Shown: piece after piece, positions 1 to 64,000 of the stretch | How positions within the stretch are numbered: the first letter of the stretch is position 1 | Layout of the letters: the number at the start of each line of letters is the position of its first letter | Assembly: GCA_037447605.1 (NCBI GenBank) | Contig: CM074805.1 | Location: forward strand, 4,931,361-4,995,360 | DNA: 64,000 nt | Reading direction: 5' to 3' | Origin: Zygnema circumcarinatum SAG 698-1b | Lineage: Eukaryota; Plantae; Zygnematophyceae | Notes under the pieces: generated by a model | What the model saw: only the letters and a program-made list of their open reading frames with translations | Databases searched by the model: none | What the model was told of the DNA's origin: nothing | Position numbers and translations under genes: made by a program

Positions 1-620
1 GGCTCCTAACGGTTCAACCGGGTTTAATGGGTTTTTAGGGTCCGGTCGTGCGAACCTGGAGATGCGGCAGGGAAGGGGCGAAGATGCGATTGGAGGTCGA
101 AGGCAGTCGCCCGTGCGGTGCCACGTGTACGGAAAAATGGGCCGTCCGATCTGATCGCGGGTATCGGCCAATCGCTGCTCGGCGCGGGAGCGCGCGCGCG
201 CGCACCGACAGTTTGAAAGTCGGCGTACGGCCACGCGACACGTGGCGTCGAAATGTCGGTGGCAAGCGAGGAGGCGGCGGAGGGACGAGGGAGAGCGGGA
301 GGGAGGGCGAGGAGGGAGAGGAGGGAGGAGAGCTGGAGGGAGAGGAGGGAGGAGAGCTGGAGGGAGAGGAGGGGGAGGAGGAGGAAGGGGGAATAGGGCA
401 GGTGAAGGGAGGGGATTGAAGCAGGAAGGAGGTGAAGGGAAAGGGAGAGGAGAGGGTGCTGGTTAGTAAGGGAAGGTGAGGGAGGAAGGCCGAGACAAGG
501 GAGAAGGGAAGAGAGAGAGCGACAGAAGAGAGAGCGAGGTAGAGGGAGAGAGAGATAGGAGGGAGATCAAGAAAACATGGAAGGAAGATGGAACACATGC
601 TTCTGGGTCGAAGGAAGGTG

Positions 621-628
621 TATATAAA
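621..628 (+). promoter_or_regulatory. TATA box upstream of OSCA-a
   Basis: TATATAAA ~240 bp upstream of the ATG, after a GA-rich tract. Confidence 0.55.
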
Positions 629-866
629 CCGGGGGATATAGACGGCGCGCCCGTGCTCCCAAACTCTCCTTTTCTCTTAACAACCTGATCCACATTCTCT
701 GCGTTTACAGCTCAGAAAAATATTACACTTTTCTAAGTAAAGAAGTCATTCTGTCGTCTCTCTCTCGCTGAAACCCCATCACTGCCTGTCTCCGTTGACC
801 TCGTACACCCCTTTGATTGCCGAACGAAATTCAATTTGTTGACCTCGACCTCCTGCGCAGCCCGCC

Positions 867-1147
867 ATGATCACTTTGGCCTCCCTCTTCCTCTCTCTGG
901 GCACCTCCTTCCTCCTCTTCCTCGGGTTCGTGGCCCTCTTCTTCGTGCTCGCTTCGCAGCCACGCAATGACGTCATCTACTTTCCCGCCCTCCTCGAGAA
1001 AGGCATCCAAGTGCGGCCCCTCACATTGCACCGCATGGTCATGGAGACCTACAATTCGTCGGAAGATGATGTTGTCAAGATGTCCGGGATTGACGCAGCC
1101 ATTTACTTGCGCCACCTCACGAATGGTGCGTCTTTGAAACTCTCGCA

Positions 1148-1192
<45 letters not shown>

Positions 1193-4100
1193 GGGATTTT
1201 CTCCTTTCTTTCTCACTGTCTCTACCTTTCCCTCTACTTGCCTCACAGTAAAGACGATGACAGTCTGGTTTTGGCTTTTCTCCCGGGTTCCTTTATTGCA
1301 ATTCCAGCTATAAAACTTCTCGCATTCTGCTCCTTCTACTGCGTTTTCGTGCTCCTTCCGATCTGTCTAAGTGACGACTACTACGCTACTCTCAGCGCGA
1401 CCTCCGACATCTCCTACACCGATTTCAGCATTCTCTCCATGGGGAACATCACGGTCAGTCTCTTTTCCACTCTTCCATTGTCATGCTTCCCCACATCTCT
1501 CTCTCTCTCTCTCTCGCTATCTCGCCCTTCATTTTCTCTCACTTTCCCACTCTCTCTCTCTCTCCCTTCCTGTGTGTCCCCCCTCCCCGTCATCTCCTAA
1601 TGTGCCATTAGTGAAACCCTCACCCTCTCCCCCCTTTCGCCGGTCTAGTTAGCCTGTCCAAAACAAGCAGTTCCCTTTGTTTTCAATGTTCAGCCCGGCA
1701 GCAATAAAATCTGGGCGTTCGCAATTGGCGTGTATTGGATATCTCTCGGAACACTCTATTTTCTCTTTACATCATTCGTGAGCATCACAGACATGCGTGC
1801 CAAGTATCTGTATACTGAAAAGCCAAGACCGGAGCAATACGGAATACTCGTGCAATACATTCCCCGTGCACCAAAGGGCGTTCACATGGCGAAGTTTGTC
1901 GATGATTTTTTCAGAAAGTTTCATCCCGAGCATTTCCAGAGATCTCTACTCATTTCAGACATATCCGAAGTGAGCGTTCGGCCCTTTCTTTTTTCTTTTA
2001 ATTCTTTTCTCTGGGTCTGCTCTGTTCAATTCTATTCCCCCAAATAACGCGTATTCTACGTTTAACAAGCTCTTTTTCTCTCTTGGACAGGTTGTGAAAG
2101 TCCACAGAAAACTGTTGGATGCTCGCCGAAAATTTGGTCGAGCCGAAGCGCAGTTGTCTCGGTCCTCGTCACCTCCCCGCGAGAAGATCGGCCTTTTTGG
2201 GTGCATTGGGGAAGAAGTGGACTCATTCGAATACTACAAGGAGCAAACTGAGCGCCTTGAAAGGGAGCTGCCTGTGGAGCAGAGGAAGGTGCTTGAGAAT
2301 CCGAGCAAAGTCGTGTCCGCGCTTGTTTTTTTCGACTGTCGGAAAACGGCGGCCAGTGCGGCTCATGTGATTTATGCTACCCGATTGGACAATTGGCAAG
2401 TATCTCCGGCGCCGGGCCCCACAGAAATTATATGGAGCAATGTCTCAATATCATTGTTCGAGCGATGGGTGCGAGAGACAGTTGTAGGCTGCATTGTTTT
2501 TGCGACCATTTGCTTCTACACGGTAAGTTGGAGCTCAACAGAAGGATGATGCTCTTTTACAGTCTTTGAAATTGTTTTCCTGTTTGGAATTAGAGCTTTA
2601 TAAGACTGCTTAAGCGTTCCTGCTGGTCGTATGCGAAAGCATTATGACTTATATATGTGTGAATGATATGATGCAGGTGCCCATCACCCTCATTTCTAGT
2701 TTCACAACATTGACGGAGTTAAATACGCTTCTGCCGTTTCTCGAACCAATCACCAACATGTAAGTGATCCTGACTTCTGTCTTTTTCTGTCAATTGCCAG
2801 TTTCAATTTCTCGATCTGGGGTCCGAGCATTTGCGCTATTGACTGTGAAAGGAACCAGAAAGGAAAGGCGATGCTCCAGTTAAAACTTGCAGAGAACATT
2901 TTCTGTGAAGCGAATGAAGGTAATTGACATGAAGTGTGACCTGTGGGCTATAACACGTGGCACTTCCGATTGCAGAACTTGGATTGCAACGATTCTGGAG
3001 GCATACCTCCCCCAGTTGGCTCTTCTTACCTTCACAGCAGTCCTTCCGTACCTCCTCCGATACTTGTCCTTCGTCGAAGGCTATTACTCTCAGAGCAGTA
3101 TCGTCAAAGCGGCAGTTTCGAAAAAGTTTTACTTTTCTGTCCTCAATGAGTTCATTGGAGTTACGTTAACAGCCGGGTTGTTCGATTCCCTTGCTTCCAT
3201 CATCGAATCGCCGGCGAGCATCATATCCCTCCTGGCCACCTCGATCCCCGATAACGCTACATTTTTCATCTCCTACATTGCGCTCAAGTAAGAACACCAA
3301 AGCGAATTCTGAGTAATACAAAATGGAGTTGAGGTTTCTTGAGATTTTTTTATGACGAAGTCGATCAAGTCGGCGGAGTCAACGAAGTAGATTGACTGCC
3401 CGTCCGTTAGCGTGTTGCAGGATGACATGCAAGGCCGGGAAGCATGGATGCATCTCATACTGCAAACTAAAACCCAAAAATTTGGAAAAGAAGAAAACCA
3501 GGAATTTGCTGACTAGTCCCTGAAATACGCAAAACTTGCAGATTCCTCACCGGATACGGCTTGGAGATATCGCGGTTGACGTACTTCTTCACATACTATG
3601 CGGAGCGCGCCTACATGCTGAAGACTGACCGAGACCCGAGCGTCCTTTGGAAGCCGCAAGCGCTCTCCTATGTGAACTATGTCCCGAACGATCTCCTCGT
3701 CATCATTCTCGCACTCTGCTATGCCGTCGTTGCGCCGACCATTCTCCCCTTTGGCATCCTGTACTTTGCTCTCGGGTGGCTCGTGCTCAAGCACCAAGTA
3801 GGTGAAGGCTTTCGGTTATCGAAGGCCAAGCTTTGCATTACATTCTGATACTCTATCGCAGTACTGCTCCTAATCTTGAAGTGTGTGTCGAGCTCCTAAT
3901 TCTCGCAAGCTTTTTTTTCCTGTCCTCGCAGATTCTGAACGTGTACCATCCTCAGTATGAAAGTGCGGGACAGTTGTGGCCGTTGATCCACCGCAACATC
4001 GTGGGGGCGCTGATAATCGCCCAGATCACAATGATTGGGTATTTCGGCATAAAGGGATTCGTCTATACGCCAATTCTCATCCCTCTGCCAATCGTATGCA

Positions 4101-4330
4101 TCCTTTATTTGTATTATTGTCACAAGCGGTTTGAGAAGATATACAGCATCACGTCCTTGGAGATGGCAAGTCATCCCGTGGAGAGAGAACTTCAGATCGA
4201 GGAAATTGTCGAAGCATATCTTCCTGAATGCATGGCCGGCGTTCCAACAGGAATTTACATGCATCGAGATGATCCGCCGCAAGCAGAGGGGCTTGACCTT
4301 GAAATCGTGCAATCGGATCAAAAAAGATAG
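867..4330 (+). CDS. ERD4: ERD4/OSCA3.1-like (CSC1/TMEM63) hyperosmolality-gated channel, paralogue a, multi-exon
   Basis: N-term MITLASLFLSLGTSFLLFLGF, then DAAIYLR, LSMGNI, AYLPQLAL, ATFFISYIALK, PF..LYF.LGWLVLKHQ and YESAGQLWPLIH; the exons join at GT-AG junctions. Confidence 0.92.
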
Positions 4331-6147
4331 CTTGTAAGAGAGAGTCTCAGAGCAGGGAATTAACTAAAAGAAGGACAAGCCTTGCTTCTGGAACGAATGA
4401 AGGAAAATCTGTACATCTTCAGAGTGAGCAAACTTAGGGAAGCATTTCACTCATCAATGTAATAACAGTCGGAAAGAGAGGATTCATTAGCAGCCATCCT
4501 TCATTCTTTAGTGCCCATTAGCGGCCTGGAGCTAGCACTATTTTTCATCCAATTTTGGAAAGGTTTGTACAGTTGAATTTGGGTTTCTGTATTTTATTCT
4601 CACTCGATCATAATGTGGCTGGACGTTTCACTGGAAGTCATTGCAATGGAATAATGTCATGGCACAAGTTGATTGCTGATTTTTTTCGTACGCGGAAACC
4701 ATTCATTACTTTCTCGATCCCCCGATTGGCGCCCTCCGATGTGGGCCGTGGCATCCCTCGTTTGGGCTGCGCCTCTATGCGGGGTTCATCGCTGGACTGG
4801 AGAAACAAGGTGACGTCAACCGGTCGGTCCTCATGGAGTCATAGACCTCACTCATGGTGCGTCCTCCTCTCCGCTTACGTCAGCATGTGACGAGGGTGGA
4901 GGTCACGACCCGCAACCGTGAGCACGAAACCAACAGCTCCAGTTGCAAACTGGCGCAAGTTTGCGACCCGCCACCGGTCGAGGTTCGAACCTCGACCGAG
5001 CCATGGGACACACAACTCAAGCAGGTCGAACCATTTGCATTCGCAAACAATGCCCAACCAGTCAACGGTTTCTTTCTGTCATTAACATGCTTCAAATCCT
5101 AAAAGCACCGAATAAATTTCCATTTATAGGCTTTTTCGATCTGTCCTTAGGTCATTTGTGACTGATTCCTTTGGTTCCCCATGTTGATTTTACCCATGTA
5201 CGTTTGATGGCCTCGCCATCGTGAGATCAATGCTATGTCTCTTTTCTAAAAGCACCAAGTGGTTAAGGGAAGGTCATGATCTGGTCATGGAAGGTCACGG
5301 GCAATGATCGAAAATCATGACCCCGGTCATGAGACATCCACGAAAACGGCATGACGCAGTGCCTGATTCTGACGTCACCAACCGTGACAGAGTGCAAACT
5401 AGCATTCCGCATCCGCATCGCTGACGTCATGCATAGCAGCCTGACCATAGAGGAAGCTCCACGTGGCAGGATTTCCAGATTCCTTATTGTTCGTACATGT
5501 AGGTACAAGTTCGTACGCTCATTTCGTATGAATCGTACGATTGTACGGTACCCCGCCGCTAGGACGACGACCATTGGCGGAAATCCCGAGCGACAGGCTG
5601 ACGTCAGGGACCTCCGGAAACCTCGAGGAAACTGTCTCGCCGGCCGGATTTGTGCCGGCTCCGCCCGAGCGGGAACTGTTCGCACGTGCGAATCGGACCA
5701 GCGATTGGCGGACACGGAAACATGAGGGGCCCAGTCCGTGGGCGACACGTGGCGGTGGGCTGCCTGCCCGCCTCCCTCATCTCCCCCTCCCTCCACAGGC
5801 GGGCCCTGCTGTGAGGAGGGGGCGGAATTATGGCTGCCTGACGTGTGGCGCTATACCTCTCTCCCTCTCTCCCTCTGTCCGTCTCCCTCTCTCCCCCGCC
5901 CTCTCCCTCGCCCTCTCCCTCTCCTTCTCCCTTTCTCGTCTGGACATTCTTCCTCTATTTCTCCTTCTCCGCTTTCCCTTGCTCTTCCTCTCTCCTCTCC
6001 GCCATACTCATGACCCGCTACGGGGATTCTTGATCTCCCACTTCATTCTTTCACATACATATGCAAAGACAAACAGACAGACAGACGCTGAGAGAGGGGT
6101 AAAACGAAGGAGAAGAGGAGGAGAGAGAGCGAGAGGGCGAGGAATCC

Positions 6148-9100
6148 ATGGCCCGCTCGCTATGGTACCGCCTCAAGGCTCGTCTTTTCGGGCAGCCCGA
6201 GCGCCCCAATTCCCGAAAAATCATTGTCAATCTCCCACACGTGGACCAATCCGAGGCCTTCATAGACAACCACATCTCCACCACGAAGTACCACTGGTAC
6301 AGCTTCCTCCCAAAGGGTCTGTGGGAGCAATTCCGCCGCGTCGCTAACATCTACTTCCTCTTCCACGCCATCCTCTCCCTCACTCCTGTCTCTCCCGTAA
6401 GCCCCGTGACGACAGTTGTGCCCCTCGTCTTTGTGATCGGAGTCGCAATGCTGAAGGAGCTTTGGGAAGACATTCAGCGCGGCCGGTCCGACAGGGAAAC
6501 CAATTTCCGGAGAGTCGCCGTCATGGTGCCAGGTGGCGGTGAGAGATTGGCTGCGGTGGCGCCAGCTGGCGACGAGGGCGGCGGTGGGACGCAAACGGTA
6601 ACTCGCACTTGGAAAACTGTTCAAGTGGGCGACATTGTTCGAGTTGAAGGCGACGAGTTCTTTCCGGCCGACCTCTTGTGTCTCAAAACGAGCGATGTGG
6701 GGGGCGGGTGCTATGTCGAGACGATGAATTTGGACGGTGAGACAAACTTGAAGCTGAGGAATGCTGTGGAGGCGACGCGTGGCATGACAACAGAGGAGCT
6801 GAGCCATTTGTCGGCAAGGATTGAGTGCGAGCAACCGAACGTGTCGATTTATACTTTTGTTGGAAACTTGATATTGGGAAAGGCTGGGGAAGGAGGTAGG
6901 CCAGCGGCAAAGGAGGGGGAGGAGGGGGAGGAGGGGAGGGATGGCGAGGGAGAGGGAGAGCGCATTAGTTTATCGCCTTCTCAGATCCTCCTTAGAGGCT
7001 CGCGTTTAAAAAACACAAAGTATGTCTATGGGGTTGTTGTATTTACGGGATTCGATACAAAGATCATGATGAACGCAACGGACCCGCCGTCAAAACGGTC
7101 GATCATAGAGAAACGGCTCGACTACATTGTTATTTTTCAGCTAATTTTGTTGCTCTCGATGGCGGGGTCAACGGCCGTAGCATTCGCATTTATTCTGCGG
7201 AGCAGGATGCCGGATCAGTGGTATTTGGAGCCGGGAGATACAAACATGGCAACCGGAATTGGGTCTGCACAATTTAATTGGAGAAATCCGGCGGTTGCGG
7301 GAGTGCTGCAGTTCTTCACAGGGCTCGTTCTGTACGGTGAGGAAAAGTGGGAAGTCGAGGTCATAGAAATGTCTGGTTAATTGGGGTTTAAGGTGATTTT
7401 TTTAACCTATTAATTGGGTGTTACTCGGTACTTTCTTGCTCGTCAATGAACCTTTTTATAGGAAGTTTAATAGTCAAATTGGAACAGCCGATGGGGTTCG
7501 AAGTGAGGGAGCGGGAAAGGGGAAGAGAGAGCACAGAGGCAGAGAAAATGCGGATGGGAGAGGTGTGTAGCGGAAGGGAGAGAAGAGACTTGGCATTAGC
7601 TAGTTTATGGGACTATGTGACGTGCATATCTCGCCCAACACACCATTTTTCAAGGGCATCCTGTTCTGAAAGCATCGGAACAAATTTGAATGTAGCTCTG
7701 CTTTGCATAAATTTGCTGAAATCGTGTGAGAGACGTTTCTCTTTATAGACCGAACAATCGAATTCTCGTCCAACAGGAGTTCTGGGTTTGATTTGGTATT
7801 GTAGGTTACTTTGTGCCTATTTCACTCTACGTCTCAATTGAAATCGTAAAATTGATCCAATCGAAGTTCATCAATGCGGACCGGGCGATGTATTACGACG
7901 AAAAGGACATCGGAGCCAGAGCCCGGACATCCAATCTTAACGAAGAGCTCGGCATGGTGAGAACCTGGAGATGGCGGTCCTAACCGATTCTCTCTCCCAC
8001 TCTCCCTCCCTCTCTCTCCCTTTCTCTCTTTCTGTTGGCCTCTCTCTCCCTCCTCTTACTCTCTCCTTATCAGCATGGTTCCCACTCCCCCACCCTCCCN
8101 NNNNNNNNNGCCCCCTCCCCCCCTGCCCCTTTGCTTCCATTGACTACCAATACTATCTAATTTTAGCTCGCAATCAGACTTTTGCTTCCTGCAATCTCAG
8201 GCACGAGATGACGTATTTCTCTAACGGGCTCAACAGAAACAAACCCAGAAGCAAACCCTTCCCAAATTTTCACCCAAACATGTCCGTATTCCTCTCCCTT
8301 CCTCACGCAACTCTGGTCATTCTCCTGGGCAGATTAAGACGATTCTGTCTGACAAAACGGGGACCCTCACTCGAAACCAAATGGATTTTTTCAAATGCTC
8401 AATTGCCGGCGTCTCCTATGGAACGGGCGCCACAGAAGTCGAGAGAGCAGCTGCACTTCGGGCCGGACAGGAAATCGAAATCGAGGACGAAGATGAAGTC
8501 TACGTTCCGGAAAAGCCACTCGAAAAGGGCTTCAATATGAAGGATTCGCGGTTAGATGCCATGAATTGGTTGAAGTCAACAGATTCCGTCACAATTCGAC
8601 GGTTTCTGGAGGTTTTGGCGGTCTGCCATACAGTTGTGACTGACGGAGGAAACGATCCCGATACGATTAAATACATGGCGGAGTCTCCGGATGAGGCGGC
8701 TTTTGTGGTGGCTGCCAAAAGATTTGGACTATTTTTTCATCGCAGGGAAGCTAACGAAATCGCCGTTCGAGAGTACGGGGAGGAGAGTTCGGTGGTTGCG
8801 GAGCGAAAATACGTGTTGCTGTCGACCCTCGAATTTTCCAGCGCTCGGTAAATCTCGCTTTCCAGGTTTAGGTTTTAAAAATGGGCTTTGTAGCGACCCA
8901 GATATCCCTGAGGGCAGATGCAAGTCCAGAGTGACAGAAACATTGTTCTGAGGGGTAACTGCTTTGCATCTTTACGGGTTTGTCGAGCTCGTAGGATGAG
9001 AGTTTTACATGTTTTAGGGTCTTAATTTTTTAGGGTTACTGACGGGGCAGGAAGCGGATGAGTGTGGTGGTGCGCGACCCGGAGGGCCGCCTCCTGCTGC

Positions 9101-11212
9101 TCTGCAAGGGCGCCGACAACATCATTTTGGAGCGGCTCGGCGGTGAAGTTGCGGCGCGCGAGTATGTCGAGGCCACCGCGCATCACATGAGGGAGCACGC
9201 GGAGGCGGGGCTCCGCACACTCGCCATCGCTTGGAAGCCGCTCGACGAGGGGAGCTTTCTCGACTGGCAGGTGCGGGAGGGGGAAGGGATTAGGGATTAG
9301 GGTTCAGGGTTCAGGGAGCGATGGGGTTTTCTATGGTTACTTGGCTTATTCAAGGGTTGTTAGGGTTTGGAGGCTCTAGGGTTACTGGGGTGTTCGAAAA
9401 CGGCTTGAGTTTCTAGAGCCTCTTTTTTAGGGTTCCTGATGTTTACAGAGTTTCTGGGTTCAGGGCCCTTTTCAGTGATGCAGGGATAAGAGCTTGGCGG
9501 GTTTAGCTAGGGTTGAGAGTTTTGAAGTCTTAGTTTAGGGTTCCAGAAGCTTTACAGGCTTCCAGGGAATTGTAAAGGTTTCAAAATTAGGGTTTCCAGA
9601 AGGGTGGGTTCAGAGTTTCGGGTTAGAGCTCCCCTGTCTGAGGAAATTCGACTCCAAAAGAACCCTAAACTTTAAACACCCCTACTCTCTTTACCCCGAA
9701 ACCTGAAACCCCTTCCGAGTTTCAAAACTTGCATACCCTAAAAACTTTGACCTCGTGAGTTATTGAACAGGTAAAGTGGAATTCCGTGAAACAAGACGTG
9801 ACGAGCGCGGCGATGCAAGCGCAAAGACTGGAAGCTCTCGCGGAAGAGTTGGAGCAGAATTTGGTCCTGCTCGGCTCCACCGCCATCGAGGACAAGCTGC
9901 AGGTCGGGGTTCCCCAGACCATCGCCAACTTGGCTCGGGCAGGCATAAAATTGTGGGTGCTGACCGGCGACAAACTCGAGACTGCGATCAATATCGGCTA
10001 CGCCTGCAGCCTGCTGCGGCCCGACATGACTCAGCACCTCATCCACGTGGAGGGCTCGGATTCGCTGCATCGCGAAGCCGAGAGACTCGGGAAGACCGTC
10101 GACGAGGTGAGCAAAATGCAGAATTGCGAGTCATCTTCCAACTTTCGGAAGGTTCTTAGGGTTTCCACACGTGTGAGTGAGACTTTTCTAAGCCTTTTTC
10201 TTTTTTCGGTTCGGGCAGGTAGCGGCGGAGGAAGTGGCTCGGCAAATCAGAGCCGGGAAAGCGGCCGCGGGCAGAGTCCGAACTTTTTCGGGCCCCGACG
10301 CCGCCCACGCCTTGGTGATCGACGGGGCGAGTTTGGCGCACGCGCTGGGCGACGCGGAGCTGCGGAGGGCGTTTCTGGAACTGGCGGTGGAGTGCGAGTC
10401 AGTCATCTGCTGCCGCGTGTCCCCCAAGCAGAAGGCGCTGGTCACGGAGCTCGTCAGGACGGAGGGAAAACAGATCTGTCTCGGGGTGGGGGACGGCGCA
10501 AACGACGTCGGGATGATTCAGAAAGCGAACATTGGGGTGGGGATCGCGGGAGAGGAGGGCCAGCAGGTAAAAAAAAAAAAAAAAAAAAAAGAGAGAGAGA
10601 AGGAGAAGGGGAGAAGAGTATGTTGTTTTGGCTGCGGGTGGTAGACTTCGTCTTTCCTTTTATTGGCGTGAGCTGACATTTTTCTAAATTTGTTTGCGGT
10701 TGTTTGTTTTGTCCGGGCAGGCAGTCATGGCGTCGGACTTTTCGATCGGCCAGTTCCGTTTTTTGGAGCGCCTCCTGCTCGTCCACGGGGGGTGGTCTTA
10801 TCGCCGAATTGCTTTCATGGTACGATCATAAAAAAAGAAAGATAACCATAGCCTGCATCAAACCACAAACATATAGACCAATTTCTGCGATTTTGCCCCA
10901 TATTTCAGTTTCCTCAATTTTTAAGCTCAGCATAGGCCAACCCATGCACCCCCTATTTCCCCGCAGGTGAATTTCTTCTTCTACAAGAACTTCGTGTACG
11001 GCTTCACCGTGTTCTACTACAACATGTTCGCGCAAGTGTCGGGGTCCTCCGTGTACTACGATTGGTACCTCTCGCTCTACAACGTCATCTTCTCGGCCTT
11101 CCCCGTCTGCGTGGCGGCCTGCATCGACCAGGACGTCAAGGCCATATATCGGATCCGCTTTCCGCAGCTCTATCGGATGGTACGGCCTCTCCCTCCTCTC
11201 CTATCATCCTCC

Positions 11213-11246
<34 letters not shown>

Positions 11247-11372
11247 CCTCTCTCCTTCACACTCTCTCTTCCCATTTCCGTTTCTGCTGTCACCCTCCTC
11301 AGTCGCACTATTTTTCCTTTACAAGGACGTTTCTCCCTGCTTCCTTCCTCTAGCCCCCCCTCTCTCTCACTC

Positions 11373-11433
<61 letters not shown>

Positions 11434-12613
11434 TTGCCTCTCTCATAACTTTCTAGTATAGTTTCCTGCTCTTAAAAAGGGACGCAAAACAGAATTACAT
11501 CATACGTGTCACTACCAAGCCGAATTCCACGTGGCATCTTCCTATTTGCAGGGGCAGGAAAACAGCCGATTCACGTTTCTACGATTCGGACTTTGGATCG
11601 GAAATGGAATTTATCAGGCAAGGAACAACCCACGTCTTATTACATCTTCATAAAATCTGAATTGCGCAATCCATTGTGTAATTCTTCATGAATTTGCTGA
11701 CGTGCAATCCCACTACAAATGCATTCTTTTCCCGCTCACTTCTTCTTTTACCTCGGGCAAACATTAAAGAATTCTATTTTCGGGCTGGTGCAGTCTTTGG
11801 CGATTTTCTTCATAGTCATGGCCGCCTATTGGCTCGAAGCCGACCGGTCAGATGGAACAATGTTTGATTATCTCGTCGTCGGAACCACCATGTACACTGC
11901 CATTATTTTTGCCATATGCCTTATTTTTGCCTTATGCGTTCAGGTAAATGCTTCCGCACTCCCGAAAACGCTTTCTAATTCCTTTTAATGGAACCCCATG
12001 TTTTACCTTTTCTCTATTTCTGATCTCCCCTTTGTTCCCTTGTGCAGTATTGGACATGGATCCACCACTTCTCTATTTGGGGTTCAATCATGGCGTGGCT
12101 TCTTTTCGCAACTGTCCTCGCGGCCCTGCCCGGGTCTGTGGCCGGCGTTGCGGAAAATCTTTTTTTCTTCGTTGTGAGCGCGCCGAGTTTTTATTTGATC
12201 GTTCTGCTCGCGATGGTGGTCGCCCTGCTGCCCGATTTCACCGTCCGGGCGTTCAAAAGGCAAGTTTTCTTTGCTTTGCTGCCCAAAATGTGAACTTGGT
12301 TGGTTGAGTTGTTCGCCTTTTCAAAGTGTAAAGATCTCAGGGTCCTCTTCGCGTAATTCTCTGACCCAGCAAAATGACAAACTTCGTTGGGCACATTTTT
12401 TTTTGGTTGTTATGCAGAAATTATTTCCCCAGCGACTGCGACATCGTTCAAGAGATTGAAAGACACGAGTGGATGAGACGGCAGCACACGATTCGGCCCC
12501 GACGAGTTGAAGGGACAGGTGGCACCCAACGAGAGGTCCAAATGGATGATGGGAGGGAGTGGAGAGATACCGAACGGGCGGCGCAGCGAGTGGAAGGTTT
12601 CCGTGAACCATAA
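6148..12613 (+). CDS. ALA: P4-type phospholipid-flipping ATPase (ALA family), multi-exon
   Basis: [34 protein letters not shown] (~7815), DKTGTLT (~8358), [17 protein letters not shown]-like [23 protein letters not shown] and YKN TM motifs; stop at 12611-12613. Confidence 0.95.
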
Positions 12614-13441
12614 GTTGCTCAAATTAAGGGTCGGAAGTTATGGCAAGGGGGACCTTCTCTCTCTCGCGCGCTCTCTCTCTTTCTCTGTCTCTCTCCCCCC
12701 TCTCTCTCTCTCTCCCACCTTCCCTTCCATCTAAAAAAGGAAAAAAGGGGCCTCGGTTGCGGGGAGGGGGGGGGGAGGGGGGTAGCAAATCATTAAAATT
12801 AAATCGCTCGTTCACATTCTCAGCCTTCATGGTTCGTCGAAGGAGACTCTCGTTCCTTTTTCGGCCTTCACATAATTAGTTGAAAATAAGAGTTTGGGTA
12901 TTGAAATAGGACATAACACTGTTCGTGCCACAGCATTTGTTTGCCATTCGATTATGCTAAACTCGGGATGCATTCCCTCCTTTGAAGTTGTCAGGCAGCG
13001 ACTGTACAGTGTAGTCTTTACCTTCACACCTAGTGAGGACTTAGAATTAAAAGTAAGCTGGGTCCTCAGAATTGATAAATGTGCTCCGTTTATCTCAACT
13101 GGAAGCCGCGCTTAGAGCTCTTAGAATTGCCTGTAGGGCTGTAGAATTTGGAATGTTTAAGCAGAAAATACTTATGGCATTCCTTTGTACTCGTGTACAG
13201 CGAAGGCATGGTGGCGAGAATGCTGCTTTATGATTGAGAGGATTGGAAGGAGAATGGTGGAGATGTAAAGAATTTGTTGACTGGGTTGTGGGCTTCTGTA
13301 AGTTTTAGTACCTGTCTAAATATTTTTTTGGTCTTAATGCTCATTGACCTGCAAATGGCGCTCCCTCCTCCCCTCCCCTCCCTTTCTCCCTTCCAAATCT
13401 GTACGAACAGAGGGAGGCTCCTCCTCACTACCGTACAACTC

Positions 13442-13453
13442 TGCCACGTGGCA
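13442..13453. promoter_or_regulatory. Perfect G-box/ABRE palindrome upstream of OSCA-b
   Basis: TGCCACGTGGCA. Confidence 0.5.
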
Positions 13454-14434
13454 CTCATGGTCGGTGCCCAATCGCGATGCGCCCCCATCGGGGCGTGCGT
13501 TGCGACGTGATGTGACATGACGTGATACGTACGGTCTGGTTCGAACCATAACAGAGAAATGGTACAGTTGCGTGCCACACATGGAAACGGTATCATACAG
13601 TAATTGTACGAAATGACGGAACGCCCGACAGTGCTCATGGACATCCCTCGCGCCTTCGTCGTAGGACGAAGGGGTTTGAACGACCCTTGTGTGCTAGAAA
13701 GGATGTGCTGCTGCTTGTGGTGCTCGGGCCAATGAGTAGAGCATGCATTGGCGTTGATCTCAAGATGGCAATTCTATTGAAGGCCCAACAACGATGGATT
13801 TGGCATAACAACTCACTGCTCGTAGCTTTTCAAACGTTCCTATGACATTTGTGTGTTCCTAGTTCATTTCCCCTCGTGGTGCCATCGTGAGATCAATGCC
13901 AATTCTTCCCTCTGACTTTTTCTAACAATACGGTACTGCGACTGACGATTGTGAAGTCTGTCTGTCTGTTCTCCGAATCCCGCTTCGACCTTTTGGGATT
14001 GCTTCCTCCCTCTTTCCTCCCTCTCCACCATTGCGTCTCTCGCGTCGACTAATCGACCTTTTCTCGTTCTCTCTTACCCCCCCCTCTCCTCCACTCCGAC
14101 CCCCCTTCCCTCCATCACGCCCCCATCCCCCTTTTCTCTCCCTCCCTCTCTCATCCGTTCCATTCTCCCTCTGCCGCTCCCCCTGTGCTGACTCAGTTGC
14201 TCCTCCCTGGCCCTCCTTTTTCTACCCTCCCAAGCTCCCTCTCCCGCTGTCCCTCCTCGCTGCCCCGACTCTTATCCTTTTACCAGCAACCTTTCCCCCG
14301 CTCCCTCCCACCGTCCTCCACTCCCCTCCTCGCATTTTACCCTCCCCTTCCGCCCTCCCCCACCTCGTCTCCTCTCCTCTTACTGCCTCCCTCCCCCTCT
14401 CCGGCCTCTCGCTTATGTCCCCCTCCTCCCCACC

Positions 14435-17400
14435 ATGTCTGATGGTGCTGCCTTCTTCACCTCTGTGTCGACTTCCTTCCTCCTCTTTCTCGCCTTCTTT
14501 GTCTGCTTCCTCCTCTTCTCCCGCCGCCTCTCTAATTCTTTTGTTTTTTACTCTGCCCGCCTTCTCCGCGGTAGCGGGCTCCCTTCCAGCGCAGTAGTCG
14601 CCCCCTTAGCCACTCTCTTGGACTCCCTGCGAACCACTGAAGATGAAGTGGTGCAGCAGGCGGGGTTGGACGCCGCCACATACATGAAAATGCAGACAAT
14701 GTGTAAGTGGGTTTTTACATTTTGGGTGTGGTTACTATTTAAGTTGAAAGGGTGACCTCGAGTTAAATTATCGGACGTGGGGATTTTCGGCTTATTAGAG
14801 AGAGACGGAGCGGATCTGTTGCCGCAGTTTGGTTTAAAGAGTGGACGTTTCATGGCATGAACCTGTGTTCAGTTGCACTTTGGAAAGTTAGGGATCGGTC
14901 CTTGAGCTTTCGAGGGGATAGATATGAGTTAAGTGCGGTTTTCCGTCCCTCAAGTGGAACTTACGAGAATGACTGTCCGTAAGCCCTTAAGTTGTAGGAT
15001 CCAACTTCAGGGTTTCCGCTTGTAAACGTTTTGTGTTAGAATGTGAAACTTGGGAATAACCGTTATTCTTTACACGGTCATTTGTCGAACATGTCTACGA
15101 TCGACTGTTGAAAGCACCTGGGAATGAGCCCTGGAGCGCATTTTTGGTGAAAACATTTGAAAGATTGGAGGCATAAGTGGAGCTTCTGAAGGAGCAAAAG
15201 TAATGCATCTCACTCACAGGATTTTTTCGAGAGGCTCATGTTTCGAATTCTAATAATTTGTTTTTTTGACGATCATGCAGCGTTGAAAATCATGTTATGG
15301 AGTTCTCTCTATTGTCTCCCTATTTTACTTCCAGTGAATGCCGCTGGACATCACTTCTCGACTCTTTCTACGAAACAACTGAGCTTAAATTTTCAGCATC
15401 TCGACAGGTTGTCTATGGGAAATGTTGGCGTAAGTTTATTCAACTTTTTGCAAACTAAAGATCACATTTATGAATCATTTGCAAAATATACAAAGAAAGG
15501 CAAAAGATCCTGAAGTCGCCTCTGTCTAGAACCACGTCTTTCCCCAACAAATGCTTTTTTAAAGATGTCACTCGAAACTTGAGCCAATAGGACCAATTCT
15601 TCCTTTTTTTGTTCCGGTGCAGGAGAGAAGCGATTCCCTATGGGCACATGCCATCGGCGCATGGTGGGTGACTCTAGGCACACTCTATTTCCTCTACACC
15701 TCATATCATTCCGTCACAAAAACTCGAGCTAAGTCCCAAGCCAATGAGGTGCCGGAACCCGCCCAGCTTGCAGTTCTCGTTCGCGACATTCCAAAACCTT
15801 CCGGAAGAACAACTCCCAAAGAGCTCATCGACGGAGTCTTCACTCGAGCCCACGGAAAATCCTATCTTGGCTGCATACTCGTTCCTCGCCTCGGAAAGGT
15901 ACTTTTCCCCTTTTTCCACCATCCTCCTTTTTCTTCTTTAAATCACCAAAAGTTGCGCAGTATTCCTTCCGATCTGACAAGCCCTTGCTCCCCAACAGAC
16001 GCTCGCCAAGTGGCAGGAACTGAACGCCGCGAAACGGAACCTCGCACACGCCCTAGCCCACATAGAACTGTCGAAGAGCGAGAGCCAACCGAACGGAGAA
16101 CGGCCTCAACATAGAACAGGCTTTTTGGGACTATGGGGACCCAAAACTGACTCCCTCGAATTTTACAAGGACGAAGTGGAGGAGCTTGTGCAGCAGCTGA
16201 GCAGCGAGCAGGAGAGAGTTGCGGAGGATGAGCCGGTCCGGTCCGCCATAGTTTTCTTCAGCAGCAGGTCGGCAGCAGCTGCAGCTTCCCAGGCTTTGCA
16301 TACATACAGAGCTGACAGGTGGCAAGTGCAGGCGGCCCCGGAACCGAGCGACTTGGTGTGGGAAAATTTGACAATGCCGTTATTTGAGCGGCAGATACGG
16401 AGCATGCTGATCTACGTGATCGTCGGAATGACAATCCTTTTCTACATGGTGAGAGCTCTTCCGTCCACACTCTGTATAATGGAAAAAATGAAGGGGGGAC
16501 TTCTCGTGGCAAATCTCACCCTCTCTTTTTTCGCGCCCCCCCCCCCCCCCCCCCCCCCCCTTTTGTTTTTTCCTTACTGATTTTGGTTAGGATTGCTTGT
16601 GACTTTTTTGTGTTGTTTGTTTTGCTCTCTTTTTTTTTTTTTTTTTTTGGGTTTGGTTTGTGGGGAGGGGCCTACAGATTCCGATTACTTTTATTTCGGC
16701 TCTGATGACGCTCGATAACCTGGAGAAGTCTCTGCCCTTTATCAAAAGCATCACATCCAAGTGAGTCAAAGTCAATCAATCTAAAAGTCACGATAAGGTT
16801 CAACGAGTCAATGTCAGGTATTACAACCGAAAGTACTCGAAGGCATCGTCGTAGGCCATTCCCACTTTCCTTGAACATTGTTTAAAACATAATTTTTAGT
16901 GTTTCCAGAATTCTAATCTTTTTTCCCTCTCCTTTTTCGGTTTCGGTTTCCCAGTAAAACTCTTTCGACGATCCTTCAGGCATACCTTCCTCAGACCGCC
17001 CTTTTGGTGTTCCTAAGCGTTCTCCCCATCCTTCTGCGTTTTTTGTCGTACCTTGAAGGCCTGCCCTGCCAGAGCCAAATCGACCGGGCAGCAACCGGAA
17101 AATATTATTACTTTACCGTTCTGAATGTTTTTTTGGGTGTTTCCCTGACCGGAACTCTGTTCAACACGCTCAAGGAAGTGCTCAACCGCCCAAAGGAGAC
17201 GGTGGACCTGCTGGGCTCGTCCATTCCCACGCAGTCCACCTTCTTCATCACTTACCTCGCCCTCTCGTGCGTGCTCTCCCTCCTCCCCTCCCCTCCCCCT
17301 CCCCTCCTCCCTCCCCTCCCCCTCCCCCTCCCCTCCCCCTCCCCCTCCCCTCCCCTCCCCCTCCCCTCCCCTCCCCTCCCCTCCCCCTCCCCTCCCCCCC

Positions 17401-18548
17401 TCCCCCTCCCCTCCCCTCCCCCTCCCCCTCCCCCCTCCCCCTCCCCTCCCCCTCCCCCTCCCCTCCCCCTCCCCCTCCCCTCCCTCCTCCCTCCCCTCCC
17501 CTCCCCTCCCCTCCTCCCTCCCCTCCCCCCCTCCCCTCCCCTCCCCCTCCCCCTCCCCTCCCCTCCCCTCCCCCTCCCCCTCCCCTCCCCCTCCCCTCCC
17601 CTCCCCTCCCCCCTCCCCCTCCCCCTCCCCCTCCCCTCCCCCTCCCCTCCCCTCCCCCTCCCCTCCCCCTCCCCCTCCCCCTCCCCCTCCCCTCCCCCTC
17701 CCCTCTCCCTCCCCCAAAACATACAAAATTGACCATCAAACTTCTGTTCGACGTGTGCAGATTCTTTGTTAGGCAGGGACTCGAGCTAAGCCAGCTCCCG
17801 CGGCTCCTTTTATACCACGCTAAACGGCGCTACATGTGCAATACGGAGCAGGAGCACCGCGATGCATGGGCTCCGGGGGCCGTGCCGTATGCCAACACCA
17901 TCCCACACGACCTCCTCTCCGTCACTCTCGGACTCAGCTACTCCGTCATCTCCCCCGCCATCCTCCCCTTTAACATCCTCTACCACCTCTTTGCGTGGGC
18001 CGTCATGAAGCACCAGGTGAGAGGAGAGACGATTTTAGGGTTCGGGTCCGATCGCATTCTGCAAATTCTGCTCCACGTTACCGGCCTTGACTTCCTGTCG
18101 TACTGAGCTGCCGTCACATGTGGGAAATCCGTTCGTGCAGGCATTAAACGTCTATAACGACGAATACCAAAGTGGGGGCCGCCTCTTCCCTCAGATTCAC
18201 ACTCGGACTCTGATCGGTCTCTTCGTCTCCCAACTGACGATGATCGGCTATTTGGGATTGAAGAAGTTTGTGGGCACCATCAGCCTCTTCCCCCTCCCCA
18301 TTCTCACCATATTGTACTTCCAGCACGCGAACGCCCGCTTCTACAAGTCCTTCCGGTTCAACTCCCTCGACGCGGGGACGGAGGCGGAGGAGGCGGCGGC
18401 CCTGCCCCTCCCGCGGCTGCAGGCGCTGTACGGAGTGCCGTGCCTCCACCCGCCGGACGCGGGCCTACCCCCGCTCAGCGCACCGCTCACCAAGATGGCG
18501 GACGCGGGGATGAGGGCGGGCAGCGGCCGGCTTGAAATCATTGAGTGA
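14435..18548 (+). CDS. ERD4: ERD4/OSCA3.1-like channel, paralogue b, multi-exon
   Basis: MSDGAAFFTSVSTSFLLF, GLDAATY, RLSMGNV, APEPSDLVWENL, ATGKYYYFTVLNVFLG, STFFITYLAL, YQSGGRLFPQIH; several intron positions match paralogue a. Confidence 0.92.
17270..17715. repeat. Polypyrimidine (CCCCT/CCCT)n intron tract in OSCA-b
   Basis: ~440 bp of almost pure C/T. Confidence 0.95.
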
Positions 18549-19599
18549 GAGGGAGGGCAGAGAGAGAGAGAGGCAGAGGGAGGGAGGGGAGGGAGGGAGG
18601 GGAGGGAGGGGATGGAGGGAGGGTAGGGAGGGAGGGAGGGATAAATATACTCACTCGCAGGTGCATTCAGAAAATTTCGTAATTTTTTTTTATTTTGTTT
18701 AAAGTCTTAGTTTTAAGTCATATTGTAGGATTTGTAAAGAAAAGGAGAAACGTCACGGTTCCATGTCACAGTTCAGACTGTTTCTGAGACATATATTTAT
18801 GGCTCTGATTTAGTGGCAGTTTAACTGGCCTTCCATGTCAGAAAATGTTTGATAACTGTCGCGGTTTTGGTACAGTACTTTGTGCCGACGTGGCCGACTT
18901 TGTCACGTTCCGGATTTATAGTCCCATACACGTGTCAAGGCTTCATTGGACCAAATCTACATCTATTGCCACGTCGGAGTGCACCGACAATTTGGCGTTT
19001 CGGTCTAGATAAAAAGCGTACTCTTTTGGACAATGAAGTCGCCAGCCCTTCGGATTTTCAGGAAATTTTGGTCGAATCGAAGCCGTCCGTTTTCTTCCGT
19101 ACGTCCAACCGATGTTCTCCGCCGTCCGATGTTCACCATCCACAATTTTTCTTGTCTCCATCGAAACGGACACAGCCAAAATGTAGGCGTTTCCGACTCA
19201 TTGGACAAAATTAAATCGAGTGCGACAAAAATATAAAAGGACACGCTTGTACGGTCAATCTATTCTGTACAATGCATCGTTGCAATATCTCGATATACCG
19301 ACAACATCGTGTACCTGCCTGTACGTTTTCGTACCCTTAGGGACTTCCCCAGAGCTGTTCCCCCCGCACTTCCCCACTACTGTATCCCACTTTCTCGCTC
19401 CCTCTCTGCCTTTCCCCCCTCTCTCCTGATCCATTTCTCTCACCCTCTCTCTCTGCCTCTCTCTCTCTTCTCTCTCTCCCACTCTTTCCCACTCTGCCTC
19501 TCTTCTCCCATACCCCCCTATCTACTCTCTCTCTCTCGCGCTCACTCCCACATTTCCCTCTCTCCCTCGCCCTTCTCCTCCCCCCCCCCTCTCTCCCTC

Positions 19600-24350
<4,751 letters not shown>

Positions 24351-25359
24351 CGGGCGGGAGGGGAGGGGAGGGGAGGTTGAAGGAAGGCCCAAGGGACGCG
24401 GGGGGAGTTGTTCAACAACGAGGCGCGGGAGGTTCATGTCATCATCGGAGGAGGAGGAGCCGCGGGAGACATTGGCTCGAGGCGACTGCGACTCGCGACG
24501 AGGCATGAGGGCGGGCGGAGTTGAAGGGATTAGGAATGCCATTGTACATAATAATAGAAAGAATGAATGAATTAGTTTGTGACATAATTAGCTACATAGC
24601 GTCTTGGTTTTGTGGACAAGCAACACCTTGTAAGGTTACGGCCCCCGAGTTTCACGTGGTTCGCGAGGCTTAATAATGCATTAGAGGGCGCTTGCCGACA
24701 GGCAGGCAGGGGCAGGGCGGTCTATGTCCGTTTGGGCCGAAATTTAAACAGGAAATACGCACGAGGAAACGCTGTCTGCGTGCTGTACGGCGCCAGTGAC
24801 TGTACGGACGGCTGTTAGGCCGTACGTTCTATAAAGACAACGTACGGATGACTCGGTGACTGCCCGCCGTGTCCTTGGATTAGGGACGGATATTAATTAG
24901 AACGCAGTGTCGTGTGTTAGAATTCCAATCAAAAATTCTAGAAGTCGGGCCGTTTTATTAAACACTTTTAGAATGGACACTAAGTCCTACGTATATACGG
25001 TTGCACGGATTAACTAGGCGGTCAATGTTGAAGTTGCGGGGGGTTCAATTTCAATGGTCGTCTCATTCTGAAATCTAAGTGTGTAAAAGTCCCTTGTACG
25101 TACAAATGTGCATCCTTATGAGTATCCGTACCCCCGGTAAGCACTGGGGGAGGGCGACCCTCCAGGGGGTTTGCAACAGCGAGAACGACAAAAGCCGAAT
25201 CCTTGGAATGCGGAGCGGACAAGTCTGGCCTTATAGAAATGATTGATGCCAACTGGAGGATGTTGACCTGCCAAAAAACGACAAACGGCCCTTGACGAAT
25301 GGTGGCTATTTTTCCTGATTTAATTTCTTTTAATTCGATCCGACCGTACCTCGGCAATA

Positions 25360-25927
25360 GGGGGGGTCAGACCTTGACCATCGCTTACGAAATTCAAAGA
25401 TTCCCTATACAGAAAGGTATTGATTTCGTTTCCAGGTTTCGGGTCGGAAGCTGCGGCTCCCCCGAACCTGTCACGTCTCGTCCGTACTACGGAATAGGTT
25501 ACAGAAATGCCCCCAAATTTCCGAAATCCGCCGAAATCCGCTCGCCGAAACGCAGGGCCTCCGGAGGCCCTGCGTTTCGGTTTTGTTGAAAAGGCAGCAA
25601 ATCCGCCGATGAGGAATCGTGCCCCGCCTTGTCGCCATGCGCGTCACGCACTTGCGAGCGCCTCTCGCACGTGTGAAGCGCGCGTGGCGATGAAACGGAG
25701 GGCGGCGGGCGGCGGGCGGCGGGCGGCGGAGGGAGCGCGGCGGGGCGAAAAGGGGGGAGTCAGACCTGGCTCGGAAATACGAAGGTAAAATAATTATTTT
25801 CAAGAATTCGCGGCGCCCGAACCTGCCGAACGGCCACTTTTTGCGAAAAAGGCCTGCCGTACACGGCGGAATAGGCCCGACGGGCTTACGAAATTGGTTT
25901 GGCGATGGTCAAGGTCTGACCCCCCCG
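25360..25927. mobile_element. Putative MITE with 26-bp TIR
   Basis: GGGGGGGTCAGACCTTGACCATCGC and its reverse complement; the flanks match at only 6/9. Confidence 0.5.
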
Positions 25928-27105
25928 CGGCACTGCAATTTCTCGAGGAATACGGCCAAACGACGCCAATCGACCTGTGCCACGTGTCTGACGCGAGGCG
26001 TAATATTGGAAAGCATGGATCGGTCGTACGGACGCATATCCGGTCCTCGGCGGCCACCCAGCGGCCGCCGTACGGACACGGCCGCCTGGCGAGGAGGGAC
26101 GGGCGGCGAGAGGGGAGGCGGGAGGCGGACCGGCGGGGAGGGAGGGAGGGAGGCGGAGGAGGAGGAGGAGAAGGAGGAGAAGGAGGAGAAGGAGGAGAAG
26201 GAAGAGAAGGAGGAGAGGTAGGCAGGGGTAGGGAAGGGAAGGTCTGGTAGAGGAACCAGATTGGGGAGGGAGAGCGAGGAGAGGAGCAATGGGAAGCGAG
26301 AGAGAAGGGGGGGAGTGGGAGGTGCGGGGGTAGGAGAGGAGGCAGAGAGGGGAGTGAGAGCGAGGAGGGGATAAATGGGAAGCAAGAGGGAAGGGGGGAG
26401 TGGGAAGGTAAGGGGTGGAAGAGAGGAGAGGGAGAGCGAGGAGGAGAGCAATGGGAAGCAAGGAGGGGGAAGTGGGAGGAGTGGAATGGGAAAGGAGCCA
26501 GAGGAGGGGAAGCATATCTCGGGGAGGAGCAATGGGGAAGCAAGAGAGAGAGAAGAGAGATAGTGGGAGAGAGTGGGAATGGGAGAAGAGGAGAGTTGTG
26601 CGATAGGAGCCAGATGAAAGAGGGAGCGCGACGAGGGGCGAGATGAGAAGCAAGTGGGGGAAGGGTGAGGACGGGAGGGTTCGGGAGGGAGAAGGGATGA
26701 TGTTAAGTGACAGAAGGATTGGGGGAAAATAAGACGAAGACTCGTGAAGTAAGGTGGTGGGAGAGGCGGATGGGGAGGGACAGGGCGAGTGGAGAGAAAG
26801 GGCGGGAGGAAGACGGAGGGAGAGGGAGAGAAATGGGAGAGAAGAGTGAAATCGGGAAGAGAGGGGTGTGAAAAGGAACGTAAAGGAAAATTTTAGAGAA
26901 GAACATTAGAAGGAGAGGATGGCGAAAGTCGGAGGCACTGGAATCAAGAGAGAAACGTGCTGAGGGAGAACGACGCTAGTGAGTAGGGTAAAGTAAGGAG
27001 AAAGGGAGGGGGAGAGAGGGTGAGCGAGGGGGCGGGAGGCTTGACCTGAGAACGGCATCTGACCTGTCTGTAACTGAACGTGTTTCCTTTCTTCAGGACA
27101 CAGCC

Positions 27106-30100
27106 ATGCCGTCGAGGAATGCTCTCAGACGCGGCTATGGCGGCTTCTTGAAAGAGCCCCTCCTGCTCTCCCTCCTGTGCTACTTTATCCAATTCGGCGA
27201 GGCCCTCATTAACAGTGCAGACCGTACGTAAACGTCCTTATAGTCCCTTAACGCAAAACAGTGAAGAACCTCGTGGTTTTTTGCCGTCTGAACCTTCCTG
27301 ATATTGGCAGCAGCCATGTTGTATGCGGTTCCTTAAGGGATACGTGCAGAACGGTGGATGTGTTGATTTCTGTAGAGGCTTATAAATTTCTTAGTCACTC
27401 ATAAAGACCAAGCATTTTTCGTTGTTGCATGTTCGAATGGGCTATTGGCGTAGTTCTCCACTCCATGTTATTCTCTAATCAAATTTTGCGCCTCGTTGTT
27501 TCCATTCTTTATGAATGCAGGGAATGTGCTTCTGAGCCTCAAGGCGGCGTGGAGAGGTCCGCACGACTCCTTTAGAGGATGGTCGAACACAGGCAGCGAC
27601 TGCTCGGCTTTCAACGGAATTCAGTGCAACTCGAACGGCCGAGTTACTCAAATGTCAGTTCCTGATGCGAGTCAAGGTGCTGTCCTTGTGGTTTTGAGAA
27701 AGTTCTCCGTCATGTTGGGCTGGCCTGCAAGCTGGCGAGGGGCTGGCTGCTTTTCTATGGCCCGTACTTATTAATACAGACAGAAAATATGCAAATTTCT
27801 CGTTTGCAGAGATCTGAGTTATCAAGAACTAGTCGGAAATATCCCGTCTTCTATTTGTGACCTGACGTACCTCAACACGCTGTGAGCTCTCACTTGTGCC
27901 TCACTCTGCCTTTGGGGTCCTTCAAGTCTCAGTTTGCCCTTCTGTTAATCGGGCCCATTAAGCATCCCTTGCAGCCTGCTTCTTGCCGCCCCTGCAGCAC
28001 TTGACCTGCAGTACGTTTTCCAACCATAGGAGACATCCTAACGAAAACGACATCGTTTCTTTTGTGCCTGGGAGGAACCTGCCCCTCAACTACTTGAATG
28101 GCACAATTCCCTCGTGCATCGGAAAGCTCACCCAACTGGAGAACTTGTAAGTGCTCGTATTCGACAAGCATTTGCAGCTTTTTCAAGGCTGTTCTTCAAG
28201 CTTCATCCGACGCTCACATGTCACATTTACCCTTTTTCAAACTTGTTTCTTGCAGTGACGTCACTGTCAACAAATTGTCAGGATTAATTCCGTCCTCGTT
28301 GTGCAACATGACGTCTATTTCGTCCATGTGAGCAGCGCCTTTCCCTTTTTCTTTTTCTTTTCTTTCTTATACCTCTTTCAGTTTTAGTGACTTTCCTTTT
28401 CTAGTGACTCAAATCTGTTTGGTGCATTTTGTCATGACTTCCATGGTAAATTACAATTGTTATTTGCTTAGACTTCATTTCCGTGAAATTATTGAACTTG
28501 CAGCATCAGTGTGCTTCGTCTCCCTTCTTTTCACATCGCTGCTGGCGATTGCACCGACACATTGTCCGCTTGATGTGATTTCGAATCCCTCCCAATGTTG
28601 CGCAGATCGCTGTACGGCAACCGTCTGGCGGGCGGCATTCCCTCCTGCATGGGCCGCCTCGCCAACGCGCGCTCCATGTAAGCAGTCCTCCGTTCTGTTC
28701 GCTTTCCTTCATGGTTCCGTTCGCGCAATGCATGTAGCGCACCTGTCCGTACGAATCTGAACGGACGATAGCGAGTCAATAGCTATCGGAAGGGATCAAT
28801 CCAACGGTTGAGGGAGAACCCGCGATTTGTGGAGTGGCTGTACGGTCGCTGGACAATCCGACGAGGCCGAGCGTTTCACCGCGGCGACGTGAACGTCGCG
28901 GCGGTCGAGAGAGAGAGAGCGAGAGGGAGAGGGAGAGAGAAGAGAGAAGTGGGAGAGAGGGGGAGAGGGGGCAAGGGGGGGAGAGGGATGGAGAGAGGGG
29001 AGGGATAGGGGGATGGAGGGGAAAGAGAGGGGGAGACGGAGAGATAGAAAGGAGAGGGCGGTGCGATGCTGTCGCAAATTTAGTATTAAAAAAACTGGAA
29101 AATGAAGAGAAAATATAGGATGAGCTAGTCATCTTACATTTTTCGTGGCATTGTTTGAAGAGAGAGAAGAGCGTGCTTTCATACTTGCAGCGACTTGTCG
29201 CGAAATGCTTTCACGGGCGGCATTCCGTTATCGCTTTGCGATGTGCACTACCTCGGCAATCTGTAAGGAGACTTTCCCCTTCGTGCTGGAAACAGTGAAC
29301 TATTCACGTGCGAATGTATTCGTTCTTGAAAATTTTGTTGATTTCACTACGAGTGGAGTCTCCATTCAACCTCGATTTTCTTAATCTAAATTTTTTTTTG
29401 CCCGTTTTCAGATATCTCGGTGGAAATCAATTGAACGGCAGCATTCCGTCCTGCCTCGGTGGAACAGCACTTCTAAACTTGTTCGTCTCCGTACTTAGCC
29501 TAACCTTATTGGAATTCATCCTTATGAATCTTCCTTGTGTAGCCAAAGTGAAGTGGATATGTGTTAGGTCCGTGGTCCGTGGCCTACTACTGACCCTTTT
29601 TTTCGATTATCTATTTTTTGCAGAGATCTTAGTGAAAATCAACTTTCAGGAACCGTCCCAAACTTTATCTGCAATCTTCAGCGCATGTAATCTGGCCTCG
29701 CTGTCCCTAATTTTCCTTGCGTCATTCATATGCAAGTTTCTGTAAGTTTATCCAAATAATATACTCTCGCACATGCGAACGATAAACCTTAGCGTACGAA
29801 GTAATGCAGTCCCTCTTGCTAACGTGGACATCACTTTGGGAGCCTTGAAGTACTGCGCGGCTGGATGTGTGTGCAGCAACCTTGGCTCGAACAAGCTGAC
29901 TGGAGGACTCCCTTACTGTGAGGCTTACTGCCTCGGTTCGTTTGGCAGGATAGATTGGTAAGTGGCAGGATGTCACTCCTGATGAGTCGCGCATATAATT
30001 CCCTCACTAAAAAATGAATCAAATGAAGTTTAGATATTGTGTTTGGAAAATTCGCTGATGCGCTAAAATCGATGGCTAAACCCATCTGATATTGCATTTT

Positions 30101-31854
30101 TCACTGCTGAGATGTAGTGCAGTTCTCATTCTTTTTATGCGAAGGCACTGTGAGTGCAGGTCGTTCAATGACAACTACCTCACAGGGTCTGTCTCGTTTC
30201 ACATATCAAACTCCTTAGATTGGTCATGCACATTCGCAATCGACATATCGTCAAATTACTTTTCAGGCCCAGTGAATATATTTGTTGACTGGCAACCTTT
30301 TTGCCCAGCAGCAGGTCGAAATTGCTTGTACGACAGCAATGACGGCTGCAGTTTTGAAAACCAAAGAGGTATTCAAGAGTGTGCGGGTTTCTGCAACGCC
30401 ACTCAGCCGAATGGCGCATGCGGCGGCCATGGCACATGCGCGATGATGATGACGGGGGGCCATGCATGGCCCGCATGCGCGTGCCACAACGGATATTCGA
30501 ACGCGGCTCAGAACTGGACTTGTCTCCCCGGTGAGGCTGCTTCCGGCACGCAACCAGTCAGGTCATGTGGGTCTTAAACGACTCTGCAAAGTTCATGTGA
30601 TTGGTACCAATGCATGTGTAGACCGTATGTTGTGCATTTGAAGCGTTGAGCATGCTGGCAGTCGGCGATCTCTCACCTGAGCCGTTACTTGGAGTGAGAG
30701 GTGCTTTGGTCTTAAGCACAACGGTTTGAAATTGAATTGTTTGAGCCTTGATTAGAGTTCCATGTCTTGGAGCCGGTACAAAAACTACATGCCCGCGTCT
30801 TGTTGGTAAGGGCAGGAAGGAGTGCATTTTCTTAAGACTCACGGTGAATGGCTGTCGTCTATTGCAGTACCGAGCCCCCCACCCCCCCCTCCTCGATCGC
30901 CACCACCTCGCCTCCCAGCTCCGTCCAAACGCCTCCCACCTCCCTCCCAACGCCTCCCACCTCCTCGCCAGCACCTCCCACCTCCCTCCCAACGCCTCCC
31001 ACCTCCTCGCCAGCACCTCCCACCTCCCTCCCAACGCCTCCCACCTCCTCGCCAGCACCTCCCACCTCCCTCCCAACGCCTCCCACCTCCTCGCCAGCAC
31101 CTCCCACCTCCCTCCCAACGCCTCCCACCTCCTCGCCAGCACCTCCCACCTCCCTCCCAACGCCTCCCACCTCCTCGCCAGCACCTCCCACCTCCCTCCC
31201 TCCCAACGCCTCCCACCTCCCACCTCCTCGCCAGCACCTCCCACCTCCCTCCCAACGCCTCCCACCTCCTCGCCAGCGCCTCCCACCTCCTCGCCAGCAC
31301 CTCCCACCTCCCTCCCAACGCCTCCCACCTCCTCGCCAGCACCTCCCACCTCCCTCCCAACGCCTCCCACCTCCTCGCCAGCACCTCCCACCTCCCTCCC
31401 AACGCCTCCCACCTCCTCGCCAGCACCTCCCACCTCCCTCCCAACGCCTTCCGCCTCCTCGCCAGCGCCTCCCTCCTCCACATCGAGGCCCTCCATCCTC
31501 CCCCTCGCGATTTCCACCCCCCCGCCCCCGCGCCCGACAGAGTGCGCCTCCGCCCGCGCGGCTTCCGCCTCCTCCCCGCCGCCCCGCTTCACCTCCGCCG
31601 CGCCGCTGACCTTCCCCCGACGGCGGCCCACTGCGCCTTTCGGGCCATTCGGACCTGCTTCAAAGTCAGCAGAAGTCATCGGTTGGTCGAAGGTTGTCTG
31701 CAGTCGCCTTCGTGTGGGGCCTTCAGTCGGAGTGAACTGGTTTGCACAAACATCAACGCTCCACTCGACTAACAATGCTTTTGAGCATCGCTTTGCGAAT
31801 GTTGCATCAGTATTAACGCTGTGCGCATGGCACATTTGTTGTGCCTTTATCTGA
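27106..31854 (+). CDS. Secreted/surface LRR + EGF-like + Pro/Thr/Ser-repeat protein, no kinase; frameshift inside the repeat
   Basis: Signal-peptide exon 27106-27223 (MPSRN...LLLSLLCYFIQFGEALINSAD) splices into RNVLLSLKAAW..W..GSDCS..GIQC (LRR N-cap). About 7 single-LRR exons of 63-81 nt follow, then GACGGHGTC..CACHNGY (EGF-like), the PPTSLPT/PPTSSPA repeat and a hydrophobic tail. Confidence 0.75.
30932..31470 (+). repeat. 42-bp coding VNTR built from two 21-bp subunits, ~12-13 units
   Basis: Unit CCTCCCACCTCCCTCCCAACG-CCTCCCACCTCCTCGCCAGCA encodes PPTSLPT-PPTSSPA. Confidence 0.95.
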
Positions 31855-31911
31855 AGCTCTGTGTTACTTGCGGAATGACCACCCATGCGTGTTTAGGCGG
31901 ATGCTTATTCA

Positions 31912-32193
31912 CACAAGTCGGACGATTGGATCTACTATCGGAAATGGTTGGCAACCACTACCGCTGGTTCAGTTGTTGTCAACCATTGCCAATGATTTGC
32001 AACCATTGGTAAGTGAAGCCAGCCAACCATTCCCAACTGTTGCCGGTCATTGGATGGCGGGCCAAGGAGACAACGGTTAACAACAATCGGCAATGGTTTG
32101 CAACTCCGTTGGTTGGGAGACCCAGCCTATGGTTGGCAACCATTGGCACGCAATCGATGACCAATGGTTGTTGGTCCATCGGTCCGACCTGTG
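31912..32193. mobile_element. Degenerate hAT-like MITE, same family as 57438-58158
   Basis: Termini CACAAGTCGGACGA / CGGTCCGACCTGTG; flanks CTTATTCA vs CTACTTCA (6/8 match); internal TGGTTGGCAACCA motifs. Confidence 0.6.
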
Positions 32194-32804
32194 CTACTTC
32201 ACGCCGCTGACGATGCCTGGCCAGCCCTCCGGTTGATTGGATTCCTCAGTCGTTTCCTGATCAGCCAAATGTGGTCTAGTGGCGGGTCTGTTCGCGATAT
32301 AATATGCTGACAAAAGAGAAGGTCGTCAGTAATTATCTCCCAATGTGACATTTATGCAAAAGGCATTAGAGAAAGGGGTCTGGTGTATGGCATTGTTTCG
32401 TTTTTGCTAACCAGCAATGCCCTTCTAGCTGACCGATACAAGTGCTTACTTTCAGCCAAGCTTTGGTGTGAAATATGTACAATGTCAGCTTGCTCAGCTT
32501 TTCAACTTTGTCTACATTGTAGTCCGATTCTCTGACCAGAAACTGTTGTGCGCATCAGCAAATGGCTGATATGTCAGAGTATAGCCGGTTGTTGATTCGC
32601 CAAAGTATTGACGACAACTGCTTGAAGGGCAGATCTAGACACAATGCAATCACCAAGAAATCTTTCAACCTGCAAGCCCTAAAAATCTTGCACCTTGCGG
32701 AACAATCCGTGCTCCATTGTCCGCTTACAAACCTGCCCCCAAATTCTTGAAGCAGTCAACCTTCCGAAATCTGGCCTAAGGCGGCCTTGGTTTTTACACA
32801 CGCC

Positions 32805-34970
32805 TCATGTCCTCCTTCCAAACCTCCTCTCCCTTCGCTGAAATGAAGCCATGGCTGCCATATATTCCGCCTCCCCAAAGTCCGGCCAGCACACGGGGCT
32901 GAAGTAGAGCTCTGAATACGCAGTCTGCCAGAGCAGGAAATTGCTGAGCCTCTGTTCTCCGCTCGTCCGAATGAGAAGGTCGGGTTGGGAGAGCTCTCCC
33001 ATCCAGCTCGTTCCCAACTCCTTCTCTATGGCTGCTTCGGTGATATCAGAAGGTTGCATGGTTCCCATCTTTACCTTCTCTGCTAGCTGCTGGCAGGCTC
33101 TCGTCACGTCTCGTCTGCCACTATAACTCACCGCAATATTCAGCATAAGTCCTGAATTTCCAGCACTTACTTTGTGAGCTTCGGAAATCAGGGTTTGCAG
33201 TGAGTCGGGTAGCATATCGATGTCTCCTATAAACCGGACACAAATGTTTTCCCTGCACCCAGCAAAAACGCACGCTTTTTGCAACTACAATATGGAATAA
33301 CACCACCACCACCTTGCACAATACAATGATAGATTTATGACACAACAGAAGGAAGCAGATAGTGAAAGCTCCATTCAAAAACGCATCGCGGTAAGGGAAA
33401 GTAGGTAGATTGTGACAAGTGCCTTTTTCACCTATGCAAAGATGACAACTCTTGTTGAACTGCTCGCTCAAATAGACCCATCAAGAAAGAGACCTCCGTC
33501 TGCGATTCCACCCATCCGTATTCATCGATCAGTACTATCGATATTCTGTCTGGAAACCTTGAGACTGACGGGAAGTCACGTTTATCGTTGGATAGTCAGA
33601 CGTGGAAGGCAACGCAGCGAGAGAAAGCCCACAAATTACATTAGCCATACTTCAACCCATTCCACTTTATGTTCAGCTAATTACATTGCATGTCCTAGTC
33701 ATCATTTGTGATCAAGACCGACAAAAGGTTGCAAGAACTTCCATGCAATGGACGTTTCCTTCAAAAACCAGATTTTAGGAAAAAGTCAAAATAGCATTCG
33801 AAACAGCTGACAGCCGACAACGACAATCGAGCTCCGAAAGACCTCGAGCTTCGAAAAAAAAGAAGGGACAAGCACCTGCGAACGAAGCCAGTTTTCTGTC
33901 GAGAATGCAAAGACAGTGAGGGCCTTCAGACCCCATGTTGCCGAAAGCCGCACAATCTTCTGCAGGACTTGCAGTCCTACTTCGTGTCCTGCATTTCCTG
34001 GCAGTCCTTTTCTTTTCGCCCACCTCGAGTTTCCGTCCATAATTATTGCCACGTGGCGCGGCATGTTTCGTGGATTCAGATCCAAAAAATGCTCTTCTCG
34101 CAACATTTGCCCATCGCCTGATTCTGTCGAAACTCTTTCGAGCAGATTCGCAGCGGGAACATGTTTATCTTCCGTTGAGTCGCATAAAGGGGGATGTAAA
34201 GGCGATGAGCTACGAGACGCGTGAATGTGCAAGGAGGGGCTTGGGTTTACGGGGGACCGGAAAGGGCCATCGTCAGGGTGTGAGGAATTCGGGTTCGAAA
34301 AGCCAATGTTTGAGTAAGCAGAGTTTGGAAAACTGGGGTAAGTAAAACTAGGATTACAACTTGCAGGATTTGAAACTGCGGGAATCGACGCGGTAGAGTT
34401 GGAAACGTCAAGGGTAGAGTTAAGAAAATTAGGGTTAGACATGTTAGGGCTCAAAAGCTGCGGGTCTGAGTGGTTAGGGTGACTAAAAGCTGGCTTTGAG
34501 AAGCCCAAGCCTTCTGCATAGTGCCACGTGTCGCCCGCAGGGGTGTCCACGTGGACATGACTCCCAACCCCATTAGAGAAGCTCGCCACTCCGCTCTCCA
34601 AACTGTCACAAACGGCGCCGCAATTCGCCCCTCGTTCGTCTCCTCTATACGGGGCTCTGCTCTCCACTTTCTCCTCCGACAGGGACGCCGCTGTGGCAGA
34701 TGCGATGCCCCCCTTCGCCTGCCTCCGCCCATGGATCGAGCTTCTTCCTTCAGCAGCAGCAGGTGCGGAGAAGAGAGACGGAGTAACGGCGTGCTCTGCG
34801 ATGGCACTATCAAGCTCATATCCCTTCAGCCGCAGTAGGTGAGACGCGTTAGCTCCATAGCCTCCTCCTCCTCCTGCTCCTTTCCCTGAAATAGTACGAC
34901 CTTCCTTCCTCCGCGTGTGGTGGCCGTGGCGCGACTGCAGAGGCAGGCACTGCAGGGCCGCGGCCGCCAT
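32805..34970 (-). CDS. CPT: cis-prenyltransferase (polyprenyl/dehydrodolichyl-PP synthase), probable plastid clade; exons 33876-34970, 33432-33499, 32805-33252
   Basis: MPRHVAIIMDGNSRWAK, TVFAFSTENW, TEVSFLMGLF, IAVSYSGR, PDLLIRTSGEQRLSNFLLWQTAYSELYF and RERRFG. Confidence 0.93.
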
Positions 34971-35104
34971 GGCTGGGCCTGCAGGAGGAGGTGGAGTGAG
35001 GGGATGGCTCCGCCAACCATTGAGAGGGAGCGAAGGGATTCAAAGGGACACGTGGCGCCACCACCAGCCACTGTATTGTACGGACGAAACACGTACTTTT
35101 ACTA

Positions 35105-36065
35105 GGAAAATTCTATTCTCACACCTTTTTTGTCTACACAGAGACCTTTTTTCGCCGGGCAGGTTCTATTTTGGAAAAGAAGGATTAAAAACAAAAAAAT
35201 GCTTTTTTACACCTTTCTGGAATCGATACAAACCTTTTTCCGCGGGCAGATTTTACCCCTGATTTTCTTTTTTGGAGAGAAAAAAATATCGGCTTGCCCG
35301 AATCCGCTAGGAGCGAAAGATCCGTCCGCCAAGAGATCGTTCGTGCGTGTGTGTCCTTCACGCGTGCAGTGAATCTCCGCCGTCGACTAACTCGCAGATC
35401 GCACCACGGCAGATCACCGTTCGATCTGCAGTTCGGGCTCGGTCCCAGCGAATGGCACGAGCCCACGTGTCCCGCCAAATCTGTCTCAAAGTGGATTCTT
35501 ACAAAATCTGTACGGTCACAGTTTCGAGGAAAGGCGAAATACCGTACATTGACTGTCTGGACCAATAAAAATTAGCTATGTCATAAATATAACACGTGGC
35601 AGGTGGTGATTGGTTTCCAGTCTTGGCGGTCCAGCTCGTAATTGTGCGGAGATCTCGGGCCGAGGGACGCGCGCTATAGCACGTGTCAAAAGGCTTTGGC
35701 GGGACACGTGGGCACGTATTCGCTGGGACCGAGCCCGACTGCAGATCGAGCGGTGATCTGCCGTGGTGCGATCTGCAAGCTAGTCGACGGCGGAGATTCA
35801 CCGCACGTGTAAAGGACGCACACCCGCGAACGATCGCATGGCGGAAGGAGCTTCCGCTCCGAGCGGATTCGGGCAAGCCGATATTTTTTCTTTCCAAAAA
35901 AAAAATCAGGGTTATAATCTGCCCGAAGGAAAAAGGTTTGTATTGGTTCCAGAAAGGTGTGAAAAAAGCATTTTTCGAATTTAAACCTTTTTTTTTCTAA
36001 AACTGAAGCTGCCGTCGAAAAAAGGTCTGTGTGTAGACAAAAAAGGTGTGAGAATAGAATTTCCC
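35105..36065. mobile_element. Mutator-like foldback MITE A (~370-bp diverged TIRs, 9-bp TSD)
   Basis: Arms ~35105-35482 and ~35695-36065 (GGAAAATTCTATTCTCAC / GTGAGAATAGAATTTCCC); CTTTTACTA at 35096-35104 and 36066-36074. Confidence 0.85.
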
Positions 36066-36192
36066 CTTTTACTACGGTCATTTCGTACTGTACAATATTT
36101 TGTTGTACAGTACAGTATTCATTGTACAAAAATCGGCACCATATCGATACCGTATTGGTACCGTATCGTTACCTCGGGTAGGGCTAAGTGGG

Positions 36193-39040
36193 GGGTAACT
36201 CTACTGCACCCCCGCGATTTGTCTTTCGCACCCCCGTTTTGAAATTTTTTCCTGCCCGTTTTGGTTACCCCCCAGTTTTGAATATTTCGGGAAAAAATCT
36301 TTTTCCCGCCCCTTTCGTCCCGTTCGCTGCCCCTGTTGCGAAACGCTAAAAAAATAAATGTAAATTTTTTTTTACTTGTACGCGGTTGCCTTTTAACGGT
36401 AAAGTTTATGGGTGGGTTCCGGGAGGTGTTGAGTTCGGTTCTTTTCATTCCCCCTCCCTTCATTATTTTTTGGACATTCCATCCCCTCGTTTTCTCCTTT
36501 TCACTATTGACTTCCAACAATGTGCGACAAAAGAAAAAGGGATTTGCATTGGTCTCAAGATGGTGAGGCCATCAAATAAACATGGACAAAGTCAACATGG
36601 GAACCACAAGAAATTAGTCGCAAATGAAACAAGCACAAAATAAAAAAACTAGGAACAAAAAACTAAACTAAACTAAGCTTAAGTACAAAAACGCAACCTT
36701 AAACGCAACTGCAAAGGTCACCAATGTTGGGCAACTGTTACTCTCTGTTTTCAGGTTACCCTTAATTAAGGCAAGATCTTAAATTGTGGCCTGCTTGCTT
36801 GCAATTGCAAAACATTTTTTCCCTTCAACGTACTCGAAATAGCTCTTGTCCCGGCTGATTGCCAAACTGCGCGCGCCAGAAGGTCGACCTCGTTCCTTCA
36901 TAACCGGGTGAGGGTTTTGCAACTGCAATGGTTCGAGGGGGGGCAGCGGAGGGGACGAAAGGGGCGGGAAAAAGATTTTTTCCCGAAATATTCAAAACTG
37001 GGGGGTAACCAAAACGGGCAGGAAAAAATTTCAAAACGGGGGTGCGAAAGACAAATCGCGGGGGTGCAGTAGAGTTACCCCCCACTTAGCCCTACCCGAG
37101 GTAACGATACGGTACCAATACGGTATCGATATGGTGCCGATTTTTGTACAATGAATACTGTACTGTACAACAAAATATTGTACAGTACGAAATGACCGTA
37201 GTAAAAGGGGAAATTCTATTCTCACACCTTTTTTGTCTACACACAGACCTTTTTTCGACGGCAGCTTCAGTTTTAGAAAAAAAAAGGTTTAAATTCGAAA
37301 AATGCTTTTTTCACACCTTTCTGGAACCAATACAAACCTTTTTCCTTCGGGCNNNNNNNNNNGCCCGAAGGAAAAAGGTTTGTATTGGTTCCAGAAAGGT
37401 GTGAAAAAAGCATTTTTCGAATTTAAACCTTTTTTTTTCTAAAACTGAAGCTGCCGTCGAAAAAAGGTCTGTGTGTAGACAAAAAAGGTGTGAGAATAGA
37501 ATTTCCCCTTTTACTACGGTCATTTCGTACTGTACAATATTTTGTTGTACAGTACAGTATTCATTGTACAAAAATCGGCACCATATCGATACCGTATTGG
37601 TACCGTATCGTTACCTCGGGTAGGGCTAAGTGGGGGGTAACTCTACTGCACCCCCGCGATTTGTCTTTCGCACCCCCGTTTTGAAATTTTTTCCTGCCCG
37701 TTTTGGTTACCCCCCAGTTTTGAATATTTCGGGAAAAAATCTTTTTCCCGCCCCTTTCGTCCCCTCCGCTGCCCCCCCTCGAACCATTGCAGTTGCAAAA
37801 CCCTCACCCGGTTATGAAGGAACGAGGTCGACCTTCTGGCGCGCGCAGTTTGGCAATCAGCCGGGACAAGAGCTATTTCGAGTACGTTGAAGGGAAAAAA
37901 TGTTTGCAATTGCAAGCAAGCAGGCCACAATTTAAGATCTTGCCTTAATTAAGGGTAACCTGAAAACAGAGAGTAACAGTTGCCCAACATTGGTGACCTT
38001 TGCAGTTGCGTTTAAGGTTGCGTTTTTGTACTTAAGCTTAGTTTAGTTTAGTTTTTTGTTCCTAGTTTTTTTATTTTGTGCTTGTTTCATTTGCGACTAA
38101 TTTCTTGTGGTTCCCATGTTGACTTTGTCCATGTTTATTTGATGGCCTCACCATCTTGAGACCAATGCAAATCCCTTTTTCTTTTGTCGCACATTGTTGG
38201 AAGTCAATAGTGAAAAGGAGAAAACGAGGGGATGGAATGTCCAAAAAATAATGAAGGGAGGGGGAATGAAAAGAACCGAACTCAACACCTCCCGGAACCC
38301 ACCCATAAACTTTACCGTTAAAAGNNNNNNNNNNACTTGTACGCGGTTGCCTTTTAACGGTAAAGTTTATGGGTGGGTTCCGGGAGGTGTTGAGTTCGGT
38401 TCTTTTCATTCCCCCTCCCTTCATTATTTTTTGGACATTCCATCCCCTCGTTTTCTCCTTTTCACTATTGACTTCCAACAATGTGCGACAAAAGAAAAAG
38501 GGATTTGCATTGGTCTCAAGATGGTGAGGCCATCAAATAAACATGGACAAAGTCAACATGGGAACCACAAGAAATTAGTCGCAAATGAAACAAGCACAAA
38601 ATAAAAAAACTAGGAACAAAAAACTAAACTAAACTAAGCTTAAGTACAAAAACGCAACCTTAAACGCAACTGCAAAGGTCACCAATGTTGGGCAACTGTT
38701 ACTCTCTGTTTTCAGGTTACCCTTAATTAAGGCAAGATCTTAAATTGTGGCCTGCTTGCTTGCAATTGCAAACATTTTTTCCCTTCAACGTACTCGAAAT
38801 AGCTCTTGTCCCGGCTGATTGCCAAACTGCGCGCGCCAGAAGGTCGACCTCGTTCCTTCATAACCGGGTGAGGGTTTTGCAACTGCAATGGTTCGAGGGG
38901 GGGCAGCGGAGGGGACGAAAGGGGCGGGAAAAAGATTTTTTCCCGAAATATTCAAAACTGGGGGGTAACCAAAACGGGCAGGCAAAATTTTCAAAACGGG
39001 GGTGCGAAAGTCAAAACGCGGGGGTGCAGTAGAGTTACCC
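36193..39040. mobile_element. Mutator-like MITE B (~140-bp TIRs, 9-bp TSD); ~890 bp once the gap-associated duplications are collapsed
   Basis: Ends GGGTAACTCTACTGCACCCCC / GGGGGTGCAGTAGAGTTACCC; CTAAGTGGG at 36184-36192 and 39041-39049. Confidence 0.85.
36390..38324. repeat. Near-perfect ~960-bp inverted duplication centred on N gap 37353-37362, probably an assembly artefact
   Basis: The arms mirror exactly around one 10-N gap and end at the second gap, 38325-38334. Confidence 0.8.
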
Positions 39041-39487
39041 CTAAGTGGGAGGGAGCAGGGGGGGGGGCAGGGGAGAGATCGCTTTTGCAGAGTGAAGAAA
39101 GCGCAGGGAATGGCGCCGCTGCAACAGTTCACCACTGCACCTTGTCCTCCAGAACGGAAAATTTCTTCCTTCAGAAGAACTTTGTGACCTTTTTCAATAA
39201 GAATTCGGTGTTACATAATTATCATTACAGGTCGGGTCCTTTACTGTACCGCCTTCGTTGGTCATTTTGCCATGAAGAGGCATCTATGTTTTGCCCGTTA
39301 CGTTCACACACGCCTCGAGTGTGAGTGCGGGGAACAACGCAGGAGAGAAACTCCCTTTCGGGGAGCTGTGACACGGCTTTAGCGGGGCCTTAGTCCAGAA
39401 ATAATGTGTAGCGCCAGAAATGACACAGAGTTTTAAGATGATCGAAATTTCATTATGCAAAGAACATTATACAGTACTGTATCATAG

Positions 39488-42400
39488 CTAGCGGGTAAGG
39501 GAGACAAGGAAAGACCTATCCGTACACTTGAGCTGCCCAATAGCAGCCCTCCCCAAAACGTTCCTCATACGCAGGCTCTGCCTCGCCGCCTCCGGGAAGT
39601 CACAGCCAGGTGCAGTTTCTCCTAAGGTTTCTCTGCGCTCTTTGGAATCGTTATTGTACCAGGAAGGAGAAGAAGAAGAAGAAGTGGTTGGAAGCATGTT
39701 GAAAGACTCAGTCGATGGTTCCGTAAGAAAGCTGCTCCCATAACATGCAATTGAAAATTCACGAACAAAAATAATCAGAGTTTTGGGAAAGCAGGCCATT
39801 CAAAGAAAAGAAGAGAGGGCGTTAGCCGAAGTGGAGAGGAGGCGGAGAGGGAAACGCCCTAAAGCAGACTTCAAAAGGGAGAGATACAGCTAGAAGTGAG
39901 CGCGAGTTGGATGGAAAGTGAAAGAGGATGAGAAGAAAGAGAGGCAGGGAGGGAGGGAGGGAGGGAGGAGAAGTGACGGGGGGGGGGAAGGGAGAGAGAG
40001 GTGTGTGATAAGAACAGACGAAACGTACCTCCCAGAGAAGTCCCTTGTGTGATGGCGCTGCAGGACCGAGCAGAGTCGCCATATGAGCCATGGCGGCAGC
40101 AGCGCCCCTTTGAGCTCCAAGCTATAGCTGACAGCGAAGGGGGAGCTGCGAGGCTCTCCCCCTTCTCCTCGGCTGCGAGGAACACTCTCAGCCCTCTGCA
40201 TGCGCCGGAAGGCGACCTGAGGAGGGAGGGAGGAGGTGGGAAGAAAAAGGGGGCGGAGAAGGAGGGAGAAACAGAGAAGATAGCAGGAAGAGGAGGAGAG
40301 GGGCACGGAGAAGCGAAGTGAGAAAGGGAGAACAAGAGGAGGATAGAGACGAGAAAAGAGAAGCTGATCATTGCCTGCACAAAACTAAGCTTAGCAGCAA
40401 CAAAATGCAAGAACTTGACAATGAAGACTAGCTGAGCATCAGACTTGAGAATGTGGATGCAAAAAACTGGAATTTTTGAAGACGGGAAAAACGAACACTG
40501 GAGAGAAGTGTGACTTCACCTCTGGAGTTTGAAGGCACGCATTTCGGAACGGAGCGGGAGAATAAAGAAGCGGTTCGTCACAGCCCACTGTGGGCCCCAT
40601 TAAATACCTAAAAAGCCAATATCATTTTTTTCTTATCTACAGGCATTGTAGATATCATTCCACTTGAATGTCTTTGTGACAACGGCTCAAAATACATGCA
40701 CGATGTAAGCGAGCGCATAGACAGAATGCATTTTGAACAAAATCCTTCCAGTAAGGCTCACCTAAAGTTGAGGATGACATTATACAGACCATGCACAGAA
40801 GTCTTGCCCTCCATGAAAAGCAGCGAATCCGGACTATTGTCGGCCGCAGCCGTAGAATCGGCATAACTTGCCTGCAAAAAACAACACACACCTTAAGTGT
40901 CAAACTCACAAAGAAAACGAAATTCGCTGTCATTTTATGCTGCAAGTGTGTGAAAGAGGAATAACTATAATCATTGAATTTAAAATATCATAGGGGGAGT
41001 ACATCATCTCTTACTTGACCAGGATGCGCTTTTTCAAACTCTTTCAGTTCACGGATGTCGTCCGTGTTAGGAGTCACAAATTTGTCAGCACAGAATGGCA
41101 TGGAAAAGGTTACGTCCTGCACACACGCATCGGGCGCATCGGAGCATCGTAACATGTAAATTCAAAAGTATTCACAAAATGCCATTTACTCTGAAATGTG
41201 CGAGTTGCATGACTTATTTCGATTCCTTTGTATTCGTAAGTAAATGCAAAGGCCCTCCTCTGAAAGGGCGGAGACCCGGGTTGAGATGCTGAGCAGCTCT
41301 CTCACCTGCTCTGCAAGCACCACTCGGAGGCCTCGAGTTGAGCGGGAGAGAGAGGCGGATATGGCTCCCTCCATCCCTCCTCTTCGAAACATAGCAACCG
41401 AGTTTTGGCCGCATACTATCATCCAAAAACGAAGCCAATAACATATGAATAAATGTGGAAAATATGAAAGGAAGAACGTGGGAACATAAAAATAAAGTAA
41501 GCATTCAGGTCACTTTATCGTCCCGACTAACTGCTCTCCTACGGAGCTGGGCCAGAATCTAAATTTAACTCGCAACTCAAAAGTGAGTAAGATACATGTT
41601 CAGATTAGTGAGGTTTGATCGCGTGGCTTCAGTGTGGGAGAGGAGTTGAGAGGGCATATGCTCACCGTAGAAGGCCTGGCACTGCCCTTGTCGAAACATC
41701 CAGTAAAGAGACTGGAACGACTCCACCCATGCTCCACTCCGCCTCGACAAAAACTCTTTATCTGGACACGAAGCAGTCGCTATAAAATAAGGCATGTGCA
41801 GAAGGAACGGAATACGGGTGATATTGAGAACTAAAGATAGGCAGAAGGAAAGCCCTTGCCTATTTGCAAGAATCTTGTGTGCTGTACCATTTCCAATCTA
41901 GAATATTGAATATAGTAGAGAAACTCCATTTCCCAGGAGTTATGTCCCCTATTTACTGCGGCGATTTCAAGTTGGCTTTCCACTACATTGCTCACCTGCT
42001 TCCATCTCCTCCATTTTCAATCAGTTATACAAAAGTATTGCAATCAAACTCTTCAACACAGTCTATGTTTGCTAGGGTAACGTTGGCTTAGATTACCAGT
42101 TTGACTCCCTCTGCCAGCGGCTGACGTCAGCGCCAGTAAAGTAGATGAAGGTAAACTCGCCCCCGGATGCACCCACGAGAGTAATGATTTCCTAAATTCA
42201 CAGCTTCCACTGCGAATTTCTGTATTCTGAGAGCTACACTGTGAAAGTGGGAGAGTCTGTGGTAGGCTCCCATTGCAGTCTTCAATGGTATCTTCCGCAC
42301 GAACAAACATTTGCAAGCCTGAGCAGTCCTCCAGGGGGGACACATTTTGACACCTGACAAACGAAACCCTTAACAACCAGTTCAGAACCAAGCATCTCTT

Positions 42401-44131
42401 CCTCTTTCTCCACTCCCTTTTCGCTTCCTCTCTTCTCCCCCTATCTCTTCTCTCCCACCACTCTCTATCTGCATCTCTTCAAACTTGCATTTGCAAATAC
42501 CTCTTTGTTATGCTCGCTTTTCCTCTGTAATGGCTTAATGTTGTGCGATAAAACCGTATCGATTGAAGCGATTGAGACATCTATAGGAATGACCGACTGG
42601 ACCCACCAATCAAATGATTGCTCCGAAGTGAATTTTGCGGAGGTTTTGAGACTCCAATCGATAGGTAAAGTCTTCACAGAAGATGTGAGGTCTTGGATTA
42701 TCTCCTCGTCTTTAGCTTCACTTGAAGAGGCCTCCGTCAGAAGGCGGAAAAGCTCATCTTTCGGAGGGGGCAGAGTCACAGCAAGCGCCTTTGAAACAAC
42801 AAGTTCCTGCATGCAAACCATTTCTTGAAGTTGAGAAGACAGGCAATTGTGATATAGGGCCAGGAAAAGCGGACCATAATGCGTTTAGTCAGCTTATTCA
42901 GAACGATTGTAGAAGCTTCCAAAATCTTTTCAGAAAAGAAGCATCAGAATGGTTGCTCTGAAAACTGAAAACTCTTGAACTCTTTCTTACGGTGCAAGAG
43001 ACAGGAGGTTCTGCTTCAAGGGGTGCAGCCGAGCTGATAATTGTCTTGAAAGAAACCTCCCCACGTTGCTCCAGTTGCCCTTTGTTTTTCGCAAAACATG
43101 GAGCTGTAGCCCTAGAAAACCAGATGAAATGGATGGCAAAGGCAGAGTCTCACAGACAATCAGATTTTGTTCCACAGAGCAGCACTTCAACCGAGGAGGA
43201 AACCGATTCCTTGCTTACCTCCAGGATCCATGTCCTTCCATTCTTGTCCTTGAGCTTTCGATAGAATCAACTGGAGAATTGGATGTGTGATTGACCTACA
43301 AGTGCAAAAATAAGTGATAAAGAACGTAATTAAACATGGCATAAGACCAAAGGCAGATATCGTCCACATTGCATAAATGATCTAGAAATGAAAGCTCGAC
43401 ATTAGTATACAGAAGATCACCAGTACATTTTGATGGAAGGAGGCAAACGGAGTTTCCACAAAAGTTGCGTTGAACAGGCGAGCAGCTTGGGAGCCGGCAT
43501 GGAACACTTTGTCCTCGGTTGCTCTGCACCTAACACTTGTTGTTATTCACAGCCACAACCGTCGGATACACACTGATGCCGGAGTGAGCTGGAGTTGCTT
43601 TACAAGCGAAACTACTGTAAAGCTGACCGAAACTAAATCTGGCCATTTCTGTGAATGTATTGCTCTCGTCTCAAGAACTATGTGGGGTAAGGATTCCAAG
43701 CACCTGCTTGTCTTTGTCGACTCCGCAACTTTTCTGCGCTTTAATTGCTCAAGCTGAAAGGAAAAACGACACAAGACAATTCTTTTCAAATGTAACTCAT
43801 TCATGCGTTCATATACGTCATTTGTCAATTAAAAAGTGGACGGCGGCAGGGTAGGTAGAAGGGAAAGCTTCAAGCACCAAGTGATATTGGCAGTGTGAAG
43901 GCAGATGACCACTCAGAGGGTGAAAGAGAGAGAAAGAGAGAGAGAGAGAAAGAGAGTAGCGGGAAATTCCATACGCACCCGAAGCTCAGCAGGTGTCTTC
44001 CGCTTCTCCTTCGCGTTCGACGCCGGTACCTCTCCGTTGGCGCGCCGCTCGTGGAGCGCCTCCCTGCCCCCTTCCCTTCTTCCCGTTCCCTTATCTCTCG
44101 CACTCTCCCTCTCCATTCTCTCTCGCTCCAT
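39488..44131 (-). CDS. DONSON: DONSON (downstream neighbor of SON) replisome/CMG-assembly factor homologue, multi-exon
   Basis: KRKTPAELR|LEQLKR, TLPIDWSLKTSAKFTSEQSFDW, FRKSLLSWVHP, AWVESFQSLYWMFR and SRSTRGLR. Confidence 0.85.
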
Positions 44132-46216
44132 TCCGAAAACCGGCTCTCTAATCGGCTTCCTGGACCGATCTCCGAGCTTAATCCTAATCCTTTACCCTAA
44201 TTCAATCCCTAGCCTTGTCCCTAATAGCCCTAACCCTAACCCTAATCCTGAGCCCGGATGCATAACCTTAATCTTTAGAGAGGGGGACGTCTTGGCCCCA
44301 CTACGAAGAGGGCCCTTCCTCCGCCCCTGCTCGCAGGGCTCCACTTTTGGAACCCTAAAATTCAAAAAGGCGAAAGAGCGGGAACGCGGTACAAACGATA
44401 CGATATTTTACGATATGTCCATACGCTCGTATCTGCGATAATATCGACATGCCCAATATCGTATCGCCATATACATTGACCACGATATGGTATCGGCTGG
44501 CTCGGAGCTGCCCGTTACAGGCGGTGCAAGGTCCTGACCATGGCGGCCATCCGTTGAAGCGTGGAGGGCAAAGGCTTGCGGCTGACTTCGGGGAAGAAGG
44601 TGACCGTTTCTTTCCCTTTTTTTTTTCTTTTGTTTTGGGAGCATTTATTTGCTATTCTATTTCATCCGGATTGGAATAGACGCTTATGCGGGCAGAGGTA
44701 GTATGCTGCTGTAATTAGGGTTTGCTATGTGAGACGTTGGCGATGGCAGAGAGGACCATTTAGGGTTTCTGGCAGCGTGGGTGCGTTGAAGTGGGCGGTT
44801 ATTTGTGGTGGATTTAGGGTTCGGATGTCGTCGAGGGCGATGCAAGTGTGCACATCCAGGACATCGCTGCTCCCTTTTTTTTTCTTCGCAGCTTCGCCCT
44901 GTTGCATCCCGTCGGCTGCATTTGTTGCAATATTGCATTATTCTGATATCTGATGTATGCGTCTTTTCGATGATGCCAAAAGCACTGCTCTACTTGCAAT
45001 GCTTTGTCGACCGCTTTCATATCTGTGTCAGTCCTATATGTCTCAAATCCGTACCTTCGGCACTCTTTTTCTTTTTCGAGGCTACTCATTAAGATTTCTG
45101 CGCAAAGAAATGCACTTTTAGAAAAGCATCTTCCGGTTTCAAGGCCTTCAGACTTGGCGTAAATGTGCAAAGTTGCGGATGAATAACTGCCAGGATAGCC
45201 TTTTAGAGTCTGTTGTTTCCTGTGATGATAGAGAACAGTCTACACATTCTCAGCATGAGACTACTGTGATCTGTAATTTCCTGCCAAATGCTTTTGCTTA
45301 TGTTTTGTAAATGCCTTCCTTTTTCTTGATATTCAAAATTCAGGTTCCATCGTGTACGGTTTTAATGTAGGATAGAGTCTTTATGCTTTAGGTTTATGGT
45401 TTAACCCCCCAGGTTTCTGGCTGAAGGCCTACGATTTTGGTTTGAGGATTTTTTTCTCTACGGTTGCAGTTCAGGTTAGTATGTGAGGCTATGGCTTTTG
45501 AATTTGAGGCTACAGCGGGCTCAGGCTAGGCTTTTATGACAGGCTTCAAGGTCTAATGCTAAGCGTTAGAGTGAGGTTAGATATTCGGTTTAGGCGTTAG
45601 GGTCAAAGGCTACAGCCAGAGTTATGTTTAGGTTTAAAATAAAGGTTAAAGCTAGGATTAGATTTTTAGGTGTTTACGTGTTTGATCTAGTTGTTAGAGC
45701 TCTATTTTTTTTTATAGGTTCTTTGTCACTGTTAGGAGGTGTCAGTGATAATGAGTTAGCTGATGCATCAGAAGATTTGGCTTTCAAGACTTGGCAAGTT
45801 CTAGGTTGCTTAGTAGCCTTGAGCTCTTGCAAGGTTTGCGAAGTTCTTTATGGAGAGCCTATGGAGTTTTGGGGTCCTTCAGAGTTACCGTATGCCTTAT
45901 AGTTGTTCAAGATCGATTATCAGTTTTTTTTGAGCGATTGAATGCTGCTTGAATTTTTGAAAGTTTGGAGAGACTCTCTCGCGTTATCGGAAATCACAAG
46001 TTGAGCTGCCCCGTTGTCAATGGTCAGAAACTTACTTCTGTTTCCTGACAATGGAATCAGCTGGTGCACCGATACTCGTCGTTATTGCTCTCATTATAAG
46101 CTTCACTAGTCCCAGTAAATGCTGCGGTTCTCAATGGACGCAATGTCGAAGCTGCTGAAAATGCTTGTTGAGTATGTTGTTTGGACTGAGCGGTCAGAGC
46201 AGACAGCGAATCCAAG

Positions 46217-46718
46217 ATGGGAGGCGGCGGCCATGGCCACGGACACTACCCGGGGTACCCCACGGAAGTTTGGAGCCCCACCGGAGGGTGGTTTGCAGAT
46301 CCGAAGCATTGGAGGAGGAATACTGCATTTGCATTCATCGGAATTTTCGCAGTCTGCGTTCCAATTGCAATGAAGTCAGCGCAACTTGAGGTGGGTTTAG
46401 CAGTGTGCCTCGTTACCCTTTCGTGAAGTGTGGCTGAAGCTTAAGAGTCAACTTTTTTGACTGGTGTTTCCCTTCGCTTCGCTTCGCTAGAGTTGTTGCC
46501 GAACAAAGAGACTTCGTTAGTAACTGCAATCTGGTTTTTGAGTCTTCATTCAGCAACAAGAAGGTCCTGGTTTTCTTTTGAATCGTGTATTGAACTTATT
46601 CTTCATTTCACTGCGTCTCCTCTCTTTGCAGCAAAGACCTCATCTTCCAATCAGGCCTATTCCAAGTCAGTTGTGGTGCAAAAACTTTGGTACGCCAACA
46701 GATGCTGATAGCGAGTGA
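46217..46718 (+). CDS. Small mitochondrial complex I accessory subunit (At4g00585-like); exons 46217-46390, 46632-46718
   Basis: VWSPTGGWFADPKHWRRNTAFAF...AQLE|QRPHLPIRPIPSQLWCKNFG matches the recalled plant sequence; the subunit name is uncertain. Confidence 0.8.
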
Positions 46719-47734
46719 CTGCCGGCTTGGAAATTGCGGGCAGTTATCGTGGCTTTCTATCTGTTCTAGATTTCGAAGTGACTGGGTGTAGCATCTCTAT
46801 CGCTCTCTGGTTTAAGAAATCGCCAGTTGAAGATTCCTTTTTCAGATCAGTGCAGCGTGACGTGATTGGACATATTCATAGTTTGTTTAGCGATTTGCCT
46901 TTCTGTTCAATTCTGAACCAATCTATACTATGAAATTTTCTTTCAAGTTTCTGGTGATGATTGATTGGTGTGTTTTGGTGGAGAGTTTGACTGCCTTTTA
47001 TCTAGGAACGTGATGCTACTCTTACCGATAGGAATTGGTCAGGATAAATGAGTAATCTCCCTGGGATACAAATGATACATGCCACAGGTGTGAAACAATT
47101 TACAAATATTTACGTTCATTGAGATTGTAGTAGACGAGATCTTTTGGCATTTTTCCCGTATAGGGTGGATTAGGCATAGGACATGAAGTTTGTATAGTAA
47201 TGAGTATACACACACGGCGTTTGATTTGGGAGAAATGGAAAAAAACGAACAAAGACAATGTGTTCTGCATAGGGTGATAGCGTCGTTTCGTACTACGTCA
47301 GGGAGTGGAAGAGAGTCAAGCACAAAACATGCAGTATAAAAACCTCACAATTACACCCAAGCTGAATTTTCCAGAAATGCGAAAGGTAGTATGGGGATCC
47401 GGAATTCATTTTCTAAAAGGACGCGATGAAAGTCTCAAGTGCAACAATATGACAAAGTGGACCCGCGTCTATATTAACTCCTGCATTTACCTCTCCCTTG
47501 TGGGAGAGCGTTTCCGCTTAACAACTTCCACACTCTAATAAACACGCTTTTCTATGTCTAACGCCGATTCGTACCGTCGGAAAGGACCCAAGCGATGTGC
47601 ATTCCTCTCCTGAAAAGGAAGAAGGGTAAAATATACAAAGAGGCTTGCTTTATTTCACAAGAATAATGAAGGACAGCAGGTGAGCCCGTTGAGGTTCCTC
47701 CCGCTCCTCTTCTTTTCTCCCTCACTTTCTCCAC

Positions 47735-48455
47735 TTAAGCGAGGAAACCAAGTTTTTCCCCGTTTTTCTTCGCGAGGCGGATGAGTCCTTGCCTCTGCTT
47801 CGCGTCAGCCCCAACCGATTTGCAGAACTCCGTGATCACCTGAATTCCACCACATCGAAAGACCATCGTTCAATTTCACTATTTTGTAAAAGACAGCAGA
47901 AGACACAGAGAGGGAGACTGAGGGAGAGAGAGAGAAAGGCGGAAAGAAAACGAGGAAGAGACTTACAAACCCTCTGTTCAAGCACCCACCCGCAATCAGC
48001 CTCATTGCAGTCTACCCGCGTGCCAGAAGAACAATCGCAGCCCTCGATCTCACCAGCAGAAACGGCCAAAAAACAAACTCTCAAACGGCCAAAAAACAAA
48101 CTCTCAAACGCCCAAAATGAACCCTCTCAAGGAGCCCCGCCCCGCCCCTAACAGGCTGTACCTGCGAGTGCAGCGCAATGCCCTTTCCGCGGAGTTGGTT
48201 GAACTGCTTCGCTCCGATCGCCTTCCGCACCACCACAACGATAGGCGCGAAGACCCCCTTGCCCTCGTGCGGGTTCGCCATCCTCACTTGGCTCCTGGAA
48301 GAGACCGCTCCGCTTGCGGGCCGTGCAACCGATGAGTTCAACTCTCTCCTCCCGAAGCCTCTGAACCCTGACTGCTGGGAAGCCACTCCTTCCCTCTCCC
48401 CCTTCAACCCGCAGGTCGCCGGAACAGCCACCGAGCTCATCACTACCGCTGCCAT
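47735..48455 (-). CDS. PGR5: PROTON GRADIENT REGULATION 5; exons 48162-48455, 47735-47839
   Basis: Transit peptide, then EGKGVFAPIVVV..NQLRGKGIALHSQ|VITEFCKSVGADAKQRQGLIRLAKKNGEKLGFLA*. Confidence 0.97.
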
Positions 48456-48663
48456 GCCTCTCTTCCTCTGTGCCTCTCTTCCTCTCTCCCTACCCTCACT
48501 CCTTCCCCTTTCCTTTTGTCCACCTCCTACCTCTTCAGACCTTTTACCCAAATTCTGTGCTTCAGAAACTGATGCTGAGCTTGACGCAGTCTTTCTCTCT
48601 CACGAAATAGCGAGTGAATTACTAAGTCAGGCGGCGAGGTAGCGATGTAGGAGTGCCCGAGCT

Positions 48664-48672
48664 GTATATAAG
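48664..48672 (-). promoter_or_regulatory. Candidate TATA element for PGR5
   Basis: TATATA core ~210 bp upstream of the PGR5 ATG, before a CT-rich 5' leader. Confidence 0.4.
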
Positions 48673-49375
48673 GCTGAGAGCCGGTGGAGCGACCCGCCTG
48701 GGCGGGCGGGCAGCGGCCCCCCTCTCCGTGGACCACGAGAAGGTGCAGCCGCCGGCCGCCCGGGAGAGGGCGGGCGGGTCTGAGGCCCACGCACGAGCCA
48801 CGTCGGGCCGCCGCGGCCGTCCGATGGCGCCCACGGACGGTCCCGATGCGTCCGCGCCGCTCCGAAGCCCGTTTCTCCCGTTTCGTGCACGACACGTGTC
48901 CCGGACGGCGGGCGCGCGAGCCAATGGCTGCGGGGGAGGGGAAGGACGAATGCGTACTTTGCAAGTGCGTATCAGCCACGTGGTGGAATGTGAGGCGTGC
49001 TGGGATCCAAATCTACGCGCTGATTGGCTGATGGAGTGGTCGCCTCCGCGGCGGCGATGGACGGCCGTGCGCTTCCAGAAGGGCGCCTGTCGCCGTACAG
49101 TGAGCCGTACGAATCGGATTTTTTGTCCCCTTGTTTGGAATTTTGGTTGTACGAATTGGCACGGCGTTGAATGCACACGGACAAAAGTGTAAGGACAACC
49201 GTACACAGATGGCTTCGTCGAAGCTTCGTATCCAATATTGTATCGGAATATATGTAAAATATCGGATACGATATTTATGGCTTTCGCGGCAGGCGGAGGT
49301 CGATACCAGTCGGCGTGACAGGTGTCACGCGATGCTGTCTCGCCTTTCTCGTCGCTCATTCCAGCCACATTCATG

Positions 49376-49428
<53 letters not shown>

Positions 49429-49751
49429 TTTAGGTCACTTCTCTCTCTCCCTCTATCTTCCCTCGTCTCTATTCTGCACGATGGGGCTTAAATCTTAGCA
49501 TTCTCGCTACATAAATGAAATAAAGATCGTTACTGTCAGGTAGGGGGTGCTGTGAAAACAAACGTACGAGTTCCGATTGCCTTTCCTACAGATTTTTTGT
49601 AAGATTGAGCCCTCCTATTTGTGCTCGTTTTCAGGTTTCCTGTCTCAAACCCTTGTTGTCACTGCTTCGCCCTCCTCTCTCCCCTCTCTTTCCCCCGCTC
49701 ATGAGGCGTACCGTAGGCTAGCGGGTATCTCCTTTCCTCCATCCACCCGCC

Positions 49752-52438
49752 ATGCCGGCCGCCCTCCTCCCTTCCGCCCGCCTCAGCCATGGCTCCTCTT
49801 CCGCGAGGAGACTACTCTCTCGAGAGGAATCGCTTGAGGATGTCGCCTGCTCCAGCAACTGCTTCAGAGCAGCTCCCTCAGCTTCTGGGGAGGAACCAAG
49901 TTCGTCAACTTCTTCATTCTTTCTCGCGGGAAAGAGCTCTGCGGGATCAGCAGCATTTGACAGCTTCATTTATTCAAGCAGGAAAGGGGAGCTCAGATTT
50001 CAAGCATCGAACGCTTGTAGGAAGATTAGGGCTAGCAGACGGTACAGTAGCAGTGGCAATTTCGGTGATTCTTTTCAATGTAGCGTCCACGCTCACGCAA
50101 GAGAGGTAGAGTTAGGGTTGTGCAACAGCGGGAGGGACTGGGGATTATTTAGTAGAAGTAGAGTATGCAGCGGGTGTAGAGCAGCAGCAAGATTTGAAGG
50201 AGGACGGAGAGGAGGATTGAGCGCGCTGTCATATGATGATGGAGCTGACTCTGCAATGTTGAATATGGAAGATGGGATCATGGAGGGGCCTTCTTGCATA
50301 TATGTGGGTCCCGTTGAAGACGCCGACGTGAGCCGGTTGGAGGCGCTTTATCAGCAGGTATTGATGCATGCATGTTCGCATGAACACATATATGTGTGGG
50401 TATCGTGTACGTGTACTATAACCTGCACACATGGATGCTTGCATGTATCCGTACGTGTTTATGTATGCATTACATGTATGTTGGCAGCACTTTTTCCGGT
50501 TTCGGTTTTGGCAGCCCGCATGCAAATACCTGTTCCAGTAGACTTAAGAGTTCTTTCAGGAATACCATTATCTTTTGATCTTATGTCCCGAATACTGAAG
50601 CTTGATGACCTTACTCGGCATGCTGTAAGGTTAAGAGTGAAGACGTCGGGAAAGACATAGGGTAGGGGAGGAGAGAAGTTTGAGGGAATGAGAGAGGGAG
50701 AGAGAGTACGAGGAGGAGAGAGAGCGAGAGGAGCGAATCCTTCATTTCGATATTGTTCTGATTTGCCCTTCGAATGCTGCACAGGCTCGAGACGAGTACT
50801 ACAGTGGCCATCCTCTCATTTTGGACGAGATGTTTGACAAAGTCGAGGTGAGTTGGTGAAGAAAAGCATGAATGAAGGAAATTTCTCGCATGTTTTACGG
50901 AATTATGATTTCATAATTCTATCATGCTTTGCAAGGGTATGGGTTAGCCCTTCAAGAGTCGCAAAGGTAGGGACTGAAAGCATATTTACAAAGATTGTAA
51001 TGCGAAGGGTTCCATCAGCAAACCTTATGCGTAGGTGACGGAGAGATGTTTCTTTGAAATTTGGCAGCTAAAGCAGAATGTGGAATGCGGGATGGTCTTT
51101 GGTCTGTTTTCTGCAGAAAAAGTTGCGCCAGTTTAGGTCAAAATTGGTTCGAAAATATCCGCGCTGCAGTTTGAGGCGATATACTGCATATGCTGATGCG
51201 GAGGTTTGATTTCTCAACACTTCAAACTGTTTCGAAAAGTAGACTGATTGCTGGCAGAAGCACGTCCGCGTAAATCTTCACTTTTCCCACTCGCTTGTTG
51301 CAGGGACTTGTATCGTGAGCCTTAAACTGTATAGAGAACGCTTCCCATCCCCTGCGTTGCATTTCTTCATTGCCTGAGCTTGGGTATTTTTCAATAGAAT
51401 ACCATGTGGATGCTCTGATCAAAAGTCATAGATTTTTCATGGCATTTCAACACTTGCACTGCATTCACTTCATACTGAAAGTAGGTAAAAGTGATTTTTT
51501 CTTTTCAAGTTCTGAAGTCAAGTGTGGTGGAATTGAGGTGCAGTTCGACCAGTCGCAGATGATTGCCCTCGCCGGAGTATGGTCTCTCCTTCTGGCAGGA
51601 GGAGTCGGCCTCATTGCGGTGGCTCCAATATGCCTCGCCCTGCAGGCGTACCGCCACTCTTTGGCCATTCACAGTGGAGAATTGGGTTCTGCAATCCTGT
51701 ACTTGAGCTCTCCGATGGCGCTAAACGGAGGGCTGTTGGGAGCACTGGGCTTCGTGCTTGGCGCAGCCGTCGCTACAGCTGCAGGTAGGATGGAGTTTTG
51801 CTTCTATGTCTATGTAGATCTACTTGCTGCCACTATCTCCACAGCCTCTCCTTACTCGTCTTCTTCTTTTTACTCACCTGCTCTCCGTGTCCTTCCTCGT
51901 TTCGAGCGTCTATCATCAATAAGGGAAGGGTGTGAGTAACAGATGGGAAGAGGGGGGGCTGCGGTGTGTGCTTCACAGTGCGATCTTTGAAGGAGGTGCT
52001 GAAGGGTAGCCTGGTGGCCCTTAAGGGCACTTGCCCTGCGTGTGGGGAGGAGGTGTACGCTTTCATCAGAGCAGAAGGGTCGGTACGCCCGAGACAAAAG
52101 TCCGAATGCCACGTGTGCGAACAGCCACTAGTGTTTCACGCAACACTGGAGGTACGAATCCTCTCACTGCTGCTTTGCACTCCTTAGTGAATGGTCCTTA
52201 CTCGGGGGTTCTCCTTAGCGGCGAGGAGACGAGCGAAAGCAGAAGGAACCGGGACGCTTATATTGCAATGGGATCGGGTTGTGCCAGCAATGTGTGTCCT
52301 TCAGCGGATTAAAGAAGCGTTTGGAATGTGTTTTTACGATGTCATGTGCAGGAGTCTAAGGGGCACATATGGGCCTTCGGGAGGATATATCTCGTGATTC
52401 GCACAGCGGATCTCTCTCCTCGGCCGGATGTGCACTGA
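49752..52438 (+). CDS. PGRL2: PGRL2-like (At5g59400-type) member of the PGRL1 family, ~6 exons
   Basis: MEGPSCIYVGP..LEALYQQ|ARDEYYSGHPLILDEMFDKVE|..KYPRCSL..ADAE|TM pair|ALKGTCPACGEEVYAF..CHVC..|WAFGRIYLV; closer to PGRL2 than to PGRL1 (which has a CPNCGTEN-type motif). Confidence 0.85.
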
Positions 52439-52959
52439 TTAGGAGTCGGATGGTGAATAACGATTGGACCCAAGCAGGTGTTGCACTCGTATGGTGGAAC
52501 GTTGTGTTTTCGACGAGGCCTATTGCAAAGGCTTTGAAACTTTCGCCTGATGTAGTTTGAGTAAGTGCGTTGTCCTATGAGACGGGCAAAGAGCGAATGA
52601 GCAGCTCTAGTTGCCCAATTCTTAGTTAGGGTTTCATTGCTCGTTTTTTCTCATTTCTGTTACCCAAGTCGGGCAACACATGAGGTCGCCACAGCTGCTG
52701 CACTTCCCCTGAAGTGTGGCCCTGTGAGCTTGTTTATTGTTCAGCTTTACTTAATAGTCACTGCAGAAAACACTCTTTTGCGTATTGTTACTGGTTCGCC
52801 CATAATGGAAGGCTCGACAGGCATGCTGTAATCAAGCGGGTATGCTCGCTGCTCTATGAACTCTACTTGTTGGAGTGACACCACGGCTTTAGAAACTAGT
52901 GCAAGATTGGTTTTTTTTACCAATCAATGAGAACACTTCTGCATTTGGCAATCACAACA

Positions 52960-53355
52960 TGCGGTTACTTAATTGAAAGACCCAATTGAGCGAGCAGCTT
53001 GCTGAAAGGAACCTCCAAGAGCAACACATCCGACCAAAAGTGAAAATTGTTTCGGTGTCTTGATTTCCATTAAGTATGCCTCGCGGTGATTTCCTTATTC
53101 CTGCTGCTCCTGGTCGTTGAAGGCAATTTGGGTGAACAAGCTTAGAGCATGCTGCACACTAACGACTTCCAAGTCATCTGAATGAAGGAGCATCTCCCCA
53201 ATAATTAGGTCGACTACCGATTTGTCGATGGTGAAATGCAGCAATGCAGTACCTTCGAAATGAGCATTCAAATTATTGGCAAAAGGTGGGTCGACATCCT
53301 TGAAAAACGAGTCACGTTCTAATAGTGACTTAAACTCTTTGTACTCAGTCCCCTA
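52960..53355 (-). pseudogene. Degenerate DNA-transposase fragment (hAT-like family recalled from oomycetes, bryophytes and red algae)
   Basis: Hand translation: EYKEFKSLLERDSFFKDVDPPFANNLNAHFEG..LHFTIDKSVVDLIIGEMLLHSDD....HALSLF..*..YLMEIKTPKQFSLLVGCVALGGSFQQAARSI, with in-frame stops. It is absent from the ORF track. Confidence 0.55.
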
Positions 53356-53634
53356 GAGTTTTTCAAAACCAATTAGGGGGCAGTCCCCTATATTAGGCCG
53401 AAATCCCTTATTTGAGGAGGCCTGCGTAAGGTATGTCTGATGTAGTCATGTGGGGAAGTGCGAGCCATCATGCCGTACGGTACGGCACACCATATCGACA
53501 ATATCGTACTGTCGTCACGATATCAGTTATCGCGAGGAAGCCGCCGATACGCGCGGCGGCGGAGCCCTGCGCCTCCCTCCCTCCCGCCTTCCCCCTGCCT
53601 GCCACGTGGCAGAGCGAGAGCGCAGCAGGGCGCC

Positions 53635-56245
53635 ATGGAGGGCGGGGAGGCGCGGGTCCTGAGCGTGGCGTCGCAGCCGTTCGACGTGGCCTTCCATCCG
53701 GCGGCGGAGTCGGTCGCAGCGGGCCTCATCAGCGGCTCCATCGAGCTGTCAGTTCGTCGTGCCTGCAAACCCTAAAAACGAGCTAGGGTCTGTGACGAGG
53801 GGCTGCACGCATGCATACCTGCTGACATGAAAACAGGAGTAATTCCCATGCATAGCAGTCGATGCGCGCATGAATTGTCGTGGATAATGATTTTTTTAGT
53901 ATTGTTCATATGTGTATGCCAAGCATTCATACGCGTGACATGAAGGCATCGTCACAGAGGTTTTTCCTCGCTTATATGTTTTGAAAATGGTGTTTGATGA
54001 GCAGGTTTTCATATGGAGAAGGCGACCCGAAAAGGTGGTCGTGCTATCCGGCTTGGCTGGCATGTAGGGATTGCATGCGGGTATGGGTGTGGGCCTATGG
54101 CTGCGGTTATGGTACTCTTATGTACATATATATACATATGTTTAGACTTATGGACATGAACCATGGGCTTGTAGGTCACCATTGGATAATTCACGGGTCA
54201 GTCGTTCTTAAATTGGGTAGTATCCACAACTCTCACATGGGCCAAATGACATTTTTTTGTATTTTTCTTGATGTTAAGTATATTGAAGAGGAATGGGTAT
54301 CTTCATGGAATGAAACCTGTATTTGGACTCAAAATGAGGACGTCTCTCGTTTTCACAGACTATGGAAAGCAAAGCGGGCACATAAAGAGTCGTGCCGAGC
54401 AGTCCGCTTCCTCAATAATGGCCAATGTGCGTATTACTCTAATTCCGAATCTGTCTATCAATTTCTTTTCTGTCATATCCTCCGTTTTATCTGATGTCTT
54501 GCAGCTTGTACGCTGAGAGTCAGTATATGAGAGGTTTGAGGGAGGGAGGAGATGTCGACGGTGAATGGGATATGTGAGGATAACTGAGGGAGGCCCTCAA
54601 TTGCGGATTTCGGCTGGGTTTAATTTAGTCCCATTGACTACGATAGCTGTATCTTACATGCCGACTATTTGCGCCTCTCTGTGGAGGAAAAGCTAACAAT
54701 CACAAGTGTCCATGCACGTCGTGCGTGGAATCTGTGCTTGTCGCTGTGTTTAAAAAGGAGGACGTCCCACGTCACGGGCATGCGTCAGCTAACTTACTTA
54801 GTTTCCTTGAACCAGGATACTGCTGTGGTTAGCCAACATGGCGCCACGTCAGCCTAAACTAATGCAAGGGCGGTGCAGACCTAGCCGAAAATAGGGTGAG
54901 GGAACTAAATGAAGGGTACACCCTGAGAGTCCTGAGAAAGGATCAAAGCAGATATGGAAAACCTTGGATTCAATCTTTTCTCTGAATTCAATTTTTCATA
55001 GACTATGGGAATGGGGTTCATGAAGGGCGCAGATTTATTGAGCGCTTCTGCGGATCACTCAATATTGGCCACTGATGTAGCGAGTGGCAAAATGGTCTCA
55101 CGACTATTGGAAGCACATAGGTGAGAAAATACAGAAGTATTGCTTAAGTATTTTCGAATTCGTTGGTTTCTAGGAAAACCAGCCGGCTAGTTTTTAATCC
55201 TAGTCCATGCGCTCGTGTTTAGTTGTGTTAGGCATCCATTCACTATTCGCCTCGTCCCTTGCATGCAACATTATGATGCAATTTGCTAGATCTGGGAACT
55301 CTAAGTACAACAAGGGACTACCCATGTATCAGAGTAGGATGTGCTTTAGGAAAGTTAGTAACTTAGATTAAGTGTGCTAAAAGAACAGAGGGAAGGGTTA
55401 TTGGAGTTGGCATAAGGCAGTGCGGCTATCAACCGGATGGAAGTTCTGTCAGAGAACACGATGGCGACTGGAGATGATGACGGAACGGTGAAGGTGAACA
55501 TGCATCACTTGTTGAAGAAAAATCTCATTGAAACCATTTCCAGATTCAAGCTGACTCATACACCTCTGTTGAACTTAGCCACAGTCTAGTATAGTAAAGT
55601 AAAGCAAAGCAAATCAATCTAGTATAGTAAAGTATGGAGAAAGGCGCTTTGGTTTGAAGGTCTGGGATATTCGACAAGAGGAGTGTTGCAGCACATTTTC
55701 CGCTCATGAGGACTTTGTTTCCGACATGGAACACTCTGCAGCTTCCATGCAGCTTCTTTCTGTCAGGTGAGTGTAGTTTGGGAGAGAGATTTTCAAACCC
55801 TTACCAACCCTGAGGGTACTGAACCTCATGTTCTTGCATTTTCAAACTTATATCCTGTTCCGGCTGTTGAATATTGAAGAACTGTGAGGTTTCTTCCTTG
55901 GCTTTCCATGCTGCAGCGGTGATGGGACCCTCTGCATATACAACCTCCGTCGGAACAGGGTCAGTTTGCATTCTTTCTTTCTTGTCTCAATCTTGGTAAA
56001 ACCAGAGTCAGAATACACTTTAAGTTATTTCCGAAGAGGAGAGATGACATGAGTGGGTTTGGACGTGGAGTGTTGGGAAGGTTTCCTATGGCTGGAATTT
56101 CAACCTTTTGAACCTCAAAAGTGGGGAAGAGCGGTGAGGGGAGCAGGTGGAAGTTCGGTCGGAAAATGCGGAGGACGAGCTGCTGTCAGTTACCATCATG
56201 AAGGTGCGCTTGGGGGGGGGGGGGGGGGGAAGAAAAGAAAGAGAA

Positions 56246-56303
<58 letters not shown>

Positions 56304-59300
56304 AGAGGGAGAGGAGGGAGGGGAGGGAGCGGGGCAAGGGGGTGAGGGAGATAAGAGGGGAGGGAAGGGGAGGGGTAGCGGAGTGAGGACGAGGAGGGGA
56401 AGATGGAATAAAAACGGGAGGAGAATGAGGAGTGAGGAGAATGAGGATTGAGAAGAGGGAAAGATCAGATCGGAAGAGAACGATGGTGGAGAGAGGAAAG
56501 TGGGACAAGAGAGCGGGAGAGCGAGAGGAAGGAAGAGAGAAAGGGGATTGGAGATAATGGTGATGCTATTTCTTAACTGAGTTTAAGTGATTTGGGTTGG
56601 CATGGAGCAGCACAGACAGAAAGTGGTATGTGGGACGCAGGAAGGGACTCTTCTGCTCTACTCTTGGGGCCATTTTGCAGACTGCAGGTGCAATATTTTT
56701 TCCTTTTTCATAACTTACGTTCAAACGGTTTTGCATAAAAGTTTGAATAATTTATGAAATGGGCCAAACCAAGGTTTTAACTGTTGTTGGTGCTTCAAAC
56801 TGAGGCGCGTGTTCCATGTGGCGTTTTATGCTGCAGCGACCGTTTTCCAGGTCATCCCAACTCTGTAGATGCTCTTCTTAAGGTGAGCCAAAAAGATAAA
56901 GAGAACTTACTTATTCCATTTTATCAGGCCTCCGCTACTCGTGTGTTCTCCCTCCTCACTTATCACCCTTTGCCTTCCTTTCTCCTCCTCCCTTCTCGTC
57001 TCCCACAGCCCGCGGTCTTGTCTGTCCCTTGGATTCCCTCCCCTTCCTCTCCACTCCCACTCCCTTCTAGTAAATTTAGTTTTTCCTTGCCTCTCTCCCC
57101 CCAACCTTCCATCCCCTCTTCCCTCGCCATTCTCTTTCCTCCCCTCACTCTTCTCTCACTCTCTCCTTCCTTCTCTTGTCTCCTTTCTCACTCCTTGTCC
57201 TCCGTACCTTGTCTCTATGTCCCCTTCTTCTCTCATTCACTGCATCGTGAATGTGTCAACAACTGAAGGGAGATGTTCCCTCTCTTCCGTATACGCTTAA
57301 ACATCTCTCCTCCCGATTCTCCAGAATGAACTGCCACATGGAACCTGTGGGATGCAGGTGGATGATGACACTCTCCTTACCGGATCTAGTGATGGGCTAA
57401 TCAGGTATCTCCCAAACTCTAAAATGCGGAAATCCTTCACAGATCGGACCATTAGACAAACCAGTCGACTGGTTGGCAACCAGTGGTTGCGGACCGAAAC
57501 AACCATTCGACTGGTTGCCAACCAGTGGCTCAAGACCGAAACAACCATTCGACTGGTTTGGAACCAGTGGATGCCACTGGTTGGCAACCATTCGACTGGT
57601 TTGGAACCAATGGATGCCACTGGTTGGCAACCATTCGACTGGTTTGGAACCAGTGGATGCCACTGGTTGGCAACCAGTCGACTGGTTGCGAACCAGTGGC
57701 GCAGGACTGAAACAACCATTCGACTGGTTCGGAACCAGTGATCCAATGGTTGGCAACCATTGAATTTCTGAAATTATGCCTTTTTGCAAAAATGGGCCGT
57801 ATGTGTTTTTTGGTGGGTTGCCAACCGTTGACAACTAGTGTAACAAGCCTGATGCGTACAGATGCGTACGGATTAGTACAGTCGAGTCGTATGATTGTAC
57901 GAAGATTATGTACGGCCGAACCGTAATAGTTTTCTCTAAAACGCCGACAGCATTTTGGTAACTGTAGCGTTCAGTTCACTACAACTAGTGATTTAATGGT
58001 TGCCAACCATTTGATTTAATGGATATAACCATTCGACTGGTTGCCAACCAGTGCCGCCAGATCGAAACAACCAGTCGACTGGTTGCCAACCCGTAGACGT
58101 CCAACCATTGCCATCCAATGGTTGTCCAATGGTTGCCGATCCACTGGTCCGAACTGTGAAATCCTTGCACCTTAAAAAGATGAAGGAGAAGAAAAGGCCT
58201 TTCCAAGGGGTGGGAGGAGGGGAAATGGAAATTCATGAACGTCTGAAGACCGGGAGCCTTCAGTCTTTCGGCACATTCAAGTTAACTGGGCAAGGGCAAG
58301 TTAGTTAATGCTTTTATTACTGAATTTAAACCTTTTTGTTGCTCAAAATTACTTGATGCATCGGCTTTGCAGAGTGGTGTCAATCCTTCCAAACAAAATG
58401 TTGGGAGTTGTCGGAGAACATATGGATTATCCGATTGAGCGCTTGGGTAATTCTTCTCCCTACCCCTTGAACTCTTGTCTCCACCTTCTTTCGGGTTGTA
58501 AAGTTTTTTCTTTCAACTCTCTCCTTCCCTTTCGTCGTCCGCTGCAACTACTCTTTTCTCTTTTTTGTCCCTTGTACTTGCTCTCTTTGTCCCTCTCTCT
58601 CTCTCTACTGTGTCCCTCCTTCCATGGTTTTCTTTTGATCTCCCATACTGTGCCCACCTCGCATCCACCCTCTCCTATCCTAATCGACCTTCCTATCCCA
58701 CTCTCTATCTTTTCCCCCTCGCTTTCTTGATTTGCTCTTTAAACTTTCTCACCCCACTTTTTCCGTCTCCCTCCACTTTGTTCTCCCCCTCTCTTTTTCC
58801 TCCTTCACTTCCCGTCCCAGCCTGTTGGTGATTGCTCTGCAATTTTTCCTCATGCTTTCCATGCATTGCTTTAGTAATGGTGATTTATACCTCAGAAAAA
58901 GAATTTTTGGTCCGCTACATATTGCTTTGCCGGATGATGGTGCAGCTCTCTCACATGATAAGAGATTTCTCGCCAGTGCTTCGCATGATAAGACGCTGAA
59001 GGTGAGAAAGTATCTTGAAGGATGTATTTGAAAAGGTGCAAAGTGTGCAATGTTTTTCATCGAAAAGAATGTTCAAGTGGACTTTAAGTCCTTCTGAAGA
59101 GCTCAGTATGGCCATTATCTGTCTGAAATTGGATGAACAGATTGTTAATGATGAAGAGCCACATTCTGGCTAAAATGGTCATTGGGTGTAAGGGGGCTTG
59201 GAGGGCAGCTTTGGGATGTGGCCTACCTCTTTGAAGAGGGCGGAGAAGGAGATGGCGAAGGCGACGGAGATCGACAGGGAGAGGGGGAGAAAGGGAGCGA

Positions 59301-59689
59301 GAGAGAATTGGGGGGGATGGCTGATATGGGAGAACCTGCAGCAGCCATGGATCTTGGGGAAGAGACGAAAGTGGCCGTAGCTGGAGAGAGTGATGGAGAT
59401 GACAGCAGCGACGAAGGTGAAAGGGACGGGACGGGGGGGAGAGGGAGAAAGAAGGGAGAGGGGTTGGAGAGGCTTATGATGCATTGCTTGTTTCTATTCA
59501 CTCCTTCACTTGTGAAAATAGCATTTTTAAACGATATTGTGGAAAGTGGAAGGAAGATGGAGGGGTGAGGGGTGAAATTTCTGAACCGGTTGTGTGTTTT
59601 GTGCAGAACCCAAAAAGAAGGTGAAGTCAAAGAAGGATGGTAAGAAGGTTTATAGTAAGACGCCGGATTTTTTCTCAGACCTTCAGTGA
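53635..59689 (+). CDS. WDR55: WD repeat-containing protein 55 (Jip5-like, rRNA processing), multi-exon
   Basis: FDVAFHP, AHKESCRAVRF, TGDDDGTVKVWD, HEDFVSDM, GDGTL, EDELLSV, VCGTQEG, LTGSSDGLIR, ASASHD and an acidic tail ending FFSDLQ*. Confidence 0.92.
57438..58158. mobile_element. hAT-like MITE in a WDR55 intron: 14-bp TIR, perfect 8-bp TSD, palindromic subterminal arrays
   Basis: CACAGATCGGACCA / TGGTCCGAACTGTG; AAATCCTT at 57430-57437 and 58159-58166. Confidence 0.85.
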
Positions 59690-61555
59690 GCTCAGCCACC
59701 GTGGCATCTCAAAGGGCTTGTATGGCTCACTTAGGTGCTGATTCCTGAAGAACTATTTTTCCTTTGTTCGTGGATCAGTGAGCGTTTTTCACGAATTGCT
59801 CATATGGGCTCATATGAGCAATGTGGGCTCATATGTTGCTCATATGTGTTTTCTTGATATTCAGATACAAGAGGCATTCTGGAGCATTGTGATGTCTGTA
59901 TTGGAAAATAGCACAGACCAGTAGGAATCCCCAATTGTAGACACCCGCATGCTGAACTTAACTGTGCATATGGAAATACTGAAGCTTAGAAGCTCATTAA
60001 TGGTATACCATAAAACCGGAAAGGTTGAGAAAAAAAGAATTTAAAGATTTTGGCTTCTCAAAAAAAAAAAACTATCAAAACCAGTTTCTCAAATAAAAAA
60101 CCTTATATTTGTTAGCACGATCATTTTGAGAAATGGGAAATGAATTTCTATTTTTTTTTCTCAATACAATTTTTATGGGGAACCAGTGGAACATTGAACA
60201 ATTGATTTTCGTTCGTGTTCAATTTGGGCTGTCCTTGGGCCCACCGATCAACAATTTATTAGAGCATCGCAAAGCCCGTGGACCCGGTTATCCGTACAGA
60301 AATAGTTGATCGGCTCGGGGGAAGAATCGTACGAAAAATGAGGCCCGGGTTAGCCGGATCCCTCTAACCGAATGGAACCAACGAGGCGAAAATTGGAATC
60401 CACACGTGCGACCGAGCGTGTTGAGCCTTTGGACTTTTTCTTTAAAACTTTTCGCTTTCTTAAATTGAAAAAGTTTCGACCTTGAGTGTTAAAAGGTCAA
60501 CCCTTTTCAATAAGACTGAGAATTGAGAAATTCAGTATAAACTTGTTTCTCATTTTTTCAACCTGCGTGGCTTTACGGTATGTGTAACTTTTTTGGTTTT
60601 ATGTCCTATACTTAAAAGCGTACAACCTAAAAAGTCTGATGTTCATGAAAGCACCTCAACAAGATCTACCCACTTAACCCACAGGTGGGAAGGGGGGGGA
60701 GAGAGGGGGTGGGGGGCGCCAAAAATCAGAGTTCGTAGAAAACGCTGACTCTGAGTCGCCATTTAGACTGACGAAAAAACGACGAAATGTTCCCGAGCAT
60801 TAAGTCCAGCCCGAGAATGGCGATGACTGCTGACTGCTCCGATGGAGGGATAGGTGTTCCTCGGCGCATGCTGTGTGGCCCTTTCACTCTCACCTCGCTC
60901 TCACTGTCCACCCATGGAAAACCATACAAGTTTAAGCCGAGTCTCCACTCAGAAATCTGGACGTGCGAAATACAAAATACGTTTTAGGAATAATTTTCTT
61001 CTAGAAAAAGGAAAATATTGACAAAGTGCTTGTAAGCACGTACAGTTACATCATACGCCTGCAATTGTCGAGCAATTTCAGAACAAGTCGCATACAACAA
61101 ATGATCTAATTTAACTCTTTAAGCAATCGACTACTCCGCATCTAATCTTAAGAAAGCCAAAGAAGGAGAAATCCAAAGATAACAAATGAGCTTTAACCTT
61201 TCTCACGCTGACGCATATCGACCTACGCTGATCTTAGGCCTCTCTAACTCCTCAATCTGCGCATATCTTGCCGGACGGAACGGGCATCCACCCTCGTCCG
61301 GCACTTCATAACTGAACCTATTGCGAGTTACATAGAAATCCGCCAGCCATCTCTCCCAATTGCACGTCCCGTCCGTCTCCAACTACCTTCCCTTTCCCTC
61401 TGTTCACCTCTCTTTCTTTCCTCTACTCTTCTCCCACTATGTTGCGAGCTCTCCCTCGCACACCTCGTGACTAATGCACATACCTATTCACGAACCCCTT
61501 CCACACTCCCTTTACGCAGTCTTCTGTCATTCCCCTCTCCCACCTCTCTATAGTC

Positions 61556-63263
61556 CTAAAAGAGGCGCTCCAACACGTAGTCCACCATCCCCTCCAGGCA
61601 CCTCTTCATCTCCCCCTCCGCCAGATACTGCAGGCACTGCCGGGCAAGCCGCCCCTCCTCCTTTGCCAGCTCCCTCGCTTCGTCCACCCCCCCCCCTCGC
61701 AGCACCAACTCAACGGCTCTTTGCAGGGACCCCTCGTCTACAAACTCCGAGTCAATAAGATCCTTCAATTCCACTCCCTCGGGCCCTCTTAAAGCAAATA
61801 GCGCCGGAGCCGTTAAATTTCCACTAGCCAAATCGCTTCCCGCAGGCTTTCCGAGCTGTTCGCTTGTTTGCGTGAAGTCGAGAATATCATCCACAATTTG
61901 AAACGCGAGGCCCAAATGTCGGCCGTATTCATACATAGCATCTGCTACTGAGGGGTTGACATCACTAAATATGGCAGCGCACTTAGTGCTAGCTGCCAAC
62001 AAAGAAGCAGTTTTGAAGAAGCTTTTATCGAGATACTCTTCCATAGTGAGGGAGGAGTCAAAGAGACTCGCTGCTTGTTTAATTTCTCCATTTGCAAAAT
62101 CCGCAATCACCTGCAGCTCGATAGGGGCGCTAAGCACGATAAGTAATAGTTCCCTGTAATTGGCCCTTAAGAATCTTATAGATTTATATCAGATCCAAAA
62201 TGCGGACTGGCAGAGTCGATGGGTTTGAAAAAACAAAAAACTGTGTGCTATCTCGTACTTGGGGTTCCGACAAGACCGTGATCAGTCGAAATGGTAAAAC
62301 ATCTAAACCCCATATTCGTCAAGTTCATTTAGGTCTACAAGAAGGTCCAGTGAGAAACGTTTGTTTTCTGAATAGGGTATCGGACGGCATGACTAACTCA
62401 AGAAAATCACTGCAATTTGGAACATGATTGCCTCCTAGCATGATTTAAAAATCCCCTAATATACACGTCAATGAATAATCGCAACCACTAAAACAAAAGC
62501 TGTCGAATTGACTTACTTTCACTGATCAAAGATCCCGCATTGTTCGATTTGCGGCTATATCATACCTGACTAATCAGCTTGATGACCTCCAAATTGTCGA
62601 GATTGGCAAGGTACCACGAGGACTGTGCAAACATAAAGTCCCCTGCCAGGACAGCGACTCGGGTGCCGTACAACTGATGCACTGTCTTCTTCCCTGCAAA
62701 CCCCCCCAGCTTCTAAAACATATTAGTTCTATCGCACTCTCACACTCTCTCCCGACATTTCCTGTTCTTTCCAGTCTCCTCTATCTGCCCTCCTCTCTTC
62801 TCACACCACTCTTCAACCTCACTCCGCTGCAACCAATCGTTTAGGGCCCACCTCAACATCACGATACCGACAACATACCTCTGCGCACATCACTGTCGTC
62901 GAGAACATCATCGTGGATGAGGCTGGCGGTGTGGATCATCTCTGTGATCTCTGCAAGCCTCCGATGCTGCGGCCGTATCCCTCTGCACATGCCCCGTTTG
63001 GGCTTGTCTATCAGCAGCGCGATAAGCAAAAGGGAGACGGGCAACGAAGGACAAAAAAAAATGGAATTATGGAGAGAAAGCGACGAGAGAAAGGACTGGC
63101 AGTGACAGATAAGAGCGTGGGGAAATAACAGCAGGTGGGAGAAAGAAATCAGAGGAGAGAGAGCGGAGAAGGGAGTGTAGCACGTGTAGCGAAACGAAGG
63201 GAGGGAGGGAGTGCGCGAGAAAGTTGGCGAGAGGACGAGGGGAGAGCACGTGCGCGCTCGCAG

Positions 63264-63334
<71 letters not shown>

Positions 63335-64000
63335 GTGGGAGGGAGAAGACTCACTCTAAGCCTGCGAGCTGCGCAGTTGCTCTCGATACTAGGAACACCA
63401 AGGCAGGTCGCATCCTCTTACCCCCAGCGCCAAAGATCTGCTCTGCAGCTGACATCAGCATCGGGTGGCGGGCACCGACCACCTGCATTTCCCCTCCTCT
63501 TCTGAGGCCAGGTCAACCGCATTGCAGAAATCGGGATAAACTATCTCATCACATCATGTGTGCGAGCATGAATGTGTTCGCAGACAAATAAGACTTCAAA
63601 TAGATGAATATGACACGAACTCTTCACTGTTTGCCTTGAGACTATTTTCAGTAGGCAGTGTAAAGATCCGTTCGAAATCAAGTTCACCAACCACTCTTCC
63701 AAAAAGGGCGCGTGATGTAAGCAAATGAATCTGTTGAAGTCCCAAACTAACTATTGAATCGAAATAAGCGCGATAATAAACAAGTAGTAACGATCCATAT
63801 AAAAAGTACGCAAATCCACCACACAAAAAAACGCGACGATAATAATGACAGCAGAATTTCACCCAAACAATCTAAGCACATTCAAAATAAAATTAGAATC
63901 CCAATACAATAAGCTACGTAGCACTATACCGTCTTCAAATTCTCGTTCAATGTGCGCAGATCCTCGGCCACTGGAGCGGTGAGTCCATTCAGAGACAAGC
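61556..64000 (-). CDS. SPS: Solanesyl diphosphate synthase (plastoquinone-9 side chain), 5' end outside the window
   Basis: [35 protein letters not shown] (FARM), [19 protein letters not shown] and FQIVDDILD (SARM); exons ~63930-64000, ~63355-63483, ~62878-62990, ~62567-62691, 61556-62109. Confidence 0.95.

What the first reader, a model, noticed from the sequence alone, without database searches (positions are those of the whole stretch)
47735..52438. PGR5 and its putative negative regulator PGRL2 form a head-to-head gene pair
Seen: PGR5 (-) and a PGRL2-like gene (+) diverge, with ATGs only ~1.3 kb apart (48455 and 49752). The spacer holds G-boxes (48891-48900, 48975-48983) and several GTAC cores, and both genes have CT-rich leaders. 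Known: in Arabidopsis PGR5/PGRL1 drive antimycin-A-sensitive cyclic electron flow, PGRL2 promotes PGR5 degradation when PGRL1 is absent, and the genes are unlinked. Inference: this may be a bidirectional promoter coupling an effector to its turnover factor (toxin-antidote-like dosage control), or an ancestral linkage. I am not aware of it having been described.
Basis: partly seen in the sequence, partly recalled or inferred. Interest (0 to 1): 0.85.

Follow-up and report, generated by a model that had tools for sequence, protein, structure and literature searches.

The report
Ancient PGR5–PGRL2 divergent gene pair
In this streptophyte alga, the gene for the photosynthesis regulator PGR5 lies back-to-back with the gene for PGRL2 (which removes surplus PGR5 in Arabidopsis); the same pairing occurs in distant green algae but not in the land plants sampled, so it looks like an old, probably co-regulated module.

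Summary
A 2-exon PGR5 gene (-, 47735-48455) and a 6-exon PGRL2 gene (+, 49752-52438) diverge from a 1,296-bp spacer. RNA contigs from three public runs confirm all six introns.

The + gene belongs to the published PGRL2 family. It is 50% identical to a cluster that contains PpPGRL2 (PNR40655). It has two membrane helices, six conserved cysteines and the GRIYL tail.

RNA ends lie at most about 450-780 bp apart, which is bidirectional-promoter range.

The same divergent pair occurs in Klebsormidium nitens, Closterium sp. and Spirogloea muscicola. It also occurs in three ~70% GC metagenomic green-algal contigs, where the start codons are only 92-204 bp apart. Flanking genes are not shared between these loci.

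The pair is split in Marchantia, Calypogeia, Riccia, Sphagnum, Selaginella and Arabidopsis, and is absent in marine prasinophyte-like contigs.

I found no paper describing this linkage.

Best reading: an ancient head-to-head module, probably sharing promoter elements, that couples PGR5 to its turnover factor. PGR5 has a uATG-free leader and PGRL2 has three uORFs, which may set unequal protein output.

Untested: co-regulation, a PGRL1-rooted tree, and the identity of the high-GC contigs.

The parts
47735..47839 (-). PGR5 exon 2 (last 34 codons plus stop; VITEFCKSVGADAKQRQGLIRLAKKNGEKLGFLA)
   Evidence: Matches NF049860 profile positions 32-65 at 50.9 bits. The spliced joint is seen in runs X1-X3.
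47840..48161 (-). PGR5 intron (322 nt, GT-AG on the minus strand); holds a 23-bp tandem repeat at 48060-48117
   Evidence: Joint 'skips 322, CT..AC' in three runs. Tandem repeat. The intron falls after '...ALHSQ', as in L012, L059 and L061.
48162..48455 (-). PGR5 exon 1 (98 codons: presequence plus start of the mature protein)
   Evidence: NF049860 positions 2-31 at 43.2 bits. Homologues named PGR5.
48456..48982 (-). PGR5 5' leader as far as RNA contigs reach (to 48941 in X1 and 48982 in X3; one contig in X2 stops at 48650 next to a TATATAA at 48665-48671). GA-rich in mRNA sense and free of uATGs.
   Evidence: contig pieces, adaptor at 48650; TATATAA; no ATG on this strand from 48456 to 49356.
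48456..49751 (.). Shared spacer between the two start codons (1,296 bp) with a GC-rich core (up to 77% GC at 48700-48900)
48893..48898 (.). G-box CACGTG number 1
   Evidence: ACGT-core elements occur in all six spacers compared (27 found against 14 expected).
48977..48982 (.). G-box CACGTG number 2, at the 5' edge of the longest PGR5 RNA contig
48983..49433 (.). Stretch between the outermost RNA ends of the two genes, at most about 450 bp. There is no contig depth at 49066-49413. It ends in (CT)25 at 49379-49427.
   Evidence: (depth table, contig pieces).
49434..49751 (+). PGRL2 5' leader (RNA contigs begin at 49434-49440, just after the CT repeat that the read tool masks). It carries three short uORFs starting at 49481, 49515 and 49701.
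49752..50357 (+). PGRL2 exon 1: about 175 aa of non-conserved Ser/Arg-rich N-terminus, then PSCIYVGP...LEALYQQ
   Evidence: joint at 50357/50785.
50785..50847 (+). PGRL2 exon 2 (ARDEYYSGHPLILDEMFDKVE)
51117..51203 (+). PGRL2 exon 3 (contains KYPRCSL)
51544..51784 (+). PGRL2 exon 4: two hydrophobic segments (about residues 257-288 and 310-334)
   Evidence: Kyte-Doolittle.
51979..52151 (+). PGRL2 exon 5: zinc-ribbon-like CPACGEE...CHVCE
   Evidence: PF14255, 26.8 bits; most of the 76 hits in 1.84 billion proteins carry the same motif.
52352..52438 (+). PGRL2 exon 6 (WAFGRIYLV tail plus stop)

Best explanation
This is an evolutionarily old divergent (head-to-head) gene pair.

PGR5 is the small thylakoid protein at the centre of antimycin-A-sensitive cyclic electron flow. 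It shares a short intergenic region with PGRL2, the two-helix, cysteine-rich thylakoid protein that in Arabidopsis binds PGR5 and triggers its degradation when PGR5 is not held by PGRL1.

Shown here: both genes are intact, spliced and transcribed, and their outermost RNA ends lie at most about 450-780 bp apart. The same divergent pair exists in Klebsormidium, Closterium and Spirogloea and in three very GC-rich green-algal contigs, while flanking genes differ. The pair is split in the land plants sampled.

Inferred: the spacer acts as one bidirectional promoter region, with ACGT/G-box type elements between the two starts. Transcription of the effector and of its quality-control factor would then rise and fall together. 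Unequal protein output would be set after transcription: PGR5 has a long leader without any upstream ATG, and PGRL2 has a leader with three short uORFs. Selection for this coupling, or the difficulty of separating two genes that use the same elements, would have kept the pair together since before the streptophyte algal lineages split, and probably since before the chlorophyte-streptophyte split.
For: Gene models and expression: (all six introns seen as joints in three runs from two studies).

PGR5 identity: named homologues, 55-67% identity; NF049860 positions 2-31 and 32-65; 43.2 + 50.9 bits.

PGRL2 identity:
- 50-56% identity over residues ~172-414 to about 290-430-aa plant and algal proteins.
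- P0241 = PNR40655 is 'PpPGRL2' in Supplementary Table 1 of PMC8225790. It shares a 90% cluster with P0070, which hits the window protein at E 4e-76.
- collinear alignment, six conserved Cys, two hydrophobic segments.
- the paper's definition of the family.

RNA ends. PGR5 contigs reach 48941/48982, or 48650 in X2. PGRL2 contigs start at 49434-49440. There is no depth at 49066-49413.

Synteny:
- Closterium L001.
- Klebsormidium L008: PGR5 7617-8614 (-) and PGRL2 10001-13613 (+).
- Spirogloea, from annotated coordinates on scaffold s214.
- L012, L059 and L061, with ATG-ATG spacers of 92, 204 and 168 bp.
- tblastx finds only these two genes shared between the window, L001, L008 and L012.

Split in land plants: no PGRL2 within 10 kb of PGR5 in Marchantia paleacea, Calypogeia, Sphagnum and Selaginella. 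Sphagnum locus tags lie on chromosomes 1 and 3. The Riccia tags are about 800 genes apart. Arabidopsis has the genes on chromosomes 2 and 5.

Functional tie: in Arabidopsis PGRL2 interacts with PGR5 in split-ubiquitin assays and destabilises it, also in Synechocystis (PMC8225790).

Leaders.

ACGT-core elements occur in all six spacers, 27 found against 14 expected.

Locus-specific contig depths of PGR5 leader against PGRL2 are 7333/361, 1532/79 and 1625/69, a ratio of 19-23 in all three runs. The tool warns that contig depth is a poor measure of expression.
Against: No transcription-start mapping exists. Contigs cannot show true 5' ends, and the CT repeat is masked by the read tool.

A 1.3-kb spacer has room for two independent promoters.

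Co-expression rests on three runs from two studies and on contig depths.

In Arabidopsis PGRL2 is a very low-abundance protein, and its co-expression with PGR5 is not reported in the paper read.

The pair is not kept in about 24 marine prasinophyte-like contigs with at least 1.5 kb upstream, nor in L009-L011, L013 and L014. Coupling is therefore dispensable in many lineages.

The taxonomic identity of the high-GC contigs is only inferred, so the depth of the linkage beyond streptophytes is uncertain.

G-box enrichment in this window alone is not significant.
Confidence: 0.72

Rival explanations
1. Passive retention. The two genes are neighbours by descent only. Each has its own promoter inside the spacer, and the adjacency survives simply because no rearrangement has happened to hit it.
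For: The spacer in the window, Klebsormidium and Closterium is 1.3-1.6 kb, enough for two promoters. The pair has been lost without obvious harm in land plants and in many marine green algae.
Against: None of the flanking genes is shared between the window, Closterium, Klebsormidium and L012, while the pair and its orientation are. In three contigs the start codons are only 92-204 bp apart, which leaves no room for two separate promoters. The two products are known to interact functionally in Arabidopsis.
Confidence: 0.2
2. The + gene is not a PGRL2 orthologue but PGRL1 or another paralogue, so the effector/turnover-factor reading does not apply.
For: No PGRL1 sequence could be obtained, so no PGRL1-rooted tree was built. 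Database names of the hits are automatic ('PGR5-like protein 1A/1B').
Against: The hit family contains PNR40655, the PpPGRL2 of the paper that defined PGRL2. The paper puts PGRL1-PGRL2 identity at only 19%, whereas the window protein is 45-56% identical to this family. An exhaustive search with exon 5 returned almost only proteins with the same CP.CGEEV...CHVC...GRIYL signature. Angiosperm members are about 290-305 aa, like AtPGRL2 (299 aa), not 324 aa like PGRL1A.
Confidence: 0.03
3. Convergent origin. The head-to-head arrangement arose separately in streptophyte algae and in the high-GC algae, rather than being ancestral to both.
For: The identity of L012, L059 and L061 is unknown. Most chlorophyte-like contigs lack the pair. 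One marine contig (L020) has PGR5 5.9 kb away in convergent orientation.
Against: Two specified genes becoming immediate divergent neighbours twice by chance is very unlikely in genomes of about 10^4 genes. The PGR5 intron position (after ...HSQ) is the same in both groups.
Confidence: 0.05

Closest known systems
Arabidopsis PGR5 / PGRL1 / PGRL2 module (Ruhle et al. 2021, PMC8225790)
   Same: The protein families are the same. PGR5 shows the conserved mature domain. PGRL2 shows two membrane helices, six conserved cysteines including two CxxC pairs, and the GR(I/V)YL tail. In Arabidopsis PGRL2 interacts with PGR5 and lowers its level.
   Different: In Arabidopsis the genes lie on different chromosomes, and no transcriptional coupling is described. 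Here, and in six other green-algal loci, they are immediate divergent neighbours. The function of the algal proteins is untested.
Conserved bidirectional gene pairs with one shared promoter region (for example histone H2A-H2B pairs, yeast GAL1-GAL10; from general knowledge)
   Same: The orientation is divergent. RNA ends lie less than 1 kb apart and start codons are as little as 92 bp apart in relatives. The products act in one pathway. The adjacency outlives the surrounding gene order.
   Different: The partners here are antagonists (an effector and the factor that removes it), not subunits or sequential enzymes. Their outputs are very unequal.
Toxin-antitoxin style dosage coupling
   Same: In Arabidopsis, PGR5 that is held by neither PGRL1 nor PGRL2 disturbs electron flow and growth, and PGRL2 removes PGR5 that PGRL1 does not hold (PMC8225790). 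Co-transcription would tie the safeguard to the hazard.
   Different: This is not a selfish or addiction module and not an operon. There is no evidence of differential stability of the two products. It is an analogy only.

Membership tests
PGR5 (PROTON GRADIENT REGULATION 5) | Match to the curated PGR5 profile over its full length | tested here: met
   NCBIfam NF049860 (65 positions, cut-off 50 bits): exon 1 matches positions 2-31 at 43.2 bits and exon 2 matches positions 32-65 at 50.9 bits. The Closterium orthologue scores 101.8 bits in one piece.
PGR5 (PROTON GRADIENT REGULATION 5) | Closest relatives are proteins annotated as PGR5, of about 120-140 aa with an N-terminal presequence | tested here: met
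   49 hits, many named PROTON GRADIENT REGULATION 5, with lengths mostly 120-140 aa. The window protein is 132 aa.
PGR5 (PROTON GRADIENT REGULATION 5) | Role in cyclic electron flow / proton gradient formation | not testable with these tools
   Needs a knock-out and P700/ECS/NPQ measurements in the alga.
PGRL2 (At5g59400 family) | Strong similarity to a member named PGRL2 in the defining paper | tested here: met
   P0241 = PNR40655 = PpPGRL2 (Supplementary Table 1). Its cluster representative P0070 aligns to window residues 172-413 at 49.6% identity, E 4e-76. Collinear alignment.
PGRL2 (At5g59400 family) | Two transmembrane domains | tested here: met
   Two hydrophobic segments at about residues 257-288 and 310-334 (Kyte-Doolittle 19-residue window above 1.6). 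The paper states two TM domains.
PGRL2 (At5g59400 family) | Conserved cysteines (five of the six PGRL1 cysteines plus a PGRL2-specific one) | tested here: met
   C182, C240, C351, C354, C376 and C379 are conserved across PGRL2 members from angiosperm to alga. One-to-one mapping onto the paper's letters was not possible because its figure is not held.
PGRL2 (At5g59400 family) | Separates from PGRL1 in a phylogeny | not tested
   No PGRL1 sequence could be fetched. The three homologue searches and the single exhaustive search returned almost only PGRL2-type proteins. Indirect evidence: 45-56% identity to this family against 19% between PGRL1 and PGRL2 in the paper. The tree of PGRL2 members places the window protein in the streptophyte part.
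PGRL2 (At5g59400 family) | Binds PGR5 and lowers its abundance | tested here: inconclusive
   Complex prediction for the Spirogloea pair (P0053 with P0010:82-155) gave weak support: score 0.34, best of 3 controls 0.00. That mark was reached by 51 of 78 solved complexes and 2 of 108 mismatched pairs, but passes at 0.60 or under are more often wrong than right. Runs agree in at least 90% of contacts and partner pLDDT is at least 55. The biochemical function is not testable here.
Bidirectional promoter gene pair | Divergent orientation with transcript starts less than 1 kb apart | tested here: met
   PGR5 RNA contigs reach 48650 (X2), 48941 (X1) and 48982 (X3). PGRL2 contigs begin at 49434-49440. 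The gap is therefore at most about 450-780 bp. Contigs give outer limits, not mapped starts.
Bidirectional promoter gene pair | Correlated expression of the two genes | tested here: inconclusive
   Both genes are present in the same three RNA runs, with a depth ratio of 19-23. That is only three runs from two studies, and contig depth is a poor measure.
Bidirectional promoter gene pair | Shared cis-elements needed by both genes | not testable with these tools
   ACGT-core elements occur in all six spacers (27 against 14 expected), but their function needs reporter assays.
Conserved microsynteny under constraint | Same pair and orientation in distant lineages while neighbours differ | tested here: met
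   The pair is found in the window, Closterium, Klebsormidium, Spirogloea, L012, L059 and L061. Only the two genes are shared in tblastx between the window, L001, L008 and L012.

The most novel reading that the evidence does not exclude
The PGR5-PGRL2 divergent pair is an obligatorily co-transcribed module that dates back to early green algae. On this reading PGRL2, not PGRL1, is PGR5's primordial partner, acting as a built-in safety factor produced whenever PGR5 is. Its break-up on the way to land plants would mark a rewiring of cyclic-electron-flow control, with PGRL1 taking over and PGRL2 reduced to a trace-level back-up.
Probability: 0.25. Interest if true: 0.8.

Novelty: new member of a known kind. 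Interest (0 to 1): 0.66.

Why it matters
PGRL2 was named only in 2021, and its role is known from Arabidopsis alone, where it is barely detectable. A head-to-head linkage with PGR5 that has survived in several deeply separated green-algal lineages, while all other neighbours changed, is independent comparative evidence. It indicates that the PGR5-PGRL2 relationship is old and functionally important.

It gives photosynthesis researchers a concrete handle. One short spacer (92 bp to 1.3 kb) can be dissected in transformable algae to ask how a cell balances a potentially harmful regulator against the factor that removes it.

It also raises a dated evolutionary question: why was the coupling given up in land plants?

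Finally, it flags annotation gaps. PGRL2 is not called in the Closterium assembly and is truncated in Spirogloea and in metagenome gene calls.

Tried and rejected
- PGRL1 outgroup: none could be obtained. The exhaustive search with exon 5 and the searches with P0054 and P0281 returned no recognisable PGRL1, so no PGRL1-rooted tree was made.
- Pfam has no PGR5 or PGRL family. Only a borderline zinc-ribbon hit (PF14255) appeared on exon 5.
- The PDB holds no relative of PGRL2.
- Rfam finds nothing at 47000-53000.
- G-box and GTAC enrichment in the window's spacer alone is not significant. Only the pooled ACGT-core count over six spacers is.
- The 250-aa minus-strand ORF at 48622-49374 inside the spacer was rejected as a gene. 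It lies in the GC-rich core and has no RNA over 49066-49413.
- The 132-aa ORF directly upstream of PGRL2 in L013 looked PGR5-sized but is not PGR5.
- L007 (PGR5 on a 4-kb metagenome contig) has only 196 bp upstream and is uninformative.
- Naming the organism of L012: the homologue search gave only unnamed metagenome proteins. The Atlas gave a nearest cluster whose two members with a known phylum are Chlorophyta, which is a weak lead only.
- The complex prediction gave only weak support: 0.34 against a best control of 0.00, a mark reached by 51 of 78 solved complexes and 2 of 108 mismatched pairs. I do not count it as evidence of binding.
- The loose-end sequences at 48404 and 49687 are not elsewhere in the window, so they are not alternative exons from this window.


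Full report
**What is in the sequence**

On the minus strand a two-exon gene (48162-48455 and 47735-47839, GT-AG intron of 322 nt) encodes a 132-aa protein. Its C-terminal two thirds read ...EGKGVFAPIVVVVRKAIGAKQFNQLRGKGIALHSQ|VITEFCKSVGADAKQRQGLIRLAKKNGEKLGFLA.

On the plus strand, 1,296 bp away between start codons, a six-exon gene encodes 418 aa. Its exons are 49752-50357, 50785-50847, 51117-51203, 51544-51784, 51979-52151 and 52352-52438, all GT-AG.

Contigs of three public runs of the same coded organism (two studies) carry joints at exactly these six introns. The runs are therefore RNA, both genes are expressed and the models are correct.

**Identity of the minus-strand gene**

Exon 1 finds 49 relatives of about 120-140 aa, many named PROTON GRADIENT REGULATION 5. 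The best are at 55-67% identity, from Closterium, Mesotaenium, Spirogloea and liverworts.

The two exons match positions 2-31 and 32-65 of the curated PGR5 profile NF049860, at 43.2 and 50.9 bits against a cut-off of 50 for the whole protein. This is PGR5.

**Identity of the plus-strand gene**

Pfam has no family for it beyond a borderline zinc-ribbon hit on exon 5.

An exhaustive HMMER search with exon 5 against 1.84 billion representatives gave 76 hits. Apart from a few long repetitive proteins, their C-termini share the signature ALKG.CP.CGEEV.AF...CHVC...GR(I/V)YL.

The full 418-aa protein aligns over residues ~172-414 at 45-56% identity with plant and algal proteins of about 290-430 aa.

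One of these clusters (P0070) contains P0241 = PNR40655. That accession is listed as 'PpPGRL2' in Supplementary Table 1 of the paper that defined PGRL2 (PMC8225790).

The paper describes PGRL2 as having two transmembrane domains and five of PGRL1's six conserved cysteines plus one of its own, and as only 19% identical to PGRL1. The window protein has two hydrophobic segments. It also has six cysteines (C182, C240, C351, C354, C376, C379) that are conserved from angiosperms to algae.

In a tree of PGRL2 members it falls among streptophyte sequences, outside the land-plant core, near Closterium, Spirogloea and Klebsormidium.

I could not obtain any PGRL1 sequence, so a PGRL1-rooted tree is missing. 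The accession link and the identity levels make PGRL1 very unlikely.

Other agents' notes on this genome call it an alga or a streptophyte. This fits the tree, but I did not establish the species.

**The spacer and the RNA ends**

The spacer has a GC-rich core, up to 77% GC at 48700-48900.

- PGR5 RNA contigs run upstream of the start codon to 48941 (X1) and 48982 (X3).
- In X2 the contig stops at 48650 with adaptor sequence, about 20 nt from a TATATAA at 48665-48671.
- PGRL2 contigs begin at 49434-49440, immediately after a (CT)25 tract that the read tool masks.
- No contig covers 49066-49413.

The outermost RNA ends are thus at most about 450 bp apart with the long PGR5 leader, or about 780 bp with the short one. 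That is within the usual under-1-kb range for bidirectional promoters, but contigs do not map true starts.

The two CACGTG G-boxes (48893, 48977) lie between the proximal PGR5 end and the PGRL2 end. Their number is not significant against the window's own high CACGTG density.

The 'CT-rich leaders' are both CT-rich on the + strand only. In mRNA sense the PGR5 leader is GA-rich.

**Leaders**

On the PGR5 sense strand there is no ATG for 901 nt upstream of the start codon (48456-49356). None of 20,000 composition-preserving shuffles reached this, and the opposite strand has 14 ATGs there. This is not seen upstream of PGR5 in the other genomes fetched.

The RNA-supported PGRL2 leader carries three short uORFs, starting at 49481, 49515 and 49701.

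I infer that translation is favoured for PGR5 and damped for PGRL2. This fits the very low PGRL2 abundance reported for Arabidopsis, but it is untested.

**Is the pairing conserved?**

I fetched 10-kb flanks around PGR5 or PGRL2 in other genomes and searched them with the window's proteins.

Head-to-head pairs were found in:
- Closterium sp. Naga37s-1. PGR5 is at 10001-10451 (+). An unannotated PGRL2 lies on the opposite strand at 6746-8393.
- Klebsormidium nitens. PGR5 is at 7617-8614 (-) and PGRL2 at 10001-13613 (+).
- Spirogloea muscicola, from the annotated coordinates. PGRL2 is at s214:202118-203409 (-) and PGR5 at s214:204138-204796 (+).
- Three metagenomic contigs of 68-72% GC, with start codons 92 bp (L012), 204 bp (L059) and 168 bp (L061) apart.

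The PGRL2 proteins of those three contigs are only about 33-42% identical to the window's, and they sit outside the streptophyte part of the tree. The nearest Atlas cluster is labelled Chlorophyta on two records. Their identity as chlorophytes is an inference.

tblastx between the window, L001, L008 and L012 finds only the PGR5 and PGRL2 exons in common. The conservation is therefore specific to the pair and not part of a larger block.

**Where the pairing is absent**

- No PGRL2 lies within 10 kb of PGR5 in Marchantia paleacea, Calypogeia fissa, Sphagnum magellanicum or Selaginella moellendorffii.
- Sphagnum locus tags put the two genes on chromosomes 1 and 3.
- In Calypogeia they are on contigs of different length.
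- In Riccia sorocarpa they are about 800 locus tags apart on a contig of the same length.
- A Sphagnum-like contig has no PGR5 in 4.6 kb upstream of PGRL2.
- Arabidopsis has them on chromosomes 2 and 5.
- No PGR5 lies near PGRL2 in marine prasinophyte-like contigs L009-L011, or in L013 and L014.
- No PGR5 lies upstream in 24 of the 25 metagenome loci with at least 1.5 kb upstream. Many of these are repeats of the same organisms.
- One marine contig (L020) has PGR5 5.9 kb downstream in convergent orientation.

**Regulatory motifs across spacers**

Every one of the six spacers compared holds at least one ACGT-core element. Pooled, 27 were found against 14 expected from each locus's own background (Poisson P about 0.001). 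This is modest support for bZIP/G-box-type control and is not specific to a shared promoter.

**Expression**

The locus-specific PGR5 leader contig and the PGRL2 contig have depths of 7333/361, 1532/79 and 1625/69 in the three runs, a ratio of 19-23. This agrees with co-variation and with PGR5 far exceeding PGRL2. It is only three runs, and the tool warns against using contig depth this way.

**Protein-level link**

In Arabidopsis PGRL2 interacts with itself, PGRL1 and PGR5 in split-ubiquitin assays. It destabilises PGR5 in plants and in Synechocystis (PMC8225790).

A complex prediction for the Spirogloea pair gave weak support: score 0.34, best of 3 controls 0.00. That mark was reached by 51 of 78 solved complexes and 2 of 108 mismatched pairs. 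The runs agree in at least 90% of contacts and partner pLDDT is at least 55. I treat this as inconclusive.

**Literature**

No paper in the library holds PGRL2 together with 'synten*'. The two papers with PGRL2 plus 'bidirectional' carry each term once and their titles and abstracts concern photosynthetic physiology, and the four with PGR5 plus 'head-to-head' are photosystem I or hydrogen-production papers by title and abstract; I did not open any of the six. Within that library the linkage is undescribed. Subscription-only papers were not searched.

**Verdict**

The pair is an inherited, pair-specifically conserved divergent unit of green algae that the sampled land plants have lost.

That it works as one bidirectional promoter is likely: it is nearly unavoidable at 92-204 bp, and plausible at 1.3 kb given the RNA ends. 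It remains unproven.

Noticed in passing
window 48456-49356 (minus strand): There is no ATG on the PGR5 sense strand for 901 nt upstream of its start codon (0 of 20,000 shuffles reach this), while the other strand has 14. RNA contigs reach only 48941-48982. Rare longer leaders or dispersed starts under selection against uATGs are possible.
   Followed up: partly
window 48404 and 49687: RNA contigs in all three runs match the window up to these points, then continue with sequence that is absent from the 64-kb window. One point is inside PGR5 codon ~17 and the other is inside the PGRL2 leader. The contigs diverging at 48404 carry most of the PGR5 depth in X1. This suggests a second, diverged copy or allele of both genes, perhaps a duplicated pair.
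   Followed up: partly
L001 6746-8393 (Closterium sp. Naga37s-1, CANJKZ010000110.1): A complete PGRL2-like coding region is present, but no gene is called there in the gene table returned for this locus. The Spirogloea model P0053 and the metagenome calls P0281/P0079 are truncated at the N-terminus.
   Followed up: partly
L020 387-1133 and 7056-7370: In a 50% GC marine picoalgal contig, PGR5 lies 5.9 kb downstream of PGRL2 in convergent orientation. This may be a remnant of the old linkage after local rearrangement.
   Followed up: no
window 53433-58730 and 61556-62137: The genes downstream of PGRL2 appear to be two. One is a WD40 (WDR55-like) gene that starts in a second GC-rich island at about 53400-53800. 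The other is a polyprenyl synthetase gene on the minus strand (PF00348, 118.8 bits). Neither is next to the pair in the other algae.
   Followed up: partly
whole window: CACGTG is about four times over-represented across the 64 kb (34 found against 8.25 in shuffles). A dense cluster of nine lies at 34050-35809.
   Followed up: no
window 48060-48117: A 23-bp unit (AAACGGCCAAAAAACAAACTCTC) is repeated 2.5 times inside the PGR5 intron.
   Followed up: no
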